Positions 1 through 64,000 of a stretch of DNA of 64,000 bases are shown here, one piece after another. The translations under genes and the position numbers were made by a program. The DNA comes from Candidatus Fervidifonticultor secundus (GTDB lineage: Bacteria; Sysuimicrobiota; Sysuimicrobiia; Sysuimicrobiales; Humicultoraceae), in contig JAVKIP010000001.1 in assembly GCA_031459385.1 (NCBI GenBank), forward strand, positions 96,001-160,000, in the 5' to 3' direction. Position 1 is the first letter of the stretch. Each line of letters opens with the position of its first letter. A model generated the notes under the pieces. The model was not told where the DNA came from. It searched no databases and saw nothing but the letters and a program-made list of their open reading frames with translations.

Positions 1-73
1 GGTGCCACCTCCTCCTGGGCGAAGCGGCGCGCGCGCTCCTGGACCGCGCGCTGCGCGGAGGTCAGCGCGAAGT

Positions 74-487
74 TCACGGCAGCACCGCCAGACCTTCCAG
101 CTCGACGAGCGCCTGGTCGTGGAAGAACCCGCCGACCTCGAACAGGGCCATGGCCGGGTAGTGCCCGCCGAAGTAGCGGCGGAACACCTCGCCCAGCGGC
201 TGCAGCTGCGCCTGGTAGGCGTCGCGGTCGCGCACGAAGATGTTGAGCTTGGTCACGTCCTGCAGGGTGCCGCCTGCGGCTTCCACCACCGCCTGCAGGT
301 TCTTGAGGACCTGCTCGAACTGCGCCACCAGGTCGCCCGGCGCGACGATGCGGCCGGCGGCGTCGCTGGCGTCCTGGCCGGCCAGGAACAGCAACCGCCC
401 GCCGGTGGTGACGATGCCGTGGCTGAATCCCCGGGGTGGGGGCAGGCCCGGCGGGTTGATGATCTCACGTCGTCGCGGCTCGCTCAC
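74..487 (-). CDS. RidA/YjgF family protein
   Basis: GFSHG, LFLAGQ, TKLNIFV, YPAMALFEV and VELEG motifs; typical companion of abm clusters. Confidence 0.9.
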   Translation of the reverse strand: MSEPRRREIINPPGLPPPRGFSHGIVTTGGRLLFLAGQDASDAAGRIVAPGDLVAQFEQVLKNLQAVVEAAGGTLQDVTKLNIFVRDRDAYQAQLQPLGEVFRRYFGGHYPAMALFEVGGFFHDQALVELEGLAVLP

Positions 488-572
488 GGTCCCTCCCCTA
501 CGTGCCGGTCTCTGCGCCGCGGCAGCCGGCGTCGTCCGGCCCCGCGACCGACCCCGGGCGGTGTTCCCCCGG

Positions 573-1364
573 CTACCGCCCCACGAACTTCGGGTCGGTC
601 TTGGCCTTGAACGCCTCGTAGAAGCGCCGGTGGTCCTCGGCCATGAGCATCAGCGCCTGCGCCTGCGCCTCGGCCTCCAGCGCGGCGTCCAGGTCCATGT
701 GCTGTTCGTGCTGGAGCATGCGTTTGGTCATCCCCACGGCCTGCGTGGGGCCGCTGGCGAGTCGCTGCGCCCAGTCGCGCGCGGTCGGCAGCAGGTCGTC
801 GTGGGGGACCACGCGGTTGACCAGGCCGTAGCGCTCGGCGGTGGCGGCGTCGATCGCATCGCCGAAGAGCAGTAACTCCGCCGCGCGGCCCGTGCCGACC
901 AGGCGGGGCAGCAGGTATGCCGCGCCCATGTCGGCGCCGGTCAGGCCCACCTTCGTGAACAGAAACGCGAAGCGCGCGCGGTCCGACGCCAAGCGCAGGT
1001 CGCTGGCCAGCGCCAGCACCGCGCCGGCGCCCGCGGCCATGCCGTTGATCGCCGCGATGATGGGCCGGTCCAGGGTGCGCATCGCCTTGACCACGGCGCC
1101 GGTCATGCGCGTGAACTCCAGGTGCCCGCGCACGTCGCGCCGGAGGAGCTCCCCGATGATCTCGTGTACGTCTCCGCCCGAGCAGAACCCCGCCCCGGCG
1201 CCGGTCAGGATCAGCGCACGCACGGCCTCGTCGTACCGGAGGGCTTCCAGGAGGTCGCGCAGCTGCCCGTAGACGGTGAACGTGAGGGCGTTGAGGACCT
1301 GCGGGCGGTCGAGGGTGATGGTGGCCACGCCGTCGGCCACCTCGTAGCGGAAGTCGTAGCTCAT
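573..1364 (-). CDS. Enoyl-CoA hydratase/isomerase family protein
   Basis: ATITLDRP, FCSGGD and IAAING..AGAG crotonase motifs; GGAGG RBS. Confidence 0.93.
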   Translation of the reverse strand: MSYDFRYEVADGVATITLDRPQVLNALTFTVYGQLRDLLEALRYDEAVRALILTGAGAGFCSGGDVHEIIGELLRRDVRGHLEFTRMTGAVVKAMRTLDRPIIAAINGMAAGAGAVLALASDLRLASDRARFAFLFTKVGLTGADMGAAYLLPRLVGTGRAAELLLFGDAIDAATAERYGLVNRVVPHDDLLPTARDWAQRLASGPTQAVGMTKRMLQHEQHMDLDAALEAEAQAQALMLMAEDHRRFYEAFKAKTDPKFVGR

Positions 1365-1473
1365 CGCTGCCTCCTCGGAGGACGGCTGCGCTTTCCTTCT
1401 CCCCGGTGCGCGGGTGGGTCCTCTCGCGCCGCTCCCCGGTGTCGGCCCCGGTGCTGGCCCCCGCGCCCGGCGG

Positions 1474-3639
1474 CTACTCCGCGTCGAGCTCCGGCGGATC
1501 CATCAGGCACAGGTCCGCGCGGCCCGCGGCCAGGATCGTGTTGGCCTCGTCGGCCGTGACCAGGTACCCGCCTACCAGCGTCGGGACCCTGGCTTCGTTG
1601 CGAATGAGATCCGCCAGACCGGTGAGGGAGCCGCGGCCGTAGGCCGGGTGCCCCTCGGGCACCGTCTGCCCCGCCAGCACCCACAGCAGGTCCGCGCCCT
1701 GCGCGGCGAACGCCCGGGCAGCGGTCACCGCGTCCTCCGCTTCGAATCCGCCGGGCACGCAGTCGGAGGCGGAGAACGCCACGCAGAGCGGCCGGTCGGC
1801 GGGCCAGGCCTCCCGCACTGCCGCCAGGACCTCCAGGGGGAACCGCAGCCGCCCGGCCACGGCGCCGCCGTAGGCGTCGCGGCGCCGGTTCGTGAGCGGC
1901 GAGAGAAAGCTGGCCAGCAGGTACCCCCACCCGGCGTGCAGCACCAGCAGGTCGAAGCCGGCCGCGGCCGCGCGGGCTGTCGCCGCTACGAAGGCGTCGC
2001 GCACCGCGGTCATGGCGTCGCGGTCTATCGCTCGTGGCACCTGGCTCGCTTTCGTGTAGGGGACGGCTGATGCCGCCACGAGCGGCCAGGCGCCCGCGCG
2101 CAGCGGCCGGTCCAGGCCCTCTTGGCGCGGCCGCACGGCGCCGCGCCGACCGGCGTGGTTGAGGACGATGCCGAGGGCTGCGGGCGCCTGCCGCCGCACC
2201 GCGCTCACCGTTGCCTGCCAGGCATCGGCGTGAAGGGCCTCGTAGAGCCCCGGGTCGCCGGGCGTCACGCGGCCGTCGGCGGTTACCGCCACGGGCTCGG
2301 TCAGCACCAGCGCCGCGCCGGCGGCCGCGCGACGCGCGAGCGCCTGGCGGTGGCGCTCCCCGGGTAGACCGCCGGGTGCCACATCTGCCGGCCGGCAGGC
2401 CAGCACGACGCGGTTGGGCAGAGATAGCCCGCGCAGGCGCAGGGGGGCCAGCAGCGGCGGCGGGGCCACCAGGGGGACGGCGGCGCTGCCCCCGTGCGCG
2501 CCCGCCGCAGCGTGCGCGGCGAACCAGCGGTCCACCCCCGCCACGAACAGCGGATCGCGGACCCGCAGCGAGTCGTACGAGATCCGTCCACTGCGCGTCA
2601 TCAGGTGGAAGGCGAACTGGGGCGGGGCCAGGTGCAGGTAGCGCCGCAGGCGCTCGAAGTACGTCTGGCTCTCCGCGGCGGCCTGTTGCAGGGCTTCGAC
2701 CGCGGGCCGGCGCGTGGCCTCGTAGTCGTTGAACGCCGTCTCCCGGTCGCGGTGCGTCTCGAAGGCGCGTGCCAGCGCCACGGCGTCCTCCATGGCCAGT
2801 TTCGTGCCCGACCCGATGGAGAAGTGCGCGGTGTGGGCGGCATCGCCCAGGAGCACGACGTTCTGGTGCCACCACCGTGCGCACCGCACCGTCACGAAGT
2901 TGATCCACCGCGAGTTGTTGGAGAGCAGCGGGCGGTCGGCGAGGAAGTCGCCGAAGAGGCGCTGGCAGTAGGCCAGGCTCGCGGCCTCGTCGGCCTCGGC
3001 GAGGCCGGCCGCCCGCCAGACCTCCTCGGCGCACTCCACGATGAACGTGCTGGTCGTGCCGTCGAACGGGTACGCGTGGACCTGAAACAGCCCGTCGGGA
3101 CCGTCGCGGATGATGAAGGTGAAGGCGTCCAGCCAGCGCGTGGTCCCTAGCCAGATGTAGCGGGTCCGGCCCACGTCCAGCGTGGGGGTGAAGGCTCTGG
3201 CGAAGGCCCGGCGGATCACGCTGTTGACGCCGTCGGCCGCAATCACCACGTCGGCGTCCAGGTAGGGTGCCGGGTCGGCGACGTCGGCGCGAAAGCGCAG
3301 CGCCACGCCCAGCTCCGCGCAGCGCCGCTGCAGGATCTCCAGCAACGCGGTACGCCGGATCCCGGCGAAGGGCTGTCCACCGCACCGGAGCACCTCGCCG
3401 CGATGGTGGATCGCGATCGTGTCCCAGAGGACGAACCGGTCGGTGATCTCGCGGTACGTCGTCGTGTCGGCCTCCTGGAAGCCCGCCAGGGTGCGCTCGG
3501 AGAAGACGACGCCCCACCCGTAGGTGGCGTCGGGCGGGTTGCGCTCGAAGACGGTGACCTCCCGCCGGGGATCGGCCTTCTTGAGCAGCAGCGCGGCGTA
3601 CAGCCCGGCGGGACCGCCGCCGATGACCACGATCTTCAC
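1474..3639 (-). CDS. abmA: Bifunctional anthraniloyl-/salicylyl-CoA monooxygenase-oxidoreductase (AbmA-like)
   Basis: N-terminal FAD monooxygenase (GGGPAGLY, GWGVVFS, GDAAHTAHFSIGSGTKLAMED) fused to an OYE-like domain (GYLLASFLSPLTN, DAYGG). Confidence 0.85.
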   Translation of the reverse strand: MKIVVIGGGPAGLYAALLLKKADPRREVTVFERNPPDATYGWGVVFSERTLAGFQEADTTTYREITDRFVLWDTIAIHHRGEVLRCGGQPFAGIRRTALLEILQRRCAELGVALRFRADVADPAPYLDADVVIAADGVNSVIRRAFARAFTPTLDVGRTRYIWLGTTRWLDAFTFIIRDGPDGLFQVHAYPFDGTTSTFIVECAEEVWRAAGLAEADEAASLAYCQRLFGDFLADRPLLSNNSRWINFVTVRCARWWHQNVVLLGDAAHTAHFSIGSGTKLAMEDAVALARAFETHRDRETAFNDYEATRRPAVEALQQAAAESQTYFERLRRYLHLAPPQFAFHLMTRSGRISYDSLRVRDPLFVAGVDRWFAAHAAAGAHGGSAAVPLVAPPPLLAPLRLRGLSLPNRVVLACRPADVAPGGLPGERHRQALARRAAAGAALVLTEPVAVTADGRVTPGDPGLYEALHADAWQATVSAVRRQAPAALGIVLNHAGRRGAVRPRQEGLDRPLRAGAWPLVAASAVPYTKASQVPRAIDRDAMTAVRDAFVAATARAAAAGFDLLVLHAGWGYLLASFLSPLTNRRRDAYGGAVAGRLRFPLEVLAAVREAWPADRPLCVAFSASDCVPGGFEAEDAVTAARAFAAQGADLLWVLAGQTVPEGHPAYGRGSLTGLADLIRNEARVPTLVGGYLVTADEANTILAAGRADLCLMDPPELDAE

Positions 3640-3646
3640 GGGCGCC

Positions 3647-4492
3647 TCACGCGACGATGTCGGCCAGGCGCGCGAGCTGCGTCAGCTCGGCCACCGCGGG
3701 AAACAGGACGAGCTCGTGGCACCCGGCGTCCGCGTAGCCCCGGAGGAACTGCACGACCGCCTGCGGGGTCGTCAGCAGCGCTGCGGCGATGCGTTCGGCG
3801 AAGGGCCCGGTGAAGGCGTAGTAGTCCTTCATGTACCGGATGCCGGCCTCGATCGTGGCGTCGTCGCCCAGCGCGAAGTACCCCTGGCCCCACAGCCGCG
3901 GCTCGCCCGGACGCCCGGCGTCGATCCAGGCGGCGCGCGCGCGGTCGGCGGCGCGGGCGAACGCGCGCGGCGGGCCGCCGCCGTGCACGTACCCGTCGGC
4001 GTACCGGGCCGCCCGGGCGAACGCCTCGTCGGTCAGCCCGCCGACCAGCAGCGGCGGGCCCTGCGGTCGCAGCGCGCGCGGCACGACGGGGCTGCCCTCC
4101 CACAGCGTCCGCAGCGTCGCCAGCTGCTCGGACAGCACGCGGCCGCGGTGGCGGTGCGCGACGCCCGTGACCGCGTAGTCCTCGTGGCGTGCGCCCACGC
4201 CCACGCCGACCACCAGCCGCCCGCCCGAGAGGGCGTCCAGCGAGGCGAGGCTCTTGGCCAGCAGCGCGGTATTGCGCAGCGGCGCCACCACGATCATCGT
4301 GGCCAGCTGCACGCGCCGCGTGACCGCAGCGGCAGCCCCCAGCGTCACCAGGGGCTCGAAGCTGTCGTAGGGCATGCGGTCGATGACACCCAGGCTGGAG
4401 AACGGGCCGGCATCGGCCCGTTGGGCCCAGGTCAGCAATAGCTCACCGGGCGCGCCGGGGATGCCGCTTGGCAGTCCGATCCCAACCTGCAT
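3647..4492 (-). CDS. LLM-class (luciferase-like) flavin-dependent oxidoreductase
   Basis: SLDALSGGRLVVGVGVG and ARYADG motifs; start moved to ATG 4492 after a GGAGGT RBS. Confidence 0.88.
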   Translation of the reverse strand: MQVGIGLPSGIPGAPGELLLTWAQRADAGPFSSLGVIDRMPYDSFEPLVTLGAAAAVTRRVQLATMIVVAPLRNTALLAKSLASLDALSGGRLVVGVGVGARHEDYAVTGVAHRHRGRVLSEQLATLRTLWEGSPVVPRALRPQGPPLLVGGLTDEAFARAARYADGYVHGGGPPRAFARAADRARAAWIDAGRPGEPRLWGQGYFALGDDATIEAGIRYMKDYYAFTGPFAERIAAALLTTPQAVVQFLRGYADAGCHELVLFPAVAELTQLARLADIVA

Positions 4493-4589
4493 GCAGACCT
4501 CCACGCCCGGGAGTGCGCGCCACACCGGCGCGACGGTGCATATGGTTCGCACGGGGCCGGCGCGCCTCCTGGCGGGCTGCGGGGCAGGC

Positions 4590-5426
4590 CTACTCTTTGA
4601 GCGCGCCGGTCAGGCCCGCGACGTAGTGTTCGACGAAGAACGAATACGCCAGTGCCACCGGGACCGACCCCAGCAGCGCGCCGGCCATCAGCGGGCCCCA
4701 CTGGAAGACGTCGCCGGTCACGAGCTCGGTGGCCAGGCCCACCGGAATCGTCTTCTGCGCCGACGACGAGAGGAAGACCAGGGCGTACAGGTACTCGTTC
4801 CACGACAGCGTGAACGAAAAGATCAGACACGAGAGGATCCCGGGCAACGCCAGCGGCAGCGTCACGTGCCGCATGACCTGGAAGCGGTCGGCCCCGTCGA
4901 TGCGCGCGCAGTCCTCCAGTTCCACCGGGATCGACCGGAAGTAGCCCATGAGCAACCAGGTCGCGAACGGGATCAGGAACGTCGGGTAGCTCAGGATCAA
5001 CGCACCCGGGTGGTCCCACAGGCCCAGCGCGTTGATCACCCGCGACAGCGGGATGAACAGAATGACCGGCGGCACCAGGTACGAGAGGAAGATGGCCACG
5101 CCCAGGGCCCCCGCGCCGCGGAAGCGTAGCCGCTGGATGGCGTAGGCGGCCAGCAGACTCGCTGCCAGCGAGAGGGCCGTCGACCCCACGGAGATCACCA
5201 GGGTGTTCCACAGCCACGGCAGGAACGACGTGCGGACCAGCAGCGTCTCGACGTGGGCCAGCGTGGGGCGCGTCGTCCACAGCTGGTTCAGGGCCAGGTT
5301 GTAGAGGTCGCGGTTGGGTTTGATGGCGGTGATCAGCATCCAGTAGAACGGGAACAGCAGGAAGACGAGGAACGCCCACAGCGGCAGGTAGAAGGTCAGG
5401 GCGCGGACCACCAGGGCGCGGGGCAT
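4590..5426 (-). CDS. Carbohydrate-type (CUT1) ABC permease
   Basis: EAA motif (ELEDCARIDGA), WNEYLYAL, TM helices. Confidence 0.92.
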   Translation of the reverse strand: MPRALVVRALTFYLPLWAFLVFLLFPFYWMLITAIKPNRDLYNLALNQLWTTRPTLAHVETLLVRTSFLPWLWNTLVISVGSTALSLAASLLAAYAIQRLRFRGAGALGVAIFLSYLVPPVILFIPLSRVINALGLWDHPGALILSYPTFLIPFATWLLMGYFRSIPVELEDCARIDGADRFQVMRHVTLPLALPGILSCLIFSFTLSWNEYLYALVFLSSSAQKTIPVGLATELVTGDVFQWGPLMAGALLGSVPVALAYSFFVEHYVAGLTGALKE

Positions 5427-5427
5427 G

Positions 5428-6354
5428 TCACTCTCTCCGCAGGTAGTGGTAGGCGACCGCGACCGACGCCAGCAGCACCGGCAGCATGAAGCCCGAGATG
5501 GCAGCGCCCTCGCCGATGTAGCCGCCCTGGATCGCGCGCTGGTAGGCCAGGGTGCCCAGCAGGTGGGTGGCGTTGGCCGGGCCGCCCTTGGTGATGATCC
5601 AGACCAGCTGGAAGTCGCCGACGGTCATGATGGTGGAGAACACGGTCACCACGGCGGTGAGCGGGAGCAACAGCGGCCAGGTGATGGCCCAGAACTTCTG
5701 CCAGGGGCCCGCGCCGTCGATGTCGGCGGCCTCGTAGAGCGTGGGCGAGACGGTCTGCAGTCCGGCCAGCAGGCCGATGGCGAAGAAGGGGATCCCCCGC
5801 CAGACGTTGGCCGCAATGAGGGAGGCTCGGGCCAGCGTCGGGTCGCCCAGGTAGTTGATGAAGCCGTCGACCAGCCCCATCTGCTTCAGCATCCAGGTGA
5901 GGACGCTGAACGTCCCGTCGTAGAGCCAGTAGAAGACCAGCGCCGAGAGCGACGTCGGCACGATCCACGGCAGCAGCATCACGGCCCGCACGATTCGCTT
6001 GCCGGCGAACTCGCGGTTGACCAGCAGGGCCAGCAGGAAGCCCAGCGCCAGCTTGAACAGCACAGCGACGCCGGCGTAGAGGGCGGTGTTGAAGACCACC
6101 AGGCGGAACACCGCGTCGTCCAGGAGGTAGGCGAAGTTGGCCAGTCCGACGAACCGGCCGGGGGTCCCGATAGTGGCGTCGGTCAGGCTGAGCCAGGCTC
6201 CCAGCGCGAACGGGTAGGCCAGGAAGAGGGCCAGCAGCAGCACCGCCGGGCCCACCATGACCGCGCCCAGCACGTGCCGGTTCTCCACCAGGCGCGCCCA
6301 CCGCCCCTCGCGGCGGGCCGCGGTGGTTGTGGTAACGATCTCGACGCCGGCCAT
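5428..6354 (-). CDS. Carbohydrate-type (CUT1) ABC permease
   Basis: LYEAADIDGA motif, TKGGP, TM helices; start may be 6354 or 6360. Confidence 0.92.
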   Translation of the reverse strand: MAGVEIVTTTTAARREGRWARLVENRHVLGAVMVGPAVLLLALFLAYPFALGAWLSLTDATIGTPGRFVGLANFAYLLDDAVFRLVVFNTALYAGVAVLFKLALGFLLALLVNREFAGKRIVRAVMLLPWIVPTSLSALVFYWLYDGTFSVLTWMLKQMGLVDGFINYLGDPTLARASLIAANVWRGIPFFAIGLLAGLQTVSPTLYEAADIDGAGPWQKFWAITWPLLLPLTAVVTVFSTIMTVGDFQLVWIITKGGPANATHLLGTLAYQRAIQGGYIGEGAAISGFMLPVLLASVAVAYHYLRRE

Positions 6355-6448
6355 CTCCACCCTTCGGCGCTCCCGGGCGAGGGACGCCGGTGGCGCCGCC
6401 CGCCCGAAAGCCGCCTCCCGTTCCGGCGGTCGCCCGCCGGAACGCGTC

Positions 6449-7852
6449 CTATGCCTGGTAGATCCGGCGCAGGCGGTCCTCCGCGGCCCGGATCGCGTCG
6501 CGTACGCTGCGCCGGCCGGTGAGGGCTTCCGCGAACATGTCCACGATCACGAACTCTGCCATGGCACGCGCCGACTTCGGCCCCGGCACGCCGGCATAGG
6601 AGTGCGGCAGCATCCGGGCCACCGCGTCCCGGAACGGCAGCGCCTTGGGGTCGGAACGCCAGACCGCGAGGCCATTGTACGCCCGCAGCGGGTGGGTGAC
6701 GTAGCCCAGCATGGCGTTGATCCAGCGGCTGTACTGGATATCCTCCATCATGAACCGGAGGAACTCCTTGGCCGCGTTGGGGGAGCGCGTGTACCGGAAG
6801 ATGTACGCCTGGCTGAACAGGTGCAGCTCGGTGGGCCGGCCGACCGGGCCGATGGGGAAGTTGGCGTGGTTCATGTCGCGGGCGATCTCAGGGAAGTCGT
6901 TGCGGGCAGCGAAGTAGATACTGATGCCGTTGTTGGTCAGGGAGATCTCGCCGGCCAGGAACGCCCGGTTGTTGTGGGGGTCGAGCCAGCCGGCCACGCC
7001 GGGGATCATGGTCTCGTAGAGCTGGCGCCCGTACTCCAGGGCGTTGACCGTCTCGGGCGCGTTGATGGTGATGGTCTTGTTGTCCGGCCCGACCGCCTTG
7101 GCCCCGAACGCCCACAGGCACCAGTGCACCCACACGTTGCCGTCGCCCACCGCCTTGCCCAGCGCGAACCCGGTGGGATGGCCCCGCCGGCGCAGCGCCT
7201 GGCACAGCCGGAGGAACTCGTCGGTGGTCCTGGGGAATTTGGCCGGATCGGGGTCGAACCCCGCCTCCTTCACCCACGACTCGCGGTAGTTGATGGTCGC
7301 CCCCGGGGCGCCGATGGGCACGCCGATCCACTGCTTATGCTCCTGGCTGAAGCCGTACTGCGGCGCCACCGGGAACCAGCCGCCGTACTTGCGCCCCAGG
7401 TACTCGGCGAGGTCGGTCACCGGCACCAGCTTGTCGGCCCACAGGTGCGGCTCGTCGAAGAACCCGATGACGATGTCGGGGCCGGCCCCGACGTTGGCCG
7501 CGGCGGCCGCCTTGGGCTGGACGTCGGTCCACGTCTCGCGCTCGACCGTCACCTGCACCCCGGTGCGGCGGCTGAACTCGGCGGCGTTCTGCTGGAACGT
7601 GGGCTCGTCGGTGCTGACGAACTGCGACCAGCGCAGCACGCGCAGCGTGGCTCCCCGTTCCACCGGGAACGACATCGTGAGGTCCGGATTGTAGGATCCC
7701 GGGGGCAGCTGCGCGGCAGCCTCCTGCAGCCAGCCACGCAGGCCGAGGTGAGCCATCGTCGCGCCCGCCAGGCCGGCCGCACCCGCCTTCAGCACCTGCC
7801 GGCGCGTCAGGCCGTGTTCGCGTTGCGCCACGCGGGGATGGTCATGCGCCAT
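6449..7852 (-). CDS. Extracellular solute-binding protein (family 1) with Tat signal
   Basis: TRRQVLK twin-arginine motif; ATG 7852 preceded by AAGGGAGG; upstream of two permeases. Confidence 0.88.
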   Translation of the reverse strand: MAHDHPRVAQREHGLTRRQVLKAGAAGLAGATMAHLGLRGWLQEAAAQLPPGSYNPDLTMSFPVERGATLRVLRWSQFVSTDEPTFQQNAAEFSRRTGVQVTVERETWTDVQPKAAAAANVGAGPDIVIGFFDEPHLWADKLVPVTDLAEYLGRKYGGWFPVAPQYGFSQEHKQWIGVPIGAPGATINYRESWVKEAGFDPDPAKFPRTTDEFLRLCQALRRRGHPTGFALGKAVGDGNVWVHWCLWAFGAKAVGPDNKTITINAPETVNALEYGRQLYETMIPGVAGWLDPHNNRAFLAGEISLTNNGISIYFAARNDFPEIARDMNHANFPIGPVGRPTELHLFSQAYIFRYTRSPNAAKEFLRFMMEDIQYSRWINAMLGYVTHPLRAYNGLAVWRSDPKALPFRDAVARMLPHSYAGVPGPKSARAMAEFVIVDMFAEALTGRRSVRDAIRAAEDRLRRIYQA

Positions 7853-7932
7853 GGCTCTTTGGCCTCCCTTCGTGTCCCTTGGCCTGTTCGCTGTCACTGA
7901 GAACTTTGACGCCAGCGAGGGCTTTCCTACCC

Positions 7933-8982
7933 TCACATGTCGACGAGGAGCGGCAGGTCGTCCCGGGGAAAGACCTCGCCGATGCGAGCGACGGTCTCGA
8001 CGCCGCGCGCGCGCAACGCGGCCTCGAGGAGGGCGGCGCGCGCGGGGGGCACGGCCAGCAGCAGGCCGCCGGAGGTCTGCGCGTCGGCCAGCAGCAGGCG
8101 GGTGAGCTCGTCCACCCCGGGCGCCCACCGGACTTTGTCGGCCAGCCACTCGAGGTTGCGGGCAGTGCCGCCGGCGATGGCGCCGCCGCGGGCCAGGTCG
8201 CGGGCTCCGTCGAGGATGGGGACGGCGCGTGCAGCGACGCGCGCCGCCACCCCGCTCGCCTCCACCAGCTCGTGCAGGTGCCCCAGCAGGCCGAAGCCCG
8301 TCACGTCGGTGGCGGCGTGCACGCCGACCTCCTGCATCGCCTCGGACGCGGCGCGGTTGAGGGTCGCCATGACCCGCACGGCCGCGTCCGCCACCTCGGG
8401 CGGGGTCTTCTCCTGCTTGATGCCGGTGGTGATGACGCCGATGCCGAGCGGTTTGGTCAGGACGAGGACGTCGCCGGCGCGCGCGCCGGCATTGGTCACG
8501 AACCGCTCGGGATGCACGAACCCCGTGACGGCCAGGCCGTACTTCGGCTCGGGGTCGTCGATGGTGTGGCCGCCCACGACGAGCACGCCCGCCTCGGTGG
8601 CCTTGTCGGCGCCGCCGCGCAGGATCTCGGCCAGCAGGTCCAGCGGCAGCCGGCGGGGGAAGCCGGCGATGTTGAGGGCAAGCACCGGCCGGCCGCCCTT
8701 GGCGTAGATGTCCGAGAGGGCGTTGGCCGCGGCGATGACCCCGAACGTGTACGGGTCGTCCACGATGGGCGTGAAGACGTCGACGGTCTGGACCAGCGCC
8801 AGGTCGCCGCGCAGCCGGTAGATGGCCGCGTCATCATGGGTGCCGAACCCCAGCAGCAGGTTCGGGTCGCCGGGTCTGGGCAGGTGGCGCAGCACGTACG
8901 CCAGCTCGCCGGGCGGCAGCTTCGACGCTCAGCCCGCGCAGGCGACCAGGGACGTGAGCCGCACGCGCTCGCGCTGGGTCAT
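7933..8982 (-). CDS. selD: Selenide, water dikinase (selenophosphate synthetase), selenocysteine-containing
   Basis: ATG 8982 with AGGAGGT RBS gives MTQRERVRLTSLVACAG-TGA-ASKLPP in frame with the 7933..8895 ORF; DDAAIY, VQTVD, ANALSDIYAKGG, TDVTGFGLLGH and DAQTSGGLL motifs. Confidence 0.95.
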
Positions 8983-9056
8983 GCGCCACCTCCTTTCCGC
9001 ACCGCCGCCCGGAACAACGGCCGGCACGCAGGCGTTCTTCCGGTATCATAGCGGAG

Positions 9057-9473
9057 ATGGGTGCGTACGAGGTCATCGAGCACACGGCCGACGTGGGGCT
9101 CGTCGTCCGGGGCCGCTCGCTGCGGGATCTGTTCGAGACCGCCGCGGAGGGCATGTTCACCTTCCTGGTGGACCCCGCCACGGTCGAGAACCGGGCCTGG
9201 CGGATGCGCCGGGTCGACGCCGAGGACGTCGAGGGCCTGTTGGTGGCGTGGTTGAACGACCTGCTGCTGCTGCTGAACGCGGAGGAGTTCGTCCCCAAGG
9301 TCTTCGTCGTGGACGAGATCTCCCCCACGCGGGTGCGTGCCACCGTGCACGGCGAGCCGGTCGACCCCGGCCGTCACCGGTTTCGCCTGGACGTGAAGGC
9401 TGCGACCTACCATGGGCTGGAGGTCCGGCAGACCCCGCAGGGGTGGACCGCGACGGTCATCTTCGACGTGTGA
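9057..9473 (+). CDS. Archease family protein
   Basis: YEVIEHTADV N-terminus, VKAATYH, C-terminal FDV. Confidence 0.92.
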   Translation: MGAYEVIEHTADVGLVVRGRSLRDLFETAAEGMFTFLVDPATVENRAWRMRRVDAEDVEGLLVAWLNDLLLLLNAEEFVPKVFVVDEISPTRVRATVHGEPVDPGRHRFRLDVKAATYHGLEVRQTPQGWTATVIFDV

Positions 9474-9543
9474 GGAGCGGGCGGGTGCGGTGGCGGGCGA
9501 GTCCCTGATGCCGTGGGCGCGGGGGGCGCGGGGCATGCTTTCC

Positions 9544-11097
9544 ATGCTGCGGACCCGGGCAGCGCTCGCGCTCCTCGTCGTCTGTGCGGCGACCAGCCTT
9601 CCCGCCGGCGCCATGGCGGAGCGGCCCGTGCGCGGCGGCGTGCTCCGCGTGGCCCACACCAGCGAGCCGCCGACCCTCGACCTGCACTGGACCACCGGTG
9701 CGCCCACCCAGGACGTCGCCATCCACCTCTTTGAGGGGCTCTTTGCGCTCTCGGCCCGCTATCAGGCGAAGCCTCTGCTGGTTGACCGCTGGAGCGTCAC
9801 CTCCGATCGTCGCACGTATACCTTCGTGCTCCGACGCGGGGTGGAGTTCCACCACGGCCGCGAGATGACCGCCGATGACGTGGTGGCGTCGTTGCAGCGC
9901 TGGGGGCGCGTGGCCGCCCGCGGGCGCGAGCTGTTCCGCGACGTCGTGGACCTGACGGCGGTCGACTCGGGAACCGTGCGCCTCCGGCTGCGCGAGGCCA
10001 ACGGCCTGGTGCCCCTGGCCCTGGCCATTCCCAGCCAGGGCGCGGTCGTCTACCCCCGCGAGGTGATCGACGAGGCCGGCGCCGGGCCGATCCGGCGTTT
10101 CATCGGCACCGGTCCCTACCGGTTCGTCGAGCACACCCCAGACGTGCGCATCCGCGTCGAGCGCTTCCAGCGCTACCGCCCACGCGACGATCCGCCCGAC
10201 GGGCAGGCCGGCCGGCGCGAACCCTACCTCGATGCCATCGAGTTCCTTCCGGTGCCTGACGCGTCCGTGCGCATCGCCGGCGTGCAGCGCGGCGACTACC
10301 ACTTCGCCCATTCGATCCCCACCGACGAGTACGCGCGGCTGCTCGGCGTGCGCGCGGTGCGCCCGCTGGTCATCACGACCCCGCAGTGGGCCGGGTTCGT
10401 GTTCAATCACCGGAGCCCGCTGACCGCGAACCGGGCGCTGCGGCGCGCCGTGGCCGCGGCGCTGGACGAGGCGGCGATCCTGCGCGGGGTCTACGGTCCC
10501 CGGCAGTTCTGGCGCGCGACGCCGTCGTTCTTCCCGCCCGGGCACCCCCTGTGGACGCCGGCCGGCGAGGAGGTTTACCGTGCGCGCGGGCCGGCGGCCG
10601 CCCGGCCCTGGCTGGAGGCAGCCGGCTACGGGGGCCAGCCGCTGCGGTGGATGGCCAGCAGCGAGATGCCGCACCACCTGACCGCGGCTACCATCGCGCG
10701 CAGCCAGCTCGAGCAGGCGGGCATCGCGGTAGACCTCCAGGTGATGGACTGGGCCACGCTGGTGGCGCGCCGCGGCCGGCCCGAGGGTTGGGACGTCTTC
10801 ACGACCACCTTCGGCTTCGTGCCCGACGCGGTCTTCCTGCTGCCGCTGCTGCCCTCGTGGCCGGGCTGGTACGAGGACCGGGAGATGGCGGCGCTGCTCC
10901 GGCTGCTGGTACGGCACACCGATCCCGCCGTGCGCGCCGCGCTGTGGGCGCGGGCGCAGGCGCGCTTCTACGACCAGGCGGTGGCGGTGCGGCTGGGCGA
11001 CTGGTTCCCCTTGCAGCTCCACCGCGCCGAACTGCAGGGCGTGGTCGGGGGGCCGGGGACGTACCACTGGAACGTGTGGCTGGCACGACATCCGTGA
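9544..11097 (+). CDS. Peptide/nickel-type (family 5) ABC substrate-binding protein, orphan
   Basis: Signal peptide, EPPTLD, FHHGREMTADDV and IGTGPY motifs; exact start uncertain. Confidence 0.87.
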   Translation: MLRTRAALALLVVCAATSLPAGAMAERPVRGGVLRVAHTSEPPTLDLHWTTGAPTQDVAIHLFEGLFALSARYQAKPLLVDRWSVTSDRRTYTFVLRRGVEFHHGREMTADDVVASLQRWGRVAARGRELFRDVVDLTAVDSGTVRLRLREANGLVPLALAIPSQGAVVYPREVIDEAGAGPIRRFIGTGPYRFVEHTPDVRIRVERFQRYRPRDDPPDGQAGRREPYLDAIEFLPVPDASVRIAGVQRGDYHFAHSIPTDEYARLLGVRAVRPLVITTPQWAGFVFNHRSPLTANRALRRAVAAALDEAAILRGVYGPRQFWRATPSFFPPGHPLWTPAGEEVYRARGPAAARPWLEAAGYGGQPLRWMASSEMPHHLTAATIARSQLEQAGIAVDLQVMDWATLVARRGRPEGWDVFTTTFGFVPDAVFLLPLLPSWPGWYEDREMAALLRLLVRHTDPAVRAALWARAQARFYDQAVAVRLGDWFPLQLHRAELQGVVGGPGTYHWNVWLARHP

Positions 11098-11187
11098 GGG
11101 CGGCCCGGGGCGGGGACGGTCTGGCGCGGGTACCTGCCGTCGCGGCACGCCCGGGGGACTCCGTCGACCGTGGGAGGAGGGATCCAG

Positions 11188-11835
11188 ATGCGACCCGACA
11201 TCGTGGCAGGCGCGCCGTTTCCCGACTACGAGCTGCCCGACCACACCGGCGCCCGGCGGCGCCTGTCGGAGCTCCAGGGGCGCGATCCGATGGTGCTCGT
11301 GCTGGCCCGCGGCCACTACTGCCCCAAGGACTTCCACCAGCTCAAGAGTTACGTGGCGTTCTACCCGGAGCTGCGCGTGGGCTACACGCGGCTCGTGACC
11401 ATCACCACCGACCACCTGGCCGAGCTCAACGAACTGCGCGACAAGCTGGGCGCCCCCTGGCCGTTTCTCGCCGACCCCATGCGCACGATCCAGAAGGATC
11501 TCGACATCCAGGAGTACACCGATCCCAGGCACGACCCCATGATCCCCTATACCTTCGTGCTGGCGCCGGGGCTGGTGATCTTCAAGATCTACAACGGCTA
11601 CTGGTACTGGGGCCGGCCCTCGCCGGAGGACCTGCGCCGCGACCTGCGCGAGCTGTTCCAGCAGATCCGCCCTGACTGGGACATCACCACGCCGGAGATG
11701 CGCGGCGCGTGGGCACGTGGGGAGCGCGAGCGGTTCTTCCCGTACCGGCCGGCGGCCGGCTCGTCCGCAGGCACCCCGGCCCCCGGCTCGTCCCCATCGG
11801 GCACCGGGACATCCAGTGCCCCGGGGCCGCGGTAG
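11188..11835 (+). CDS. Redoxin/AhpC-TSA domain protein (single Cys)
   Basis: FPDYELPDHTG, LARGHYCPKD, PFLADP; GGAGGAGG RBS before ATG 11188. Confidence 0.8.
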   Translation: MRPDIVAGAPFPDYELPDHTGARRRLSELQGRDPMVLVLARGHYCPKDFHQLKSYVAFYPELRVGYTRLVTITTDHLAELNELRDKLGAPWPFLADPMRTIQKDLDIQEYTDPRHDPMIPYTFVLAPGLVIFKIYNGYWYWGRPSPEDLRRDLRELFQQIRPDWDITTPEMRGAWARGERERFFPYRPAAGSSAGTPAPGSSPSGTGTSSAPGPR

Positions 11836-11856
11836 CAGCCACCACAGGGGCCGCCG

Positions 11857-12468
11857 TCACGGTGACGTCGGAGCGTCCAGCCGCAGCCAGCGCGCGGCAT
11901 CGCGCAGGGCGCCGGCCACCGCCGGATCGCCCCGCAGCTGCGCGAACGGGACCGGCGCCACGGGCGGGCTGCCGGCCTCGCGGAGGGAGCGCTGCCACCA
12001 GCCCACGTCGTGCCACCGGCCGAGCTTGAAGCCCACGGTGCGGTAGACCCCGACCGGTACGAACCCCATGGCCTCGTGGAGCCCCACGCTGGCGGGGTTG
12101 GGCAGCCCGATGCCCGCGAAGGCGTTGTAGAAGCCCTGCAGGCGCAGGATCTCCAGCAGGGCCGCGTAGAGCGCGCGGCCCACACCACGGCGCCGGGCGG
12201 CGGCAGCGACGTAGATCGAGACGTCCACCGACCACTGGTACGCCGCGCGCGTCCGGTGCGGGCCCGCGTAAGCATACCCCAGGACCGCGCCGCCTGGCGC
12301 GCACACGATCCACGGGTAGCGCGCGAGCGTGGTCCGGATGCGGTGGGCCATCTCCGCCACCGACGGCGGCTCGATCTCGAACGAGATCGCCGTTTCGCGG
12401 ACGATCGGCGCGTAGATCGCGCAGATCGCCGGCGCGTCCTCACGGGTGGCGATGCGCAGAGGGGTCAT
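11857..12468 (-). CDS. GNAT N-acetyltransferase (phosphinothricin/ArsN1-like)
   Basis: ISFEIEPP, RAAYQWSVDVSIYV, PNPASVGLHEAMGF, VGFKLGRWHDVGWWQ. Confidence 0.88.
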   Translation of the reverse strand: MTPLRIATREDAPAICAIYAPIVRETAISFEIEPPSVAEMAHRIRTTLARYPWIVCAPGGAVLGYAYAGPHRTRAAYQWSVDVSIYVAAAARRRGVGRALYAALLEILRLQGFYNAFAGIGLPNPASVGLHEAMGFVPVGVYRTVGFKLGRWHDVGWWQRSLREAGSPPVAPVPFAQLRGDPAVAGALRDAARWLRLDAPTSP

Positions 12469-12510
12469 GGCTGTGCGCTCTGTCCCGCGCCGCCCCCAAG
12501 ATCCCCGGTC

Positions 12511-12538
12511 TTGACAGGCGCGCACGTCATGCTATTAT
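12511..12538 (+). promoter_or_regulatory. Sigma70/SigA-type promoter for amt-glnK
   Basis: TTGACA-16 nt-TATTAT with extended TG. Confidence 0.7.
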
Positions 12539-12544
12539 CCCTTC

Positions 12545-12749
12545 CAAACTGACAGACCATGTTCCTCGGGCCGCGACGCCCGCGCCGGATGTGCTGGCGC
12601 GGGCGTTGTGCGTTCAAGGGGAGTCGTGGTGGTCCTGCGCGCCCGGGCCGCGATGCCCTCCTGGACCCGGGCGCTGCTGTGTCCGAGGTCAGTGTGGCCC
12701 TGGCGCAGGGTCAGTTCCTGCGCTGTGGCAGCGACGCGGAGGTGGCACG
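12545..12749 (+). ncRNA. Candidate structured 5' leader of amt-glnK
   Basis: About 200 nt between promoter and start with three strong hairpins and alternative long-range pairings. Confidence 0.45.
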
Positions 12750-14039
12750 ATGGCGATCCAACCCGCGGATACCGCATGGATGCTGGTGGCGACGGCCCTG
12801 GTGCTGCTCATGACGCCCGCCCTGGGGTTCTTCTACGGCGGCCTGGTCCGCGCCAAGAACGCCCTCAACACGCTGATGATGAGCGTCGTCGCCCTGGGTG
12901 TCGTAGGCGTGGCCTGGGCTCTGTTGGGGTACTCGCTGGCCTTTGCCGAGGGCGGCCCGTGGCTGGGCGGGGTCTCCAGAGCGTTCCTGCGCGGCGTAGG
13001 CCTCGAGCCCCAGGGCACGATTCCCCAGCTGCTCTTCATGGCCTACCAGGGCACCTTCGCCATCATCACGGCTGCGCTGATCTCCGGCGCCATCGTGGAG
13101 CGCATGCAGTTCCGCGCGTACGTGGCGTTCCTGGCGCTGTGGGCGCTGGTGGTCTACGCGCCGGTTGCCCACTGGGTCTGGGGCGGCGGGTGGCTGGCGC
13201 GGCTGGGGGCGCTCGACTTCGCCGGCGGGACGGTGGTGCACGTCAACGCCGGCGCGGCCGCCGCGGTGGCGGCGCTCGTGCTGGGTGCGCGCAAGGACTA
13301 TGCGCGCCAGGCCATCCTGCCCCACCACGTGCCGTTCACGCTGCTCGGCGCCGGCCTGCTGTGGTTTGGCTGGTTCGGCTTCAACGGCGGCAGCGCCCTG
13401 GCGGCCAACGCCAGCGCGGCGCTGGCCTTCGTCAACACCATGCTGGCGCCGGCGGCCACGCTGGTGGTCTGGACGCTCCTCGACCTGGCCCGCACCGGAC
13501 GCGCCACGGCGGTTGGCGCGGCCACGGCGATCGTCGTGGGCCTGGTGGCGATCACGCCGGCCGCGGGCTTCGTCGGGCCGATGGCCGCGCTGGCAGTGGG
13601 CGCGGTCGCGGCGGTTCCCAGCTACGGCGTGATCCTCTGGCGCGCGCGGACGCGTTTCGACGACTCGCTCGATGTGCTGGCCGCGCACGGCGTGGGCGGC
13701 ACCGTGGGTGCGCTGCTGACCGGCGTGCTGGCCCAGAAGGTCTGGAGCGGGGCTGCGGACGGGCTGCTGTTCGGCAACCCGCTGCAGCTCGGCGTGCAGG
13801 CGGTGGCGGTGGTGGCGGCCGCAGCCTACAGCGCCGCGGGGACCCTGGTACTGCTGAAGCTGGTGGGGACGGTGCTGCCGCTGCGTGTCGCGGATCCGGG
13901 TGAAGAAGGCCTGGGGCTCGACGTCAGCCAGCACGGCGAGGAGGCGTACACGACCGGAGAGGGCGCGATCCTGGTGCTGTCCGAACCGGCGCCGCCCTCG
14001 CCGGCCCCGGCGCCGTCGCCGGCGGGGAGCCAGGCATGA
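12750..14039 (+). CDS. amt: Ammonium transporter
   Basis: DTAWML, FYGGLVR.KN, DFAGGTVVH, WFGWFGFNGGS, DDSLDV..HG. Confidence 0.96.
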   Translation: MAIQPADTAWMLVATALVLLMTPALGFFYGGLVRAKNALNTLMMSVVALGVVGVAWALLGYSLAFAEGGPWLGGVSRAFLRGVGLEPQGTIPQLLFMAYQGTFAIITAALISGAIVERMQFRAYVAFLALWALVVYAPVAHWVWGGGWLARLGALDFAGGTVVHVNAGAAAAVAALVLGARKDYARQAILPHHVPFTLLGAGLLWFGWFGFNGGSALAANASAALAFVNTMLAPAATLVVWTLLDLARTGRATAVGAATAIVVGLVAITPAAGFVGPMAALAVGAVAAVPSYGVILWRARTRFDDSLDVLAAHGVGGTVGALLTGVLAQKVWSGAADGLLFGNPLQLGVQAVAVVAAAAYSAAGTLVLLKLVGTVLPLRVADPGEEGLGLDVSQHGEEAYTTGEGAILVLSEPAPPSPAPAPSPAGSQA

Positions 14040-14395
14040 AGCTGGTCGTCGCCATCGTGCGTCCCGAAAAGCTGAACGCGGTCTTGGAAGCCCTCTTCCA
14101 CGCCGAGGTCAGGGGGGTGACCATCAGCCGCGTGCAGGGCCACGGCGGGGAGATCGAGCGGGTCCAGACCTACCGTGGCACGACGGTGAAGATGGAGCTG
14201 TCGGAGAAGGTGCGGCTTGAGATCGGGGTCTCCGATCACTTCGTCGAGCCCACGGTACGGGCGATCCTGACCGCCGGCCGCACCGGCGCGGTGGGGGACG
14301 GGAAGATCTTCGTGCTGCCCGTGGAGCGAGTCTACCGCATCCGCACGGGCGAGCAGGACGAGGCCGCCGTGACGCCGGTGGCGCCGGTGAGCTGA
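14036..14395 (+). CDS. glnK: P-II nitrogen regulator
   Basis: MKLVVAIVRPEKL and TG.VGDGKIFVLPVE...RIRTGE; ATGA overlap with amt. Confidence 0.93.
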   Translation: MKLVVAIVRPEKLNAVLEALFHAEVRGVTISRVQGHGGEIERVQTYRGTTVKMELSEKVRLEIGVSDHFVEPTVRAILTAGRTGAVGDGKIFVLPVERVYRIRTGEQDEAAVTPVAPVS

Positions 14396-14546
14396 CGTCC
14401 GGAGGCACAGCCGGCACGCGACCGGCCCCGGCCCAGGGAAGACGTTTTCCGCCGCCAGACCGGCTGCCTTGGAGAGCGCGATTCCCCCGGCAGCGCGTGG
14501 GGTCAGGGGGCGACTGACGAGGCGATCGGCCCGTCATGTTGGCCTG

Positions 14547-15419
14547 TCACACTGATAGTTTCGGATCCAGGAAGTCGCGTAGACCGTCGCCCAGCAGGTT
14601 GAACCCGAGCACCGTCAGGAATATAGCCCCCCCGGGGAAGGTCGGATACCACCAGTGCTCCAACATGAAGTTGCGCCCGGTGGTAATCATCGAGCCCCAC
14701 TCGGGTGTGGGCGGCTGCGCACCCAGGCCGAGGAACGAGAGCGCAGCGGCCAGCAGGATCGCGGTGCCAATGTCCAGCGTGATCTTGATGATGAGCGGGC
14801 TGACGATGTTCGGTGCCACGTGGCCCAGCATGATACGGGCCTCGGGGACCCCGGTCGCCCGTGCCGCCTCTACGTAGACCTGCTCCTTTGCGGCGACCAC
14901 CAAGATGCGCACCAGCCGCGCGTATTGCGGCCACCAGACGATGGCCAGCGCCAGCAACGCGTGCATCAGGCTAGGGCCCATGACGGCTACCAGCGCCATG
15001 GCCATGACCAGCGCGGGAAACGCCAGGAAGATGTCGGCCAGACGCATGATCACCTCATCCGCTGTCCCGCCCACGTAGCCCGCCAGCGCGCCTAGCGCGC
15101 CACCGAGCCCTGTGGCGAGCAGTACGGCAAACAGGCCGCTACTGACCGAGAGCCTGGTGCCGTGCAGCACGCGGCTGAACATGTCGCGGCCGAGCTCGTC
15201 GGTCCCGAAGGGATGGGCTGGCCCGGGGGGCGCGAGTCGCCGGGTGCCATCCACCCTCAGCGGGTCCTCGGACGTCAAGAGCCCCGGCGCGATGGCGACA
15301 AAGAGGATGAGTCCGGTGATCAACGCGCCGGTCAGAAACGAAGGATCGCGCAAGAGGCGCGTCCAGTGGCGGCCGAACCGGGGCCGGACTTGCAGCACCG
15401 TCGCTTCCAGCGTGCTCAC
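14547..15419 (-). CDS. Peptide ABC permease (DppC/OppC-like)
   Basis: HPFGTDELGRD, LSFLGLG.QPP.PEWG, NLLGDGLRD. Confidence 0.92.
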   Translation of the reverse strand: MSTLEATVLQVRPRFGRHWTRLLRDPSFLTGALITGLILFVAIAPGLLTSEDPLRVDGTRRLAPPGPAHPFGTDELGRDMFSRVLHGTRLSVSSGLFAVLLATGLGGALGALAGYVGGTADEVIMRLADIFLAFPALVMAMALVAVMGPSLMHALLALAIVWWPQYARLVRILVVAAKEQVYVEAARATGVPEARIMLGHVAPNIVSPLIIKITLDIGTAILLAAALSFLGLGAQPPTPEWGSMITTGRNFMLEHWWYPTFPGGAIFLTVLGFNLLGDGLRDFLDPKLSV

Positions 15420-16420
15420 CGTTTGAGTCTCGGGTCGAGGGCGAAGGAGACGAGATCGGTGAAGAGGTTCACCATGGCGTACAGCATCGACGCGATCACG
15501 GCGAAGCCGATGATCACCGGGAAGTCGGAGAACTCGATGGCCTTGTAGGCGTACGTCCCGATGCCCGGCCAGGCGAAGACTGCCTCGGTCAGTACGGCGC
15601 CGGCGAAGACGGCGCCCAGGCGCAACCCGAAGACCGTCACGATGGGCAGCGAGGCATTGCGCAGTGCGTGCACCATAACGACCCGTCGCTCGGGCAGCCC
15701 CTTGCTACGCGCGGTGCGGACGTAGTCCTGGCTCAGACTCTCGAGCATGCTGCTGCGGGTGATGCGTGCCAGGATGGCCACCGTCAGGAAGCTGAGCGAG
15801 AGCCCCGGCAGGATGAGGTGCACCACCGCGTTCCAGGCCGTGGTCCAGTGGCCGGCCAGCAGGGCGTCGACGGTGTAGAATCCGGTGATCGATGGCGGCG
15901 CCGGTACGCCTGGTCCCAAGCGACCACCCACAGGCAGCCAGCCGAGCCGACGGTAGAAGACGAGCTGCAGCATCAGCCCGTACCAAAAGATCGGCATGGC
16001 CGCGCCCGCCACGCTGATGACACGGCTGAGATGATCGATCACCCGGCCGCAGTGGACAGCGGAAAGCACGCCCAGCCCGATCCCAAGCACCAGGCTGAAC
16101 ACGACGCTGGCCAGGCTCAGCTCGATTGTGGCTGGCAGGAACGTCAGGATCTCTCTCAAGACCGGTTTGTTGGACATGAAGGAGCGGCCCAGATCGCCAC
16201 GCACCAGGGCCCGCATGTAGAGGTAGTACTGCTCCCATAGCGGCCGGTCGAGGCCCAGGTCGCGTCGCACCTTCTCCAGCGTCGCCCTGGTGGCGTAGTC
16301 GCCGGCCACCAGCCGCGCCGGGTCCTGGGGGACGACGTGCGTGACCAGAAAGATGAAGAGTGACATCCCCACCAGGGTGAGGAGCATGAAGGCCAGCCGG
16401 CGGAGGATCAGCAGGCCCAT
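15416..16420 (-). CDS. Peptide ABC permease (DppB/OppB-like)
   Basis: LGLDRPL, GDLGRS, DYVRTARSKGL, HALRN; start at MGLLILRR. Confidence 0.92.
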   Translation of the reverse strand: MGLLILRRLAFMLLTLVGMSLFIFLVTHVVPQDPARLVAGDYATRATLEKVRRDLGLDRPLWEQYYLYMRALVRGDLGRSFMSNKPVLREILTFLPATIELSLASVVFSLVLGIGLGVLSAVHCGRVIDHLSRVISVAGAAMPIFWYGLMLQLVFYRRLGWLPVGGRLGPGVPAPPSITGFYTVDALLAGHWTTAWNAVVHLILPGLSLSFLTVAILARITRSSMLESLSQDYVRTARSKGLPERRVVMVHALRNASLPIVTVFGLRLGAVFAGAVLTEAVFAWPGIGTYAYKAIEFSDFPVIIGFAVIASMLYAMVNLFTDLVSFALDPRLKR

Positions 16421-16515
16421 GGCCCGGGGACGCTGCTCAACGGGAGGACGCGTGGTTGGTCGGCAGGCACCCCCGCCCGTGCGGCGAGCGGGCGTACCGC
16501 CACGCCTGCACTTCC

Positions 16516-18090
16516 CTATTCGCGCCACATGTGGTGAAAGGGGATGCGCCAGTCAAGCTTGTCGAAGTAGAACCCGCGGACATCCTTGCGCATCGGCAAG
16601 CGCATCATGACACGGCCCACGAAAATGTCCGGTGCCTCGTCCGCGATCATCTGGCAGACTTTCTTGTAGACCTCTATGCGCGCCTTGAGGGATGGCAGCC
16701 AGGTGGCCTGATCGATTAGCCGGTCCACCTCGGGGTTGTTGTAGTACATCATGTTCCGGCCAGCACCGCCGATGGCGTCGGATCGATACATGAAGTTCAG
16801 GTAGGCGTGCGCGTCGGCGTAGCGCACACCCCAGAGCTGGCCGTACGAGTTCTCCATGGTGGCGGGGTCGCGCGTGTCCTTCCAGGCCACTAGCTTCGCG
16901 AACATCGTCGGCCAGGTCTGGGTGCGGATGTCTAGTGTGATGCCGAGCTGCCGCAGGTTGCTCTGCCAGATTTCGGCCGCACGCCGTTCCCACTCGACGC
17001 CGGTCGGATACAGGAACGTCATGCGGAACGGGCCAACGCCGGCCTCCTGGAGGAGTTGCCGCGCGCGCGCCATGTTGAGCTCGTTGATGAGGCCGCTGGG
17101 CTTCCAGCCGCCCATGAACTCCGACACGCATGGGCCGTCGGAGGGGCCGAAGGCGTCCTCAATTTGGTAGAAGAGGCGGTAGTCGAATGCATACGCCAGC
17201 GCCTTGCGTACCCGCGCGTCGGTCGTCGGGCCGGCGGCCATATTCAAGCGGATATAGAACTGGTTGGTCGAGGGTGTTTCATGAATTACGAGGTCAGGGT
17301 TGCGCTTCATGGCCCGGACGTCGTCCGAACTGAAGAGCCGGATGGCATCCAGTTCGCCACGTTCCAGCATCAGGCGTTGCGTGGTGGCCTCGCTGATCTC
17401 CCACTGGACGATGCGGCGGAAGTGCTTCGCCTGCCAGCCGCCCCAGTACCCCTCGTACTTCTCCAGGAAGACCTTGTCGCCCGGAATGCGCTGCGTGACC
17501 CGGTAGGGGCCGGTCCCGTTGGCGTTGTCGGCGTACCAGTCGGCGGCGTAGTCCCCGGGCCGCCGTTCGTTCTTTTTCACGTGCGACGGCGACACGATGA
17601 ACAAGCTGTCCAGCCACGAGAGGAAAAGCGCGTTGGGCTGTTTCAGGGTGAAGCGGACGGTGAACGGATCGACGATCTCGAATCGCTCGACGTCCTCCAA
17701 CACCCAGCCCGCCCCTACCTTGAAGTGCTGCGCGCGCTCAATGGAGAACTTGACAGCCTCGGCGGTGAAGTCGCTTCCGTCGTGGAACTTTACGCCCTGC
17801 CGCAGCCTCACGGTGTACACTTTCGCGTTTGGCGAGACCCGCCAGGACACCGCCAACCGTGGCTCGGGCTCGCTGCTGCCCCGCTTGCGTCCCACGAGCA
17901 CGTCGTAGACGTAGGCGAGCAGATACTGGTCCCAGCCCGAGGTGATGCGGTGCGGGTCCAAGCTCGCCACTTTGGTGATGGTGGCGAAGTTGAACGTGTC
18001 GCGGGCGGGCGCGCCGATAGCCGCCGGCCAGGCCGTGAGAAGCCCGAGCCCCGCGACCAAGGCTCCCAGCACAGTCACCCAGCGTCTCAC
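16516..18090 (-). CDS. Peptide ABC substrate-binding protein (family 5)
   Basis: Signal peptide, LRQGVKFHDG, NGTGPY, VRKALAYAFD. Confidence 0.9.
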   Translation of the reverse strand: MRRWVTVLGALVAGLGLLTAWPAAIGAPARDTFNFATITKVASLDPHRITSGWDQYLLAYVYDVLVGRKRGSSEPEPRLAVSWRVSPNAKVYTVRLRQGVKFHDGSDFTAEAVKFSIERAQHFKVGAGWVLEDVERFEIVDPFTVRFTLKQPNALFLSWLDSLFIVSPSHVKKNERRPGDYAADWYADNANGTGPYRVTQRIPGDKVFLEKYEGYWGGWQAKHFRRIVQWEISEATTQRLMLERGELDAIRLFSSDDVRAMKRNPDLVIHETPSTNQFYIRLNMAAGPTTDARVRKALAYAFDYRLFYQIEDAFGPSDGPCVSEFMGGWKPSGLINELNMARARQLLQEAGVGPFRMTFLYPTGVEWERRAAEIWQSNLRQLGITLDIRTQTWPTMFAKLVAWKDTRDPATMENSYGQLWGVRYADAHAYLNFMYRSDAIGGAGRNMMYYNNPEVDRLIDQATWLPSLKARIEVYKKVCQMIADEAPDIFVGRVMMRLPMRKDVRGFYFDKLDWRIPFHHMWRE

Positions 18091-18126
18091 GGTGATCCCT
18101 CCACTTCGTGTCGGTCTGCTGTCTTG

Positions 18127-19236
18127 TTATTGGACCACGAACAGGTCGCTCCAGTCCGCGCTCTGGGACAAGATCCGGCAGCCACCATCCTGGACTACCA
18201 CGGTGTCCTCGATGTGGTAGAGCTCGCTTCCCCGGAAGTGGCTGTATTCGATGCACAGGACCATGTTGCGATCCAAGACGGCGGGGTTGTGCGGCGTGAT
18301 CATGGGGTTTTCGTGAATGCCCAAACCCAGGCTGTGCCCGATATGGACCCTCTCGACGTGCACCCCGAGCCGCTTCGCCGACTGCTCGTAGACGCCATAC
18401 AGCGTCCGAACTTCGACGCCCGCGCGCACCGCGCCCAGCACCGTCTGGTGAACGTCCCACAAGCGCCGGTACGTGTCGCGCTGCTCGGGCGCGGCTTTCC
18501 CAACGACGACCGTGCGCGCCAGGTCCGAGAAATACCCGGCTTTCATGCCACCGACGTCCACGCGGCAGATATCGCCGGGGGCGAGACGGTACGAGGACGG
18601 GAGACCATGGATGAACTGGGCATTCGGCCCCGCCCCCAGCAGCACCGGTCCGCGCATCTCGTCGGCACCGTATTCGAAGTGCTTCTCGCGGATCACGCTG
18701 GCCACGTCCCGTTCCGTGTCTCCGGGCTTCGCCTGCGCGAACGCCGCTCGCATGGCCCGGTCAGTGATCATGGCAATCTCGCCCAGGCGGGCGACCTCGT
18801 CGTCGGTTTTGATCATCCGGAGCCGCTCGAACACCCCATCGGCCGGCACCAGGGTGGCGCCCGGCAGGCGATCGCGCATCTGCGCGTAGTAGTGTGCAGT
18901 GAGGAACTTCGTCTCGATGCCGATCCGGGCGCGGTCCAAGCCTTTCTCCCGGATGACGGCCGCCAGTACGTCGATGGGTGACTCGCGGAACTCGTGGTAG
19001 GTGCGGATGTCAGAGATCCGACTCTCCTGACGCGTAAGCCGTTCTTCGATCACGCAGATGACGAACGCCGGATCGCCAGCGCGCGGCCACAGGACCAGCG
19101 CGATGCGCTCGGGCAGCAGTCGTTGCGTCAAGATATAGGCGCCGGAGAGATACTGGGTGTTCTCGGGCGAGGCGGCAGCCACCGCGTCCAGCTCTGCCTC
19201 GGCCAGTGCCGCCTGCAGGCGGTGCAGATCGACCAT
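18127..19236 (-). CDS. Xaa-Pro peptidase (M24B)/creatinase family protein
   Basis: LRMIKT..E; candidate metal ligands in VDVGG, SDLART, GHSLG, CIEY and HIEDT; start may be 19236 or 19332. Confidence 0.87.
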   Translation of the reverse strand: MVDLHRLQAALAEAELDAVAAASPENTQYLSGAYILTQRLLPERIALVLWPRAGDPAFVICVIEERLTRQESRISDIRTYHEFRESPIDVLAAVIREKGLDRARIGIETKFLTAHYYAQMRDRLPGATLVPADGVFERLRMIKTDDEVARLGEIAMITDRAMRAAFAQAKPGDTERDVASVIREKHFEYGADEMRGPVLLGAGPNAQFIHGLPSSYRLAPGDICRVDVGGMKAGYFSDLARTVVVGKAAPEQRDTYRRLWDVHQTVLGAVRAGVEVRTLYGVYEQSAKRLGVHVERVHIGHSLGLGIHENPMITPHNPAVLDRNMVLCIEYSHFRGSELYHIEDTVVVQDGGCRILSQSADWSDLFVVQ

Positions 19237-19364
19237 GGTCCACGTGTCCTTGGGGTGAAAAGTTTTTGTATGTATTCGGTTGAGCTGGGAGGCCTCCTCC
19301 CCGTGTAACGGAATGGGGAGATGCCGCTGCATCTGGACAGGACATGTGGATGGGGGGTGGCGGG

Positions 19365-19393
19365 TTGCCCTCCGCGCGGCGGAATGCTAGCAT
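19365..19393 (+). promoter_or_regulatory. SigA-type promoter for the T-box leader
   Basis: TTGCCC-17 nt-TAGCAT with extended TG. Confidence 0.6.
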
Positions 19394-19411
19394 TAGTGTC
19401 AACACGGGAAG

Positions 19412-19677
19412 TGGCGATGACGGAGCCGAGTAGGCGCGGCGCTGCCTGAAGAGAGAGCCGGCGGGTGGTGCGAGCCGGCCGGGCCCGCGACGAATCCCCT
19501 CCCGAGCGGCGGACGATACCGGTGCCAGCGTCCCGGTGGCCGGTCGAAGTCCCCGGGTGCGCCCGTGACAGCGCGCGCGAGGGCCCGGAGGGCTGCGTGC
19601 GCGCTGGGCGCAGGGCCGGGAAGGAGAGTGGCACCACGGGGTGACCCCGTCTCGACGCGAGGCGGGGTGTTTTGTTT
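19412..19677 (+). ncRNA. T-box riboswitch, serine-specific (UCC specifier)
   Basis: GCGATGA GA-motif, AGTA, AGAGAG bulge, GGTGCGA loop, GAA-TCC specifier (19495-19497), T-box bulge TGGCACC (19629-19635), antiterminator partner CCGTCTC. Confidence 0.9.
19644..19677 (+). terminator. Intrinsic terminator of the T-box expression platform
   Basis: ACCCCGTCTCG/CGAGGCGGGGT stem followed by GTTTTGTTT. Confidence 0.85.
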
Positions 19678-19777
19678 GGTCGCGACAGCCGGCCGCCGAA
19701 CGGCCGGCCGCGCGGCACGATCGCGCCAGGGGCGCGGTGTGGCGCACCCACGCGCAGCCCCTGCCAGGAGGTGAGCC

Positions 19778-20926
19778 GTGCAGCACTACCTGTTGATCCC
19801 AGGTCCCACACCGCTGCCCGAGGAGGTCTTGCGGGCCGGCGCCCGGCAGATGGTGAACCACCGCGACGCCGAGTTCGGACGGCTGCTGGCCGAGACGCTG
19901 GAGGCGCTGCGCCGGGTCTTCCTGACCCGCCAGCCGGTCATCCCGTTCGCGGCATCGGGCACCGGCGGGCTGGAGGCCGCGCTGGTGAACCTGTGCTCTC
20001 CCGGGGATGACGTCGTGGGGATCTGTGCGGGGGTTTTCGGGGACCGGTTCGCTGCCATCGCCGAGGCGTTCGGCCTGCGCGTGCGGCGTCTCGAGGTCCC
20101 GTGGGGGCAGGCGGTGGATCCCGACACGGTGCGCGCGGCGCTGCGGGGTACGCCCCGGGCGCGGGCGCTCCTGGTCACCCACAACGAGACGTCGACTGGC
20201 GTGCGGCAGGACCTGCGCGCCATCGCCGAGGCCGCGCGCGGCCACGACGTGCTGCTGGTAGTGGACGCCGTGAGCTCCCTGGGGGCGGTGGAGCTGCGTG
20301 CCGACGCCTGGGGCCTCGACGTCGTCATCACGGGGTCCCAGAAGGCGTTGATGGCTCCGCCGGGCCTGGCGCTCATCAGCGTCTCTGACCGCGCCCTGGC
20401 GGCCATGAGGACCGCGCGGCTGCCGCGCTTCTACTGGTCGTTCGAGCGCATGCTGGCCGAGCTGGGCGAGGCCGAGGCCTACACGCCCTTCACGCCCGCG
20501 ATCGCGACGATCTACGCGCTCCACGAAGGGCTACGGCTGGTGGAAGCCGAGGGGCTGGAGGCCCGCTGGGCGCGGCACCGCCGGACCGCGCGCGCCGTGC
20601 GGGCGGGCGTGCGGGCCCTGGGGCTGCGCGTCGTGCCCGACGAGGCGGTGGCCAGCGAGACCGTCACCGCGGTCTGGCTCCCGCAAGGCGTCGAGGCCGG
20701 GGCGCTGCTGGGGCGCCTCCGGGTCGAGCACGGCGTGACGCTGAGCGGCGGTCAGGGCCAGTTCAGGGGCAAGATCGTGCGCTTCGGTCACCTCGGCTGG
20801 GTGCCCGACGACGCGGTGCTGGCGGGGCTGGCGGCGCTGGAGACGGTGCTGCCCCAGGTCGGTGGGCCCGCAGGTCGAGGAGCCACGGCAGCGGCCCGCG
20901 AGGTGCTGGCAGCCACCCCGGCGTGA
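19778..20926 (+). CDS. Class V PLP aminotransferase (alanine-glyoxylate/serine-pyruvate family), probable phosphoserine aminotransferase
   Basis: LLIPGPTP, HNETSTGV, VDAVSS, GSQKAL; first gene after the Ser T-box. Confidence 0.88.
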   Translation: MQHYLLIPGPTPLPEEVLRAGARQMVNHRDAEFGRLLAETLEALRRVFLTRQPVIPFAASGTGGLEAALVNLCSPGDDVVGICAGVFGDRFAAIAEAFGLRVRRLEVPWGQAVDPDTVRAALRGTPRARALLVTHNETSTGVRQDLRAIAEAARGHDVLLVVDAVSSLGAVELRADAWGLDVVITGSQKALMAPPGLALISVSDRALAAMRTARLPRFYWSFERMLAELGEAEAYTPFTPAIATIYALHEGLRLVEAEGLEARWARHRRTARAVRAGVRALGLRVVPDEAVASETVTAVWLPQGVEAGALLGRLRVEHGVTLSGGQGQFRGKIVRFGHLGWVPDDAVLAGLAALETVLPQVGGPAGRGATAAAREVLAATPA

Positions 20927-20951
20927 CCGCGATCAAGGCAGGGGTGAGGCG

Positions 20952-22592
20952 ATGCCACAGACGCACGGCGTGCAGACGCAGAGAGACGGCGCGGTGGCCA
21001 CGGACGCGGCACGCCCGCGGGTCGTGGTGGCCGACGGGCTCGACGCGCTGGGCCTGGAGCGCCTCCGGGCGCAGGCCCGGGTGGACGTCTTCGCCGGGCT
21101 CGACGAACCCCGCCTGATCGCGGCGCTGCAGGGGGCAGATGCCGTGATCGTGCGCAGCCGCAGCCGGCTCACAGCCCGGGTGCTGGAGGCCGCGCCGCAG
21201 CTGCGCATCGCCGCCCGCGCCGGCGTGGGCGTGGACAACATCGACGTGGACGCGGCCACCCGGTGTGGGATCCTGGTGCTCAACACCCCGGAGAGCAGCA
21301 CGATCAGCACCGCGGAGCACACCATGGCGCTGCTCCTGGCGCTCGCCCGCTGGATCCCCCAGGCCCACGCGTCACTGGCCGGCGGCGAGTGGCGGCGCGA
21401 GGCGTTCGTGGGGATCGAGCTCTACGGCAAGACCCTGGGCGTCGTGGGGCTGGGGAAGATCGGGGCCGAGGTCGCGCGGCGCGCGCAGGCGTTCGGGATG
21501 CGGGTGGTGGCCCACGATCCCTATATCAGCGAGGAGCGGGCTGCCCACCTGGGCGTCGCGCTGGCGGAGTTCGACCACCTGCTGGCGTCCAGCGACGTGG
21601 TCACGCTGCACGTACCGCTGACCCCGCGCACGGCGCGGCTGCTGGGGTCCGAGCAGTTCCAGCGTATGAAGCCCGGCGCGCTGCTGGTCAACTGCGCCCG
21701 CGGCGGGCTCATAGACGAGGACGCCCTCCTGGCGGCACTGGAGGCGGGGCACCTGGGCGGCGCGGCGCTGGACGTGTTCGAGCAGGAGCCCCCTAGCCGG
21801 TCGGCGCTGCTGGCGCATCCCCGCGTGGTGGCCACGCCGCACCTGGGCGCTTCCACCCGGGAAGCGCAGCGGTCGGTGGCCGTGGAAGTCGTCGAGCAGG
21901 TGCTGGCCGCGCTGGCAGGCCGGCCCGTGCGCGGCGCGGTCAACGCGCCGGCGCTTCTGGCCGAGACCTGGCAGCGGCTGGAGCCCTACCTGGCGCTGGC
22001 CCGCCATCTCGGGACGCTGGCGCAGCAGCTGACCGACGGCCAGATCGAGGCGGTGGAGCTGCGCTACGCCGGCACGGTGGCCCGGGAAGATCCGGCGCCG
22101 CTGACGGCCGCGTTCCTGGTGGGGCTGTTCAGCGGCATCTCGGCCCGCCCGGTCAACATGGTGAACGCGCCGGTCCTGGCGCGGGAGCATGGCATCCGCA
22201 TTCGCGAGGTGCGGCAGGAGGAGAGCGAGGACTTCCAGAGTCTGGTGACCGTCACGGTCCGGACGACCCGGGCGCCGCTGGGGCTGGCGGGGACGCTCTT
22301 CGGTCACCGCGAGCCGCGCATCACGCGCATCGGCGACTACCGGCTGGACCTGATCCCGGCCCGCCAGCTGCTCTTCGTGTGGAACGCGGACCGGCCCGGG
22401 ATGATCGGCAGGGTGGGGACCATCCTCGGCGCGCACGCCGTCAACATCGCCAACATGCACGTGGGTCGCGTGACGCCTGGCGGCACGGCCCTGATGGTCC
22501 TGTCGGTGGACAACGAGATCCCTGCCGAGGCTCTGGTCGCGCTGGCGCAGCTCGACGGGATCAGCGGCGTGCGCGCGGTGCGGCTGGACTGA
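20952..22592 (+). CDS. serA: D-3-phosphoglycerate dehydrogenase (type I with ASB/ACT domains)
   Basis: RAGVGVDNID, GLGKIG, NCARGG, TPHLGAST, C-terminal DRPGMIG ACT domain; start may be 20952 or 20994. Confidence 0.94.
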   Translation: MPQTHGVQTQRDGAVATDAARPRVVVADGLDALGLERLRAQARVDVFAGLDEPRLIAALQGADAVIVRSRSRLTARVLEAAPQLRIAARAGVGVDNIDVDAATRCGILVLNTPESSTISTAEHTMALLLALARWIPQAHASLAGGEWRREAFVGIELYGKTLGVVGLGKIGAEVARRAQAFGMRVVAHDPYISEERAAHLGVALAEFDHLLASSDVVTLHVPLTPRTARLLGSEQFQRMKPGALLVNCARGGLIDEDALLAALEAGHLGGAALDVFEQEPPSRSALLAHPRVVATPHLGASTREAQRSVAVEVVEQVLAALAGRPVRGAVNAPALLAETWQRLEPYLALARHLGTLAQQLTDGQIEAVELRYAGTVAREDPAPLTAAFLVGLFSGISARPVNMVNAPVLAREHGIRIREVRQEESEDFQSLVTVTVRTTRAPLGLAGTLFGHREPRITRIGDYRLDLIPARQLLFVWNADRPGMIGRVGTILGAHAVNIANMHVGRVTPGGTALMVLSVDNEIPAEALVALAQLDGISGVRAVRLD

Positions 22593-22633
22593 GCGGACGG
22601 CGCCGGACGCCACGGCAGGCGGGAGGCACGACG

Positions 22634-23926
22634 ATGCTGGATCTCAAGAAGATCCGCGAGGCACCCGACCGCTACCGCGCAGGGCTGCGCAAGCGCGGCC
22701 TGCACCCGGCGGCCATCGACGCCGTGCTGGACGCGGACCGGCGGCGCCGGGAGGTGCTGCAGCAGATCGAGGCGCTGCGCGCCGAGCAGAACCGCGCCTC
22801 GGCCGAGGTCCCGCGCCTGGCGGGCGAGGCGCGCTTGGCACGCCTGGCGGCGCTGCGGGCGCTTGCCGACCGCCTCAAGGCCCTGGAACCGGCGCTGGAG
22901 GCCGCCGAGGCCGACCTGGACCGGCTGCTGCGCAGCCTGCCCAACCAGCCCGACGACACCGTGCCGGAGGGACTGGACGCCTCGGCCAACGTGGTGGTGC
23001 GCGCCTGGGGTAGCCCGCCGCAGTTCGCCTTTCCCCCGGCCGACCACGTGGACCTGGGCACGCGCCTGGACATCGTGGACTTCGAGCGCGGGGCCAAGGC
23101 TGCGGGCTCGCGCTTCTACTATCTCAAGGGCGACGGCGTGCTGGTGGAGCAGGCGCTGGTCAGACTCGCCATGGACCTGCTTCGCGCCGAGGGTTTCGTC
23201 GTGATGGAGACGCCGATGCTGGTCCGCACCGGCGTCATCACCGGCGCGTGGGGCGGTGTCGAGTTCGACCCGCAGCAGACCTACAAGGTGGAGACCGACG
23301 ACCTGGCTCTGATCGGCACCAGCGAGCAGTCGCTGGCCGCCTATCACATGGACGAGACGCTGGAGGCCGACCGCCTGCCGTTGCGGTACGCTGGGCTGTC
23401 GTGGTGCTTCCGCCGGGAGGCGGGCTCCTACGGCCGTGACGTCCGCGGGCTGTACCGGGTCCATCAGTTCTTCAAGGTGGAGATGTTCTCGTTCGCCCAT
23501 CCGGCGCGCTCGGCGGAGGAGCACGAGTACCTGGTGAGCCTGGAGGAGCGCTACGTGCGCATGCTGGGGCTGCCGTACCGGGTCGTGCTGCTGTGCGGCG
23601 GCGACCTGGGGTTGGCCATGGCCAAGACCTACGATGTGGAGATCTGGATGCCGGGCCGCGGCGGGTGGGGCGAGACGCACTCGTGCAGCAATGCCCACGA
23701 CTTCCAGGCGCGCCGGCTGGGCATCAGATATCGTGAGGGCCCGCGGGGCCCCGCAGAGTTCGTCCACACCCTGAACGGGACGTTGGTGGCGACCAGCCGG
23801 ATGCTCCTGGCGCTTCTGGAGAACTACCAGCAGGCCGACGGGTCGGTATGCGTGCCCGACGTCTTGCAGCCGTACCTGGATGGCCGCGCCGTGCTGCTGC
23901 CCGCGTCCCACGCCGGGCGCCCGTGA
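22634..23926 (+). CDS. serS: Serine--tRNA ligase
   Basis: MLDLKKIR start, GTSEQ, CFRREAG, RVHQF.KVE, HTLNGT. Confidence 0.96.
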   Translation: MLDLKKIREAPDRYRAGLRKRGLHPAAIDAVLDADRRRREVLQQIEALRAEQNRASAEVPRLAGEARLARLAALRALADRLKALEPALEAAEADLDRLLRSLPNQPDDTVPEGLDASANVVVRAWGSPPQFAFPPADHVDLGTRLDIVDFERGAKAAGSRFYYLKGDGVLVEQALVRLAMDLLRAEGFVVMETPMLVRTGVITGAWGGVEFDPQQTYKVETDDLALIGTSEQSLAAYHMDETLEADRLPLRYAGLSWCFRREAGSYGRDVRGLYRVHQFFKVEMFSFAHPARSAEEHEYLVSLEERYVRMLGLPYRVVLLCGGDLGLAMAKTYDVEIWMPGRGGWGETHSCSNAHDFQARRLGIRYREGPRGPAEFVHTLNGTLVATSRMLLALLENYQQADGSVCVPDVLQPYLDGRAVLLPASHAGRP

Positions 23927-24039
23927 TCGCCCTTCTGGCCGGCGCCGCGCTGCTGGCGATGTTCTACGGCTCGGCCGGCGTGCTGGCGGGAGTCCTCTAC
24001 CGATCTCTGGCGCGCACCCCCGGGCCGCAGCGGCGCTGA
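23923..24039 (+). CDS. Putative small single-pass membrane protein (38 aa)
   Basis: GTGA overlap with the serS stop; hydrophobic helix then basic tail. Confidence 0.45.
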   Translation: MIALLAGAALLAMFYGSAGVLAGVLYRSLARTPGPQRR

Positions 24040-24238
24040 CGGCGCCCTTCCTTGGCGGGCCCGCCGGCCCAGCAGGACCCCCGGCAGGCCGGCGCGAACT
24101 GCGGCTCCACAGTTTCCTCTACACCTCTATACCTCGTTCCGAGGGGGTGAGAGCCCGAGCGTGTGCAGTGTGTGCTCTTCCGGCCTGGCCTCGACGGTTC
24201 CGCAGCCAGCGGAGCGGAGACTGCAAGGGGGGAGATGG

Positions 24239-25609
24239 ATGCCAGAGGAAGTGAGCCGGAGAGAGTTCCTGAAGTCCCTGGGTGTGACCGTAGGCGCAGC
24301 CGCAGCGGGCGGCCTGGCCGGCCAGGTCATCCAGCCGGCGCCGGTCGAGGCGCAGAGCCCGCCCCGGGGGCGCATCCCCGACACGCCCTACAAGACCGGG
24401 CACATGACGTTCCTCTCGGGCGCGGCCGCCGTACTCGGCGAGCAGTCGCGCAAGGGCCACCTGCTCGCGGCTGAGGAGATCAACGCCAAAGGCGGGCTCC
24501 TCGGCAAGCGCAAGATCGAGACGATCTTCGCCGACGAGGCCGCCGGCACCGACGCCAACGTGAAGGAACTCAAGCGGATGAAGCTTGAGGGCAAGATCGA
24601 CCTGTTCACGGGGGTCATCTCCAGCGGCAATACGCCGGCCCTGGGCCCCGTCGCCGAAGACCTGAAGGTCCTGACGCTCTTCACCGACGGCTGCACCGAC
24701 TTCCTGTTCGACAAGGCCGTGCCCAACCCGAAGTACATCTTCCGCCTGACCAACATCCAGTCGGCCGACGGCGTCATGGCTGCTCTCGCGGTGGCCCAGG
24801 CCTGGCCCGAGGTGCGCAAGATCGCCCATATCCACCCCGACTACTCGTACGGGCGGAACGCCTTCGACCACTTCACCGTGGCGATCCAGAAGCTGCTGCC
24901 CGGCACCGAGGTCGTCTCGGAGGCCTGGCCGAAGCTGGGCACGACCGACTTCACCGCCCACATCACCAAGACCCTGTCGGCCAAGCCCGACCTGCTGGTG
25001 TCGGCGGTCTGGGGCGGCGACTACATCGCCATGTACAAGCAGGCCCTGGGCTACGGCCTGTTCAAGCAGATGAAGTTCGCCAGTACGATCGCCTTCGGCG
25101 TGGCCCCGCATGCCATCGGCAAGGACCACCCGGAGGGCATCGTGGCCGGCGTGCACGCCAACTACTACTGGACGTTCCCGCCGGGGAACAAGTGGCCGCT
25201 GAACAACCTGTTCGTGCGCAAGTTCTTCAACCGGTGGAAGGAGTACCCGAACTTCGAGGCCGAGGGCGCCTACGTGGCGCTGTACATGCTGAAGGAAGCC
25301 GTCGAGAAGGCCAACCGGTTGACTGGCGGCTGGCCCGACGACGAGGCCATCATCGCCATGCTGGAGGGGATGATGTACCCCGGCCCGGCGGGCTACTACT
25401 ACATCCGGCCCGACAACCATCAGGCGTACAAGGACGCCATGACGGGATTCAGCAAGAACGACCCCAATTATCCCTTCCTGGTTCTGGATCCGAACACCGT
25501 CATCACTGTGCCGATCCGGAACATCACGGCACCCCCGGGCTACCCCAGGGGCGAGCCCACGACGACGCACCGGTGGATTCAGGAGACCTGGCCCCGCGTG
25601 CGCGCCTGA
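24239..25609 (+). CDS. Liv/branched-chain-type ABC substrate-binding protein with Tat signal
   Basis: SRREFLK Tat motif, AAEEINAKGGLLG, PDYSYG, WPKLGTTDF. Confidence 0.88.
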   Translation: MPEEVSRREFLKSLGVTVGAAAAGGLAGQVIQPAPVEAQSPPRGRIPDTPYKTGHMTFLSGAAAVLGEQSRKGHLLAAEEINAKGGLLGKRKIETIFADEAAGTDANVKELKRMKLEGKIDLFTGVISSGNTPALGPVAEDLKVLTLFTDGCTDFLFDKAVPNPKYIFRLTNIQSADGVMAALAVAQAWPEVRKIAHIHPDYSYGRNAFDHFTVAIQKLLPGTEVVSEAWPKLGTTDFTAHITKTLSAKPDLLVSAVWGGDYIAMYKQALGYGLFKQMKFASTIAFGVAPHAIGKDHPEGIVAGVHANYYWTFPPGNKWPLNNLFVRKFFNRWKEYPNFEAEGAYVALYMLKEAVEKANRLTGGWPDDEAIIAMLEGMMYPGPAGYYYIRPDNHQAYKDAMTGFSKNDPNYPFLVLDPNTVITVPIRNITAPPGYPRGEPTTTHRWIQETWPRVRA

Positions 25610-25628
25610 GCGCGGCAGGACGGCAGGC

Positions 25629-25659
25629 GGGGGCAGCGCCCCGGCGGGGCGCTGCCCCC
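25629..25659 (+). other. Strong GC stem-loop downstream of the SBP gene, no U-tract
   Basis: GGGGGCAGCGCCCC/GGGGCGCTGCCCCC 14-bp stem; possible mRNA stabiliser or attenuator. Confidence 0.55.
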
Positions 25660-25695
25660 CCGCATCTGTGGGCGTCGGAGCGGTGGCTCGCGCGC

Positions 25696-28026
25696 ATGGG
25701 GTGCGGCGGCGGGCCGCGCCGGGCCCGGCGGTGCGCCGCGCTGGCGGTCTCGCTGGCTGTCGCGGTCGCCGGAGCCATTCCCGCCAGGGCCGGCCACGAA
25801 CTGGCGTACTCGCCGGCGTTCTACCCGCACGAGATCCAGATCGAGACCGCTGGCGCCGATGCGGCCGAGCGGCTTCGGCAGGGTGCGCTGCACGCCCTGG
25901 TAGGGCTCGACCCGTTCGCGCCGGGTCCGCTGCCGGCCGACGTAGCAGCGGTGGAGTCGTTGCGGGCGTATGTGCTGGTGACGGCCGACGGCCCCGCCCT
26001 GGCCGGGGTGTCCCGCGAGGCGCGGTGCCGCGTGCTGGGCGCGGCGCTGGGTGTGCTCGCGCGCTCCACCCGCTTCCACTTCCACCCGTACCCTGTGACG
26101 CCGTTCCACGAAGACTACCTCCACCACGCGGATCTGGCCCGGGCTCAGCATGTGCAGTACGCGGCGGGTGAGGCGGCCGGCCGTGCGCCGCGGTTCCGCC
26201 CGCACGGACCCCTGGCCGCGGCGATTCTGGCTGATAGCGCGGGGACCGCGCCGGGCGGGGTGCCGTGGGACGTCACCGTCGAGACGGTGCCGGTGGAGGA
26301 GCTGGTCGCGGCATCGGCGCCGCGCCTCGACGGCGGGCAGGGGCCGCCCTGGGCGCGGGACGGCTGGTTCCACGCGGTGCAGCTGCTGCGCGGCCGGGTG
26401 GACGACGCCGAGGGCCGGGCGGCCGACGAAGTGGTGGCGCGCCTGGTGGCCGGCACGATCCGCCGGCCCGAGGAGCGCGTTGCGCTCGAACGCGAGGTCC
26501 CGACGCAGCTCCTGCGCGCGTGCCGTGCGGCCGTCGCCGGCTATGTTGTCCGCCGCGAGCCCTACAACACCGAGTTCTCGGCCGGCGTGGAGAACGTGGC
26601 GTTCGACGCCCACAGCGGGCTGAACGCCCCCATCTTCATCCGCACGGTGAAGCTCAAAGACTTCCCCTGGAACGGGGTGCTGCGCCTGGGCGTCGCGGCC
26701 GCGCCGCAGACGGCCTGGAACCCCGTCGGCGGGTTCACCGACCCGTTCGGCCGACTGGTGTGGGCCGCCGTCGGCGATCCGGCGCTGCTGCCGGCCCCCT
26801 ACGGCGCCGGCGCAGTACCCAACCGCGTCGTGCCCCATCGTGCGGAGCCCCCGCGCCTGGTGCAGCGGCTGGACCGCTGGATCGCCAGGCTGGCCGGCGG
26901 GGAGGTGCGCATCCCGCGCGACGCGCGGTTGCCGGATGCCGCCGGCCGGTGGCATCCGGTCGGGTGGCGCGCCACGGCGCAGGCGCGCGTGACCTACACC
27001 GTGCGCACCTCGGCGTTTCACGACGGCACCACGATGACCGCAGCCGACGCCCTCTACCCGTTCCTAGTCGCGTACCGGTGGGGCGTGGCCGGCCCGTACC
27101 ACGACCCGCGCCTGGCGGCCGCCACGGCCCTGGTGCGGGCGCACCTGGCCGGGGTGCGGCTGGCGCGGATCGAGGAGACGACGCTGCGGCTGGGCGATCT
27201 GCGGCTGCAGTGGCGGGACCCGGTCATCGAGGTCTACTTGCGCGGCGGCCTGCCCGCCGCCGGGCACATCGCGGCGCTGGCGCCGCCGTGGGCCCCGGTC
27301 CCGTGGCACGTCATGTACTTGATGGAGGAAGCCGTCCGCCGGGGCCTGGCGGCGTTCTCGGCCGAGGAGGCGCGCCGGCGTGGCATCCCCCAGCTCGACC
27401 TGGTGCGGGCGCCGGCCCAGGTCGCGCGCCTGCGCGCGCTGGCCGCGGAGCTCGAGGCGCGCGGCGCGATCCCCGCAGGCCTCGAGCCCTACGTGACCGC
27501 GCAGGAGGCGCGGCTGCGGTGGCGCGCGCTGCAGCGCTTCGCCGAGCGCACGGGCCACCTGCTGGTGACCGCCGGCCCCTACCGGCTGGCCCGCTGGGAC
27601 GGCCGGCGCGCCACGCTGACGGTCTTTCGAGACCTCACGTACCCGCTGGTGATCGGCGCTTACGACCGCTATGCGCTTCCCCGCCCCGCGCACATCGCGG
27701 CGCTGCGCGTCGCTGGCGGTCAGCTGCGGGTGCGGGCCGAGGTCGAGCTGGTGGAGCGGGTCCAGCGCGACCACCGGATCACGCGGGAAGCGCTCAGCGA
27801 CGAGATGCTGCGGGGGACGCCCCGCGTGCGTCCCGTCTGCCGCTTCGTGGTCGTCGACGCCGCCGGCCGCGTCCTCCAGGTCGGCGAGGCCGCTTACGCG
27901 GGCGGCGGGGAGTTCGCGGCGGCGCTGCGGGCGGCCGGTCCGGCCACCGTCATGGTCGCCCTGTACCAGGACGAGAACTTCGTGGCGCCCGGGATCCGCA
28001 CGCTGGCGCTGCCGTCTGGGCGGTGA
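25696..28026 (+). CDS. Large exported hypothetical protein with a family-5 SBP-like segment
   Basis: Signal peptide ending ARA-GH; AFHDGTTMTAADALY and TAGPYRL resemble SBP family 5; high GC3 codon use. Confidence 0.7.
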   Translation: MGCGGGPRRARRCAALAVSLAVAVAGAIPARAGHELAYSPAFYPHEIQIETAGADAAERLRQGALHALVGLDPFAPGPLPADVAAVESLRAYVLVTADGPALAGVSREARCRVLGAALGVLARSTRFHFHPYPVTPFHEDYLHHADLARAQHVQYAAGEAAGRAPRFRPHGPLAAAILADSAGTAPGGVPWDVTVETVPVEELVAASAPRLDGGQGPPWARDGWFHAVQLLRGRVDDAEGRAADEVVARLVAGTIRRPEERVALEREVPTQLLRACRAAVAGYVVRREPYNTEFSAGVENVAFDAHSGLNAPIFIRTVKLKDFPWNGVLRLGVAAAPQTAWNPVGGFTDPFGRLVWAAVGDPALLPAPYGAGAVPNRVVPHRAEPPRLVQRLDRWIARLAGGEVRIPRDARLPDAAGRWHPVGWRATAQARVTYTVRTSAFHDGTTMTAADALYPFLVAYRWGVAGPYHDPRLAAATALVRAHLAGVRLARIEETTLRLGDLRLQWRDPVIEVYLRGGLPAAGHIAALAPPWAPVPWHVMYLMEEAVRRGLAAFSAEEARRRGIPQLDLVRAPAQVARLRALAAELEARGAIPAGLEPYVTAQEARLRWRALQRFAERTGHLLVTAGPYRLARWDGRRATLTVFRDLTYPLVIGAYDRYALPRPAHIAALRVAGGQLRVRAEVELVERVQRDHRITREALSDEMLRGTPRVRPVCRFVVVDAAGRVLQVGEAAYAGGGEFAAALRAAGPATVMVALYQDENFVAPGIRTLALPSGR

Positions 28027-30200
28027 CGCGGGTGCGACGGCAGGTCCACCCGATGGCGGCGCTGCGCGCCGTCATGCCGGCTGTCGTCGCGGCGCTGGCG
28101 GCGGGTGCGGCGTGGCCCGCTCCGGCCGTCGCCCACGCGGTGCTGGAGCGCGCGTTGCCCGCGCCCGGCTCCGCGATCGCGACGCCGCCGGATCAGGTAG
28201 TGCTGGTCTTCAGCGAGCCGATCGAGCCCCGGTTCAGCGCCGCCTCGGTGCGCGATGCCCGCGGCCAGTCGGTCTCCGGACCCGCGCAGGCCGGTGACGA
28301 CGGTCGCACGCTGCTCCTGCCCCTAAGCGAGCTCCCCACGGGCATCTTCACCGTGCGGTGGCGCGTGCTGTCGGCGGTGGACGGCCACGTCACCAGCGGC
28401 GCCCATCTCTTCGGTGTCGGCGAGAGCCCCGCGCAGGGCGGCGCGGCGGCGCAGCCCAGACCCGAACTCGACCGGGTTCTGGCGCGGTGGCTCGCGCTCG
28501 CGGCCGGCCTGGTGCTTGCGGGCGCTGTCGCCGCGCGCCTCGTCGTCTTCGAGCCCGCCGCCCGCAGGCTGGCGCCGCCCCTGGCCGATCTCCTCCGCGC
28601 GCGGCTGCGCGCGGTGACGCGCGCAGCGGGTACCGGCGTCGCAGTGGTCCTGGCCGTCGACCTGCTGCACCAGGTGCACCTGGTAGCCGCACAGGCCGCA
28701 GGTTCCGCGGCGGTGGCATACGTGTGGGCCAGCCGCGCGGGCCAGGCTGCGCTGGGCGGGATTGCCGCCGCGCTGGTGGCATCCCGCGGGGCCGGGCCGC
28801 TGGCGATCGCTGGCGCCGGCGGCGTGCTGCTGGCCTTCACGGTGACCGCTCACGCGCCCGCCGCAGGTCCCCTGGCCGTCGCGGCAGACTGGCTGCACCT
28901 TGCCGGCGTGTCGGCCTGGCTCGGCGGGCTGGCGGTCCTGGTGTTCGTCGTGCGCAGGCTCGACGACGCGGCCAGAACGGACGTCGCGCGCGCCGTCGTG
29001 CGGTCCTTCTCGCGCCTGGCGGCGGCTGGCCTGCTGGTCACGGCGGGTACGGGGCTGTACGCAGCCTGGCTCCAGGTGCCGGCGCTGCGGGCCCTGGTGA
29101 CCACGACCTACGGCGTGGCTCTGCACGTCAAGGTGCTGCTGCTGATCCCGCTGCTGGCTTTTGCCGCCGTCAACCGCTTCCTGCTGCGGCCGCAGCTCGA
29201 GCGCCACGCGCACGCGGAGCTGGCACGGCGCTTCGTGCGTTCGGCCTCCGGCGAAGTGAGCGTGGCCGCGATCATCGTGCTGGCGGCCGGGGTGCTCACG
29301 ACGACGCCTCCGGCCAAGAACACGTACGACGCCGGCGTACCCACCGCAGCGCTGCTCGTCGGGCTCGCGGGCGAGACCAGGGTGCGCCTGATCGTGGCCC
29401 CCGCGCGGCCTGGCCGGAACCGGTACGAGGTCGTCCTGGACGGAGCCCGGCCCGAGGCCGCAGGGGACCTACGTGTGCTGCTGCGCCTGGTGAAGCTGGA
29501 CGAGGACCTGACGCCCACGTCTGTCGTGCTGACCCCTGCGGCCGGCGGGCAGTTCGAGGGCCAGGGCGACCACCTGGCGGCGGCGGGCTGGTGGGAGGTC
29601 GAGGTCGTGGTGCGCCGGCGAGGGCTGCCCGACGTGTCGACGTTCTTCCCCCTCGTCCTGGGCGACGGGCTGGTGGCGCAGCGCGATCCCGAGGCGATGC
29701 GGCTCCTGCAGGAAGCGCGGGAGGCACCGCTGGGCGCGTGGCGCGAGTGGGAGCAGGTTACCGACGGCGCCGGCAGCCTGGTGGTCACCCAGTACCGGCT
29801 CGCGCCGCCCGACCGGCTGCACCTGCGGTCGCGCTACGAGCTGGCGCCCACCGGCGCTACGGGCCAGACCGAGATCGTCGTGATCGGCGACCAGCGGTAC
29901 GAGCGCAGAGACAGCGGGCCGTGGACGCGCGCGACGCTGCGCCAGCCGGTGATCGCCGAGGGCCACCGCGTCTACCTGAAGATCGCCGAGCACGTCGCGC
30001 CGGGGCGCGAGGGGCGCTGCGACGACGAGCCCTGCCGCGTGGTGCTGTGGACCAACCCCGGCGGCAGCCCGGCCTTCGCGGCCTGGATCGGCCAGCGGAC
30101 CCTGCGCGTCCACCGCCTCTACATGCGCGCGCCAGCGCACTACATGACGGTGCGGCCGTCGCCGCCAGGCGAGATGCCGGCCATCACGGCGCCCAGGTGA
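28023..30200 (+). CDS. Copper resistance CopC-CopD fusion with YtkA-like and extra C-terminal domain
   Basis: A-HAVL after signal peptide, SAVDGH (CopC); WLHL...WLGGL, FSRLA, YG..L.VK (CopD); GTGA-coupled to the upstream gene (alternative start 28053). Confidence 0.82.
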   Translation: MTRVRRQVHPMAALRAVMPAVVAALAAGAAWPAPAVAHAVLERALPAPGSAIATPPDQVVLVFSEPIEPRFSAASVRDARGQSVSGPAQAGDDGRTLLLPLSELPTGIFTVRWRVLSAVDGHVTSGAHLFGVGESPAQGGAAAQPRPELDRVLARWLALAAGLVLAGAVAARLVVFEPAARRLAPPLADLLRARLRAVTRAAGTGVAVVLAVDLLHQVHLVAAQAAGSAAVAYVWASRAGQAALGGIAAALVASRGAGPLAIAGAGGVLLAFTVTAHAPAAGPLAVAADWLHLAGVSAWLGGLAVLVFVVRRLDDAARTDVARAVVRSFSRLAAAGLLVTAGTGLYAAWLQVPALRALVTTTYGVALHVKVLLLIPLLAFAAVNRFLLRPQLERHAHAELARRFVRSASGEVSVAAIIVLAAGVLTTTPPAKNTYDAGVPTAALLVGLAGETRVRLIVAPARPGRNRYEVVLDGARPEAAGDLRVLLRLVKLDEDLTPTSVVLTPAAGGQFEGQGDHLAAAGWWEVEVVVRRRGLPDVSTFFPLVLGDGLVAQRDPEAMRLLQEAREAPLGAWREWEQVTDGAGSLVVTQYRLAPPDRLHLRSRYELAPTGATGQTEIVVIGDQRYERRDSGPWTRATLRQPVIAEGHRVYLKIAEHVAPGREGRCDDEPCRVVLWTNPGGSPAFAAWIGQRTLRVHRLYMRAPAHYMTVRPSPPGEMPAITAPR

Positions 30201-30260
30201 CGGGCGCAATCCCCCACGCCCCGCCGCCCGCGTGCACCGGCCGTCGTCACTGCCCGGGCC

Positions 30261-31955
30261 TCACCCCGCGCCGGGCAGCCCTCGCCGCGCCATCTCCCGT
30301 GCCCGCAGCTCCGCGCGGCGGATCTTCCCGGTGGTCGTCATGGGCAGGGCGTCGAGGAACTCGACCTCCCGCGGGTACGCGTAGGCCGCCAGCCGCGTCT
30401 TCACGTGCTGCTGGATGGCGCCGGCCTGGTCGGGCGACGGCGCGTAGCCCGGGCGCAACTTCACGAACGCCTTCACGATCTGCCCGCGCACCGGGTCGGG
30501 TACGCCGATGACCGCGCACTCGGCCACGGCGGGATGGGTGAGCAGGCTGCTCTCCACCTCGGCGGGCCCGATGCGGTACGCGCCGCTCTTGATCACGTCG
30601 TCGGTGCGGCCCTCGAAGTAGAAGTAGCCGTCGTCGTCGCACCGGGCCACATCGCCGGTGCGCAGCCACTCCCCGTGGTACTTCTCGGCCGTCGCCTGGG
30701 GATGCTGCCAGTAGCCGAGGAAGACCACGGGGTCTCCCGGGCCGCGCACCGCGATCTCCCCGGGTTCCCCGGGGGCGGCGGGGGTGCCGTCGTCGCGCAG
30801 GACGATGACCTCGTGCCCCGGGAACGCCTTGCCCAGCGAGCCGGGACGCACAGGATACAGCCGCGAGCAGTTGCCGCAGACCAGGTTCGCCTCGGTCTGG
30901 CCGTAGATCTCGTGGAGCACGACGCCGGGCAGGTGCCGGTCGCGCCACTCGAGGATGACGGGGTTGACCGGCTCGCCCCCGCTCATGACGGCGCGCAGCC
31001 GCAGCGCGCCCGCCGGCGGGGCGACCTGCATGCACATCTTCAGGGCGGTGGGCGGCAGGAACGCGTGCGTCACACCGTAGGCGGCCATCAGCCGGAACGC
31101 GCGCTCGGGGTCGAACTTCGTGGTCTCGAACGCTACCACCGGACCGCCGAACCACAGCGCCGGGAACAGCAGATCGTAGGCCCCGCCGATCCAGGCCCAG
31201 TCGGCGGGCGTCCAGTACACCTCGCCGCCCTGCGGGACGAAGTCGAAGTACAGTTGCACGGACGGGAGGTGCCCCAGCAGCACCCGGTGGCCATGGATGG
31301 CGCCCTTGGGCGGGCCGGTGGTCCCCGACGTGTAGATGATGAGCGCGGGATCGTCCGGGCCTGTGGGCTCGGCCGCAAACGTGCTGGCCGCAGGCTCCAG
31401 CAGCCGGCTCCAGGGTACGTAGCGACAGGCGCCGACGCGGCCGCCCTCGGGCAGCTCGGGGAGCCGCGCGTCGTGGACCACGACGACCAGCCGCAGGTCG
31501 GGCGTCTGGTCGTGGAGCGCTGCCAGCACGGGCACGACGGTCGGGTCGGCGATGGCCGCGCGGCACCCGCTGTGCGCCAGCCGGTAGGCGAGCGCGTCGG
31601 GCCCGAACTGACGTGTCAGCGGCACGGCCACCGCCCCCAGCGTGTAGATCGCGATGTGCGCCGAGGCGGTCTCCGGGCGCTGGTGCAGGATGACCGCCAC
31701 GCGGTCGCCGCGGTCCACGCCGTGCGCCCGCAGGGCATTGGCCAGCCGGGCGGCCTCTGCGCGCAACGCGCCGTAGGTCACGGTGGCCCGCGCGCCGGCG
31801 TCCGACTCGTAGACGATGGCGACCCGGTCCGGCGCGTCCTGCGCCCACCGGGCGCAGGCGTCCAGGCCGATGTTGTAGGCGGCGGGGATCTGCCAGCGGA
31901 AGGCCCGGCGGGCCTCCTCGTAGGACCGCCCGGCGAACCACTCGTACCGGAGCAT
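30261..31955 (-). CDS. Acyl-CoA synthetase (AMP-binding, medium-chain type)
   Basis: YTSGTTGPPKG, YGQTE, TGD, GRTDDVIKS, TTTGKIRR. Confidence 0.93.
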   Translation of the reverse strand: MLRYEWFAGRSYEEARRAFRWQIPAAYNIGLDACARWAQDAPDRVAIVYESDAGARATVTYGALRAEAARLANALRAHGVDRGDRVAVILHQRPETASAHIAIYTLGAVAVPLTRQFGPDALAYRLAHSGCRAAIADPTVVPVLAALHDQTPDLRLVVVVHDARLPELPEGGRVGACRYVPWSRLLEPAASTFAAEPTGPDDPALIIYTSGTTGPPKGAIHGHRVLLGHLPSVQLYFDFVPQGGEVYWTPADWAWIGGAYDLLFPALWFGGPVVAFETTKFDPERAFRLMAAYGVTHAFLPPTALKMCMQVAPPAGALRLRAVMSGGEPVNPVILEWRDRHLPGVVLHEIYGQTEANLVCGNCSRLYPVRPGSLGKAFPGHEVIVLRDDGTPAAPGEPGEIAVRGPGDPVVFLGYWQHPQATAEKYHGEWLRTGDVARCDDDGYFYFEGRTDDVIKSGAYRIGPAEVESSLLTHPAVAECAVIGVPDPVRGQIVKAFVKLRPGYAPSPDQAGAIQQHVKTRLAAYAYPREVEFLDALPMTTTGKIRRAELRAREMARRGLPGAG

Positions 31956-31968
31956 GCGGCGGTCGGTC

Positions 31969-32703
31969 TCAGCCGTGCAGGGGGGTGCCTGCCGCCGTGC
32001 GCGCGTCGGCCCGGGCCGCCGGCGCGTCGGCGGCCAGCTGGCGCGCCAGGACGGCGATGCCGACCAGCACGCCCGCGTAGACGACGAGGGTGATCCCCTG
32101 GGCGGTGCGGTTGAGGGTGGCCAACGTCTGGCTCGTCAGCTCCAGCCCCGACAGCGCCAGCCCCAGCACCGGCAGTACCGGCGCGCCGCAGCCGATGACG
32201 CTGCACGGCAGCGTGGAGAACCCCACGGTGGATAGCAGCGCCCCGGCCGCGCCGGCGCGCCCGCCTCCTGCGGCGGCGGACGGCGCCGCGCACGCGCGCA
32301 GCCGGTCGCGGCGCGCGTACCAGAGGGCGAAGTAAGTACCGAACAGCAACGAGAGCATCACCCACCGCGCCACGTCGCGCACCGTGGCCGTATACCCCCA
32401 TTCGGCATCGTCGTGGGTGCCGGATGCGATCACCCAGTAGAGCGCGGCGTTCCAGACGAACTGGGCTTTGCGCTGCCAGGTCGCCTCGTCGGAGGCCAGC
32501 CACGCCGGCAGGTTCCGCAGCCAGGGGTTGATGGACACGTGATCCCACGGCTTCCGGGCCACCGCCAGCACTACCGGCGGCAGCGCGACGTTGACGAGGA
32601 ACACGGCCACCACCACGGCAGCGAACACCCGACGGCGTTCGCGCACGGCGCAGCCGATGCCGGCCAGGGCGCGGCCGCTGGCACGCACCACCTGACGTCC
32701 CAT
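31969..32703 (-). CDS. Hypothetical multi-pass membrane protein with a CxxxxC motif
   Basis: ATG 32703 with GGGGAGG RBS; about 4 hydrophobic segments; PCSVIGCGAPVLP. Confidence 0.7.
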   Translation of the reverse strand: MGRQVVRASGRALAGIGCAVRERRRVFAAVVVAVFLVNVALPPVVLAVARKPWDHVSINPWLRNLPAWLASDEATWQRKAQFVWNAALYWVIASGTHDDAEWGYTATVRDVARWVMLSLLFGTYFALWYARRDRLRACAAPSAAAGGGRAGAAGALLSTVGFSTLPCSVIGCGAPVLPVLGLALSGLELTSQTLATLNRTAQGITLVVYAGVLVGIAVLARQLAADAPAARADARTAAGTPLHG

Positions 32704-32777
32704 CGGGTTCCCCTCCCCATCCGGACGAGGCTGTGGTCCCCTGGCTACGTTTGATTCTAGCGCGCGCCGGGGGCCCC

Positions 32778-33485
32778 TCACCCCCGGATCGTCCGCATGA
32801 CCTCGTCGTCGGCCAGGGCCTGGCGCGGCGTGCCGCTGAAGATGATCTCGCCGCGGTCGATGACGTAGAGACGATCGGCGACCCGCGCGGCAGTCATGAC
32901 GTTCGACTCGGCCACGAGCAGCGAGGTCCCCGCCGCCTTGATCTGCTTCACGGCGTCGGCGAACCGGTTGACGACCACGGGGGCGAGCCCTTCGAACGCC
33001 TCGTCCAGCAGCAGGAGCGTCGGCCCCGTGGCCATCGCGCGGCTGATGGCGACCATCTTCTTCTCGCCGCCGCTCAGCAGCAGGCCGCGGCGGTGCATCA
33101 GCCGGTCGAGTTCCGGGAACAGCGTGCGGATCAGCGCCACGCGGTCGCCGCCGCCGTCGCCGCGGGTACTGCCGGCCATCCAGTGCCCGATGGCCAGGTG
33201 CTCGGCCACCGTCAGGTCGGGGAAGAGCCCGCAGTCCTCCGGCGCGTAGCCCAGGCCCAGCCGCGCCCGGGCATGGGGGGGCAGCCCCGTGATCGCCCGG
33301 TCCCGAAACGAGATCTCTCCGGCGCGCACGGGCAGCAGGCCCATGATGGCGTCCAGGGTGGTCGTCTTGCCGGCCCCGTTGCGGCCCACCAGGCACACGA
33401 TCTCGCCCTCCCCGACGGTGAGCGAGACGCCCCGCAGCACGTGGGCCGGGCCCCGGTAAGCGTGCAGCTGGCGGACGTCGAGCAT
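32778..33485 (-). CDS. livF: LivF-like ABC ATPase
   Basis: GRNGAGKTT, LSGGE, LLLDE. Confidence 0.88.
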   Translation of the reverse strand: MLDVRQLHAYRGPAHVLRGVSLTVGEGEIVCLVGRNGAGKTTTLDAIMGLLPVRAGEISFRDRAITGLPPHARARLGLGYAPEDCGLFPDLTVAEHLAIGHWMAGSTRGDGGGDRVALIRTLFPELDRLMHRRGLLLSGGEKKMVAISRAMATGPTLLLLDEAFEGLAPVVVNRFADAVKQIKAAGTSLLVAESNVMTAARVADRLYVIDRGEIIFSGTPRQALADDEVMRTIRG

Positions 33486-33487
33486 GG

Positions 33488-34234
33488 CTAGTACCGCCCC
33501 AGCAGCGTGGTGGCCACCCGCTCGTCCTCGCGGATCTGCTGCGGGGGGCCGTCGGCCAGGATCTGGCCCTGGTGCATCACCACGATGCGGTCCGAGTAGG
33601 TGAAGACGATGTCCATGTCGTGCTCGACGATGACGGCGGTGAGCCCGCCTTCGCGGCAGACGCCGGACACCGTATCCATGATCCGGCCCTTCTCGCGGGT
33701 GCCCACGCCGCTAGTCGGCTCGTCGAGCAGGATCAGCTGCGGCCGCAGCGCGTAGGCCACGGCGACGTCCAGCAGCTTGCGCTCGCCCTGCGCCAGGCTC
33801 GCCGCCGGCAGATGCCACTTGGGGAGCAGCCCGAACTGCTCCAGGATCGCCATGGCCTCATCGCGGGCGGCCGCGTCGCGCTCGGCCAGCGCGGTGGCCG
33901 TGCGGATCTTGCCGTCGCGGGCGAAGACGGCCAGGCGCACGTTGTCCAGGGCTGTCAGCTGGTCGAACAGGTTGACGAGCTGGAAACTGCGGGCGATGCC
34001 GGCGCGGATGCGCTGCGGGACCGGCTGGTACGTGACGTCGGCGCCCTGGAAGACGATACGGCCGCTGTCGGGCGCCAGCAGGCCGCTGACCAGGTTGACC
34101 AGAGTCGTCTTTCCCGCGCCGTTGGCGCCGACGAGCGAGACGAGTTCGCGCGGGTGGATCGTCAGGCTGACGTCGTCCACAGCGCGCGTCTCGCCAAAGC
34201 GCTTGTGCAGGTGCTCGGTGACCAGCAGCGCCAC
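33488..34234 (-). CDS. livG: LivG-like ABC ATPase
   Basis: GANGAGKTT, GIARSFQ, LDEPTSG, VEHDM. Confidence 0.88.
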   Translation of the reverse strand: MALLVTEHLHKRFGETRAVDDVSLTIHPRELVSLVGANGAGKTTLVNLVSGLLAPDSGRIVFQGADVTYQPVPQRIRAGIARSFQLVNLFDQLTALDNVRLAVFARDGKIRTATALAERDAAARDEAMAILEQFGLLPKWHLPAASLAQGERKLLDVAVAYALRPQLILLDEPTSGVGTREKGRIMDTVSGVCREGGLTAVIVEHDMDIVFTYSDRIVVMHQGQILADGPPQQIREDERVATTLLGRY

Positions 34235-34235
34235 G

Positions 34236-35258
34236 TCAGGTCCTCCGCAGTCGCGCCGCCAGGCGGGCGCCGGCGCCGATCAGGCCGGTCGGCATCGTCA
34301 GGACCAGGAGGACCAGCACCATCCCCAGCACGGCCTGCCAGTAGGTGGCGTAGCCGACCGCGTACGCCTCCAGGTGGTTGAACACGGCCGCGCCCACCAG
34401 CGGCCCCACGAAGCTCTGGAAACCTCCCAGCACGGTCATGAAGACGATGCGGCCCGAGAACGGCCAGTAGAGCACGTCGGGCGTGACGTGGCCGTTGAGC
34501 GGTGCCCACAAGGCGCCCGCCACACCGGTGAACGCTCCCGACAGCACGAACGCCACCAGCCGGTAGGCGCGCACCGGGACGCCCACGAACTCGGCGCGCA
34601 CCTCGTTGTCGCGGACCGCCTGCAGGGCTTTCCCGAAGGGCGAGTGGACGATGAGCCACATGGCGCCCACGCAAAGCGCGAAGACCGCCAGCACGTAGTA
34701 GTAGTAGGTCGTGGCCAGAAAGGTGAGCTTGTCCTGCGGCGCGCCTAGCAGCCCTCCCAGCAGCATCGGCGTCGGCACGCGGATGCCGTCGGTGCCGCCG
34801 GTGATCCAGAACAGCTTGATCGCCAGGCCCCACAGCACCTGCGAGAGCGCCAGGGCCAGGATCGAGAAGAAGATACGCGTGTAGCGCACGCACACCACGC
34901 CGAACACCACCGCCACCAGCAGGCTCGAGAGGAAGCCGGCAGCCAGGAACGCCTCCATGGAGGTCAGGCCCAGGTACCGCATCGAGAAGGCGGTCGTGTA
35001 GGCGGCGGTGCCGAAGAACGCCGAGTGGCCGAACGAGAGGAGGCCGGTGTAGCCCAGGAGCAGGTTGAAGGCCAGGGCGGTGATGCCGGCGATCAGGCCG
35101 TACGACAGCAGGATGCGCTGGAACGGGGGCACCTGGGGAATGAAGGGGAGCGCGACGAGGAGGACGGCCAGGGCTGCCACGTAGCCGCCGGTCCGGCCCA
35201 GCGCGCGCGGGCGGGCGGGCCGGGGGATTGCCTCGGTGGACGCCGCGCCGCGGTTCAT
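34236..35258 (-). CDS. livM: LivM-like permease
   Basis: GYTGLLSFGH, ITGGTDG, SPFGKALQAVRDNE. Confidence 0.88.
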   Translation of the reverse strand: MNRGAASTEAIPRPARPRALGRTGGYVAALAVLLVALPFIPQVPPFQRILLSYGLIAGITALAFNLLLGYTGLLSFGHSAFFGTAAYTTAFSMRYLGLTSMEAFLAAGFLSSLLVAVVFGVVCVRYTRIFFSILALALSQVLWGLAIKLFWITGGTDGIRVPTPMLLGGLLGAPQDKLTFLATTYYYYVLAVFALCVGAMWLIVHSPFGKALQAVRDNEVRAEFVGVPVRAYRLVAFVLSGAFTGVAGALWAPLNGHVTPDVLYWPFSGRIVFMTVLGGFQSFVGPLVGAAVFNHLEAYAVGYATYWQAVLGMVLVLLVLTMPTGLIGAGARLAARLRRT

Positions 35259-36145
35259 GCGCGCCGCGCCTCGCGCCCGCCGAAGAGCCCGCTCGGACGC
35301 GTGATCAGCACCACGGCCGCGATGAGGTAGAGGACGGCCAGCTCTAGCTCCGGGAAGTACTGGATCGCCGCGGTGCGGACCAACCCGACGATCGCAGCGC
35401 CGACCAGGGCGCCCTCCAGGCTCCCCAGGCCACCGATCGTCACCGCCACGAAGGCCAGGATCAGGGCCTCCACGCCCATGCCCAGCACCGCGCCCTGGAT
35501 CGGCACGATGACCGCGCCGGCCAGCCCGGCCATGAAGCAGCCCAGGATGAACGCCTGCAGGTAGACCCGCCGCACGTCGATCCCCAACGCGGCCGCCATG
35601 CGCATATCCTGCGAGGTGGCCCGCAGGAGCACACCGAAGCGCGTACGGTAGACGAACGCCCACAGCAGCACCGCCGCCACCAGGCCGATGAGGATGACCA
35701 GCAGGTTGTAGGTCGGGTAGGGCGAGCCGAAGACCACGACCGGGTGGAACGAGGACCACAGCGCCGTGGCCGACAGCGGCGTCGGGCCCCAGATGAAGCG
35801 CATGAGGTCTTCGAGCAGCAGGAGCAGACCGAAGGTCATCAGCAGCTGGTACTCCTCCGCGCGCCGGTACAACGGGCGCAGGAACACGGGCTCGATGAGC
35901 GCGCCCGCTGCCGCCACCGCGGCCGCGGCCAGCGGCAGCACCGCCAGCAGCGCGGGTGCCGGCAGGCGCGCCGCCAGACCGCCTACCGTCCACGCCATGA
36001 CGTACGCGCCCACGGCGTAGAGGCTGCCGTGGGCGAGGTTCACGATGCGCATGACGCCGTAGATCAGGCTGAGCCCGCCGGCGATGAGGAAGAGGATCGC
36101 CGCGTACAGGAGGGCGTTGAGCAGCTGGACCGACAGAATGCCCAT
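35255..36145 (-). CDS. livH: LivH-like permease
   Basis: GLSLIYGVM..VNLAHG, TRFG..LRA, IGGLGS. Confidence 0.88.
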   Translation of the reverse strand: MGILSVQLLNALLYAAILFLIAGGLSLIYGVMRIVNLAHGSLYAVGAYVMAWTVGGLAARLPAPALLAVLPLAAAAVAAAGALIEPVFLRPLYRRAEEYQLLMTFGLLLLLEDLMRFIWGPTPLSATALWSSFHPVVVFGSPYPTYNLLVILIGLVAAVLLWAFVYRTRFGVLLRATSQDMRMAAALGIDVRRVYLQAFILGCFMAGLAGAVIVPIQGAVLGMGVEALILAFVAVTIGGLGSLEGALVGAAIVGLVRTAAIQYFPELELAVLYLIAAVVLITRPSGLFGGREARRA

Positions 36146-36223
36146 GCGGTCTCCCGGCGCCGGGCCGAGCCCGGAGGGTGCTACTGCTGATTCCGCGCGC
36201 GTCCGAGGGGTCCTGCGCGGCGC

Positions 36224-37324
36224 CTAGTCCATGACGACGATGGCGCGGCCGACGATCTCGCCCCGGTCGAGCGCCGCGTAGGCGGCCGGCGCCGCGTACA
36301 GCGGCACGCGCCGGGTGATGGTGCGCTGCGGCGCCACCGCCCCTGCCCGCGCCAGGCCCAGCAGTGCCGGCATGTCTCCCCGCACGCGGGCGCCGTACGA
36401 CCCGATCAGGCGCACGCTGCGCCGCACGAGCCGCGTGATCTCCACGGGCACCGTCGCGTCGTGGGGCGCGATGCCGACGACGACCACGCGGCCGCCGTCC
36501 CGGACCGCCGCCAGGGCCTGGCGCACGGTCTCGGGGCGGCCCAGGGCTTCGAACGCCACGTCCACGCCGCGGCCCCCGGTGCCGTCGCGGATGGCGGCGG
36601 CCACGTCGGTGCGGGCCGCGTGCACCGTGTGCGTGGCGCCCAGCGCGCGCGCAGCCTCGAGCTTGTCGTCGCGGACGTCCACGGCGATGATGGGCGTGGC
36701 ACCGAAGGCCCGGGCCACCTGCACGAGGTTGGTCCCCACCCCACCCGTGGCGACGACCGCAACCGCCTCGCCCGGGCGCAGGTCGGCCTGGTGGCGCACC
36801 GCGCCGTAGGCCGTCAGCAGCGCGCAGCCCAGCAGGCAGGCGTCGGGTACCGGCACCTCCGGCGGCAGCGGGAAGACGTCGGTGGCCGGCACGACGGCGT
36901 ACTCGGCCAGCCCGCCCATGCTGTACATGGCCAGCGGGGTGCCGTCATGGCGGTACAGGCGCGTCGTGCCGTCGTAGAGCACCCCGCGCACGCGGTTCAT
37001 CTCGAAGAACGTCTCGCAGAGGTCGTCGCGCCCCTGGGCGCAGAACGTGCACATCCCGCACGGCATGATGAAGGCGCTGACCACAGGGGTGCCCACCGGC
37101 GGGCCGACGACGCCCGGCCCCAGGGCGGCCACCGTGCCTGAGATCTCGTGCCCCAGCACCGCGGGCGCGGGAAACCTGACCTCACCCTTGATGACGTGGA
37201 GGTCGGTATGGCAGACGCCGCACGCCGCCACTTTGACCAGGACCTCGCCCGCCTGGGGACGCGGGACGGGGATCTCTTCCACCCGCAGCGGTGCCCCGAC
37301 CTCGGCGAGGACCACGGCCCGCAT
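36224..37324 (-). CDS. Zinc-binding alcohol dehydrogenase
   Basis: GVCHTD, GHE, CxxCxxC..C structural Zn, CLLGCA. Confidence 0.93.
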   Translation of the reverse strand: MRAVVLAEVGAPLRVEEIPVPRPQAGEVLVKVAACGVCHTDLHVIKGEVRFPAPAVLGHEISGTVAALGPGVVGPPVGTPVVSAFIMPCGMCTFCAQGRDDLCETFFEMNRVRGVLYDGTTRLYRHDGTPLAMYSMGGLAEYAVVPATDVFPLPPEVPVPDACLLGCALLTAYGAVRHQADLRPGEAVAVVATGGVGTNLVQVARAFGATPIIAVDVRDDKLEAARALGATHTVHAARTDVAAAIRDGTGGRGVDVAFEALGRPETVRQALAAVRDGGRVVVVGIAPHDATVPVEITRLVRRSVRLIGSYGARVRGDMPALLGLARAGAVAPQRTITRRVPLYAAPAAYAALDRGEIVGRAIVVMD

Positions 37325-37394
37325 AGACGTGGGGAGAATACGGCCGGCCAGCCGGGATCTCCTACCGGCGAGAGGTGACGCGGTGCGGTGGGGG

Positions 37395-37865
37395 TTACTT
37401 GGAGTGCTTATCGGCCACCTTGGTGGCGCCGTAGGCGTCGGGCTTGATCACGGCGGCGTACCCCGAGCCCGACACCATGCCGACGACCTCGCGGATGATC
37501 TGCCGGGTCTCGCCCTGCTGCCCGACGTCCAGGTGGATCTCGACCGGCAGCCTGGAGAGGCCGTTGCGGGCCAGCGCCGTGGTGATCAGGTGGGCGGCTT
37601 CCAGCGACAGCGACGTCTCGAAGAGGATCCGCTGCCGCAGGCTCTCGATCTTCCGGTTCCGGAACTTGCGGTAGAAGTACCGTCCGCCGTGCCCGACGCG
37701 GTGGATGATCACCGCCGTGACGAACGTGGTGTCGTCGGACAGCAGGGAGTCGGTGCCGATGATGAGGTGGTAGTGCTGGTCGGGTTCGCTCTTCATGTAG
37801 CCGACCAGCTGCCGGAACATCTCCTCGAACGACATTCGCCCCTGTGAGGGGCTGACGAACTCCAT
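37395..37865 (-). CDS. RNase H-like YkuK family protein
   Basis: IIGTDS, IHRVGHGG, ETSLS, EIHLDVG, IKPDAYGA..VAD. Confidence 0.88.
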   Translation of the reverse strand: MEFVSPSQGRMSFEEMFRQLVGYMKSEPDQHYHLIIGTDSLLSDDTTFVTAVIIHRVGHGGRYFYRKFRNRKIESLRQRILFETSLSLEAAHLITTALARNGLSRLPVEIHLDVGQQGETRQIIREVVGMVSGSGYAAVIKPDAYGATKVADKHSK

Positions 37866-37928
37866 CGCGATCGCCTCAGCGCCAGTATAGCGCGCCCTGG
37901 CCCCCGCACGAAAGGCCGCCCGGCGCGC

Positions 37929-38525
37929 TTACAGATCGCGCCGGCCTTCCAGCGCCCGCGCCAGCGTCACCTCGTCGGCGTACTCCAGGTCGCCGCCCAC
38001 CGGCAGCCCGTGCGCGATGCGCGTCACGCGCACGCCCAGCGGCTTCAGGACCCGTGCCAGGTAGATCGCCGTGGCCTCGCCCTCGACGCGGGGGTTGGTG
38101 GCGATGATCACCTCCTCGATGCCCCCGGCCCGGACGCGCTCGATGAGCTGGGGGATCTTCAGGTCATCGGGCCCGATGCCGTCCAGCGGCGAGATCGCCC
38201 CACCCAGGACGTGATAGCGGCCGCGGAACTCCCGGGTGCGCTCCAGCGCCAGCACGTCGCGCGGATCCTCGACGACGCACAGGACGGTGGCCTGCCGCGC
38301 GGGGTTGGCGCAGATGACGCACGGGTCGACATCGGTGATCCCGAAGCAGACAGAGCAGTACCGCATCCTGGCCTTCACGTCGACGATGGCCTCGGCCAGC
38401 GCGCGGGCCTCCTCGGGAGGCAGGCGCAGGATGTGGAACGCCAGCCGCTGGGCCGTCTTGGGCCCCACGGTCGGCATCTTCGTGAGCTCGTCCAGCAACC
38501 GCTGCAGCGGTTCGGGGAACTCCAT
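37929..38525 (-). CDS. recR: Recombination mediator RecR
   Basis: [13 protein letters not shown]4 zinc finger, [18 protein letters not shown]. Confidence 0.97.
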
Positions 38526-38546
38526 GCGTCGGCGGGCGCGGGCCGG

Positions 38547-38867
38547 CTACCGCAGCCGGCCCGGTAGCCCCAGGTCGCCGGTGACGGCTTTCATACGCGC
38601 CTCGGCCAGGGCCCGCGCGTTGCGCTGCGCCTCGGTCACCGCCGCCACCACCAGGTCCTGCAGAAGGGCGACGTCGGCGGGATCGACCGCCGCCGGATCG
38701 ATGGTCAGCGCCAGCAGCTCGCCGTGCCCGTTGGCCACGGCCCTGACCACGCCGCCGCCCGCCGAGGCCTCCACGCGCGCCCCGGCCAGCTCCTCCTGCA
38801 CGCGCTCCATCTCCGCCTGCAGCTTCTGGACCTGCTTCATCATCTTGCCCATGTTGCCCAGTCCCAT
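38547..38867 (-). CDS. ybaB: YbaB/EbfC nucleoid-associated protein
   Basis: MMKQVQKLQ, SAGGG.V, LQDLVVAA; dnaX-ybaB-recR synteny. Confidence 0.94.
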   Translation of the reverse strand: MGLGNMGKMMKQVQKLQAEMERVQEELAGARVEASAGGGVVRAVANGHGELLALTIDPAAVDPADVALLQDLVVAAVTEAQRNARALAEARMKAVTGDLGLPGRLR

Positions 38868-38896
38868 CGGCACCCTCCGTCTGCAGGCCGGCGCGC

Positions 38897-40753
38897 TCAG
38901 CCCGCTGGCCGCTCGTCGATGATCTCGGCGCCGAACAGCTCCTGGGCGCGCGCCACCAGCGCCGCCGCCTCAGGCGCCGCGGGGCCGTCGCGCCGCGGTC
39001 CCGCGTCCTCGGGTGGAGCCGACGCGTGGGACGGGGGCACGGCCTGGCCGGAAGGCGCCGGGATTGCACCGGCAGCCGACGCGCCGGGCGCGGCGCCTGC
39101 AGCCCCCTCGGGACCGTCCACCAGCCGGCACTGGAACCGGAGCGGGTACCCCAGCACCCGCTGCAGCGCCGCCTCCACGACGTCCCGGTTCTCCGGGCGG
39201 TGGAGGTTCTCGACGTGGAAGTTGTACGCCGAGCGCAGCGCCACGATCAGGGTACCGTGCTGGACCTCCAGCGGTGTCCCCTCGATCAACAGCGCGTGGC
39301 AGAGCATCTTCCGACGCTTGATGTCCTCGAGCACGCGCGCCCACTGCCGCCGGACCTCCTCGATGGTCACGGAGCGGGGGTCGCGGCCCTCCGGCACCCC
39401 ACCTCCGCCGGCCGCGAGGGCGCCTGTGGCCGGTGCGGCGGCCGGCGGGGCCGACGGCGGCGCGGGTGCGACGGCATCGCCTGCGGCCGGGCCTGTGGCC
39501 TCGTCGCGGGGCTGCGGGGAGGCCGGCGCGGGGCGCGATGGCGATGCGGGGCCGGCGGGCGCCGTGGGCCTGGACGTCCGTCCGGCCTCCTGCGCCGGCC
39601 CGCCGGCGCTGCGGCCCTCCAGGCGCTCCAGCCGGGCTACGACGCCTTCCAGCGTGGGGTCCATCTCCGGCCGGGCCAGCCGGATCACCGCCACCTCCAG
39701 CGCGAGCCGCGGCTGCGTGTTCCACCGCGCGTCTGCCACCGCCTCGTTGAGCACGCGCACCGCGCGCAGCAGGTCGGGAATCGCCACGCCGCCGGTCTGC
39801 GCCCGCAGGCGTGCAAAGCGCTCCTGCGGAGCGTCGAGGATGGCGGCCGCGTCGTCCCCGCACGTCTTCACCAGCAGGAGATCGCGCGCGTACTCCAGCA
39901 GCGTCCGCAGCAGCTGACGCGGGTCCTTGCCCGCGTCGGTGGCGTCCTGGGCCAGCCGCAGGGCTGCGGCCACGTCCCGCGCGATCACCGCGTCGACCAG
40001 CCCCGCGGCGGTCTCCTCGTCCACCAGGCCCAGGACACTGGTGACCAGGTCGCGGGCGATCGGCCCGTCGGCGTAGGCGCTGAGCTGGTCGAGGATCGAC
40101 TCGGCGTCGCGCACCGAGCCGTCGGCGCTGCGCGCGATCTGGACCAGCGCCGCGTCGTCGATCTCCAGGCGCTCCTGGCTCGCGATCGTCCGCAGCCGTC
40201 CGACGATCTCGGAGAACGAGACCCGGCGGAAGTCGAACCGCTGGCAGCGCGAGAGCACTGTCGGGGGGATCCGGTGGGGTTCGGTCGTCACCAGGATGAA
40301 CACCGCGTGGGCCGGCGGCTCCTCCAGCGTCTTCAGCAGGGCGTTGAAGGCGCTGGTGGACAGCATGTGGACCTCGTCGATGATGTAGACCTTGTAGCGG
40401 CTCTGGGCCGGGGCGAGGACGATCTTCTCCTTGAGATCGCGGATGTCGTCGACGCTGGTGTTGCTGGCGCCGTCGATCTCGATGACGTCCATGCTGACGC
40501 CGCGGGCGATGGCCTCGCAGGAGACGCACTGGTTGCACGGCGTGGGCGTGGGGCCCCGGGCGCAGTTGAGGGCTTTGGCGACGAGGCGCGCGGTCGTGGT
40601 CTTCCCCGTGCCGCGGTGGCCGGCGAACAGGTAGGCGTGGCTGGTCCGGCCCGCGCGGATGGCGTTCTGCAGGGTCCGCGTGATGCGTTCCTGCCCGACG
40701 ATCTCCTCGAACGTCTGCGGTCGCCAGCGGCGATAGAGCGAGACGTGGGTCAC
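38897..40753 (-). CDS. dnaX: DNA polymerase III subunit gamma/tau
   Basis: LYRRWRPQTF, GHRGTGKTT, IIDEVHML, SRCQ; GTG start 40753. Confidence 0.95.
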   Translation of the reverse strand: MTHVSLYRRWRPQTFEEIVGQERITRTLQNAIRAGRTSHAYLFAGHRGTGKTTTARLVAKALNCARGPTPTPCNQCVSCEAIARGVSMDVIEIDGASNTSVDDIRDLKEKIVLAPAQSRYKVYIIDEVHMLSTSAFNALLKTLEEPPAHAVFILVTTEPHRIPPTVLSRCQRFDFRRVSFSEIVGRLRTIASQERLEIDDAALVQIARSADGSVRDAESILDQLSAYADGPIARDLVTSVLGLVDEETAAGLVDAVIARDVAAALRLAQDATDAGKDPRQLLRTLLEYARDLLLVKTCGDDAAAILDAPQERFARLRAQTGGVAIPDLLRAVRVLNEAVADARWNTQPRLALEVAVIRLARPEMDPTLEGVVARLERLEGRSAGGPAQEAGRTSRPTAPAGPASPSRPAPASPQPRDEATGPAAGDAVAPAPPSAPPAAAPATGALAAGGGGVPEGRDPRSVTIEEVRRQWARVLEDIKRRKMLCHALLIEGTPLEVQHGTLIVALRSAYNFHVENLHRPENRDVVEAALQRVLGYPLRFQCRLVDGPEGAAGAAPGASAAGAIPAPSGQAVPPSHASAPPEDAGPRRDGPAAPEAAALVARAQELFGAEIIDERPAG

Positions 40754-40834
40754 GATACGGCACCTCGGCCCGATGTACTTCGGCGCGGCCCGGCGCCCTC
40801 CTTGCCGCGCAGGGCCATCCCCGCTACGCTCTGG

Positions 40835-41668
40835 ATGGTGCCTGCGGCGCTCTACCCCCTGCCGAATGCGACCGCCGCCACGGCCGTGCTGCTCGTGGCG
40901 GCCGCCGGTCTGGCGCTCCCTGTCTACCTGCTCTTCTACCGCCCGATCGGGAGCGATCGCATCTGGGGACTCGCGGAGATCGGCGCCATCTCCATCCTCT
41001 TCATGCTGACGCTGCCCATGGCGTTCGCTCTGGCGGGTGTTGCCGAGCCGCTGACACTCACCGACTTCAGCGCCGCGACTCTGGCGCAGAACGGCCTCTT
41101 TGTGATCCTGTCGGTCTACGTGGTCGCCGTCCGGTACCGGCTGGATCTCGGGCGCCTGGGCCTGCGGGTGGCTGCCTGGCCGCGCCACGCGGCGCTGGGG
41201 GCGCTGGTGGCCGGCCTGACCGTACCCATGGCGATGGCCGCCGAAGAGATGGCGGTCTTCGCGTTCGGCCTCGTGGAAGGCCCGGCCCGGGCCGCCGCGC
41301 GCGCCGCAGCGGAACATCTGGACGACCCGCTGCTGCCCCTGCTGTCGGCGGTGGGCGGGCCGGTCGAGGCGGCTTGGTTCCTGGCGCTGCTGGTGGTGGT
41401 CGTGCCCGTCGGCGAGGAGGTGTTCTTCCGCGGGTTCGTCTACGGCGCGCTCCGGGCCCGGTGGGGTGTGCCGGTGGCCGCGGCGACGAGCGCCCTGTTC
41501 TTCACCGCCGTCCACCTCCAGGTGGTCCACGCGCTGCCGATCTTCCTCCTGGGCCTGGTGCTGGCCGTGCTCTACGAGCGCACGGGGACGCTGCTCCCCG
41601 CGGTCATCGCCCACGCCGTGAACAACGTCGTCGCCGTGGTGGCGATGTGGCGAGGGTGGGGGTGGTGA
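40835..41668 (+). CDS. CPBP (CAAX/Abi) intramembrane metalloprotease
   Basis: EEVFFRG, FTAVH, AHAVNN; start uncertain. Confidence 0.85.
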   Translation: MVPAALYPLPNATAATAVLLVAAAGLALPVYLLFYRPIGSDRIWGLAEIGAISILFMLTLPMAFALAGVAEPLTLTDFSAATLAQNGLFVILSVYVVAVRYRLDLGRLGLRVAAWPRHAALGALVAGLTVPMAMAAEEMAVFAFGLVEGPARAAARAAAEHLDDPLLPLLSAVGGPVEAAWFLALLVVVVPVGEEVFFRGFVYGALRARWGVPVAAATSALFFTAVHLQVVHALPIFLLGLVLAVLYERTGTLLPAVIAHAVNNVVAVVAMWRGWGW

Positions 41669-41802
41669 GCCGGGGATGGGGAACGACGGAGCGTGGCCTG
41701 CGCCGCCCTGCGCCTGGGCGGTCTTGACAAGCCCGCGGGCAACATTCAATTTGTAGGTTTCGGGGAAGTCCTGCGCACTGGAAAGCCACGCGGAGGTGGG
41801 TT

Positions 41803-42975
41803 ATGCGGTGCCAGCTGGTAGTGACGGCGATCCTGGTTCTCGCCCTGAGCCTCTCCGGGGTCGCGGCGCCGGCCCCGGCGCCCACACCCGGCTATCGCGG
41901 CATCGCGCTGTCGACGTCGTATCCGGCGCAGACCGTGCGGTCGGGCGAGCCGGCGTCGTTGACGCTGACCGTCAAGAACTACGGCGAGCCGCCCCAGGTG
42001 GTCACCCTGCGCGTGGTGGAGTCGGCGCGGGGCTGGAAGGCCACGCTGCTGGGCGGTGGGCGGCCGATCGGCGCGGTCCACGTCGGTCCCGACCAGGAGG
42101 TCACGGTCACGCTGCGGCTGGAACCCCCGGCAGGGGCGCGTCCCGGGACGTACCGATTTCGGGTCGCCGCCGAGGGGCAGAGCGGCCGGTCCGACCTGCC
42201 CCTCCAGATCACCCTGGGACAGGTGCTGCCCCCGCGGCTCAGCCTGACGGCGGAACTGCCGGTGCTGCGCGGTCCTGCCACCTCGTCGTTCAAGTACCGG
42301 CTGACGCTGAAGAACGACAGCGATCAGGACATCCTGGCGAGCCTGGAGGCTGACGTGCCCAGGGGCGCGCAGATCAGCTTCACCCCGGCCTTCGGCAGCC
42401 AGCAGGTGACCAGCCTGCCGGTCAAGGCCGGGGAGTCCAAAGACCTCGACGCCGAGGTGACGCTGCCGCGCACCGCCAGCGCCGGCAGCTACCCGGTGAC
42501 GGTGCGCACCACAGGCGGCGGCGCGCGGGCGGAAGTCAAGCTGACGCTGGAGGTCACCGGCCGGCCCGACCTCTCCATCACGACGCCCGAAGGCCGGCTC
42601 TCGGGCAGCGCCAACGCGGGGCGCGATGCGACCGTGAAGCTCGTGGTGAAGAACACCGGCAGCGCGCCGGCACGCGACGTGGAGCTGTCGGCGTCCGAGC
42701 CCAGCGGGTGGAAGGTGACGTTCGAGCCGCAGCGGATCGACCAGATCCCGGTGAACGAGCAGAGGGAAGTGACCGCCACCGTCCGGCCGTCGGCCAAGGC
42801 CGTCGCCGGAGACTACATGGTCACGCTGCGGGCCAACGCCGGCGACGTCTCCACCTCGGCCGACTTCCGCGTGACGGTGCTGACGTCCACGCTCTGGGGA
42901 ATCGGTGGCATCGCCCTGGTGGCGGTGGCCCTGGCCGTGGTGGGGCTGGCAGTCTCGAGGTACGGGCGACGGTGA
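41803..42975 (+). CDS. NEW3/Ig-like repeat exported protein with C-terminal membrane anchor
   Basis: Signal peptide, three beta-sandwich repeats (KN.G...G.Y), C-terminal TM plus YGRR. Confidence 0.8.
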
Positions 42976-43913
42976 GCGCACCCTCGCCGGTCATCGAAAC
43001 CCAGAACCTGACCAAGCGGTACGGTACGTTCACGGCCGTGGACGGCCTCACGCTGCGCATCCAGGCCGGCCAGGTGTTCGGGCTGCTGGGGCCCAACGGG
43101 TCCGGGAAGACCACCACGATCCTCATGCTGCTGGGGTTGACCGAGCCCACCAGCGGGACTGCCCGGGTGCTGGGCGAGGATCCGGCGCGCAACCCGCTGG
43201 CCGTGAAGCGTCGGGTGGGCTATCTGCCGGACTCGGTGGGATTCTATGACGAACTGACCGCCTACGAGAACCTGGCCTACACCGCCCGGCTCAACGGCCT
43301 GCGGGCGCGCGAGGCCGACCGACGTATCGCCGAGGTGCTGCAGCGCATGGGCCTGGGGGAGGTGGCCGACAAGGCCGTCGCGACGTTCTCGCGGGGCATG
43401 AAGCAGCGCCTGGGGCTCGCGGAGGTCCTGCTCAAGCAGCCGCAGGTGGCGATCCTCGACGAGCCCACGGCCGGCCTCGACCCGCACGCCGCCCACGAGT
43501 TCCTCGACCTCATCCGTGGGCTTCGGGTCGACGGGTTGACGGTGCTGCTGTCCTCCCACCTGCTCCACCAGGTGCAGGCCGTGTGCGACCGGGTGGGGTT
43601 GTTCAACAAGGGGAAGATGGTCCTGGAGGGCACCGTGGAGGACCTGGCCCGGCGCGTGCTGGGCGGCGCCTACCGCATCAGGGTCGAGGTCACGGGAGAC
43701 GACCAGCTGGACGCAGCGCTCGCGGGCCTCCCGGGCGTGGTCCGGGTGCGGCGCGAGCGACCGGGCCTCTACAGCCTGGATACGCAGACCGACCTGCGCG
43801 GGGAGGTGGCCCGCCGCATCGCCGGCACCCGGGCGAACCTCCTCGGCATCACCATCGAACAGCCCAGCCTCGACGAGGTATACGAGAAGTACTTCCAGGT
43901 GAGCGCGGCATGA
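42972..43913 (+). CDS. ABC-2 type ATP-binding protein
   Basis: [31 protein letters not shown] overlap. Confidence 0.92.
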
Positions 43914-44887
43914 TCCGGCGTGAAGGCGCCCCGCAGCGCGAGGGCTCGCCCTGGACTGGCCTGTGGGCCGTGGTCTTCAAGGAAATGGCCGACCACCTCT
44001 CCAGCGCGCGGATGCGGGTCCTGGAGGGGTTGATTCTGCTGACGGCTATCGGCACGGTCTACCTGGCGATCCAGAACATCCGGCAGACGATCGGCGAGGA
44101 CCCGTTCCTGTTCCTGCGCCTGTTCACCACGGCCCAGGAGCCGCTGAACTACTCGTTCGTGGCGTTCATGGGCTTCCTCGTGCCGCTGACGGCCATCGCC
44201 CTGGGGTTCGACGCCGTCAACGGCGAGTACAACCGCCGGACCCTGTCGCGGGTGCTGGCGCAGCCCATCTACCGCGACGCTCTGCTGCTGGGCAAGTTCC
44301 TCGGAGCGCTCTTCACCCTGACCATCACGCTCGCCGGCCTGTGGCTGCTGGTTACCGGTCTGGGCATCTACCGGCTGGGCGTGATTCCCAGCGGCGAGGA
44401 GGTCGCCCGCAGCCTGCTGTTCCTGCTGGCGACGGTCACCTACGCCGCCATCTGGCTGGCGCTGGCCATGATGTTCTCGGTACAGTTCCGCCAGCCGGCC
44501 ACCTCCGCGATGGCCGCCATGGCCGTCTGGCTGTTCTTCGCGGTCTTCTGGGACATCATCGCCCGCATCGTGGCGGGGATCGTGCGGCCCGTGCAGTACG
44601 GCTTCGGGGAGGAGCAGCTGGCGCAGGCGCAGCTGCAGCTGTTCCTCGCGCGCCTGTCGCCCAACACGCTCTACGCGGAGATGCTCCTGGCGTTCCTGAA
44701 CCCCCAGGTGCGGGCCCTGGGGCCCGTGCTCCTGGCCCAGCTCGAAGGGGCGATCCTGGGCACGCCCCTGCCGCTCGGGCAGAGCCTGCTGCTGGTCTGG
44801 CCGCAGCTCACCGGGCTCATCGCTGCCGTGCTGGTGCTCTTCGCGGTAACCTACGTGAACTTCCAGCGGCAGGAAGTGCGGGCGTGA
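43910..44887 (+). CDS. ABC-2 type permease
   Basis: [27 protein letters not shown] helices. Confidence 0.88.
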
Positions 44888-44940
44888 GGGCGCACGGCGG
44901 TTCGACGACTGGCATGCTCCGTGCACACGGCACGCTGCGG

Positions 44941-45255
44941 CTACACGATCTGGTGCTCCTCGGCGAACATCGCGCCGGACTCGGCGCAGAAGTTCGTCAG
45001 GTCGATCATCACCTCGCGGCCAGCGGGCGTGGCGAGCGCGGCTGTGAAGGCCTCCTGCGAGTCGAAGTGCAGCTCCGCGATCCCCTGGACCAGCGGCTCG
45101 CCTCGCGGGGCGCCGGTGACGACGTTGACGGTGTAGCGCCGTAGCCCCTGGAGCCGCTCACGCACCAGCGGCGCGTGCACGTCGAGCCAGTAGCGCTTGA
45201 ACTGCTCGGGGCTCTGCCCGCTCTTGCCGCGCAGCCAGACCAGGACCTTGAACAC
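44941..45255 (-). CDS. EthD family protein
   Basis: F.RYW...HAPL, GIAELHFDS, D..NF; GTG 45255 after GGGAGGT. Confidence 0.82.
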   Translation of the reverse strand: MFKVLVWLRGKSGQSPEQFKRYWLDVHAPLVRERLQGLRRYTVNVVTGAPRGEPLVQGIAELHFDSQEAFTAALATPAGREVMIDLTNFCAESGAMFAEEHQIV

Positions 45256-45278
45256 CGCGCACCTCCCGTCCCGCCGGC

Positions 45279-46094
45279 TCAGGCCGGCGCCTTGCCACGC
45301 ATCTCGGCCACTGCGGCCGCGCCCATGACGTGGAAGCCGCTGTCCACGAACAGCGTGTTGCCGGTGACCGAGCGCGCCAGATCGCTGGCCAGGAAGACCG
45401 CCGCGTCGCCGACGTCCTCCTGCGAGATGTTGCGTCGCAGCGGCGCCACCTCCTCGACGACGTCGCGGAAGGCCGTGATGCCTCTGACGGCACTGGCGGC
45501 CAGGGTGCGTAGCGGGCCGGCAGAGATGGCGTTGACGCGGATGTTCGCCGGCCCCAGTTCGGCGGCCAGGTAGCGCACCTCGCACTCGAGGGCCGCCTTG
45601 GCGATCGCCATGACCCCGTAGGAGGGCACCACCGCCTCCACGGCGTTGTACGTCAGGGTCAGGATGGTCCCGCCCCCTGCGGCTTCCAGCAGTCCCCGTG
45701 CGGCGCCGGCCACGCGGAGCAGCGAGTAGGCGCTGATCTCCAGGGCCTGCGCGTAGCCCTGGCGCGAGATCTGGGTGAACGGCCGCGCCAGCTCCTCGCG
45801 TCCGGCGAACGCCAGGCAGTGGACCAGCACGTCGAGGGCGCCCCACTGCGCGGCCAGGCCTGCGAAGACCGCGTCGATCTGCTGGTCGCTCTGGACGTCG
45901 CAGGGGAAGATGGGGAACCGCTCTGCGCCGCCCAGTTCGGTGAGCAGCTCGACCAGGTTCTCCTTGAGCCGGTCGCTCTGGTAGGTGAACGCCAGCTGGG
46001 CGCCCTCGCGGTGGAACGCCCGGGCGATACCCCAGGCGATACTGCGCTTGTTGGCGACCCCCATGATCAGGGCCCGTTTGCCGTGCAGGAGCAC
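45279..46094 (-). CDS. fabI: Enoyl-ACP reductase
   Basis: GVANKRSIAWGIA, Y.VM..AKAALE, RVNAISAGPLRTLAA. Confidence 0.93.
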   Translation of the reverse strand: MLLHGKRALIMGVANKRSIAWGIARAFHREGAQLAFTYQSDRLKENLVELLTELGGAERFPIFPCDVQSDQQIDAVFAGLAAQWGALDVLVHCLAFAGREELARPFTQISRQGYAQALEISAYSLLRVAGAARGLLEAAGGGTILTLTYNAVEAVVPSYGVMAIAKAALECEVRYLAAELGPANIRVNAISAGPLRTLAASAVRGITAFRDVVEEVAPLRRNISQEDVGDAAVFLASDLARSVTGNTLFVDSGFHVMGAAAVAEMRGKAPA

Positions 46095-46291
46095 AGGACA
46101 CCTCGCCTCGTGGGGTGCAGACCGGGTTATCGGCTTCGGGATCGCCGGGCAGCGTCCCTCTCCAGTCTCGCCGCAGGTCTCGCGCGACGCGCGGGAGGAA
46201 GCCTCGGGCAGGCGGCGCGCCTGCGGTCGTGCCGGATGGTCCGCAGCCGCGCTCCGTCAACGCAGACGCGGCCTGCGGCGCGGGCGGCAGG

Positions 46292-46873
46292 CTACTTGTC
46301 GTACCACCGCCTGAGCCAGTCCCGCAGCATCGCGGCTTCCCGGCTCTCGGTCTGGACGATCTGCTGGGCCATGGCCCGCACCTCGGGGCGCGAGGCCTTG
46401 GTCACCGCCAGCCTGGCCAGGGCCACGCTGCCCTCCAGGTGGGCAGCGATCATCGGCAGGTAGACCTTCTCCAGGGCCGCGCCTTTCAGGCCGCGCACCT
46501 TCTTGACCGGCTCGGTCACGACGTTGGCGTTGCGCCGGCCGGGCGCGGCGCCAGCCGCCTGCAGCCAGTCCAGCATCTGCCGCACCTGACCGCTCTTGCG
46601 GTCGATCATGACCTGGTTCCACTGCAGCAGCTCGGGGTGGTCCGCGTTCAACGTCGCGGCCAGGGCGATCTCGATCGCCTCTTCGTGGACCGGGATCAGC
46701 TCGCGCATGAAGGCCACGTCGAACGTCGAGCCGTTGAGCTTCGACAGGGCCGCCACGGCGGGGTGAGGCGCGGTCCTGGCGGCGGTGGGCGCCGGGGCGG
46801 TTGCGGCCGGATGGGCGGGCGGGACCACGGCGAGGACGAGGGCGATGGCGAGGAACAGGCCGGTCACGCGCAT
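46292..46873 (-). CDS. DUF305 family exported ferritin-like protein
   Basis: Signal peptide; two repeats (FD..F...LIP.H..A and Y...MI.H..G...LA), I...E..E. Confidence 0.75.
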   Translation of the reverse strand: MRVTGLFLAIALVLAVVPPAHPAATAPAPTAARTAPHPAVAALSKLNGSTFDVAFMRELIPVHEEAIEIALAATLNADHPELLQWNQVMIDRKSGQVRQMLDWLQAAGAAPGRRNANVVTEPVKKVRGLKGAALEKVYLPMIAAHLEGSVALARLAVTKASRPEVRAMAQQIVQTESREAAMLRDWLRRWYDK

Positions 46874-47051
46874 GGCACACCTCACAGGAGAGAGTCACCC
46901 GCCCCCCCGGCAAGGCGGCAGTGCCGTCTGACTGTGTACCCACCTGGGCCGCTGCTTAGGCCAGTGCGGGGCCGGCACGACCGCGGCCCGGCGCGTGCGC
47001 GGGCCGACACGCCGACCCCAGGCGCCGCTGCCCCGATCCGTTGCGTGGCGG

Positions 47052-47891
47052 TTACTTCTCGATCGGCACGTTCACCAGGCTGCCGTACTCGGTCCACGAG
47101 CCGTCGTAGTTGCGCACGCGGGGATAGCCCAGCAGCTCCCGCAACACGAACCATGTGTGCGACGAGCGCTCGCCGATGCGGCAGTAGGCGATGACCTCTT
47201 TGTCGGGTGTGATGCCCTGACTCTCGTAGAGCGCGCGCAGCTCCTCGGGCGCCTTGAAGGTCCCGTCTTCGCGGAGCGCCATGCCCCAGGGGACGTTCTT
47301 CGCACCGGGGATGTGCCCGCCGCGCTGGGCGCCTTCCTGCGGCAGGTTCTCGGGCGCCAGCAGTTCGCCTGCGTATTCCTTCGGCGAGCGCACGTCCACC
47401 AGGCCGTGCCCTGGCTGGCCGACGCGCTGGAGCACGTAGTCGCGCAGGGCCCGGATCTCGGTGTCGGGCACTGCGGCGCGGTACCGGGTGCGCGGGTAGG
47501 CCGGCACCTCCCGCACGAGCGGCCGACCTTCGTCGCTCCACTTCTTGCGCCCGCCGTTCATGATCCGCACGTCGCCGTGCCCGTAGTACCGAAAGATCCA
47601 GTAGGCCCACGCAGCGAACCAGTTGTTGTTGTCGCCGTAGAAGACCACGGTGTGGTCGTTGCCCACCCCGGCCTCGCCCAACAGGGTCTCGAACTGAGCC
47701 TGCGACGGCAAATCGCGCCGCAGGGGGTCGGCCAGGTCGACTTTCCAGTCCAGGTTGAGCGCGCCGGGGATGTGCCCCTGCGCGTAGACCTCGCGGTCCA
47801 CCGAGACCTCGACGATGCGCAGGCCCGGATCGCGCAGGTGCTCGGCGACCCACCCGGTCTCCACCAGCACATCAGGCTTGGCGTATCCCAT
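47052..47891 (-). CDS. Tandem-domain rhodanese/thiosulfate sulfurtransferase
   Basis: GHIPGA twice, active site [18 protein letters not shown]. Confidence 0.94.
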
Positions 47892-47970
47892 CGCGATCCC
47901 CCCGTCGGTCTGTGCTCCACGCCTGCGCGACGCCCGGGAGCCCCCGGGTCCCTGCGCGGCGTCGGCGGGC

Positions 47971-48189
47971 TCAGCCGTCCACCGGCGTCGCCGCGGCGAT
48001 GTGGTGGTAGTGGATCGTCTGGCGCGCGCCCGGCGTCCCCTCGGGCTCGACGGTAACCACTGCGCCGTCCAGGGCGTCCAGCACGCCCAGCACGCGGCCC
48101 GTGACGATCGGGCCGCCCGGGGCTCCCGGCACCAGCGCCAGCGTCGCGCGACGCCCGACCAGTCGCTGCAGCTCCTCTCTGGTGACCAT
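47971..48189 (-). CDS. Small hypothetical protein (72 aa), possible Sm/Hfq-like fold
   Basis: GGGAGGGAGG RBS; helix followed by beta strands, [16 protein letters not shown]. Confidence 0.6.
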
Positions 48190-48215
48190 GCCCTCCCTCC
48201 CCCGGCCGCGGCCGC

Positions 48216-49229
48216 CTATGCCGTCACGGGAGATGCGATGACCCCGAGCCGCCTCTCGAGGAAGTCCGCAAACACGGCGTAGGGATCGAAGCCCACGACC
48301 CGACGGGCGTCGGTCACGAAATTGGACAGCACGTTGATGTCGTAGTAGTACCGGCGACCGTCGCGCTGGCTCACCAGGTACTCGATCCCGCCAACATCCA
48401 GCCGGGCCGCCGCGGCGATCTGCTGCACCTCGTCGAGCACCTGCGCCGGCGGCCGGTAGCCCTCGACGCGCAGGTTGGTCTTCGGCAGGTCTACCGGGCA
48501 GAGGTCCACCGCCGACTTGGCGGTCTGTGGCGGTGCCGCCGGCGCCCCCGTCCCGTCGGTCTGGCAGATGTCGGCCGGGCAGAGGTTGAACCCCGCCCCG
48601 GGATCCGGGAAGACCTTGATGGCGTACAGGAACCGGCCGTCGAGCACCTCGACCCGCACGATGTGCCCGTCCGCCGGCGCATGGTACTCCTGCACGAGGG
48701 CCACTCGGTCGATGCCCAGGTCGAGTGTCCCCGCCCGCGCAGCGGCGTCCAGGTCCTCCCAGCGGTCGAAGCGGCGGATCCCGGCGCCGCTTCCGCCGAT
48801 GTTGGGCTTCACCAGCACGGGGACGGCGAGTTCGCGGGCGGCGGCAGCGGCCTGTCGGGCGGTATTCACCACCCGGGTGCGGGGATGCGGCAGGCCCAGC
48901 CGCGCCAGCAAGGCCACCTGCGCGGCCTTGGAGAGTTCCAGGGCGAACGCCGCCGCCCCGTTCACCACCGGGACTCCCACGGACTCCAGCCACTGCAGGT
49001 AGGCGAGGGACGCGAAGATCGCGTGGCCGTGGCCCCGCACGTAGGCCGAGGGGCTCATGCGGTTGACGACGAGGTCGTAGGGCGCCCGCCGGTCGGCCGG
49101 GTCGAACGCCAGGTCTGCGGCGTGAATCCGCGCATACGGCACGCCCCGGCGGTCGAGCTCCGCGAAGAGCGGCACGAACCATTCGGGGTGTTCGTAGAGA
49201 ATGCCCAGTCGCGGCCAGGTGGTGCTCAT
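48216..49229 (-). CDS. ATP-grasp ligase (RimK/glutathione synthetase-like)
   Basis: KPNIGGSGAGI, LVQEY, GGIEY, YYDIN.LSNF. Confidence 0.85.
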   Translation of the reverse strand: MSTTWPRLGILYEHPEWFVPLFAELDRRGVPYARIHAADLAFDPADRRAPYDLVVNRMSPSAYVRGHGHAIFASLAYLQWLESVGVPVVNGAAAFALELSKAAQVALLARLGLPHPRTRVVNTARQAAAAARELAVPVLVKPNIGGSGAGIRRFDRWEDLDAAARAGTLDLGIDRVALVQEYHAPADGHIVRVEVLDGRFLYAIKVFPDPGAGFNLCPADICQTDGTGAPAAPPQTAKSAVDLCPVDLPKTNLRVEGYRPPAQVLDEVQQIAAAARLDVGGIEYLVSQRDGRRYYYDINVLSNFVTDARRVVGFDPYAVFADFLERRLGVIASPVTA

Positions 49230-49322
49230 CGCTGTCCTCCCTCATCGGCGGGCGCCCGGCGGCCGGTAAGGCCAGGTGCGCCCGCAGCGCACGTCGTGCT
49301 CGAGGTGTGTGGTGACTTCGGT

Positions 49323-49424
49323 CTACGCCGGGTGAGCAGGCGAAGGCCTGGGAGCCTTCGCCCGAGGACAGATGCAGTCCCGAGGGAGGGGGAGGTGTCG
49401 TGCGTCCTGCCACGTCGCTCGCAT
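49323..49424 (-). CDS. Putative Cys-containing leader peptide MRATWQDARHLPLPRDCICPRAKAPRPSPAHPA
   Basis: ATG 11 nt downstream of a -10 box; shares PR[DE]CICP and a hairpin with 50661..50738. Confidence 0.6.
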   Translation of the reverse strand: MRATWQDARHLPLPRDCICPRAKAPRPSPAHPA

Positions 49425-49435
49425 GTTTGCTGCTG

Positions 49436-49464
49436 ATCCTAGCACACCGGCTGCCTCCGCGCAA
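49436..49464 (-). promoter_or_regulatory. SigA-type promoter for the leader/ATP-grasp operon
   Basis: TTGCGC-17 nt-TAGGAT with extended TG. Confidence 0.6.
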
Positions 49465-49556
49465 TCCACGCGCGGAGTGCGGAGTATAGAAGGGAGTCCA
49501 TCTCCCGTCTCCGTCACATCCGAGGGAACGGCACAGGCAGGCGCGAACCCTGGGGC

Positions 49557-50576
49557 GTGGACCGACGGTGGCTGCGCCTCGCGGCGTGGGGGGCCGGAAT
49601 CCTCGTCGTCTGGTGGGGCCTCGGGCAGTTGCGGGTGCTCACCGGCACGGCGGTGGTGGTCCTCATCATCACCTTCCCGATCTACCCGCTGGTGGACTGG
49701 CTGGAGCGCCGGGGCCTGGGACGCGCCGCAGCGGCTGCCCTGGTGCTGCTGGCAGTGCTGGCCGGGCTGGCCCTCGGCCTGGCCGTGATCATCCCCTGGA
49801 TCGTCGATCAGGTGCACGTGCTGATCCGCATCGCGCCGTCCGGGATCCGGGCGGTTACCGACCTGCTGGCGCGCTGGCAGATGCAGGTCGCTGAGCCGAC
49901 CTTCCCCGCGTTGCTGCGGACGGCCTGGGAGCGCGCCGGCGAGACCGCGGTCAGCGCGGCCAACGGCCTGGCGTCGCGTCTGGTGAACACCGTGGTGGGC
50001 TGGCTGGGCCAGCTCTACCTGGTGCTGCTGCTGCCCTTCATCATCTACTTCGTCCTGCTCGACTACCGGCGGGTGCGCGACGCCGGGCTGCGGCTGCTGC
50101 CGGCGGACGCGCGTCCGCGGGTCGAGGGGCTGCTCGAGACGCTGACGCGCACCCTGCGCTGGGGGCTGTGGGCGCAGGTCGTGGTGAGCGCTGTCGTGGG
50201 CGGGCTGACAGCCGTGGGGCTCGCGCTGGCCGGCGTGCCGGGCCCGCTCGCCATCGGACTGTTCGCCGGGGTGGCCGAGGCGGTCCCCTACATCGGCGGG
50301 TTCGCCACGTACGCCGTGGCCCTGCTGGCGGCGATCCCGCAGGGCGGCGCTGCCTGGATGTGGGCCGTGGTGGTGGTCACCGCGGTGAAGCTGCTCTCCA
50401 ACGTGCTGGTGCCCCTCGTGCTGGGGAAGTTCACGCAGACCCACCCGCTGGCCATCATCGCGGCGCTCCTGGCCCTGGGGCAGCTCTTCGGCCTGGTGGG
50501 CATGTTCTTCGCCGTGCCGGTGGTGGTCATCATCCGGGAGGTGCTGGCGTGGTGGCAGGCCGCGCGGGCGACCTGA
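49557..50576 (+). CDS. AI-2E family transporter
   Basis: PLVDWLERRG, VPYIGG, HPLAII.ALL....FGLVGMFFAVP. Confidence 0.88.
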   Translation: MDRRWLRLAAWGAGILVVWWGLGQLRVLTGTAVVVLIITFPIYPLVDWLERRGLGRAAAAALVLLAVLAGLALGLAVIIPWIVDQVHVLIRIAPSGIRAVTDLLARWQMQVAEPTFPALLRTAWERAGETAVSAANGLASRLVNTVVGWLGQLYLVLLLPFIIYFVLLDYRRVRDAGLRLLPADARPRVEGLLETLTRTLRWGLWAQVVVSAVVGGLTAVGLALAGVPGPLAIGLFAGVAEAVPYIGGFATYAVALLAAIPQGGAAWMWAVVVVTAVKLLSNVLVPLVLGKFTQTHPLAIIAALLALGQLFGLVGMFFAVPVVVIIREVLAWWQAARAT

Positions 50577-50660
50577 GCCGCGCGACGCCCCCTTGCGGCA
50601 GGGCGGGCCATGTGGTAGGTACGAGGTAACCGCCGTGCCGGCGGTCTGCGAGGTTCGCCG

Positions 50661-50738
50661 ATGAGCAGGGCGAGAGCCAGCCGCTGGAACGCCGCGAGTC
50701 GTCCGCGCGAGTGCATCTGTCCGTCGCGAAGGCGATAG
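50661..50738 (+). CDS. Putative Cys-containing leader peptide MSRARASRWNAASRPRECICPSRRR
   Basis: GAGGT RBS; PRECICP; stop codon inside a 9-bp hairpin; homologous to 49323..49424. Confidence 0.6.
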   Translation: MSRARASRWNAASRPRECICPSRRR

Positions 50739-50864
50739 CCTTCGCGTTCCCCGCGTAGTCCAGTCATCTGCTGCTTTACTGCCGGGTCGGGGTGCCCGGA
50801 GGTGTGCACCGGTTCCGGGCGTGTCCGGCCCCTGGTGCCGAGAGGACGCCGGAGGTGGCGTGCG

Positions 50865-51971
50865 ATGGAGAAGCGTCGTGACCTGCAGGTGCCTGTCGCC
50901 GGTGCCGACCCCTCGTGCTGCCCGCCGGACGATGCGGAGGTGGTCAGCGACGGCTTCATGCCGCGGCGCGCGTTCCTGGCCAGGCTGTCGCAGGTTGGGC
51001 TGGCCGCGGCCGGGTGGGCCTGGCTGGCCGACCGCCCCGCGGCGGCGCAGGGCCGGCGGCGCGTGCGGCTGGCGTTCTGCAGTCAACTGCTCTGCATCAT
51101 TCCCTACGAGGTCGCCCGGCGGCAGGGCTACTACGCAGAGGAGGGTCTCGATGTCGAGCTCGTGTACTTCCGGGGCGGCAGCGCGGCCATACAGGCGCTG
51201 GTGGGCGGCGCGGTCGAGTACGCAGCCACGTCGTTCGACGTGGTGCTGGCTGCGGCGAGCCGCGGCGCCGACGTGGTGCGCTTCTTCACCACGGGCCGGC
51301 TGCCGCTGTTCGCCCTGGCCGTCGCGCCGCACGCGGCAGAGGCGGTGCGCGGGCTGCCGGACCTGCGCGGGCGCACGGTCGGCGTCTCCGCGCTTGGCAA
51401 CGCTGACCACCTGCTGGCTGGCTACCTGCTCCAGCGCGCGGGCGTGCGGCCGACGGCGGTGCAGTTCGCCGTGCTCGGGCCCAACCTCTTCGAGGCGCTG
51501 CGCGCCGGGCACGTCGACGCCGGCATGGTGCAGGAGCCCGCGGCCACGCTGCTGGAGCAGCGTGGCGGGCGCGTGCTCGTCAACCTCATGGATCTGGCGC
51601 AGGCCCGGCGCTACCTGGGCGGGCCGTACGAGTTCATGGGGGTCGCCGTGCGCGCGCCCGAGTGGCAGGAGCGGCAGGCCGAGATGCGGGCGCTGGCGCG
51701 GGCGCTGGAGCGCGCGCTGCGGTTCATCCACTACGGCACGCCGCGGCTGGTGATCGACGCGCTGCCGGCCGAACTGATCGCGGGCGGCGACCGCGCGCTG
51801 CTGGAGCAGGTGCTGGCCCGGCACCGGCGGTCGCTCTACCCGCAGGATGGTCGCATCGACCTGGCCGCGGCGCGCCGGGTCGTCGCCGTGCAGCAGCAGG
51901 CCGGGGCGCCTGTAGCCGCAGACCTCGCGCGGCTGCTCAACCCGGCCATCGCGGGGGCGGCCAGCCCGTGA
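50865..51971 (+). CDS. NitT/TauT/SsuA-family ABC substrate-binding protein with Tat signal
   Basis: PRRAFL Tat motif, EEGLDVELV..RGG, DLRGRTVGV, VDAGMVQEP. Confidence 0.87.
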   Translation: MEKRRDLQVPVAGADPSCCPPDDAEVVSDGFMPRRAFLARLSQVGLAAAGWAWLADRPAAAQGRRRVRLAFCSQLLCIIPYEVARRQGYYAEEGLDVELVYFRGGSAAIQALVGGAVEYAATSFDVVLAAASRGADVVRFFTTGRLPLFALAVAPHAAEAVRGLPDLRGRTVGVSALGNADHLLAGYLLQRAGVRPTAVQFAVLGPNLFEALRAGHVDAGMVQEPAATLLEQRGGRVLVNLMDLAQARRYLGGPYEFMGVAVRAPEWQERQAEMRALARALERALRFIHYGTPRLVIDALPAELIAGGDRALLEQVLARHRRSLYPQDGRIDLAAARRVVAVQQQAGAPVAADLARLLNPAIAGAASP

Positions 51972-52759
51972 TGGTCGGGGGCGTGGCGCTGGAGATCCGC
52001 GACCTGACCGTCGCCTACGGGCACCACGAGGTGCTGCGCGATTTGAACCTCGTGGTCCCCGAGGGACAGTTCGTGGGCCTGGTCGGTCCGTCGGGCTGCG
52101 GCAAGAGCACGCTGCTGCGGGCCGTGGCGGGGCTGGTCCCGCCGGCCCGCGGCACGCTGGCGGTGTTCGGGCGCGCGGTGACCGGGTGCGCCCCGGAGGT
52201 CGGCATGCTCTTCCAGGAAGACGCGTTGCTGCCGTGGCGCACCGCACGGGACAACGTGGCCCTCGGCCTGCGGTTTCGCGGGATGGCGGCGGGCGATGCT
52301 CGCGCCGCAGCGCGGGCCTGGCTCGAGCGCCTGGGACTGGGTGCGTTCGCTGACCACTTCCCGCACGAGCTCTCCGGCGGCATGAAGAAGCGCGTGGCGC
52401 TGGCCCAGGTGCTCGCGCCGCAGCCGCGCCTGCTGTTGATGGACGAGCCGTTCGCGAGCCTCGACGCCATCGTGCGGACGGTGCTGGAGGCGGAGTTCGC
52501 GCGGCTGGTGCGCGCCGAGGGCCTCACCGTCGTCCTGGTGACGCACGACCTGGAGGAGGCGCTGCTGCTCGCAGACCGCGTGGCCGTCCTCTCGGCCGGG
52601 CCGGCTGCGCGCATCCTGCGCGTCTACGACGTGCCGTTTCCGCACCCGCGAGACCCGGTGCACCTGCGCGGCGCGCCGGTCTTCGGCCGGCTGCTGGCGC
52701 GGCTCTGGGGCGACCTGCGCGCGGAAGTGGGCCGGATGGGCTGGGAGGTGCCGGCATGA
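51968..52759 (+). CDS. NitT/TauT-family ABC ATPase
   Basis: GPSGCGKST, LLPWRT, LSGGMKKR, MDEPF. Confidence 0.92.
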   Translation: MMVGGVALEIRDLTVAYGHHEVLRDLNLVVPEGQFVGLVGPSGCGKSTLLRAVAGLVPPARGTLAVFGRAVTGCAPEVGMLFQEDALLPWRTARDNVALGLRFRGMAAGDARAAARAWLERLGLGAFADHFPHELSGGMKKRVALAQVLAPQPRLLLMDEPFASLDAIVRTVLEAEFARLVRAEGLTVVLVTHDLEEALLLADRVAVLSAGPAARILRVYDVPFPHPRDPVHLRGAPVFGRLLARLWGDLRAEVGRMGWEVPA

Positions 52760-53652
52760 GGCGCCTGGGCGCGCTCGTGGCGCTGCTGGCGGTGTGGGAA
52801 GCGGTCGTGCGGATGGGGTGGGTCAGCCCGCTGCTGGTCCCGCCGCCGGTCGTGGTGGCCCGCGTCGTCGCCGACCTCGTGCGGGGCGGTGCGCTGTGGG
52901 GGCACGTCGGTGCGACACTGCTGGAGGCGCTGGGCGGCCTGGGGCTGGGCGTCGCCGCGGGCGGGCTCCTCGGGCTGGCCGCGGGCCTGCTGCCGCCGGT
53001 CGCGGACCTGCTGCAGCCGGCCATGGCCGTGCTGAACGCCGTGCCGCGGGTGATCCTGGCGCCGCTGCTGGTGATCTGGTTCGGGATCGGCGTGGCGTCG
53101 AAGATCGCGCTGAGCTTCCTCCTCGTGGCCGTCACCGTGTTCTTCGCCGTGTACGGCGGCATCCGCGAAACCGACCCCCGGCTGGTGGAACGGGTGCGCA
53201 CGCTGGGGGGCGATGCGTGGGCCGTGGTGCGCGAGGTCTACGCCCCGTCGGTGGGCGCCTGGGTGGTGAGCAGCCTCAAGCTGGCCGTCGGCTTCGCGTT
53301 CACGGGCGCGGTCGTGGGCGAGTTCGTCGCGTCCAGCCGTGGCCTGGGCTACCTGCTGTCGTTTGCCCAGAGCACCTACAACGCGGCCCTCACCGTGGCG
53401 CTCATCGCGCTGGTGATGGCGGTGACCCTGACGCTGTTCGCGGGGCTGGAGCGCGGGGAGCGCCGGCTGCTCCGATGGAAGCACGGTGCGCGGCCTCGAC
53501 GCGCGCCAGGATCCCGCGCCGCGGCGCCCGTCTCGGCACGTGAGACGGTGCCCGCCCCCGCGTCCGGCGAAGGAGGAGCCCGCACGCAGCCCGAAGCCCC
53601 TGGAGGTTTTTCCGATCGGCCGCCCGCGACCCGGGCGCAGGAGGTGGGGTGA
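52756..53652 (+). CDS. NitT/TauT-family ABC permease with low-complexity C-terminal tail
   Basis: VPRVILAPL...WFGIG..SK, GAVVGEF...S.GLGY. Confidence 0.9.
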   Translation: MRRLGALVALLAVWEAVVRMGWVSPLLVPPPVVVARVVADLVRGGALWGHVGATLLEALGGLGLGVAAGGLLGLAAGLLPPVADLLQPAMAVLNAVPRVILAPLLVIWFGIGVASKIALSFLLVAVTVFFAVYGGIRETDPRLVERVRTLGGDAWAVVREVYAPSVGAWVVSSLKLAVGFAFTGAVVGEFVASSRGLGYLLSFAQSTYNAALTVALIALVMAVTLTLFAGLERGERRLLRWKHGARPRRAPGSRAAAPVSARETVPAPASGEGGARTQPEAPGGFSDRPPATRAQEVG

Positions 53653-53658
53653 GTGGCG

Positions 53659-54921
53659 ATGAATTTCCTGGTGCGCGTCAGGCGGGGGGCCCTGGCGGCA
53701 GTGGTGAGTGCGGCGCTCGTCGCCGGTCTGGGGACGTGGGGCGCCGCGCAGCAGCGGACGGCGCTGCGCTTCTGGATGTCCGCGGATCCTGCCCTGGAAC
53801 AGGCGATGGACGCACTGCTCCAGGGCTATATGCGGGCCAATCCGACCGTCACGGTCCAGCGCGACGCCTTCCCGTTCATCGAGTACCACCAGAAACTGAC
53901 CACCGCCTTCGCCGCAGGCGATCCGCCCGACGTCTTCTGGATGGACGTGCGCACGGCGGCGTTCGCGGCCCAGGGCAGCCTGCTGGTGCTCGAGCGCTTC
54001 ATCACGCCGCAGAACAAAGCCGACATCCTTGAGTCGGGGTTGATCGAGCCGGTCTGGAAGGGCAAGCTCTACGGCGTGCCGATGCACGAGCTCACCGAGG
54101 GCCTGTTCGTCAACCGGGCCATGCTCGAGGAGGCGGGCATCCGCATCCCGCAGCGGCTCAACGAGGCGTGGACCTGGGACGAGTTCGTCACCATCGCGCG
54201 GCGGCTCACGAAGCGGACCGGCGAGCGCACCGACGTCTGGGGCTTCGGCGTGCTCCGGCACCTGAGCGACTGGCCGATCCTGCCCATCATCTACCAGAAC
54301 AACGGCGCGGTGTTGAGTCCCGACCTGAAGAAGGCCACCGGCTACCTGAACAGCCCGGCCACCGTCGAGGCACTGCGCTGGTACCAGGAGCTGTTCACGC
54401 GGCACCGGGTCATCGCCTTCGATCCGATTCCCGAGGGCTTCCCCACCGGGAAGATCGCGATCTTCCAGGCGCCCAGCACCTACCGCGCGGTGCTGGACCG
54501 GCGCTACCCCGACTTCAAGTACGCGGTCATCCCCATGTTCCGCGGGAAGCGCTGCGCGGTGACGGCGGGCGGGTGGAACGTGTCGATCTCGGCGAAGACC
54601 AGGCATCCTGAGGTGGCCTGGTCGCTGGTGGACTGGCTCACCCGCGAGCGCCACCAGGAGTGGGTGCGGACCAGCGGGTACCTGCCCGTGCGCAAGTCCC
54701 TGGTGCAGCGGGACCCGCAGTTCCGGCAGTACCCGTGGAGCATCTTCATAGCGCAGCTCCAGGCGTGCCAGATCCACCGGCCGCACACGCCGGCATACAA
54801 CTTCTTCTTCGACACGTTCCTGGCCATCGCCAAGGACGTGGCGCTGGGCCGGGACGTGCAGAAGGTGCTGGACGACGCGGCGGCGCGTCTGGACGTGGCG
54901 CTGGCCCGCGGCGGCCGCTAG
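53659..54921 (+). CDS. Carbohydrate-type ABC substrate-binding protein
   Basis: Signal peptide, AGDPPDV, GKLYGVP, WTWDEF; start may be 53653 or 53659. Confidence 0.88.
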   Translation: MNFLVRVRRGALAAVVSAALVAGLGTWGAAQQRTALRFWMSADPALEQAMDALLQGYMRANPTVTVQRDAFPFIEYHQKLTTAFAAGDPPDVFWMDVRTAAFAAQGSLLVLERFITPQNKADILESGLIEPVWKGKLYGVPMHELTEGLFVNRAMLEEAGIRIPQRLNEAWTWDEFVTIARRLTKRTGERTDVWGFGVLRHLSDWPILPIIYQNNGAVLSPDLKKATGYLNSPATVEALRWYQELFTRHRVIAFDPIPEGFPTGKIAIFQAPSTYRAVLDRRYPDFKYAVIPMFRGKRCAVTAGGWNVSISAKTRHPEVAWSLVDWLTRERHQEWVRTSGYLPVRKSLVQRDPQFRQYPWSIFIAQLQACQIHRPHTPAYNFFFDTFLAIAKDVALGRDVQKVLDDAAARLDVALARGGR

Positions 54922-54926
54922 CGCGC

Positions 54927-55859
54927 GTGACCTGGTCGGTGCGCCGGCGGGCGCCAGCGGCGCCCGGGGCGCGTCGGCCCCCGGGGGCGGGCCTGGCCCG
55001 CCAGCGGTACCGGGCCGCGGCGATCTTCCTGCTGCCCGCGACGGTGGGGATCGTGCTCTTTTCGCTCCTGCCGATCCTCCAGGCGCTGCGGCTGAGCCTC
55101 TTCGACTACTCGCTGCTCAGCCCAGAGCGGCTGTTCGTCGGGGGCGCCAACTACGCGCGGGCGGCGCAGGATCCCATCTTCCGCATCGCGCTGCGCAACA
55201 CGCTGGTCTACGCCGCGCTGCTCGTGGCGCTGCAGACGGTGGCCGCACTGGGGCTCGCGCTGCTCCTGAAGCGCCCGGTTCGGGGGCTGGCGTTCTTCCG
55301 CTCGGCGTTCTTCATCCCGGTGGTGACGTCGCTGGTGGTCATCAGCACGGTGTGGAAGCTGATGTACAACTCCCAGGGGGTCATCAACAGCGTGCTGGCG
55401 GCCCTGGGCCTGCCGCCGCAGCCGTTCCTGGCCAGCGCCGACCAGGCGCTGGCCAGCCTGGTGCTGATGAGCGTGTGGAAAGAGGTCGGCTTCTACATGC
55501 TCATCTTCCTGGCGGGGCTGCAGGCGATCCCCGGCGAGCTGTACGAGAGCGCGGCCATCGACGGGGCCACGGCCTGGCAGAGCTTCTGGCGGATCACGCT
55601 GCCGCTGCTGCGGCGCGCGGCGGTCTTCGTCGTCGTGGTCGGTACGATCTCGGCCTTCAAGGTGTTCACGCCGGTCTACCTGATGACCGACGGTGGACCG
55701 GCCGACAGCACCATGGTCATGGTGTTCTACATCTTCCGCACGGCCTTCCGGTACTTCGAGATGGGGTTCGCGGCGGCGATGTCGTTCGTGCTGCTGGTCG
55801 TCGTCCTGCTCCTGACCCTGGTGCAGTTCCGGCTGCTGCGCACCACGGTGGAGTACTGA
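54927..55859 (+). CDS. Carbohydrate-type ABC permease
   Basis: LAGLQAIP.ELYESA.IDGA, MTDGGP; start approximate. Confidence 0.9.
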   Translation: MTWSVRRRAPAAPGARRPPGAGLARQRYRAAAIFLLPATVGIVLFSLLPILQALRLSLFDYSLLSPERLFVGGANYARAAQDPIFRIALRNTLVYAALLVALQTVAALGLALLLKRPVRGLAFFRSAFFIPVVTSLVVISTVWKLMYNSQGVINSVLAALGLPPQPFLASADQALASLVLMSVWKEVGFYMLIFLAGLQAIPGELYESAAIDGATAWQSFWRITLPLLRRAAVFVVVVGTISAFKVFTPVYLMTDGGPADSTMVMVFYIFRTAFRYFEMGFAAAMSFVLLVVVLLLTLVQFRLLRTTVEY

Positions 55860-55862
55860 GGG

Positions 55863-56786
55863 GTGCGGCGGGCGGAGCGCGGATCGCTGGCGGCGGCGCC
55901 CCCGGGAGCCGGGGCCCGGGCGGCGGGCTCGCCCTGGACCCTGGTGGGGCGCGGCGTGGGGCGGGTGAGCCTGTACCTGGCGCTCGGTGCCCTGGCCGCG
56001 GTCTTCCTGGTGCCGTACCTCTGGATGGCTGCGTCCTCGCTGCGCCCGCAGGCCGAGATCTTCCGGTACGTATCGCCGCTGTCGTGGCGGACGTTCGTGC
56101 CGGACGTGCTGACCCTCGACGCCTACCGCGAGCTGTTCCGGCTGGTGCCCTTTCCCTTCTCGCGCTACCTGCTCAACAGCGTGTTCGTGGCCACGACGGT
56201 CACCCTCCTGAGCCTGGTCGTCAACGCCATGGCCGCCTACGCCTTCGCCCGCCTGGCGTTCCCCGGGCGCGAGGTCCTCTTCGCGCTGTTCCTGAGCACG
56301 ATGATCGTGCCGTTCGAAGTGCTGGCCATTCCGCTCTACCTGCAGGTGCGCGCGCTGGGCTGGGTCAACACGTACCAGGCGCTGATCATCCCGTGGGTGG
56401 CCAACCCCCTGGGCATCTTCCTGCTGCGGCAGTTCTTCCAGGAGATCCCCCGGGAGCTGGAGGAGGCCGCCCGCATCGACGGGTGCTCGTACTACGGCGC
56501 GTTCCGGCACGTCGTGCTGCCCAACGCCGTTCCCGCCCTGGTCGCGTTCGCCCTGATCCGCTTCCAGGCCAGCTGGGACGCGTTCCTGTGGCCGCTGATC
56601 GCGGCGCCGGCGGCGGAGAAGCGGGTGATCCAGGTGGCGATCGCCAGCTTTGCCACCGAGGTGCAGACGCGCTGGGACCTGACGTTCGCGGCCAGCACGA
56701 TGGCCACCGTGCCCATCATCGTCGTCTTCCTGATCCTGCAGCGCTACTACGTGCAGGGGGTCGTGATGAGCGGGCTCAAGGGATGA
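55863..56786 (+). CDS. Carbohydrate-type ABC permease
   Basis: IPRELEEAARIDG, WDAFLWPL. Confidence 0.9.
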   Translation: MRRAERGSLAAAPPGAGARAAGSPWTLVGRGVGRVSLYLALGALAAVFLVPYLWMAASSLRPQAEIFRYVSPLSWRTFVPDVLTLDAYRELFRLVPFPFSRYLLNSVFVATTVTLLSLVVNAMAAYAFARLAFPGREVLFALFLSTMIVPFEVLAIPLYLQVRALGWVNTYQALIIPWVANPLGIFLLRQFFQEIPRELEEAARIDGCSYYGAFRHVVLPNAVPALVAFALIRFQASWDAFLWPLIAAPAAEKRVIQVAIASFATEVQTRWDLTFAASTMATVPIIVVFLILQRYYVQGVVMSGLKG

Positions 56787-56904
56787 GGAGGACGCAGGTA
56801 CCGCGCGGGTGGCCGGCACGCGGCGGCCGGTGCGACGCGCCACCCTGGCGGATGCGGCACGCCAGCCTGTGGGCGTGCCGCGGCTTCGGACACTGGAGGA
56901 CGGG

Positions 56905-57990
56905 ATGAGCATGTACACCCACGACGCGATGCTCGCCGAGCTGCGCGCGATCGCCGCATCGGCCCGGCACGTGACGATCGACCGCGAGCAACTCGCCCGC
57001 GTGGCGGCGGTGCTGCGGGGCCGGCTGGGCGTCGACGACTTCCACATCCGCCGCGACTGTCCGTCGCTGGCGCCGGCGGAGGCGCTGCAGTTCTCCCTGG
57101 TGGCCGGGACCCACAACTTCCTCATCTGGCAGCGGACGTCCGGCGGCGGGGTCGAGCCCTGGCGCGCCTGCGTCGACGGCGAGGAGCGCTACGGGGCGCC
57201 GGCGATCTACGCCTGCCACCTGCGCGCCCTCCGCACGGGCCGGAACATCCTGGACGCGGACTACCTGGTGTCGATGACGCTGGCCGACATGGAGGACTAC
57301 TACCGCGACGAGCGCACCGGCGCGGTGACCCTGCAGTTCCTCCCACAGCGGCTGGCCAAGTTCCACGAGGTGGGCCGCGTGCTCCGCGAGCGCTACAGCG
57401 GCTCGTTCGTCACGCTGCTGGAGCGCGCCGAAGGCTGGCTGTTCCGGCCCGATGGCCAGGGGATCGCGCAGCGGCTCCTGGAGGACTTCCCGCTGTCGTA
57501 CGGCGACTGGCCGTTCTGCAAGCTGGTGATGGTCACCCTGGGCAACCTCTACGCCGACCGGGAGCACCTGGGGCCGGCGGGGACACCCGCCCGCGCGCTG
57601 GTGGACCTGCGGGACCCCGAGCACCTCGAGGTCGGGGCCGACTACTACCGACCGTTCTTCCTGTACCGGGTCGGCGTACTGCGGGTGAGCGAGGCGCTGC
57701 GGGCACGACTGCAGCAGCGGGTCCTGGTCGAGCGCGACAGCCCCATGGAGCGAGAATACCGCGCCTGGACGATCCTGGCAGCGCGGGAACTGGCCGAGCG
57801 CCTGGGCGTGCTGCCGCACGAACTGGCGAAGGAAACGTGGGCCATGGCCTTCATGCGCTGTCGGCCCTGTCACCCCGGGGTCGATCCGCAGGTGGTGCCG
57901 TGCGACTACCGGGAGACCTGCCACGCGTATACACGGGACCCGGCGCTCATGGACGCACTCTGGCCCCTGGTGCACACGCCGTGGTACTGA
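56905..57990 (+). CDS. Queuosine-salvage (Qng1/DUF2419)-like N-glycosylase, paralog 1
   Basis: HVTID start, NF..W, PFCKL, ADY, E.EYRA, C-terminal P...T..Y; Cys-rich insert. Confidence 0.65.
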   Translation: MSMYTHDAMLAELRAIAASARHVTIDREQLARVAAVLRGRLGVDDFHIRRDCPSLAPAEALQFSLVAGTHNFLIWQRTSGGGVEPWRACVDGEERYGAPAIYACHLRALRTGRNILDADYLVSMTLADMEDYYRDERTGAVTLQFLPQRLAKFHEVGRVLRERYSGSFVTLLERAEGWLFRPDGQGIAQRLLEDFPLSYGDWPFCKLVMVTLGNLYADREHLGPAGTPARALVDLRDPEHLEVGADYYRPFFLYRVGVLRVSEALRARLQQRVLVERDSPMEREYRAWTILAARELAERLGVLPHELAKETWAMAFMRCRPCHPGVDPQVVPCDYRETCHAYTRDPALMDALWPLVHTPWY

Positions 57991-58009
57991 GCTGACCGGA
58001 GGAGGCCCC

Positions 58010-59113
58010 ATGCCGTATACCCACGAGGCGATGCGCCGCGAGATCGACGGCCTTGTCGGTTCCGCGGTCCACGTGACGATCGACGACGGCGCGGTGGCGG
58101 GCGTCGCCACCGTGATGCGCCAGCAGCTGGCCGCGGGCGGCGCGGCTTTCCAGACCGACCCCCAGCGGTACCCCGCCGAGTCGCCGGCCGAGAACACCCG
58201 TGATACGCTGCAGTTCTACCTGGTGCTGACCTCGCAGGAGTTCTGCATCTGGCGGCGCCGGACCGACGGTGCCGTCGAGGCCTGGGAGATCGAGATCGAT
58301 GGAGTGCGGTTCGTGGGCGCCCGCGGCATCGCCGCGGCACACATGCGCGCGCTGCGCCGGGGTCGGGACATCCTCGACGCCCGCTACCTGGCGGCGATGA
58401 CCCTCGACGATGTACGCGACTTCTACCGCGACGAGCGGACCGGCGAGGTCACCCTGCAGCTGCTGCCGCAGCGGCTGGCCAAGTTCAACGAATTGGGGCG
58501 GGTGCTGCTCGAGCGCTACGGCGGCCACGCGGCCAACCTGCTGGAGGCCGCCGGGGGGTATCTGTTCCGCGGCGACGACCAGGGGCTGATCCAGCGGCTG
58601 CTGCTGGACTTCCCCACGGCGTACTTCGACTGGCCGTTCTGCAAGCTGGCCATCCTCTACCCGAAGTTTCTGAGCACGCGGGCCACCGATGGGGTGCCGA
58701 CCACGGCGGAGTACCGGGCGCGGGCGCGCATCCACGACCCCGAGCACTTCGAGATCGCCGCCGACTACTACATCCCGCTGTTCTTCATCCGCACCGGGAT
58801 CTTCCGTGTCGACGACGAGCTAGCCAGGCGTCTGCGCGCGCAGCAACTCATCGAGCGCGACAGCCGCATGGAACGCGAGTACCGCGCGGCGACCATCGTG
58901 GCCGGTCGGCGGCTGGCCGAAGCCACCGGCGCCACGGTCAACGCCGTGGACACGGAGTGCTGGCGCATGGGCTACCTGGGGTGCCGACCGTGCCGGCTCG
59001 GCGTGAGCGACACCGAGCATCCGTGCGCCTACCGCGGCATCTCCCGCGCCTACCAGCAGGAACACGCGCTGATGGAGCTGCGGTGGCCGCTGGTGCTCAC
59101 CACGTGCTACTGA
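58010..59113 (+). CDS. Queuosine-salvage (Qng1/DUF2419)-like N-glycosylase, paralog 2
   Basis: Clearly homologous to paralog 1 (YRDERTG.VTLQ.LPQRLAKF, DWPFCKL, ADYY, ERDS.MEREYRA); NAVD..W; PLVLTTCY. Confidence 0.68.
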   Translation: MPYTHEAMRREIDGLVGSAVHVTIDDGAVAGVATVMRQQLAAGGAAFQTDPQRYPAESPAENTRDTLQFYLVLTSQEFCIWRRRTDGAVEAWEIEIDGVRFVGARGIAAAHMRALRRGRDILDARYLAAMTLDDVRDFYRDERTGEVTLQLLPQRLAKFNELGRVLLERYGGHAANLLEAAGGYLFRGDDQGLIQRLLLDFPTAYFDWPFCKLAILYPKFLSTRATDGVPTTAEYRARARIHDPEHFEIAADYYIPLFFIRTGIFRVDDELARRLRAQQLIERDSRMEREYRAATIVAGRRLAEATGATVNAVDTECWRMGYLGCRPCRLGVSDTEHPCAYRGISRAYQQEHALMELRWPLVLTTCY

Positions 59114-59190
59114 CGGTCCCCGGCGGCGGCCCGCGCGTCCGCGCCGCGCCGCCTGGCGCCGTCACTGCCGCGTGTTGAGGAGGACCCCGT

Positions 59191-60129
59191 GTGCGCGTGA
59201 TCATCGACACCGATCCAGGCATCGACGACACCGCGGCCATCTTCCTCGGGCTGGCGGCGGGGCTGCAGGTGGAGGCCGTCACCACGGTCTTCGGCAACAC
59301 GGACGTCGAGCACTGCACGCGCAACGCGCTCGTCGTCCTCGAAGCCGCTGGCCGCCCGGACATCCCCGTGCACCCCGGGGCGGCGGGGCCGTTGATTCGC
59401 GAGCCCACCTACGGAAGGGCGATTCACGGAGAGAACGGGCTCGGCGACATCGAGGTGCCGGCGCCGGCACAGGCGCCCGCCCCGGGAGGTGCCGTGGAGG
59501 CGATCATCCAGCGGGTCCTCCAGGCGCCCGGCGAGATCACGCTGCTCGCCCTGGGGCCGCTCACCAACGTCGCGCTGGCGCTGGCCGCCGAGCCCCGCCT
59601 GGCCCGCGCGGTGCGCCGCATCGTGGTCATGGGCGGCGCCGTGCTCACCTGGGGCAACGTCACGCCGGCCGCCTCCGCCAACCTCTACAACGACCCCGAG
59701 GCGGCGCGGCTCGTGTACCGGTCGGGCGCGCCGCTGGCGCAGGTGGGGCTCGACGTCTGCCGGCCGACGGTGATTCCCGCAGACCACCTGGCGCGGCTGC
59801 GGCAGGCGCCGCATCCCGCGGTCGGGCTGCTGCTGCGGGTCACCCCCTTCATCCAGGAGGCGTACCGCCGGCGGGGCATCGCGGCGGTGGCCGGCGGCGG
59901 CGTGCAGTACAACGACGTGGTCTGCATGGCCTACGCACTGCGCCCCGCCCTGTTCCGGACGCGACACCTCCCCGTGGACATCGAGACGCAGGGGGCGCTG
60001 ACGGCGGGTGCCACCGTGGCGGACTTCGACGGCCGGTGGGGGCGGCCCGCCAACGCCGACGTCGCCCTCGAGGTCGACGCCGCGGGCGTGGCCGACTTCT
60101 TCACGGAGACGCTGCTGGCCTGGCGGTAG
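59191..60129 (+). CDS. Nucleoside hydrolase (IU-NH family)
   Basis: IIDTDPGIDD Ca-binding motif, TTVFGN, HGENGLG, LGPLTN, MGGA, DPEAA. Confidence 0.92.
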   Translation: MRVIIDTDPGIDDTAAIFLGLAAGLQVEAVTTVFGNTDVEHCTRNALVVLEAAGRPDIPVHPGAAGPLIREPTYGRAIHGENGLGDIEVPAPAQAPAPGGAVEAIIQRVLQAPGEITLLALGPLTNVALALAAEPRLARAVRRIVVMGGAVLTWGNVTPAASANLYNDPEAARLVYRSGAPLAQVGLDVCRPTVIPADHLARLRQAPHPAVGLLLRVTPFIQEAYRRRGIAAVAGGGVQYNDVVCMAYALRPALFRTRHLPVDIETQGALTAGATVADFDGRWGRPANADVALEVDAAGVADFFTETLLAWR

Positions 60130-60157
60130 CGGCGCAGCGCACGAAGGAGGTGCAGCC

Positions 60158-60955
60158 GTGCGACTGGCGGGGAAGGTGGCGGTCATCACCGGGGGCGCGC
60201 AGGGTATCGGGCTGGCGATCGCCAGGCGGTTTGGGGCCGAAGGTGCGGCGGTCGTCGTCGCTGATATCGACGAGGCGCGTGGTGCGGCGGCGGCCGCGTC
60301 GCTGCGCGACCGGGGAACGCAGGCGGTGTTCGAGCCCACCGACGTGTCGGACGCCGGGCAGGTCGCCCGGCTCTTCGCCCGCGCGGCGGAGACGTTGGGC
60401 AGGGTGGACGTGTTGGTGAACAACGCAGGCCTGGTCCACGGCCCCGCGGTCGAGCGCCACTTCCTCGACACCGACGAGGCGACCTGGGACCGCGTGATGG
60501 CCGTGAACCTCAAGGGCGTCTACCTCTGCTCCTGGCACGCCGCCCGCTACATGGTGGCCCGCCGCGCCGGCTGCATCATCAGCATGAGTTCGTGCGGCGC
60601 CACGCGTGCTCACCGCCACCGGGTGGCCTATGACGCGGCGAAGGGCGCGATCGAGGCCGCCACCCGCGCCATGGCCCTCGACCTGGCCCCGTGGGGCATC
60701 CGCGTGAACGCCATCGCGCCGGGCGCGATCGCCGTGGAACGCCGCAGCCCGGTGGGCGAGGAAGGGCAGGTGGCCGTCGGCGACGTCATCCCGCTGGCGC
60801 GTCTGGGCACGGGCGACGATGTGGCAGGCGCTGCGGTCTACCTGGCCTCCGACGACGCCGCCTACCTGACGGGGGTCGTCATTACCGTCGACGGGGGTCT
60901 GTCAGCGCAGCTGCGGTCGCCGGCGGTCGACGTCAAGGTCGCGGTGGCCGGGTAG
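60158..60955 (+). CDS. SDR family oxidoreductase
   Basis: TGGAQGIG, NNAG, YDAAK, RVNAIAPG. Confidence 0.92.
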   Translation: MRLAGKVAVITGGAQGIGLAIARRFGAEGAAVVVADIDEARGAAAAASLRDRGTQAVFEPTDVSDAGQVARLFARAAETLGRVDVLVNNAGLVHGPAVERHFLDTDEATWDRVMAVNLKGVYLCSWHAARYMVARRAGCIISMSSCGATRAHRHRVAYDAAKGAIEAATRAMALDLAPWGIRVNAIAPGAIAVERRSPVGEEGQVAVGDVIPLARLGTGDDVAGAAVYLASDDAAYLTGVVITVDGGLSAQLRSPAVDVKVAVAG

Positions 60956-60971
60956 GGGCCCGCACCATCGG

Positions 60972-62132
60972 TCACTCGTGCGGTGCGGGGTCGATCTGCG
61001 TGGGCACAGCCCCTCCGATGGCGACGTGACCCCTTCGCATCGACGTGGAGTTTCGTTGCTCCGCATGGTTTCGGATGAGGGCCAGGGTGCGGTAGACGGC
61101 GTGGATGAACTTGCCGTGGGCTGCCGTCACGTACAGCGCCGCGACGAAACCGAGGTGAACCGCAAGGGTCATCCCCATCAGGACCGTCTCCCGCAGGGAG
61201 AGCGTCAGCATCCCCGTCACGTTGGTCATCCCGAGGATGGACAGGAACAGGTAGTCGCTGGCGATCGATGCGCGAGCCGACGGCTCCTGGTCGCTCCCAC
61301 GCTTTGCGTGCCAGAGGCCCACGCATCCCGCGATCATGGCCAGGCCGCCGACCGTTCCCAGGACGACCGGGAGGCTCAGGAGCGGGTAGGGAGGCAACCG
61401 TCCCAGCAGCTCTTGATAGATGGCTGCGGATGTCGTGGAGGCGAAAGCGGCGATGAACCCGTAGAAGACCAGACCGTGGAAGACGCGACGGCTGTGGGAT
61501 GGACGCTCGGTTGGATAGGGGCAACCACCCCCGCCCCCGCGCAGCCATCGCATGCGCAGGACGTCCCAGGCGGCTAACGCGAGGTCGCGCGCACGCACGG
61601 GGATGGCAGCGGAACCGGATTCGCGCCAGAACTGGACGCCGGCGATACCCCAGATGCCCAGCCAGTAGCCCCCGAGGCCCAGGCCTACCGCGAGCATGAC
61701 CCAGTGCGGGATGACCCGGTAGAAGGCCCCCGGACCCGTGTGGACCATGAACAACCGGGGGCCTGCGATCCACGCCGCCAGAGCCGTGACGATGAGCATC
61801 ACTCCAGCCACGGCGCCGACGGCGGCTTTGGCATCACGGTAGAGAAAACGCATGAATCCTGGCCAGGTATGCGCCTGGTAGGTTTCGCCCCGCACGTCGG
61901 CCAGGACCCGCGGGATGTTCACCGCAAACTCATGGGGCGGAGCATACATGCAGGCGTAGTAGCAAGCGCGGCAGTCGTGACAGAGGCTGGCGAGGTAGAC
62001 GATGTCACCATCCGCAACGGCGCGGCGGAGTTCCAGCGCAGGAAAGACCGCGCAGAAGCCCTCGCAGTACCTGCAGGCGTTGCAGATCGTCAGCTGGCGC
62101 TGGGCGTCTTGTAGTACCTCAGCGCGTCGCAT
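60972..62132 (-). CDS. tcuB: Tricarballylate utilization 4Fe-4S membrane protein
   Basis: ICNACRYCEGFCAVFP, CHDCRACYYACMYAPPHEF, GKFIH. Confidence 0.9.
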   Translation of the reverse strand: MRRAEVLQDAQRQLTICNACRYCEGFCAVFPALELRRAVADGDIVYLASLCHDCRACYYACMYAPPHEFAVNIPRVLADVRGETYQAHTWPGFMRFLYRDAKAAVGAVAGVMLIVTALAAWIAGPRLFMVHTGPGAFYRVIPHWVMLAVGLGLGGYWLGIWGIAGVQFWRESGSAAIPVRARDLALAAWDVLRMRWLRGGGGGCPYPTERPSHSRRVFHGLVFYGFIAAFASTTSAAIYQELLGRLPPYPLLSLPVVLGTVGGLAMIAGCVGLWHAKRGSDQEPSARASIASDYLFLSILGMTNVTGMLTLSLRETVLMGMTLAVHLGFVAALYVTAAHGKFIHAVYRTLALIRNHAEQRNSTSMRRGHVAIGGAVPTQIDPAPHE

Positions 62133-63522
62133 GCCTGACCGCTTCCGTACCGGCTATGCGTCCAAACACCGTCCCGATGGTCATACCGATGCCCGCGAGG
62201 TACCCACGGGTGAGGATGTTGCCTGCCATGATCTCGCCGGCTGCGTAGAGATTTCGAAAGGGGGTGCCGTCCTTTTGCAGGACGCGCGCGCAAGCGTCGG
62301 CGGCGACACCCAGGTACGTGAACGTGATGCCCGGGCGCGTGGGAAAGGCGTGGAACGGCGGGTGTTCGATCGGTAGCGCCCAGTTGCTCTTGGGCGGGTG
62401 GAGGCCGCGTGTGCTCGCTCCGTCGAGGACGTCGGGTTGGATGTGCGTGTTGTGGCGGGTCGCCTGGTTGAACTCCTCGACGGTCCGCACGAACTCCATG
62501 CGGTCGAGGCCAAACTGCGCGTCGAGCTGACCGGCGAGGTCGACGAGTGATCGGGCTGTCAGCGGGGGAAACATCGGGGGAATGAAGCCGTCGATGGTGC
62601 GTGCGTCGAGTACCGCAAACGCGATCTGGCCCGGCTGCTGGGCGATGAGCCTGCCCCAGATCGCGTACCGCTTCGGCCACAGGTCCTCGCCCTCGTCGTA
62701 GAAGCGCCTGCCGAGGCGGTTGACGACGATGCCCAGGGGAATCGCGTCGACCCGCGTGGCAATGCCGCCGTCGTACTTGGGAGCGCGGGCGTCCACGGCG
62801 ACGCCATGGAACTCGCGAGGATCTCCCACGGCGAGGGCGCCCTTGCCGAGCAGGAGGTGCAGCAGTGTCCCGTCGTTGTACGGTGTGCCGCGCACGATGA
62901 AGTTCCTGGCCGCCGGCCCCCAGTGGTCCGAGAGCCAGTCCAGGTTGGCCTCGAAGCCACCGGCGGCGATCACGGCAGCCTTGCCACGGATCACTCCCCC
63001 GTCGGCGGTGACCACACCCTCCAGGTGCGGACCGTCCAGGAGCAGGTCGACGACGCCGGTGTCGTAGAGGACGTCCACGCCCAGGCGCGCGATGCGGTCG
63101 TAGTAGGCGTTGAGGAGAGCTTTGCCGCCGCCCAGGAAGAAGAGGTTCGTGCGACTCAGCGCGAGGGTGCCGGCGATCGGTGCCTGCCACCTGGCACCGC
63201 GTGCCGCCATCCAGTGCGGTACGTCTCTGGACGCCTGTACCAGCAACCGGGTCAGGTCGTGGTTGAGCGGGGTGCCAGTGACACCGATCAGGTCCTCCAG
63301 AAACTCGGCCTCCGTGTACACGCCCGTCATGTAGGAGACCTGGGCATCGTGGGCGCAGCGCAGATTGCGCGTGTGACGGCTGTTCCCGCCCCGCATGTGC
63401 TGGGGGGCGCGTTCCAGGACGATGACCCTGGCACCCTGCTCCCGGGCCGCAAGGGCCGCACAGAGGGCTGCATTGCCGCCGCCGACGACGATGACGTCGT
63501 ACTCGGACGAGGCGCGCGACAC
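62119..63522 (-). CDS. tcuA: FAD-dependent tricarballylate dehydrogenase
   Basis: GGGNAALCAA, RGGNSRHTRN, LSRTN.FFLGGGKAL, GITFTYLG; GTG start near 63522. Confidence 0.88.
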   Translation of the reverse strand: MSRASSEYDVIVVGGGNAALCAALAAREQGARVIVLERAPQHMRGGNSRHTRNLRCAHDAQVSYMTGVYTEAEFLEDLIGVTGTPLNHDLTRLLVQASRDVPHWMAARGARWQAPIAGTLALSRTNLFFLGGGKALLNAYYDRIARLGVDVLYDTGVVDLLLDGPHLEGVVTADGGVIRGKAAVIAAGGFEANLDWLSDHWGPAARNFIVRGTPYNDGTLLHLLLGKGALAVGDPREFHGVAVDARAPKYDGGIATRVDAIPLGIVVNRLGRRFYDEGEDLWPKRYAIWGRLIAQQPGQIAFAVLDARTIDGFIPPMFPPLTARSLVDLAGQLDAQFGLDRMEFVRTVEEFNQATRHNTHIQPDVLDGASTRGLHPPKSNWALPIEHPPFHAFPTRPGITFTYLGVAADACARVLQKDGTPFRNLYAAGEIMAGNILTRGYLAGIGMTIGTVFGRIAGTEAVRHATR

Positions 63523-63524
63523 CG

Positions 63525-63998
63525 TCAGGCGCCCGTGCTGGCTGTGGCTGCAGCTCCTCGGTTCATGCGCATGCGTATCATGTGCGCCCGGGCCATGTGT
63601 TGGTGCGCGATGTGGGCGGCGCGTTCCGCGTCGCCCCGCTTGATGGCGTCCAGGAGCTCGCGGTGTTCCCCCAGCGCCTCTTCCGCCCGACCGGGATAGG
63701 TGAGCGTCGTGCCCTGCCGGCGCGCGATCAGGAGCCGGATTCTGTCGAGCTGCCGCGCCAAGTAGCGGTTGCGGGACGCTCGCCAGATGACGGCGTGGAA
63801 CTCGGCGTTCAACCGGGCCAGCGTCGCGACGTCGCCGTCGCGAAAACTCTGCTCCATCTCGCGGGAGAGTTCTTCGAGCAGATACAACTCGGCGCTCGTG
63901 ACCGAGCCAGCTGCGAGCCGTGCTGCGAGGCTTTCCAGGGCCTCGCGGATGACGCACAACTCCGACAGCTCGTCGTAGGGTGGCTCACGCACGATCAC
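63525..63998 (-). CDS. GntR family regulator (FCD domain), truncated by window edge
   Basis: IREALESLAARLAA, NAEFH, SRNRYL, EHRELLDAI, QHM. Confidence 0.85.
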   Translation of the reverse strand: MIVREPPYDELSELCVIREALESLAARLAAGSVTSAELYLLEELSREMEQSFRDGDVATLARLNAEFHAVIWRASRNRYLARQLDRIRLLIARRQGTTLTYPGRAEEALGEHRELLDAIKRGDAERAAHIAHQHMARAHMIRMRMNRGAAATASTGA

Positions 63999-64000
63999 CC

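Follow-up and report, generated by a model that had tools for sequence, protein, structure and literature searches.

In the classical leader peptide transcription attenuators of the trp, his, leu and ilv operons, control follows the 1:2 / 2:3 / 3:4 scheme of RNA pairing. In arrest peptides the ribosome may stall in response to a ligand, tryptophan for TnaC and ornithine for SpeFL, and Pro in the A site is typical of many such stalls; a review by Ito and Chiba is cited in PMC13236596. For cysteine, the leaders Ms5788A / Rv0815A of the mycobacterial "Cys ribulon" were described by Canestrari et al. (bioRxiv 10.1101/834739, also Mol Microbiol 2020; cited in PMC13236596). That preprint predicts that in M. 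smegmatis the Cys tract of Ms5788A base-pairs with the Shine-Dalgarno sequence of the next gene, and finds expression to be repressed by cysteine (bioRxiv 10.1101/834739).

The current work concerns a leader element with two Cys codons and a hairpin, found twice in the window (the whole stretch of 64,000 nucleotides that was analysed) and in many related genomes. A first-pass annotation of the window had called the element undescribed. This stands for the PRxCIC/hairpin motif, whereas the principle of a Cys leader is known from the mycobacterial polycysteine sORFs, to which that annotation had itself referred. The comparison with Rfam that it had suggested gave no match to the element, even at E values up to 10, and NCBIfam NF042933 (leader_Ms5788A) gave no sequence match to it.

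Two copies in the window

The two copies lie on opposite strands, each with an sORF that contains PR[DE]CICP, as first noticed; the ORF coordinates were checked on the sequence. Copy A is followed by genes for a RimK/LysX-like ATP-grasp protein (48216-49229), a 73-codon ORF and a two-domain rhodanese (47052-47891). Copy B is followed by an ABC importer operon, with an NMT1/SsuA-like binding protein as the first gene, then the ABC ATPase and permease. These neighbours agree with the first-pass annotation. The features are as follows.

49436..49464, minus strand: promoter-like boxes of copy A, found by eye (TTGCGC 49464-49459, 17 nt, TAGGAT 49441-49436)
49323..49424, minus strand: leader sORF A, 33 codons plus stop (ATG 49424-49422, TAG 49325-49323), peptide MRATWQDARHLPLPRDCICPRAKAPRPSPAHPA
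49382..49392, minus strand: C/U-rich stretch CCCCCUCCCUC of sORF A (Leu-Pro-Leu-Pro codons)
49368..49376, minus strand: putative sensor codons UGC AUC UGU (Cys-Ile-Cys) of copy A, within the 11-mer 49376-49366
49337..49364, minus strand: hairpin of copy A (5' arm 49364-49353, loop CCCA, 3' arm 49348-49337)
49227..49243, minus strand: translation initiation region of the ATP-grasp gene (GAGGGAGGACAG 49243-49232, ATG 49229-49227)
50593..50621, plus strand: promoter-like boxes of copy B, found by eye (TTGCGG 50593-50598, 17 nt, TAGGTA 50616-50621)
50661..50738, plus strand: leader sORF B, 25 codons plus stop (ATG 50661-50663, TAG 50736-50738), peptide MSRARASRWNAASRPRECICPSRRR
50712..50720, plus strand: putative sensor codons UGC AUC UGU of copy B, within the 11-mer 50712-50722
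50725..50746, plus strand: hairpin of copy B (CGCGAAGGC, loop GAUA, GCCUUCGCG; 50725-50733 pairs with 50738-50746)
50851..50867, plus strand: initiation region of the SsuA/TauA-like binding-protein gene (Shine-Dalgarno GGAGG 50851-50855, ATG 50865-50867)

A consensus promoter scan of copy A gave none at threshold, and the boxes of copy B are rated weak because the scan missed them. In copy A 11 nt separate the end of the -10 box from the ATG of the sORF, and a very short 5' UTR would be expected; homologous leaders have clearer TTGACA-N17-TAnnnT boxes just upstream (23 of 68 by a strict pattern). In copy A the hairpin begins 4 nt past the second Cys codon. In copy B the stop UAG forms the junction of the loop and the 3' arm, a position shared by relatives with this type of hairpin (loops ending ..UA, then G).

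The 11-mer TGCATCTGTCC is indeed identical in both copies and has no other exact occurrence in the host genome (3.30 Mb, 71.9% G+C); about 0.8 occurrences are expected by chance, as estimated from base composition, so that the 11-mer alone proves nothing. The hairpins with a common core and different loops (CCCA in A, GATA in B) are likewise real, and both the core GCGAAGGC...GCCTTCGC and the string GCGTAG.CC..AGTCA occur genome-wide only at copies A and B. The genome holds four copies in total, the two further ones on contigs C4 and C11, and it is by its recurrence in the genome and in relatives that the element exceeds chance. The Trp shared by the two peptides did not hold up, since it is not conserved in the family.

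Distribution and downstream genes

A search of relatives gave 45 matches in 27 of 41 genomes (none with the reversed pattern), and in the phylum (CSP1-3/Sysuimicrobiota) 76 of 94 genomes were positive with a nucleotide pattern, compared with 3 matches for the reversed control; such counts overstate the independent support because the family sequences are kin. The element is kept across the seven families of the phylum. The sORF has 21-44 codons, with the core [Y]-[A/T]-P-R-x-C-I-C-[P]. The hairpin, of 9-12 bp, begins 3-5 nt after the Cys codons and is conserved as GCGRAGGC/GCCUUCGC beside the P-R-x-C-I-C core; the stop codon lies in its loop or 10-20 nt past it.

Sulfur genes had been expected after further copies, and 55 of the 61 leaders with a callable downstream ORF stand ahead of sulfur-linked families: DUF4395 (21), rhodanese (18), ATP-grasp (12), sulfite reductase (2), an SsuA-like binding protein (1) and a Cys/Met PLP enzyme (1). 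Copy B of the window adds one more binding protein beyond this tally. All leaders with a callable neighbour point in the direction of that gene and keep a fixed distance from it, with 60-280 nt between leader and gene for the sulfur-linked families.

Proposed mechanism and output designs

With a probability of roughly 0.6, the elements are cysteine-responsive leader peptide attenuators, in which the position of the ribosome chooses among RNA pairings and thereby sets access to the ribosome-binding site; most likely, sulfur genes are switched by the speed at which ribosomes read the Cys codons. The anatomy, conservation, coding signature, alternative helix and gene associations are observed. 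We infer that cysteine is the signal, in which direction the switch works, and that control is translational rather than transcriptional.

The element would form the 5' leader of a sulfur operon, with its own promoter and a transcript beginning with the short ORF, where the translating ribosome would report how much charged tRNA-Cys is available. With ample cysteine, ribosomes would pass the Cys codons and the hairpin and reach the stop; when it is scarce, they would wait at UGC/UGU directly before the hairpin. Their position would decide between two RNA pairings, and the ribosome-binding site of the next gene would be open or not. The expression platform differs between gene classes.

In the ATP-grasp design, which includes copy A, the sORF would pair with the downstream Shine-Dalgarno/start region by way of its Cys codons or of the C/U-rich codons that directly precede them, and a ribosome parked on the Cys codons would free the start region. 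In this class the start region is a better pairing partner for the Cys 11-mer than control initiation regions are (z -1.83, with 6 of 12 leaders at the 5th percentile or lower), and stalling lifts the predicted accessibility of the Shine-Dalgarno sequence from 0.20 to 0.35; outside the class, the pairing is at control level (z -0.05, -0.23, +0.99, +0.53). In copy A, GAGGACAG in the ATP-grasp initiation region and CUGUCCUC at the Cys codons are reverse complements, and the minimum-energy fold, the centroid fold and one further fold all place the C/U-rich stretch in a predicted helix with the Shine-Dalgarno region. A ribosome mask on the Cys codons of this copy (L002) raises the predicted Shine-Dalgarno accessibility from 0.29 to 0.50; its 11-mer/start-region pairing is at control level (-16.1 against a mean of -16.2 kcal/mol, 47th percentile).

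In the DUF4395/rhodanese design, which includes the C4 copy, the 5' arm and loop of the hairpin would re-pair with a downstream segment ending in ..CUCCGC(C); if free, this segment could bind the GGAGG region. A ribosome halted ahead of the hairpin would leave the long-range helix of arm, loop and segment intact and the gene on; ribosomes passing over the hairpin would break the helix and turn the gene off. Compared with shuffles, the alternative helix has z -3.07 in the DUF4395 class and in the rhodanese class, with p<=0.01 in 11 of 22 and 11 of 16 leaders, respectively. Loops pair at -11.1 kcal/mol with their own downstream segment and at -7.6 kcal/mol with the segments of other members, the own segment being in the best tenth for 19 of 40 leaders.

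A first, pre-planned ribosome-mask test gave no general opening of the Shine-Dalgarno sequence on stalling (all Wilcoxon p>0.1), with mean accessibilities of 0.28 free, 0.31 and 0.28 stalled, and 0.30 at the stop, and with a slight closing in DUF4395 leaders (0.28 to 0.22). With masks that were changed after this test had failed, and on sequences related to each other, the test was supportive, with 0.31 versus 0.19 in the DUF4395 class (15 up, 3 down, n=22) and 0.39 versus 0.29 in the rhodanese class (8 up, 3 down, n=16). An output design was also sought for copy B, and none was identified; its fold does not surpass those of shuffled sequences (z -0.63), and the alternative helix is absent in its close relative L030 (z +0.62).

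It is possible, though we doubt it, that the same sensor acts by premature termination of transcription, Rho-dependent in the phylum and intrinsic in Caldilineaceae. Two Caldilineaceae genomes have M..LICCCCICP sORFs with the same hairpin and a downstream complement before a rhodanese gene, and between leader and gene stands a textbook U-tract terminator, GCGCCACCG..CGGUGGCGC then UUUUUU. These sORFs also link the family to the polycysteine leaders. Within the phylum, the 60 nt that follow the hairpin are rich in C (0.40) and poor in G (0.26), the composition that a Rho loading site would need; the excess of C over G reaches 0.1 or more in 41 of 61 leaders and 0.2 or more in 14 of 61, versus 2.7% of random genomic 60-mers. 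Such a skew is only a hint, however, and no U-tract terminator occurs in the window region. In the ATP-grasp class, moreover, the complementarity reaches the Shine-Dalgarno/start region directly, which argues for translational control there.

The leader ORF and its codons

The Cys-Ile-Cys reading frame is conserved and carries a coding signature, in line with the first-pass annotation. In 59 of 66 copies the frame runs back without interruption to an ATG 27-81 nt upstream (4 and 5 copies for the other two frames), and it closes within 78 nt in all 66. The Pro and Arg codons vary at the third base only (entropy 1.57 and 1.80 bits, and 0 at bases 1-2; 66 sequences), and P-R precedes C-I-C in 32 of 32 elements from a search pattern that left these codons unspecified. 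By hand count, the codons at about 90 family sites are UG[CU] AU[C, U once] UGU; the first Cys codon alternates between UGC and UGU, and the second is UGU at all of these sites. UGU makes up 17% of the Cys codons in long ORFs of the host genome. Judged from sequence, the start codon, frame, wobble pattern and upstream promoter-like boxes mark a translated leader ORF.

Hungry-codon sensing alone leaves the fixed Pro, Arg and Ile, and the sufficiency of two Cys codons, unexplained. In an arrest-peptide sensor, the nascent ..Y-[A/T]-P-R-x-C-I-C would stall the ribosome via the exit tunnel, usually with Pro in the A site; the stall may need a ligand (free cysteine, a metabolite of sulfur or a metal held by Cys-x-Cys), scarcity of Cys-tRNA would not be the signal, and the RNA switch downstream would be the same as in the main explanation. 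Conservation at the peptide level is consistent with this, as Pro and Arg are invariant though their wobble bases vary, Ile is fixed, and Pro comes next in 61 of 66 copies; so is the presence of only two Cys codons, compared with the runs in known Cys leaders (10.1101/834739). Nevertheless, such a sensor seems unlikely. The residue after C-I-C may elsewhere in the phylum also be Ser, Leu, Phe, Arg, Ala or Thr, and the N-terminal part varies in sequence and length (9-27 codons ahead of the first Cys). The invariant rare UGU is a feature of the codon and not of the peptide, and the Caldilineaceae relatives replace P-R-x by extra Cys (LICCCCICP), to which codon counting is better suited than a specific contact in the tunnel. 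The best reading is an attenuator of the kind proven in mycobacteria, though a distinct variant, marked by a conserved peptide context around its two Cys codons, by an invariant rare UGU and by a hairpin that could re-pair with a downstream segment.

The hairpin

UGU and CGRAGG are separated by 6 nt in 50 copies and by 7 nt in 16, and the hairpin arm is therefore read in two frames. The loops are variable, 3-10 nt long in the family, with 29 distinct loops among 40 leaders. Six core stem pairs were imposed by the search patterns; the third is G.U in 49 copies and A-U in 17, and G-C if the search leaves the 3' arm free. Among the matches listed, hairpin-bearing CGAAGG elements always have CCTTCG as their 3' arm, and three CGAAGG matches among those listed, without this arm or a hairpin, look like chance. 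Stem covariation is modest, the flanking pairs being mostly invariant G-C. The two frames, the varied loops and the use of G.U for A-U or G-C point to an RNA feature.

Conservation of the 11-mer and stem at the nucleotide level, synonymous positions included, would also fit a riboswitch or a protein-binding RNA/DNA element, with a metabolite or regulator bound to the hairpin or palindrome and an incidental ORF, and no other regulator was identified in the analysis. This is very improbable, as the start codon, frame and wobble pattern mark translation, and the copies have in common one short hairpin with a variable loop, without a conserved junction or pocket or an Rfam match. Against a DNA operator, the spacing of half-sites is variable and 49 of 66 copies carry G.T instead of a Watson-Crick pair. 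Where a CxC leader-peptide attenuator or a riboswitch had been suggested at first, the attenuator is thus supported, with a response to cysteine that we infer, and the riboswitch is weaker because of its single conserved hairpin with a varying loop.

Several copies per genome, and a C11 copy before genes without evident sulfur link (a 179-residue protein of no known family, then folP-folB-folK), might suggest a non-functional dispersed (REP-like) repeat or a small protein with a function outside regulation, but this is already contradicted by the orientation and neighbour tallies, and conservation across the seven families and the unconserved N- and C-terminal parts of the peptide also speak against it.

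Comparison with known systems

Arrest peptides (TnaC, SpeFL, SecM, MifM) likewise have a short conserved C-terminal motif, often followed by Pro, and control a downstream gene in cis by ribosome stalling. Here the N-terminus is unconserved, relatives put extra Cys codons in place of P-R-x, and arrest is putative.

The mycobacterial polycysteine sORFs are also short first-cistron Cys ORFs before sulfur operons, including thiosulfate sulfurtransferase, with several leaders per genome and short or absent 5' UTRs. A pairing between their sORF region and the Shine-Dalgarno sequence downstream is predicted, as in the ATP-grasp class here, and the proposed logic is that a ribosome stalled by starvation for Cys-tRNA unmasks the next gene. 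In contrast to their runs of up to eight Cys, the present leaders, which belong to a different phylum and are known from sequence alone, have two Cys codons split by Ile, a P-R-x context, an invariant UGU and, 3-5 nt after the Cys codons, a sequence-conserved hairpin that could re-pair downstream.

Like the classical attenuators, the elements have a leader ORF with codons of the amino acid that would regulate them, the ribosome position would pick between exclusive RNA helices, and Caldilineaceae relatives have an intrinsic terminator. The Sysuimicrobiota copies differ in having no U-tract terminator and only two cognate codons. Compared with the 1:2 / 2:3 / 3:4 scheme, the helices here would be those of the hairpin with the downstream segment and of that segment with the Shine-Dalgarno sequence.

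The leader elements of the window and their operons

Leader sORFs with a P-R-x-C-I-C core, followed closely by a hairpin, form a real, phylum-wide and unannotated leader-peptide element upstream of sulfur genes. Two copies, A and B, lie in the window, in a draft genome of 3.30 Mb with 71.9% G+C, and the peptides given for them in the first-pass annotation were confirmed exactly on checking. The features of the region are listed below.

Features around copies A and B of the leader element
49424 to 49323, - strand: leader ORF of copy A, ATG to TAG, read from the sequence
50661 to 50738, + strand: leader ORF of copy B, ATG to TAG, read from the sequence
49557-50576, + strand: gene of an AI-2E family transporter, between copies A and B, belonging to neither element
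44941-49229, - strand: whole extent of the operon behind copy A
48216-49229, - strand: first gene of this operon, RimK/LysX-like ATP-grasp
about 47971-48192, - strand: second gene, 73-codon ORF ending ..TPVDG, no Pfam match
47052-47891, - strand: third gene, two-domain rhodanese, best NCBIfam match 3-mercaptopyruvate sulfurtransferase
within 44941-49229, - strand: fourth gene, 228-residue ORF without family
within 44941-49229, - strand: fifth gene, 439-residue protein with a C-terminal EthD domain

Both copies contain TGCATCTGTCC, which comprises the Cys-Ile-Cys codons and CC. The hairpin begins 3-4 nt later, with the core GCGAAGGC/GCCTTCGC and the loop CCCA in copy A or GATA in copy B. Exact matches to the shared 11-mer, the stem pair and the tail motif GCGTAG.CC..AGTCA were found genome-wide only at these two copies. 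The gene order claimed at first pass was also recovered: copy A is located upstream of the RimK/LysX-like ATP-grasp gene, the 73-codon ORF and the two-domain rhodanese, and copy B upstream of genes for an NMT1/SsuA-like binding protein, an ABC ATPase and a permease. An ATP-grasp ligase beside a small protein calls to mind LysX and its carrier LysW; the operon of copy A could encode an unknown sulfur pathway based on a carrier protein.

A consensus scan of 49150-50950 called no promoters, so the promoter boxes given for copies A and B, which were recognized by eye, are weak. Within the same interval, no terminator-like sites (G+C-rich hairpin with a U tract) were detected.

Distribution of the element

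When mismatches were allowed, two further copies were found in the host genome, on contigs C4 and C11. The C4 copy (TGTATCTGTCC, stem GGCGGAGG/CCTTCGCC) lies upstream of a DUF4395 gene and a thioredoxin-like gene. The C11 copy (locus L136 3437-5609; TGCATCTGTAC), which reads C-I-C-T from a GTG or TTG start, precedes a gene for a 179-residue protein, then folP, folB and folK; of the four copies, it alone shows no obvious connection to sulfur. The 179-residue protein matched no Pfam or NCBIfam family, and an Atlas look-up returned unnamed clusters only, at chance-level scores. Among 41 related genomes, a pattern demanding the Cys codons and both hairpin arms gave 45 matches in 27 genomes, with none in the reversed control.

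A wider scan of one genome per species in bacteria and archaea yielded 104 loci, roughly a quarter of which could be due to chance, as estimated from the information content of the pattern. P-R precedes C-I-C in 59 of the 104, and 58 of these also possess a start codon; the 58 come from Candidatus Sysuimicrobium, Fervidifonticultor, Geohabitans, Calidihabitans, Tepidifontimicrobium, 'Armatimonadetes bacterium CSP1-3' and other MAGs. The 45 loci without P-R, most of them CICSTKA-like, from Alphaproteobacteria or other phyla and without a start codon, were dropped as chance or antisense matches. Locus L099 of Pelagibacterium (PRACICS) was excluded from the family in spite of its P-R; L118 of Gemmatimonadetes lies inside a gene. 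In the sample of the phylum CSP1-3/Sysuimicrobiota (94 genomes, all of one order), the element was matched in 76 genomes when the 3' arm was left unspecified, against 3 control matches.

The alignment of 66 unique element cores on which the following sections draw includes two rows from genomes flagged as unpublished: L012 (genome G010), which is one of the DUF4395 tallies, and L019 (G019), which provides one of the two sulfite reductase cases verified by Pfam.

A separate observation concerns locus L046, at the contig start of a record titled Candidatus Nitrosymbiomonas. Its promoter and hairpin are as in locus L127; the N-terminal part of the sORF is absent, and the remainder reads ..WIQCICP with no in-frame ATG nearby. 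Decay of the copy or mis-binning of the contig may account for this.

Translation of the leader ORF and constraint on the Cys codons

By its comparative signature, the leader ORF is translated. In the 66 cores, the five codons before the first Cys are [Tyr]-[Ala/Thr]-Pro-Arg-x, and the Pro and Arg codons have invariant first and second bases with a free third base (entropy 1.57 and 1.80 bits). These cores had been pre-filtered for P-R; with an unfiltered nucleotide pattern, P-R was present in 32 of 32 elements. In 59 of the 66 copies, an ATG in the Cys frame is found 27-81 nt upstream with no stop in between, compared with 4 and 5 in the other two frames, and the Cys frame ends at a stop within 78 nt in all 66, giving sORFs of 21-44 codons. 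Wobble pattern, ATG excess and stop closure across the 66 copies thus indicate a conserved C-I-C reading frame, on which the initial proposal of a leader peptide depended. The position also agrees with that of the first cistron in Cys-codon leader attenuators, namely a short translated ORF directly upstream and co-oriented.

Clear TTGACA-N17-TAnnnT boxes are found upstream of many copies, those of copies A and B being weaker. The -10 box is located 7-36 nt before the start codon, so some of the mRNAs would be leaderless or nearly so.

At about 90 genuine sites, counted by hand with the Cys and middle codons left free, the sequence was always UG[C/U] AUC UGU, except for one AUU. A polycysteine tract is absent, and the two Cys codons are split by Ile at all sites of the phylum. 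The first Cys codon alternates between UGC and UGU, and the second is invariably UGU, which accounts for 17% of Cys codons in the long ORFs of the host genome. Plain synonymous drift fails to explain the second codon, because UGU is rare yet fixed while the first codon toggles. One reading of the invariant UGU is that sensing relies on a codon read by wobble and decoded slowly; another is the pairing of UCUGUCC with GGACAGA close to the next start codon.

Two tRNA-Cys(GCA) genes were called in the host genome by ARAGORN. One of them, at 58854-58949 of contig C2, spans 96 nt, which is above the usual tRNA length and may reflect an insertion or a miscall.

Conservation of the hairpin

Its variation among copies marks the hairpin as an RNA feature, and constraint on the Cys codons extends to the nucleotide level. 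Between UGU and CGRAGG there are 6 nt in 50 copies but 7 nt in the other 16, which puts the arm in two different reading frames; translation of the 3' arm gives either Ala-Phe-Ala or Pro-Ser-Pro. Loops are 3-10 nt long, with 29 distinct sequences in 40 leaders. At the third core position, 49 copies have G.U and 17 have A-U, and a G-C version (CGGAGG with CCTCCG) was also seen when the 3' arm was unspecified. Among the matches listed (77 more exist), hairpin-bearing CGAAGG elements are invariably accompanied by CCTTCG; three listed CGAAGG matches without such an arm and without a hairpin look like chance matches. The second outer pair is formed in 60 of 66 copies (G-C 49, C-G 5, G-U 5, A-U 1). 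Classical stem covariation is modest, because the flanking pairs are mostly invariant G-C.

The consensus given by RNAalifold for 22 DUF4395 leaders contained the local hairpin only. Since MAFFT left the segments downstream of the hairpin unaligned, the alternative helix described below was tested per sequence.

The UAG stop of copy B (50736-50738) falls exactly at the junction of loop and 3' arm, where the loop ends in ..UA and the arm opens with G. A stop at this junction, always UAG, is also found in close relatives of copy B and in some rhodanese and sulfite reductase leaders; a ribosome terminating there would cover the whole hairpin.

Two proposed output designs

If ribosome position at the Cys codons sets access to the Shine-Dalgarno sequence of the next sulfur gene, two output designs can be distinguished among the leaders. 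The first belongs to the ATP-grasp class, which includes copy A, and the second to the DUF4395 and rhodanese classes, which include the C4 copy.

In the ATP-grasp class, the region of the 11-mer over the Cys-Ile-Cys codons pairs with the leader's own start region above the level of controls, which were 300 start regions of the host genome with a strong Shine-Dalgarno sequence (z -1.83; 6 of the 12 leaders ranked no higher than the 5th percentile). Compensation is visible within the class, UCUGUCCCCC occurring with GGGGGACAGA and CUGUCCUC with GAGGACAG. Copy A itself was at control level in this test (47th percentile); in both its minimum-energy and centroid folds, CCCUCCCU, just 5' of the Cys codons, pairs with AGGGAGG (z -1.73). 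A ribosome mask on the Cys codons lifted the predicted Shine-Dalgarno accessibility of the class from 0.20 to 0.35. As a universal mechanism, pairing between the Cys 11-mer and the start region was rejected: the DUF4395, rhodanese, sulfite reductase and other classes were at control level.

In the DUF4395 and rhodanese classes, the 5' arm and loop have a second partner 22-57 nt downstream, the 5' part of which complements the loop and the 3' part of which reads ..(G)UCUCCGC(C). The mean energy of this long-range helix was -30.4 kcal/mol versus -20.0 for the local hairpin in the DUF4395 class, and -25.9 versus -17.4 kcal/mol in the rhodanese class. Against shuffled spacers, z was -3.07 in both classes, with p<=0.01 in 11 of 22 DUF4395 and 11 of 16 rhodanese leaders. 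The loops vary by lineage and the downstream segment changes along with them: the pairing energy is -11.1 kcal/mol between a loop and its own segment, compared with -7.6 kcal/mol when the segment comes from a member with a different loop, and the own segment ranked in the best tenth for 19 of 40 leaders. The downstream segment, which includes CUCC, can in turn bind the GGAGG region; for the DUF4395 class the mean is -17.2 kcal/mol, a value without a control.

These pairings suggest how a switch might work. The unpaired loop would serve as a toehold for strand exchange. Ribosomes crossing the hairpin would leave the downstream segment free and the Shine-Dalgarno sequence closed. A ribosome waiting at the first Cys codon would reach with its leading edge only to the stem base, so that the long-range helix could form and the Shine-Dalgarno sequence would be left open. 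We infer, with good motivation, both the response to cysteine and this direction of the switch. In a first folding test with ribosome masks, stalling had no general effect on Shine-Dalgarno accessibility, which counts against a uniform translational model. With redesigned masks, accessibility was 0.31 versus 0.19 among the 22 DUF4395 leaders (a rise in 15 and a fall in 3) and 0.39 versus 0.29 among the 16 rhodanese leaders (a rise in 8 and a fall in 3); because these masks were devised after the first test had failed, and because the sequences are related, the support is weak. The 60 nt 3' of the hairpin in Sysuimicrobiota leaders are C-rich and G-poor (C 0.40, G 0.26), a composition that would suit Rho if control acted on transcription rather than on translation.

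Neither design, that is, direct pairing of sORF and start or the alternative helix, was seen for copy B and its relatives in the fold and helix tests. In four sulfite reductase leaders (L018, L019, L037 and L100), the downstream segment resembles a degenerate second copy of the hairpin, GGCGAAGGCUUG[A/G]GGCUUCCGCC, which suggests that the alternative partner originated by hairpin duplication.

A more speculative reading, which we consider improbable, takes P-R-x-C-I-C(-P) as a true arrest peptide. The two cysteines, held in the exit tunnel, would then sense a sulfur-related small molecule or a redox or persulfide state, not the charging of Cys-tRNA. Stalling would set off an exchange of RNA strands of the toehold type, in which the hairpin loop engages the downstream segment and the next gene is opened. 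If true, nascent-chain sensors would gain a new class of ligand, with a regulon spanning the whole phylum.

The sulfur regulon

For 61 of the 68 unique leaders, an ORF preceded by a Shine-Dalgarno sequence could be called downstream in the same orientation; for the other 7, the available flanking sequence was too short. Families were assigned by Pfam on the first or second ORF downstream.

Gene families downstream of 61 leaders
DUF4395: 21 leaders
Rhodanese: 18 leaders
RimK/LysX-like ATP-grasp: 12 leaders, several under Pfam's own cut-off
Sulfite reductase: 2 leaders
NMT1/SsuA-like binding protein: 1 leader, copy B of the window being a second case
Cys/Met PLP enzyme: 1 leader
No family match: 6 leaders, three of them short fragments

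The expectation of sulfur genes downstream was borne out in 55 of the 61 leaders, the sulfur link of DUF4395 being by association only and the ATP-grasp gene sharing its operon with rhodanese in the window. A recognizable sulfur regulon, with up to four operons per genome, can be described in the uncultured phylum CSP1-3/Sysuimicrobiota. Through the element, a connection with sulfur metabolism is made for several genes whose role is unknown: DUF4395, the RimK/LysX-like ATP-grasp with its 73-codon partner, and the 179-residue protein preceding the folate genes.

Relatives outside the phylum

Two Caldilineaceae MAGs (loci L138 and L139, genomes G094 and G095) carry an sORF reading M..LICCCCICP[E/K]RRQ.. 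with the same hairpin before a two-domain rhodanese. The polycysteine form (CCCCIC) was found only in these two relatives. Their leaders contain a 13-nt perfect complement of the 5' arm and loop downstream, and a strong U-tract terminator before the rhodanese, a feature that only these relatives have. The stop codon is a UGA in the hairpin loop in one genome; in the other, the ORF extends beyond the hairpin and includes one more Cys codon. Masked equilibrium folds of these leaders say nothing on direction, because the terminator was formed in every state. In the class to which the Caldilineaceae genome belongs, 301 genomes were scanned; the element pattern matched 18, about as many as the reversed control, and the hairpin was present only in the starting genome. 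The element was not found to be widespread among the genomes searched. A MAG labelled Clostridia contains ..VATCICP before an SsuA-like binding protein.

Comparison with known systems

No described family was matched in Rfam, either in the 64-kb window at gathering scores or within 49200-50900 at E up to 10, where five chance-level matches to unrelated families appeared. The NCBIfam model NF042933 (leader_Ms5788A; a 27-position profile with a curated cut-off of 45 bits) reached at best 12.4 bits (E 0.69) against the six-frame host genome, at an unrelated place in a 317-residue frame, and NCBIfam models gave no matches at E<=1 to the 66 sORF peptides of the family. The element is therefore not a sequence member of leader_Ms5788A. 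A literature search found no description of a P-R-x-C-I-C leader, and the accessible text of PMC11604079, on a chemoautotrophic enrichment of Sysuimicrobiota, mentions no leader, riboswitch or rhodanese. The first-pass annotation had proposed the attenuator as undescribed. This holds for the motif, which was found in neither the literature nor Rfam, and does not hold for the principle, which is known from mycobacterial Cys leaders.

The mycobacterial polycysteine leaderless sORFs are the closest proven system, and the element probably works like that kind. In mycobacteria, cysteine is reported to repress expression, and a pairing is predicted between the Cys tract of Ms5788A and the Shine-Dalgarno sequence of Ms5788, whose operon also contains the sulfurtransferase gene cysA2 (bioRxiv 10.1101/834739); the available text of a later summary describes the system as translation attenuation (PMC13236596). 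Compared with these sORFs, the present element has two spaced Cys codons, a peptide-level P-R-x, an invariant UGU and a conserved hairpin capable of re-pairing. It is a compact natural design: the peptide around the two sensor codons is fixed, one of these codons is always the rare UGU, and a hairpin with a loop matching a downstream segment follows after 3-5 nt. The same sensor seems to feed at least two different outputs. About 90 natural variants provide material to test the minimum number of hungry codons per leader, and the mycobacterial idea of a 'Cys ribulon' is extended beyond Actinomycetota.

Follow-up and report, generated by a model that had tools for sequence, protein, structure and literature searches.

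Within the window (i.e. the whole 64,000-nucleotide stretch of DNA that was analysed), the minus strand carries a short leader ORF (leader A) with a GC-rich hairpin straight after its Cys codons, an ATP-grasp gene downstream of this leader and a rhodanese gene as the next gene. A second leader (i.e. copy B) is present on the plus strand upstream of an SsuA-like binding-protein gene. The parts of the two loci are as follows.

49436..49444, minus strand: extended -10-like motif TGCTAGGAT, 11 nt 5' of the leader A ATG
49323..49424, minus strand: leader ORF A, 33 codons plus stop (...Pro-Arg-Asp-Cys-Ile-Cys-Pro-Arg...), with ATG at 49424-49422 and TAG at 49325-49323
49382..49390, minus strand: second anti-SD segment CCCUCCCUC, in the Pro-Leu-Pro codons of leader A; predicted main SD partner here in the minimum-free-energy fold
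49368..49376, minus strand: Cys-Ile-Cys codons TGC ATC TGT of leader A, the presumed stalling site
49364..49374, minus strand: anti-RBS segment CAU-CUGUCCUC of leader A, complement of GAGGACAG..AUG, in a helix kept in orthologues
49337..49364, minus strand: GC-rich hairpin straight after the leader A Cys codons, arms GGGCGAAGGC / GCCUUCGCC, 12 pairs in the minimum-free-energy fold
49227..49243, minus strand: ATP-grasp RBS and start codon GAGGGAGGACAGCGAUG, the start being backed by the N-termini of orthologues
RBS-side stretch facing the leader A anti-SD segments CUGUCCUC and CCCUCCCUC: GAGGGAGGACAG
48216..49229, minus strand: ATP-grasp gene, RimK/LysX-like by domain matches
47052-47891: rhodanese gene, next after the ATP-grasp gene
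50661..50738, plus strand: leader ORF B, 25 codons (...Pro-Arg-Glu-Cys-Ile-Cys-Pro-Ser...), with Cys-Ile-Cys at 50712-50720 and the TAG in the hairpin loop
50725..50746, plus strand: copy B hairpin, arms CGCGAAGGC / GCCUUCGCG, loop GAUA
50852..50867, plus strand: RBS GGAGGUGG and ATG (50865-50867) of the SsuA-like binding-protein gene, without supported leader B pairing

Re-reading of the minus strand gave the same positions and letters for leader A as had been reported in the original prediction. Only two of the domain matches of the ATP-grasp product exceeded curated cut-offs, namely Pfam LysX pre-ATP-grasp and, marginally, CPSase_L_D2. A strict sigma-70 consensus scan returned no promoter sites. 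Of 27 leaders of the ATP-grasp type, 23 have the motif TGnTAnnnT 6-22 nt 5' of an in-frame ATG. As the -10-like motif of leader A sits so near the ATG, the 5' UTR of this leader is probably very short, though not necessarily of zero length. A scan of 49150-50950 detected no terminator-like sites, and the tails after hairpins A and B are C-rich and lack a U-tract, as had been claimed for both hairpins.

The distribution of the element was examined using a covariance model (i.e. R1) built from three copies in the genome that contains the window. This genome has four copies in all (leader A, copy B and two more elsewhere). Matches to R1 were found in 53 of 61 and then in 78 of 94 genomes of the phylum, all belonging to one order and carrying 1-4 copies each, with both tallies taking in the unpublished genomes G010 and G019. 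R1 matched neither the five outgroup genomes nor any of 151 genomes from the phylum to which a Chloroflexia MAG belongs. The relatives are MAGs labelled either Armatimonadota or Ca. Fervidifonticultor, and NCBI taxonomy puts the latter in Ca. Sysuimicrobiota. Rfam (release 15) gave no matches across the whole window, and a further Rfam comparison produced two chance-level ones (E values of 0.27 and 0.89) that were far under the gathering scores. No account of such a leader family was found in the main texts of the literature for Ca. Sysuimicrobiota or Armatimonadota. Genes downstream of the leaders encode rhodanese, DUF4395, TusA, ThiF, Sulf_transp, sulfite reductase, a Cys/Met PLP enzyme, SsuA-like and family-5 binding proteins and ATP-grasp proteins, the link to sulfite reductase resting on one locus of the unpublished G019 (L008) and one of G012 (L009). 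On these matches, leader A is one copy of a phylum-wide, putatively cis-regulatory family that precedes sulfur-assimilation genes. For the analyses below, 95 loci were reduced to 91 distinct ones by dropping four exact duplicates; L039, which is identical to L018, was dropped too, and L073 (at a contig end), L111 (in which the pattern was absent) and a second, incomplete match in L005 were excluded from the counts.

An ORF and a coding signature were apparent in the sequences of this family, and the leader is probably translated. An in-frame ATG was present 8-26 codons upstream in 79 of the 91 loci, as compared to five and two loci for the other frames, and stop codons clustered in two intervals, codons +7 to +9 in 34 loci and codons +15 to +17 in 44. 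Conservation did not extend to the N-terminal part or to the tail of the leader peptide. Cys-Ile-Cys was encoded by all 91 distinct loci, the two Cys codons never being adjacent, with TGC (84) or TGT (7) as the first Cys codon, ATC (90) or ATT (1) for Ile and invariably TGT (91/91) as the second Cys codon. In a crude gene set of the same genome, TGT accounts for 412 of 3630 Cys codons, and both tRNA-Cys genes have the anticodon GCA. The preceding Pro codon (CCG 49, CCC 25, CCT 16, CCA 1) and Arg codon (CGG 34, CGC 33, CGA 18, CGT 6) were fixed at their first two positions in the 91 loci, an invariance that is inflated because the later loci were chosen by the model and a pattern holding CCNCG; Pro-Arg was nevertheless encoded by 33/33 of the first set, which was gathered without this pattern.

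These patterns bear on what the leader may sense. One reading is that a small molecule or the redox state, and not the supply of Cys-tRNA, prompts the nascent peptide Pro-Arg-x-Cys-Ile-Cys to arrest the ribosome, such that the Cys residues matter as amino acids. The retention of Pro and Arg as amino acids with free third positions at every locus examined is as this reading would have it, whilst a pure hungry-codon sensor would not require Pro-Arg; arrest peptides that free an SD do exist, e.g. ermCL in the available text of 10.1101/834739. Against this, the nucleotide-level invariance of TGC-ATC-TGT, rare TGT included, points to selection at the level of the RNA or of decoding, the remainder of the peptide is variable and the Pro-Arg invariance is in part a product of how loci were chosen. 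We consider peptide-based sensing of this kind decidedly unlikely.

The hairpin that follows the Cys codons was also conserved. Across 33 family members, 90.2% of alignment cells were paired, the outermost pair switched between G-C (24) and C-G (7), and the covariation score was reached by none of 500 shuffles. The sequence of the 3' arm is retained even at loci whose stop codon is in the loop, and this arm is hence under selection as RNA. Such conservation of arm sequence would also fit a noncoding RNA motif (i.e. a riboswitch or protein-binding site) in which the ORF is incidental, but the three-base periodicity of conservation, the excess of in-frame ATGs and the clustered stops argue for a coding element, and neither further conserved structure nor an Rfam family match was found. 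A multi-helix, noncoding riboswitch aptamer is likewise at odds with the conserved structure, which is limited to a single hairpin and a single long-range helix, and with the strong coding signature, and a noncoding nature of the element is scarcely credible. The hairpin may serve as a clamp beside the long-range helix, may enhance pausing from its place at the ribosome entrance, or may do both.

The original prediction held that the Cys codons of leader A also form an anti-Shine-Dalgarno for the ATP-grasp gene. Direct reading of the minus strand bore out the complementarity itself: CUGUCCUC (49371-49364) is perfectly complementary to GAGGACAG (49239-49232), providing the eight contiguous pairs that had been claimed, and the adjoining CAU (49374-49372) extends the complementarity to the ATP-grasp AUG (49229-49227), with a 2-nt bulge in between. 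The alternative pairing that had been put forward, between CCCUCCCUC (49390-49382) and GAGGGAGG (49243-49236), was also found as described. Runs of Watson-Crick pairs were chosen as the measure of complementarity because runs tolerating G-U have a high background, the run of the window itself being matched by 21% of background windows when G-U pairs are counted. Six of 1163 crude RBS windows (0.5%) of the same genome, that of the ATP-grasp gene among them, form an uninterrupted run of at least eight Watson-Crick pairs with the 14-nt core. Four of the five other genes were identified (i.e. an HD hydrolase, a PALP enzyme, an enoyl-CoA hydratase and a PEP mutase). Action of the leader on these genes in trans was considered and the matches were treated as background, three of the four being non-sulfur genes and the PALP subfamily being ambiguous. 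Other measures were unremarkable: the core:RBS duplex energy fell at the 44th percentile among the 1163 RBS windows and was equalled by 26% of 500 shuffles, and the fold of the whole of leader A had a z of -1.19, with 24 of 200 shuffles folding equally well. Within its own genome alone, the pairing of leader A is borderline with respect to chance.

These data bring in a further explanation, namely that the complementarity is a by-product of composition, whereby a pyrimidine-rich leader coding for Pro, Leu and Cys finds a match in any strong GGAGG-type SD, given the high GC content of the genome, and plays no regulatory part here. The middling duplex energy, the shuffles that equal it and the five unrelated genes with at least eight pairs are all in line with this explanation; the evidence beyond chance comes from orthologues and not from the genome itself. 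At least eight Watson-Crick pairs were present in 13 of 27 distinct ATP-grasp leaders (11 of 15 long and 2 of 12 short leaders) as compared to 3 of 64 other leaders (Fisher P = 3.4e-6), although the counts and the P value overstate independence because orthologues are kin, and pattern-based classing placed one ATP-grasp orthologue (L030, with six Watson-Crick pairs, or eight counting G-U) and two DUF4395-type loci (L019 and L028) under 'other'. The prediction would have been in difficulty had orthologous leaders lacked the complementarity, and most of them have it at the RBS or start region. The register of pairing varied by lineage, with some orthologues matching UGCAUCUG to CAGAUGCA across the start codon, and in short-leader orthologues (L013, L074 and L094) the complementary GAGGACA(G) was shifted onto the AUG and codons 2-4. 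The sequence from hairpin to RBS was diverged among the ATP-grasp orthologues. At ten of ten ATP-grasp loci outside the phylum (Myxococcota, Chloroflexota and Acidobacteriota), the leader and GGAC[AG]G were both absent. Retention of the pairing despite divergence of the intervening leader, movement of the complementary site in short leaders and loss of the RBS motif where the leader is missing all argue against a by-product of composition, which we regard as very unlikely.

Alignment-based folding gave a similar picture. RNAalifold, applied to ten long ATP-grasp leaders, returned unprompted a helix between UCUGUCCYC and the RBS beside the hairpin. In a 13-sequence alignment, 95.5% of cells of this long-range helix were paired, as compared to 50-60% when the partners were slid. 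One covarying pair was observed (C-G 7, U-A 2, U-G 1), with changes on both sides in one of nine pairs. Coding constraint on the leader side leaves little room for covariation in this helix, and the column-shuffle control for covariation was not exceeded because the helix columns hardly vary. In the ensemble of the window itself, the SD was predicted to pair with CCCUCCCUC at a probability of 0.88, as compared to 0.01 for CUGUCCUC:GAGGACAG. The proposal that the Cys codons serve as anti-SD thus stands for the ATP-grasp orthologues, where the complementarity is conserved and the helix recovered by RNAalifold, whilst in the window the predicted ensemble favours the segment formed by the Pro-Leu-Pro codons.

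The predicted consequences of ribosome stalling were examined by folding the leaders with a 28-nt footprint kept single-stranded at each codon in turn. For leader A, folding with and without a mask over the Cys codons raised the unpaired probability of the RBS from 0.39 to 0.60, with a maximum when the first Cys codon was in the A site, and that of the SD from 0.24 to 0.57-0.60. The footprint in this position (approximately 49391-49364) spans both CUGUCCUC and CCCUCCCUC. Of the 15 long ATP-grasp leaders, 11 gained at least 0.15 in SD-to-AUG unpaired probability under a mask on the Cys codons, as did one of 12 short ones; the other four long and 11 short leaders exhibited no clear opening.

Taken as a model, these observations suggest that leader A switches the ATP-grasp operon on under cysteine shortage as a ribosome-mediated translational attenuator, a reading to which we assign a probability of about 0.62. 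Each leader copy comprises a short and probably near-leaderless ORF with Pro-Arg-x-Cys-Ile-Cys and a stable hairpin at once after it. In the ATP-grasp version, Cys-Ile-Cys and the next codon (UGCAUCUGUCCYC) provide the complement of the downstream RBS/start region, to which the preceding Pro-Leu-Pro codons add in the window. When Cys-tRNA is plentiful, the leader would be quickly translated, the freed leader RNA would pair with the RBS and the ATP-grasp operon would be poorly translated. When Cys-tRNA is scarce, the ribosome would halt with its A site on a Cys codon, and the paused footprint (approximately 49391-49364) would cover both anti-SD segments, exposing the RBS and permitting translation of the operon. 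Both the stalling at the Cys codons and the direction of regulation are what we infer from this arrangement. Two features count against the attenuator reading, i.e. that there are merely two Cys codons, which are non-consecutive, and that conservation of Pro-Arg would be superfluous for a pure codon-starvation sensor.

Copy B behaved differently from leader A. The original prediction had extended the pairing, in weaker form, to the RBS of the SsuA-like gene, a claim that fell at the level of chance: the matches were broken and short, with a longest run of four Watson-Crick pairs (six with G-U), which was equalled by 65% of background RBS windows, and the core:RBS duplex energy was reached by 60% of shuffles. 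The whole-leader fold had a z of -0.95. Masking of any leader codon left the predicted RBS access at 0.28-0.32, and the predicted partner of the copy B SD (50852-50861) was the gene's own coding start (50873-50884). The RBS of copy B is hence predicted to be leader-independent, and the proposal that a stalled ribosome frees the RBS holds, on comparative grounds, for leader A and has no counterpart at copy B. Pairing was likewise negative in the same-genus copy B orthologues (L005 and L006), and nine Watson-Crick pairs over the AUG were observed for an SsuA-like gene of another genus (L054).

Leaders of the DUF4395, cytoplasmic rhodanese and copy B types were mostly without complementarity between Cys codons and RBS. 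As most of the other gene types lack it, a Cys-codon:RBS helix is not the common output mechanism of the family. A mask over the hairpin lowered RBS access in several non-ATP-grasp leaders (22 of 64 loci scanned). The 3' arm of the hairpin was considered as a specific anti-SD at these other loci and was not supported, its duplex energy being no better than background (median percentile 0.5-0.9); two of 26 DUF4395 loci were at or below the 0.05 percentile for pairing of this arm with the cognate RBS.

The occurrence of leader and hairpin before gene types lacking Cys-codon:RBS pairing means that some other common output must exist, and this may be transcriptional, with the position of the leader ribosome deciding termination by Rho or at a U-less GC hairpin and the RBS complementarity being secondary. 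The sequence 3' of the hairpin is C-rich and G-poor at many loci, and terminator-less Cys leader peptides of Actinobacteria were suggested to be Rho-dependent in the available text of PMC1262725. This explanation is however met by the lack of any terminator-like site in 49150-50950 and by the location of the stops in the hairpin loop or just past the hairpin, such that ribosomes translating the leader would unwind the hairpin under either condition. It also leaves unexplained why the ACAGAU-type complementarity of the ATP-grasp RBS is kept amid divergence of the leader and is absent in outgroup RBSs. Control of termination as the principal output is, in our judgement, unlikely.

A wider reading, which we hold to be possible but doubtful, is that the family constitutes a portable, phylum-specific pausing module (i.e. 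Pro-Arg-x-Cys-Ile-Cys, the rare UGU and a hairpin at the ribosome entrance, with the nascent peptide aiding the pause) that is wired to differing outputs and, with no transcription factor devoted to the task, coordinates the entire regulon for sulfur assimilation in Ca. Sysuimicrobiota. The outputs would then be direct anti-RBS masking for ATP-grasp, some rhodanese and some SsuA-like genes, and another route for DUF4395, sulfite reductase and others.

Returning to the family as a whole, these well-alignable leaders mark a putative sulfur regulon of an uncultured hot-spring and soil candidate phylum, including thiosulfate uptake and sulfonate-type transporters, and the covariance model is ready for annotating genomes of this phylum. 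The leader also hints that the ATP-grasp/rhodanese operon, whose ATP-grasp product is a putative ligase, belongs to cysteine or sulfur metabolism. As a natural series of leaders in which one candidate sensor occurs with or without direct RBS pairing, the family would suit studies of how a pause is converted into control.

To our knowledge, the masking of the RBS of the next gene by Cys codons in cysteine-sensing leader ORFs has so far been shown only in mycobacteria. In the trp, his and leu leaders, the charging state of one tRNA is read out by regulatory codons, which act through a terminator/antiterminator pair. Leader A resembles these attenuators in having a leader peptide with presumed regulatory codons for one tRNA, but differs in that there is neither a U-tract terminator nor a terminator/antiterminator pair and the output appears to be RBS access. 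For ermC, the signal is an antibiotic together with the nascent peptide and the switch consists of two alternative hairpins. Unlike ermC, the likely signal here is Cys-tRNA supply, and the stalled ribosome would mask the anti-SD directly in leaders of the ATP-grasp type. The two systems are alike in that a leader-stalled ribosome rearranges mRNA pairing and exposes a downstream SD, as described for ermCL/ermC in the available text of 10.1101/834739 and as proposed here.

Closer parallels are found among cysteine leaders. Candidate Cys leader peptides were described upstream of cys/cbs operons in Mycobacterium, P. acnes and B. longum (Seliverstov et al. 2005, PMC1262725). As far as the available text of that study goes, these candidates resemble leader A in being short ORFs before cysteine genes with Cys codons near the end and no obvious terminator, whereas they differ from the leader A family in having runs of Cys codons, no conserved hairpin found and a range confined to Actinobacteria.

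The nearest parallel in mechanism is with the mycobacterial polycysteine leaderless sORF attenuators, for which the available text of Canestrari et al. (bioRxiv 10.1101/834739) reports that the Cys codons of Ms5788A of M. smegmatis pair with the SD region, as confirmed by compensatory mutants, and that the set was searched for using a criterion of at least two consecutive Cys codons. Set against that description, the systems share a short first-cistron ORF before sulfur or cysteine genes, a stretch of Cys codons that pairs with the next SD region (here in leader A and its orthologues and not in copy B), a proposed freeing of the SD by a ribosome starved of Cys-tRNA and the sharing of a sensor by several loci per genome (termed a 'ribulon'). 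Other features set the two apart. Unlike the mycobacterial runs, the two Cys codons here are non-adjacent and so fall outside the consecutive-Cys criterion; the leaders of the present family carry an invariant Pro-Arg-x-Cys-Ile-Cys with a GC hairpin directly after, are alignable phylum-wide and are predicted from sequence; the Cys-codon:RBS helix is present in only some gene types, mainly ATP-grasp; and the phylum is different, the two sets probably being unrelated in sequence. By analogy, the mechanism proposed for leader A would therefore match attenuation of the Ms5788A type, whilst the family to which it belongs appears distinct from the mycobacterial set.

The minus-strand operon behind leader A begins with the gene for a RimK/LysX-like ATP-grasp ligase, for which every NCBIfam match fell under the cut-off, and leaders A and B, which diverge from each other, flank a transporter gene. 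The features are as follows (window coordinates):

48216-49229, minus strand, RimK/LysX-like ATP-grasp ligase gene, first in the operon
44941-47891, minus strand, two-domain rhodanese gene, then a further downstream ORF with an EthD domain
49557-50576, plus strand, AI-2E family transporter gene, between leaders A and B

The two-domain rhodanese resembles 3-mercaptopyruvate sulfurtransferase. The presence of a Cys leader upstream implies a role for the ATP-grasp/rhodanese operon in cysteine or sulfur metabolism. Leader B starts ~85 nt past the stop of the transporter gene, and hence may either have a promoter to itself or be transcribed by read-through.

The second Cys codon of the leader is TGT in all 91 loci (window 49368-49370 in leader A), a codon that makes up ~11% of Cys codons in the window's genome, where both tRNA-Cys genes carry the anticodon GCA. 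This invariance could stem from selection, either for a slower codon decoded by wobble or for pairing of the RNA.

Besides leaders A and B, the window's genome (G000) contains two more copies of the Pro-Arg-x-Cys-Ile-Cys leader with its hairpin:

contig 11 (locus L003, 1501-1541), leader copy upstream of a 179-aa protein
contig 4 (locus L089, G000:C4:2439-2501), minus strand, leader copy upstream of a DUF4395 gene

Searches of Pfam and NCBIfam gave no match for the 179-aa protein, and the first Cys codon of the DUF4395-type copy is also TGT. In two genomes (loci L024, 1718-1942, and L029), an ATP-grasp-type leader precedes a protein of ~72-75 aa with no family match, rather than an ATP-grasp gene.

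Complementarity to the leader core was also found at a PALP-family enzyme gene (L113, G000:C1:343141-344193), whose RBS, GGGAGGACAGAGCC, forms 9 Watson-Crick pairs with the core and which has no Pro-Arg-x-Cys-Ile-Cys leader of its own. This complementarity was treated as a chance match; as cysteine synthases belong to the PALP family, the leader could conceivably act on this gene in trans instead.

Additional elements were observed in other leader types. In DUF4395- and rhodanese-type leaders (L011, L012, L014, L020, L025, L028, L031 and others), another conserved element, rich in pyrimidines (approximately GUCUCCGC), lies ~60-75 nt past the Cys codons. It is complementary to the hairpin 5' arm and likewise to SD-like sequences, and some RBSs (GGCGGAGGUG) are near-copies of this arm, which suggests a possible multi-segment switch. 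In the sulfite-reductase and rhodanese leaders L008, L009 and L016, the 5' arm of the first hairpin recurs as the 5' arm of a second one, such that the first 3' arm could pair with either 5' arm.

Follow-up and report, generated by a model that had tools for sequence, protein, structure and literature searches.

The window, the whole 64,000-nucleotide stretch of DNA that was analysed, carries a seven-gene operon that is, on balance, best explained as an accessory system for taking up and degrading N-ribosides from outside the cell, whether nucleosides or glycosides that resemble them; the target is probably an unusual or modified nucleoside rather than queuosine. At its centre lie two tandem genes for the proteins QA and QB, which belong to a small and so far unstudied branch of the queuosine-salvage (Qng1) family that looks as if it binds metal.

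Organisation and conservation of the operon

The operon begins with a CUT1-type (family 1) ABC substrate-binding protein (53659..54921; SBP_bac_1 116 bits, SBP_bac_8 97.8 bits), which has an N-terminal signal peptide, and continues with ABC permease 1, which is UgpA/MalF-like (54927..55859; BPD_transp_1 46 bits), and permease 2, which is UgpE/MalG-like (55863..56786; BPD_transp_1 75.4 bits). These are followed by the predicted Qng1-like HhH N-glycosidases QA (56905..57990; PF10343 72.5 bits) and QB (58010..59113; PF10343 86.9 bits), each the namesake of its own clade, by a RihA/RihC-like ribonucleoside hydrolase of the IU-NH family (59191..60129; PF01156 (IU_nuc_hydro) 296.5 bits) and by a classical SDR of the glucose-1-dehydrogenase-like subfamily (60158..60955; adh_short_C2 216 bits). 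All seven of the co-oriented, close-set genes that an earlier note had described are thus present on the + strand, as judged from open reading frames and Pfam. The intergenic gaps are, from 5' to 3', 5, 3, 118, 19, 77 and 28 nt, and GGAGG-type ribosome-binding sites precede the starts that were read from the DNA, namely those of the binding protein (ATG 53659, behind AGGAGGTG), permease 1 (GTG 54927, a tentative assignment), QA (ATG 56905, behind GGAGGA), the IU-NH hydrolase (GTG 59191) and the SDR (GTG 60158, behind GAAGGAGG). The QA reading frame opens at GTG 56809, yet its homologues begin at the MYTH motif. Neither a lactonase nor a sugar kinase is found in the window's operon.

A second ABC importer is encoded directly upstream (50802..53652, +), comprising an NMT1/THI5-like binding protein (50802-51971; NMT1 82 bits), an ATPase (about 51971-52759; ABC_tran 112 bits) and a permease (52756-53652; BPD_transp_1 73 bits), with 6 nt separating its stop from the ATG at 53659. 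It also precedes the cluster in L018, another genome of the genus, and is absent from this position in the related loci L019 and L021; it is possibly co-transcribed with the operon, in an adjacency confined to the window's genus.

Does the gene order reflect a common function? The neighbourhoods of 15 other clade loci were surveyed, with genes called by our own GC3 heuristic. Two more genomes of the genus, L018 and L007, have the same seven-gene order, and variants with a QB-type gene but no QA are found in three more genera of the family: importer, QB, IU-NH and SDR in L019, and importer with QB in L020 and L021. In L021 no IU-NH or SDR follows, while the L020 sequence stops at QB, and is so uninformative on downstream genes, and that of L023 is cut inside QB. 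Orthologues of the binding protein, 80-88% identical, form the first gene of the cluster in L018-L021. A Chloroflexota (Ardenticatenaceae) MAG, L024, contains an importer, two IU-NH genes and a QA-like gene. Since the same order is seen in two more genomes of the genus, and variants elsewhere, the arrangement is not a matter of chance: the cluster is a real, conserved operon, found as variants in three further genera of the family and in one Chloroflexota MAG. That the genes share no pathway, a sugar importer having landed by chance next to a lipid or sugar SDR and nucleoside hydrolases with housekeeping roles, is very doubtful; the 118-nt gap between permease 2 and QA, the shorter arrangement in L021 and promoter and terminator calls that do not exceed shuffled expectation would suit such an accident, but importer and QB adjoin, at 67-88% identity, in four of the family's genera, the Chloroflexota set is independent, the genes all run in one direction with short gaps and ribosome-binding sites, and the patchy clade moves together with its neighbours.

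QA and QB form a distinct branch of the Qng1 family

The two proteins are, as the earlier note had it, clear paralogues, with 50% identity across 365 residues (E 4e-115). Both exceed the 25-bit cut-off of the Pfam Q_salvage profile PF10343 and both match the sequence of StQng1 (7uk3; E 2.9e-11 for QA and 2e-16 for QB). The AF2 model of QB (pLDDT 97.2) superposes on 7uk3 with a VIA Z of 38.2 and an rmsd of 2.0 A over 306/319 residues, and on human QNG1 with a Z of 37.6. The Qng1/DUF2419 membership proposed for the pair therefore holds by profile and PDB sequence match for both, and by fold for QB. Likewise the PF-C-K, ADY, E.E.R and C-terminal WPLV..T..Y motifs occur in QA and QB alike, and in the clade alignment (n=29) the catalytic residues K199, D231, Y232 and R269 are each conserved in 29/29 sequences, E267 in 24/29 and the C-terminal Tyr in 28/29.

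Among 1.84 billion representative proteins the family search gave 2301 matches, about 22 of them in the clade, with a break in score between 22 matches at or above 241 bits and the remainder at 169 bits and below. The clade is monophyletic in the tree (support 0.991), within which QA and QB represent separate old subclades. It is found in 7/33 other genomes of the same family and in 0/27 genomes of other families, counts that take in the unpublished genomes G010 and G019.

The branch is also marked by cysteines, arranged as C-x2-C-x10-C-x6-C in QA and as C-x7-C-x2-C-x10-C in QB. The three Cys of C-x2-C-x10-C are present in 28/29 clade sequences, the fourth lies at either of two positions (22/29 and 8/29, with both in 3), and 27/29 have at least four; the motif occurs in 0/104 'canonical' members, a set consisting of the best-scoring non-clade matches to our own profile and not a curated Qng1 collection. 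The shifting fourth ligand argues for a four-ligand metal site, and the clade-specific Cys probably bind either a [4Fe-4S] cluster or Zn. Following the Qng1 proteins, the next structural match of the QB model is EndoIII (Z 14.9), aligned between model residues 25-353 and chain residues 1-213 with the iron-sulfur end of EndoIII included, and EndoIII, MutY and AGOG together are its next neighbours at Z 13-15. This HhH fold and the EndoIII-like position of the Cys cluster are what could suggest that QA and QB act in DNA or RNA repair, as glycosylases of the HhH superfamily, and not on small molecules. Such a role is extremely improbable, as the QB model follows StQng1 through the Qng1-specific insertions, which are described in PMC9881137 as obstructing the DNA cleft, the C-terminal Tyr tail is retained and the operon is shared with an importer.

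The substrate pocket and the case for queuosine

In the description given in PMC9881137, Arg80 and Lys233 are the phosphate-contacting residues of Qng1, and Asp298 and Trp302 hold the 7-deazaguanine ring in StQng1. The specificity of the QA/QB pocket was read from alignment columns, comparing the 29 clade sequences with the 104 canonical ones. His316, present in 103/104 canonical sequences, is Pro in 29/29 of the clade; Arg80 (K/R in 73/104) is Ala or Pro in 29/29, and Lys233 (K/R in 64/104) is Tyr in 29/29. Trp48 falls from 78/104 to 3/29 and Asn72 from 86/104 to 4/29, at a position highly variable within the clade where QA keeps the Asn and QB has Glu. Phe75 is mostly Ile, and the Y93-W94 pair is Ala-Arg in QB and Ala-Pro in QA, though the canonical set varies at several of the Q-pocket positions too (Y93: A 32, Y 30, S 28). 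At the D298 position the clade has D 17, A 6, E 5 and V 1, with Ala in QA, and QB retains the equivalents of Asp298 and Trp302 as D314 and W318. The variable positions would fit a clade spread across several substrates, and with its Asp and Trp, the guanine-face readers of StQng1, QB may accept a 7-deazaguanine or guanine nucleoside.

Could the operon then salvage queuine or another 7-deazaguanine, with the importer taking up queuosine or a preQ0/preQ1-type nucleoside, QA or QB freeing the base and TGT inserting it into tRNA, after QueF where the base is preQ0? Besides family membership, fold and the retained Asp298 and Trp302 equivalents of QB-type proteins, the genome itself lends something to this idea. 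It is 97.6% complete and encodes TGT, QueA and QueF, and a true QueC is found neither here nor in the 33 same-family and 27 other-family genomes searched with it (61 in all), where matches reach at most 45 bits and cover the N-terminal PP-loop; the organism must therefore obtain 7-deazaguanine externally. However, a YhhQ/Vut_1 gene adjoins queF on another contig, a pairing that fits direct preQ0/preQ1 uptake given the transporter role ascribed to YhhQ in PMC11130926; as had been remarked, neither tgt nor yhhQ is adjacent to the operon, both lying on other contigs. QueC is missing from every one of the 61 genomes, yet among the other 60 the clade occurs only in the few same-family genomes counted above. 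No riboswitch, preQ1 or other, is detected within 48000-64000 at E <= 1, the cyclopentenediol and phosphate positions of the pocket are lost, and a micronutrient route leaves the additional IU-NH, the SDR and the catabolic neighbours elsewhere unexplained. Salvage of this kind is accordingly unlikely, and queuosine, which the earlier note had put first among the possible substrates, is not supported by the pocket, genome and distribution evidence. As the pocket no longer looks queuosine-like, some other nucleoside is most likely the food of the operon; another modified nucleoside is our preferred reading, and the suggested role in nutrition, as opposed to tRNA salvage, is the best fit to the evidence.

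Proposed uptake and breakdown of N-ribosides

The IU-NH hydrolase scores 248 bits against the NCBIfam RihC model and 227 bits against RihA, both under the equivalog cut-offs, matches RihA 6zk1 in the PDB (E 4.8e-56), and has an N-terminal DTDPGIDD; the genome contains two further IU-NH genes. The SDR, with TGGAQGIG and Y-x3-K, reaches 239.7 bits in the NCBIfam 'glucose 1-dehydrogenase' subfamily NF005559 (cut-off 215). The top NCBIfam matches of permease 1 are UgpA, GlcT and MalF and those of permease 2 UgpE, GlcU and MalG, all under cut-off. The usual ligands of CUT1 binding proteins are sugars or oligosaccharides, and known nucleoside ABC importers belong to other families; the CUT1 type of the binding protein and its nearest PDB relatives, which bind sugars, oligosaccharides or glycerol-3-phosphate (E 8e-22 or weaker), speak against the N-riboside reading.

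Elsewhere in the clade, ABC importer genes occur at 12/15 loci and an MFS transporter at 1, IU-NH genes at 5/15 (in two copies in L024), SDR genes at 5/15 and PfkB or FGGY kinases at 4/15. In L019 the SDR has a metallo-beta-lactamase-fold hydrolase as its neighbour, in L030 an Amidohydro_2 protein. L030 also has a uridine phosphorylase that exceeds its NCBIfam cut-off, and L019 an amidohydrolase of the TRZ/ATZ type resembling 5'-deoxyadenosine deaminase along with two Nuc_deoxyrib_tr proteins; L022 contributes a dihydropyrimidinase-like protein and L024 an ADP-ribosylglycohydrolase. Other loci hold SIS-domain proteins weakly similar to GlmS or fructoselysine-6-P deglycase, PfkB kinases weakly similar to fructoselysine 6-kinase, an AP_endonuc_2 isomerase, Opp/Dpp-type binding proteins, an M20 peptidase and a D-glutamate-cyclase-like protein. 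Because several of these (SIS, PfkB, AP_endonuc_2, Opp-type and M20) would also suit glycosylamine or peptide-conjugate catabolism, and the importer is of the sugar type, the substrate could conceivably be a glycoside other than a nucleoside, whether of the glycosylamine or Amadori type, a conjugate of sugar and amino acid, or an oligosaccharide that carries an N-linked aglycone; the Qng1-like enzymes would then cut a non-nucleobase N-glycosidic bond. This has little probability, for every Frl-like match is far under cut-off, the ribose-holding K199, Y232 and C-terminal Tyr of Qng1 are retained in 28-29/29 sequences, and the clade is repeatedly accompanied by IU-NH, uridine phosphorylase, Nuc_deoxyrib_tr and amidohydrolases of the nucleobase type.

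From the observed gene content, family membership, fold, residue patterns and conserved neighbourhoods we infer the substrate class, metal, pathway direction and SDR role of the favoured N-riboside system. The CUT1 importer would take the compound up, with energy probably supplied by the only MalK-type ATPase of the genome (OB_MalK), encoded away from the operon. Three N-glycosidases (IU-NH, QA and QB), in whose translations no signal peptide is seen, would then split base from sugar in the cytoplasm. In the predicted QA/QB core the Lys would hold the ribose diol, Asp-Tyr would act at C1' alongside Glu-x-Arg, and the carboxylate of the C-terminal Tyr would close the site, with base pockets that appear unlike each other and unlike that of Qng1. 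The non-basic 5' pocket makes it more likely that they use unphosphorylated nucleosides or ones with a non-polar 5' group. The four Cys probably hold their [4Fe-4S] or Zn where EndoIII and MutY have the iron-sulfur loop, and the SDR probably oxidises the freed sugar to a lactone.

Comparison with known systems

Qng1/QNG1 (DUF2419, PF10343) is reported in PMC9881137 as a queuosine-5'-phosphate N-glycosylase/hydrolase from Sphaerobacter thermophilus and human (PDB 7uk3, 7u07, 7u91, 7ugk). QA and QB resemble it in fold, in the HhH Lys, Asp-Tyr, Glu-x-Arg and C-terminal Tyr, and in being cytoplasmic, single-domain proteins of comparable size. They differ in having 24-28% identity to it, PF10343 scores of 72-87 bits as against 178-354 for the seven canonical-type proteins scanned, the replaced His316, Lys233 and Arg80 and lost Trp48, Tyr93 and Trp94 pocket, and about 40 additional residues near the C-terminus with the Cys3-4 motif, missing in 104/104 canonical sequences. 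Their clade lies in catabolic importer clusters, as a tandem pair in the window.

With EndoIII and MutY the two proteins share the superfamily fold and a four-Cys motif at the C-terminal end of the HhH domain, where the metal of QA and QB is putative. Their Cys spacings differ from the C-x6-C-x2-C-x5-C of EndoIII, and unlike those DNA glycosylases they have Qng1-type insertions and a C-terminal tail that form a closed small-molecule site.

QueK is an IU-NH-family queuosine hydrolase acting with QueL in indirect queuine salvage, according to the description in PMC11130926. The window likewise has an IU-NH hydrolase in a locus with a Q_salvage-family gene, but its enzyme scores highest to the RihC and RihA models, and by Pfam the cluster is without a QueL-type radical-SAM lyase.

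Finally, in Rih-type and ribose-utilisation loci free nucleosides, modified ones too, are broken down by IU-NH enzymes to base and sugar, as is proposed for the window; related accounts are those of an IU-NH enzyme as a 2'-O-methyluridine hydrolase (PMC6278475) and of a 2'-O-methyl nucleoside demethylation pathway (PMC12709175). Unlike such loci, the window operon is without a ribokinase, and its IU-NH hydrolase shares the locus with two Qng1-like glycosidases, a CUT1 importer and an SDR that resembles sugar dehydrogenases.

The operon and its products

Seven co-oriented genes occupy positions 53659-60955 on the + strand of the window, and open reading frames together with Pfam matches bear out both the coordinates and the motif observations of the earlier note. 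The first gene encodes a family-1 solute-binding protein (SBP_bac_1, 116 bits), which is followed by two permeases (BPD_transp_1, 46 and 75 bits), the tandem paralogs QA (56905-57990) and QB (58010-59113), which score 72.5 and 86.9 bits for Q_salvage/PF10343 against a cut-off of 25, an IU-NH nucleoside hydrolase (IU_nuc_hydro, PF01156, 296.5 bits, cut-off 34.2) and an SDR (adh_short_C2, 216 bits). The intergenic gaps are 5, 3, 118, 19, 77 and 28 nt, GGAGG-type sites in the DNA precede the starts ATG 53659, GTG 54927, ATG 56905, GTG 59191 and GTG 60158, and GC content across the region is 0.69-0.76. The host genome comprises 3.3 Mb in 59 contigs, at 97.6% completeness and 5.5% contamination. 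No riboswitch was found between 48000 and 64000 with Rfam (E <= 1), which returned three chance-level matches only, and a scan for promoters and terminators gave nothing beyond shuffled expectation.

The binding protein and the two BPD_transp_1 proteins form the set typical of a carbohydrate uptake transporter 1 (CUT1), and the best NCBIfam matches of the permeases are to UgpA/E, GlcT/U and MalF/G, all below cut-off; on these family similarities the importer is classed as CUT1. An ATPase gene is absent from the seven-gene operon, and the genome has one OB_MalK-bearing ATPase, on contig C16. The IU-NH carries the motif DTDPGIDD at residues 6-13 of its translation, and this N-terminal Asp cluster is where such enzymes bind Ca2+. 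It scores below the NCBIfam equivalog cut-offs for both RihC (248 versus 382) and RihA (227 versus 433). The SDR has a TGGAQGIG cofactor motif and YDAAK, with its Tyr-x3-Lys, and is placed by NCBIfam in the glucose-1-dehydrogenase-like subfamily (NF005559, 239.7 bits, cut-off 215). The window operon is without a kinase, a lactonase or a regulator.

A second ABC importer, composed of an NMT1/THI5-like binding protein, an ATPase and a permease, lies directly upstream (50802-53652, + strand), its stop falling 6 nt before ATG 53659 of the CUT1 binding protein; this adjacency is found only in this genus. The permease reading frame ends in ~50 low-complexity residues that are unconserved at L018, a locus of the same genus, and may really be intergenic. 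On the other side, two tricarballylate utilisation genes (60972-63957, - strand) converge on the SDR with a gap of 16 nt, these being TcuB (TIGR02484, 378 bits) and TcuA (NF006130, 635 bits), both over their NCBIfam cut-offs.

A separate branch of the Qng1 family

The proposal that the paralogs are relatives of Qng1/DUF2419 stands, as both proteins exceed the PF10343 cut-off and the fold of QB agrees. QA and QB share 50% identity (E 4e-115) and match the solved Qng1 chains of Sphaerobacter thermophilus and human with E values of 2e-16 to 4e-7. An AlphaFold2 model of QB, built on a 120-sequence alignment, has a mean pLDDT of 97.2 and a pTM of 0.94, and Foldseek returns S. thermophilus Qng1 (StQng1, PDB 7uk3) as its top match (E 8e-17). 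When aligned to 7uk3 with VIA-align, the model (range 2-367) gives Z 38.2 and an rmsd of 2.0 A over 306 of 319 residues. Human QNG1 follows at Z 37.6; EndoIII, AGOG and MutY come after it at Z 13-15. The model thus predicts that QB adopts a two-lobe HhH fold and carries both the insertions specific to Qng1 and the C-terminal tail. NCBIfam has no model for QA or QB, and a protein atlas search returned Q_salvage clusters only. A word-based query, which is weak evidence, found no fused or longer forms of QB (644-2000 aa), and none of 56 near-length matches exceeds 387 aa. StQng1 itself is described as a monomer in the Qng1 structure paper (PMC9881137).

Within this family the two proteins belong to a clearly delimited group. 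A profile built from 22 close relatives and searched against 1.84 billion representative proteins (E <= 1e-3) gave 2301 matches with a sharp break in score, 22 representatives standing at or above 241 bits and the next at 169 bits. The 22 top representatives align through to the C-terminus; for the bulk of the family, at ~108-157 bits, the alignment mostly ends near profile positions 303-327. A FastTree phylogeny (LG+gamma, 322 trimmed columns, midpoint-rooted) was computed for 138 sequences, comprising 29 members of the group (QA and QB among them), 104 further proteins of the family and 5 intermediates. The 29 are recovered as a single clade with support 0.991, and the remaining 109 sequences all lie outside it. 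The 104 sequences, referred to here as canonical, are the best matches to our own profile outside the clade. QA and QB fall into different subclades, each well supported (1.0 and 0.973), so the tandem pair reflects an old duplication and not a recent one. Membership of the Qng1 family is solid. With the Pfam Q_salvage model the clade scores 34-94 bits, versus 178-354 bits for seven canonical-type proteins scanned. Three other family proteins (P0104, P0136, P0189) are fusions of a canonical-type Q_salvage domain with, in turn, a GNAT acetyltransferase, a class-I methyltransferase and an MFS transporter.

A retained catalytic core and a rebuilt pocket

The roles of the StQng1 residues, whose numbering is used here, are taken from the structure paper (PMC9881137), and the state of each residue was read from columns of a joint alignment of the clade and the canonical set. 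The catalytic residues, namely the HhH Lys199, Asp231-Tyr232, Glu267 and the C-terminal Tyr323, whose carboxylate is described there as part of the active site, all occur in both QA and QB. In the clade as a whole, Lys199, Asp231, Tyr232 and Arg269 are kept in 29/29, the C-terminal Tyr in 28/29 and Glu267 in 24/29.

The pockets are a different matter. The same paper attributes the preference for queuosine-5'-phosphate to a pocket of Arg80, Lys233 and Gln306, and this pocket is not kept in the clade: Lys233 (K/R in 64/104 canonical sequences) is Tyr in 29/29, Arg80 (K/R in 73/104) is Ala or Pro in 29/29, and the position of Gln306 holds Tyr, Phe, Ala or Leu. The queuine pocket and proton relay, given there as Trp48, Tyr93/Trp94, Asp69, Asn72, Asp207, Asp298, Trp302 and His316 (PMC9881137), is likewise not preserved as a set. 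His316, which is His in 103/104 canonical sequences, is Pro in every clade member (29/29), Phe75 (F/Y in 100/104) is Ile in 26/29, and Trp48 (Trp in 78/104) is Trp in 3/29. Asn72 (Asn in 86/104) is found in four of the 29, in the QA clade; QB and four close relatives have Glu at this position, and elsewhere it is His, Gln, Gly, Ser, Met, Cys or others. Asp298 (Asp in 92/104) is Asp in 17 clade members including QB, Ala in 6 including QA, Glu in 5 and Val in 1, and Trp302 (98/104) is Trp in 23/29; in the joint MAFFT alignment QB D314 and W318 correspond to Asp298 and Trp302. Positions 93, 94 and 53 of the queuine pocket vary within the canonical set too. Taken together, the kept and the changed alignment columns indicate that the clade retains Qng1 chemistry and the ribose grip, that the basic 5'-phosphate pocket is lost, and that the pocket for the base and its 7-substituent is rebuilt, differently among the subclades.

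A cysteine cluster

The clade also has ~40 extra residues ahead of the C-terminal tail, in which cysteines recur. Scored at five aligned positions, three core cysteines (QB C325, C328 and C339) are present in 28/29 clade members and all three in 0/104 canonical sequences. A fourth is found either downstream (22/29, including QA) or upstream at QB C317 (8/29), with both in 3, such that at least four cysteines occur in 27/29. A fourth cysteine that shifts position without altering the total of four is the pattern expected of a metal site, and the cluster is probably one, on the strength of these alignment columns. EndoIII aligns to QB model residues 25-353 over its whole chain (residues 1-213), which places the clade insertion at the position of the EndoIII iron-sulfur loop. 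EndoIII and MutY bind a [4Fe-4S] cluster at that loop, with the spacing C-x6-C-x2-C-x5-C; the spacing in the clade, however, differs.

Divergent Q_salvage proteins outside the clade (P0126, P0135, P0079, P0088) have cysteines at some of the same columns, the pattern in P0126 reading C-x4-C-x2-C-x5-C in the alignment, so cysteine clusters may exist in several branches of the family.

Queuosine in the host lineage

Could the operon nevertheless serve queuine salvage? The host genome has two matches to TGT (484 bits at C2:66150-67211 and 481 bits at C29:12667-13731), together with QueA, near the TGT copy on contig C2, and QueF. The near-equal TGT scores may reflect either a real duplication or a product of the contamination in the assembly. 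A gene for a Vut_1/YhhQ-type transporter adjoins QueF on contig C56 (128795-129650), outside the window. QueC was not found in the host genome, nor was any QueC-like match above 45 bits found in the 61 genomes searched (0/61), which include the window genome and the unpublished G010 and G019; the weak matches mostly span the first ~60 profile positions, corresponding to the N-terminal PP-loop of other enzymes. The QPTR/COG1738 family (PF02592) is known as a preQ0/preQ1 transporter, according to PMC11130926. With no QueC in 61 genomes and a YhhQ-QueF pair, the lineage looks like a preQ0/preQ1 salvager and appears to depend on imported preQ0/preQ1.

The Qng1-like cluster is present in only a minority of these genomes. 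This, together with the missing riboswitch, the changes to the pocket and the YhhQ-QueF pair of the lineage, makes queuine salvage by the operon unlikely, and queuosine is not supported as its substrate, since neither the phosphate pocket nor the queuine pocket is kept and a dedicated YhhQ-QueF pair lies elsewhere. QB does retain both residues, Asp and Trp, by which the guanine face is recognised, making a 7-deazaguanine or guanine-type nucleoside a possible substrate.

Gene neighbourhoods and distribution

The clade is patchy. A QB query matches 7/33 other genomes of the same family and 0/27 genomes in six other families of the order, and clade matches occur in 4/27 genera searched, with the window genome counted; the genome counts include the unpublished G010 and G019. 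A one-genome-per-species scan yielded 13 loci. Beyond the window, 15 loci (L007, L013 and L018-L030) were examined by tblastn with the window proteins, their genes being called by our own GC3 heuristic and assigned with Pfam and NCBIfam. The survey shows that the cluster recurs, with the full seven-gene order at two loci of the same genus (L018 and L007). ABC importer genes are found in 12 of the 15 loci, an MFS transporter in 1, IU-NH in 5, sugar kinases in 4 and an SDR in 5. Most loci have a single paralog. Several of the locus contigs are cut, so absences there mean little.

In another genus of the family, L019 combines a binding protein, two permeases, QB, IU-NH, a metallo-beta-lactamase-fold hydrolase and an SDR, and its opposite strand encodes a TRZ/ATZ-type amidohydrolase, two Nuc_deoxyrib_tr proteins and an NmrA-like protein; the best NCBIfam matches of the amidohydrolase, below cut-off, are N-ethylammeline chlorohydrolase and 5'-deoxyadenosine deaminase. 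L020 and L021, likewise from outside the genus, hold a binding protein, two permeases and QB. Further afield, an Ardenticatenaceae MAG has two loci. At L024 a family-1 binding protein, a sugar isomerase-like TIM barrel, two IU-NH, BtpA and two permeases are faced by a QA-like gene (62%), an FGGY kinase (xylulokinase-like) and an ADP-ribosylglycohydrolase, and at L022 two clade genes accompany GntR regulators, an Opp-type importer and a weak QueT-like protein. Adjoining those two clade genes (L022:12285-17817) are genes for AllG (an oxamate carbamoyltransferase subunit), a CoA-ligase-domain protein, a Zn-ADH and a dihydropyrimidinase-like amidohydrolase, a block that could possibly be a ring-opening route for the released base.

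The Anaerolineales locus L030 has an IF-2B-family isomerase, SIS proteins, an SDR, Amidohydro_2, uridine phosphorylase (TIGR01718, 296.6 bits, cut-off 280.3), an MFS transporter and PfkB. L027 (Chloroflexales) has IU-NH and PfkB, and L029 (Rhodospirillaceae) has PfkB. Family-5 (Opp/Dpp-type) importers are found at L025, with an M20 peptidase and a D-glutamate-cyclase-like protein, at L026 (Rokubacteria), with an amidohydrolase and a SIS protein, at L013, and at L028, with BtpA. BtpA/SgcQ-family TIM-barrel proteins thus lie near clade genes in two unrelated loci (L024:4995-5840 and L028:4331-5119). What recurs across the loci is import followed by N-glycosidic cleavage and then by processing of base and pentose. 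In the available part of the supplement to PMC11130926 no entries were found for PF00528, PF01547, PF00496, PF01156, Armatimonadota or Ardenticatenaceae.

Proposed pathway and comparison with known systems

In the pathway we propose, the CUT1 importer would take up the compound, energised probably by the single OB_MalK-type protein on C16, and the IU-NH, QA and QB would hydrolyse N-ribosidic bonds of different bases. A non-basic, aromatic 5' pocket would favour free nucleosides, or those with non-polar 5' groups, rather than 5'-phosphates. More speculatively, the Glu that QB carries at the Asn72 position might protonate a ring nitrogen in the manner of Glu43, the general acid of MutY. The SDR may oxidise the released sugar to a lactone, a role suggested by the NF005559 match and by the placement of an SDR beside a hydrolase in L019 and L030; the fold of that neighbouring hydrolase includes lactonases.

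A tentative reading, possible and, taken whole, rather improbable, is that QA and QB represent an undescribed metal-bearing (probably [4Fe-4S]) branch of Qng1 that has turned from queuine salvage to catabolic N-glycosidases for exogenous unusual nucleosides, different subclades, those of QA and QB among them, taking different bases and the cysteine cluster linking the iron-sulfur DNA glycosylases EndoIII and MutY with cluster-free Qng1. Hypermodified tRNA nucleosides, 7-deazapurine nucleosides and 5'-modified nucleosides would be example substrates under the same doubtful reading. No paper describing the clade was found among PubMed Central open-access papers and bioRxiv. Databases label its proteins 'queuosine salvage family protein', which is probably a misnomer, and where such genes are counted as queuine salvage in metagenomes the pathway would be overstated.

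To our knowledge, the consumption in nature of free modified nucleosides from RNA turnover is largely unexplained, and Qng1 has so far been known for one reaction only. The clade combines Qng1 chemistry with a probable metal site and a pocket that has been rebuilt, in importer-linked catabolic operons of several bacterial phyla, and offers concrete enzymes and a binding protein for screening against nucleoside substrates. Its moving fourth cysteine provides a simple test of iron-sulfur cluster persistence in a small-molecule HhH enzyme. Of the known systems Qng1 is the closest, and the clade resembles it in fold and catalytic core, but differs in lacking the features that define specificity for queuosine-5'-phosphate.
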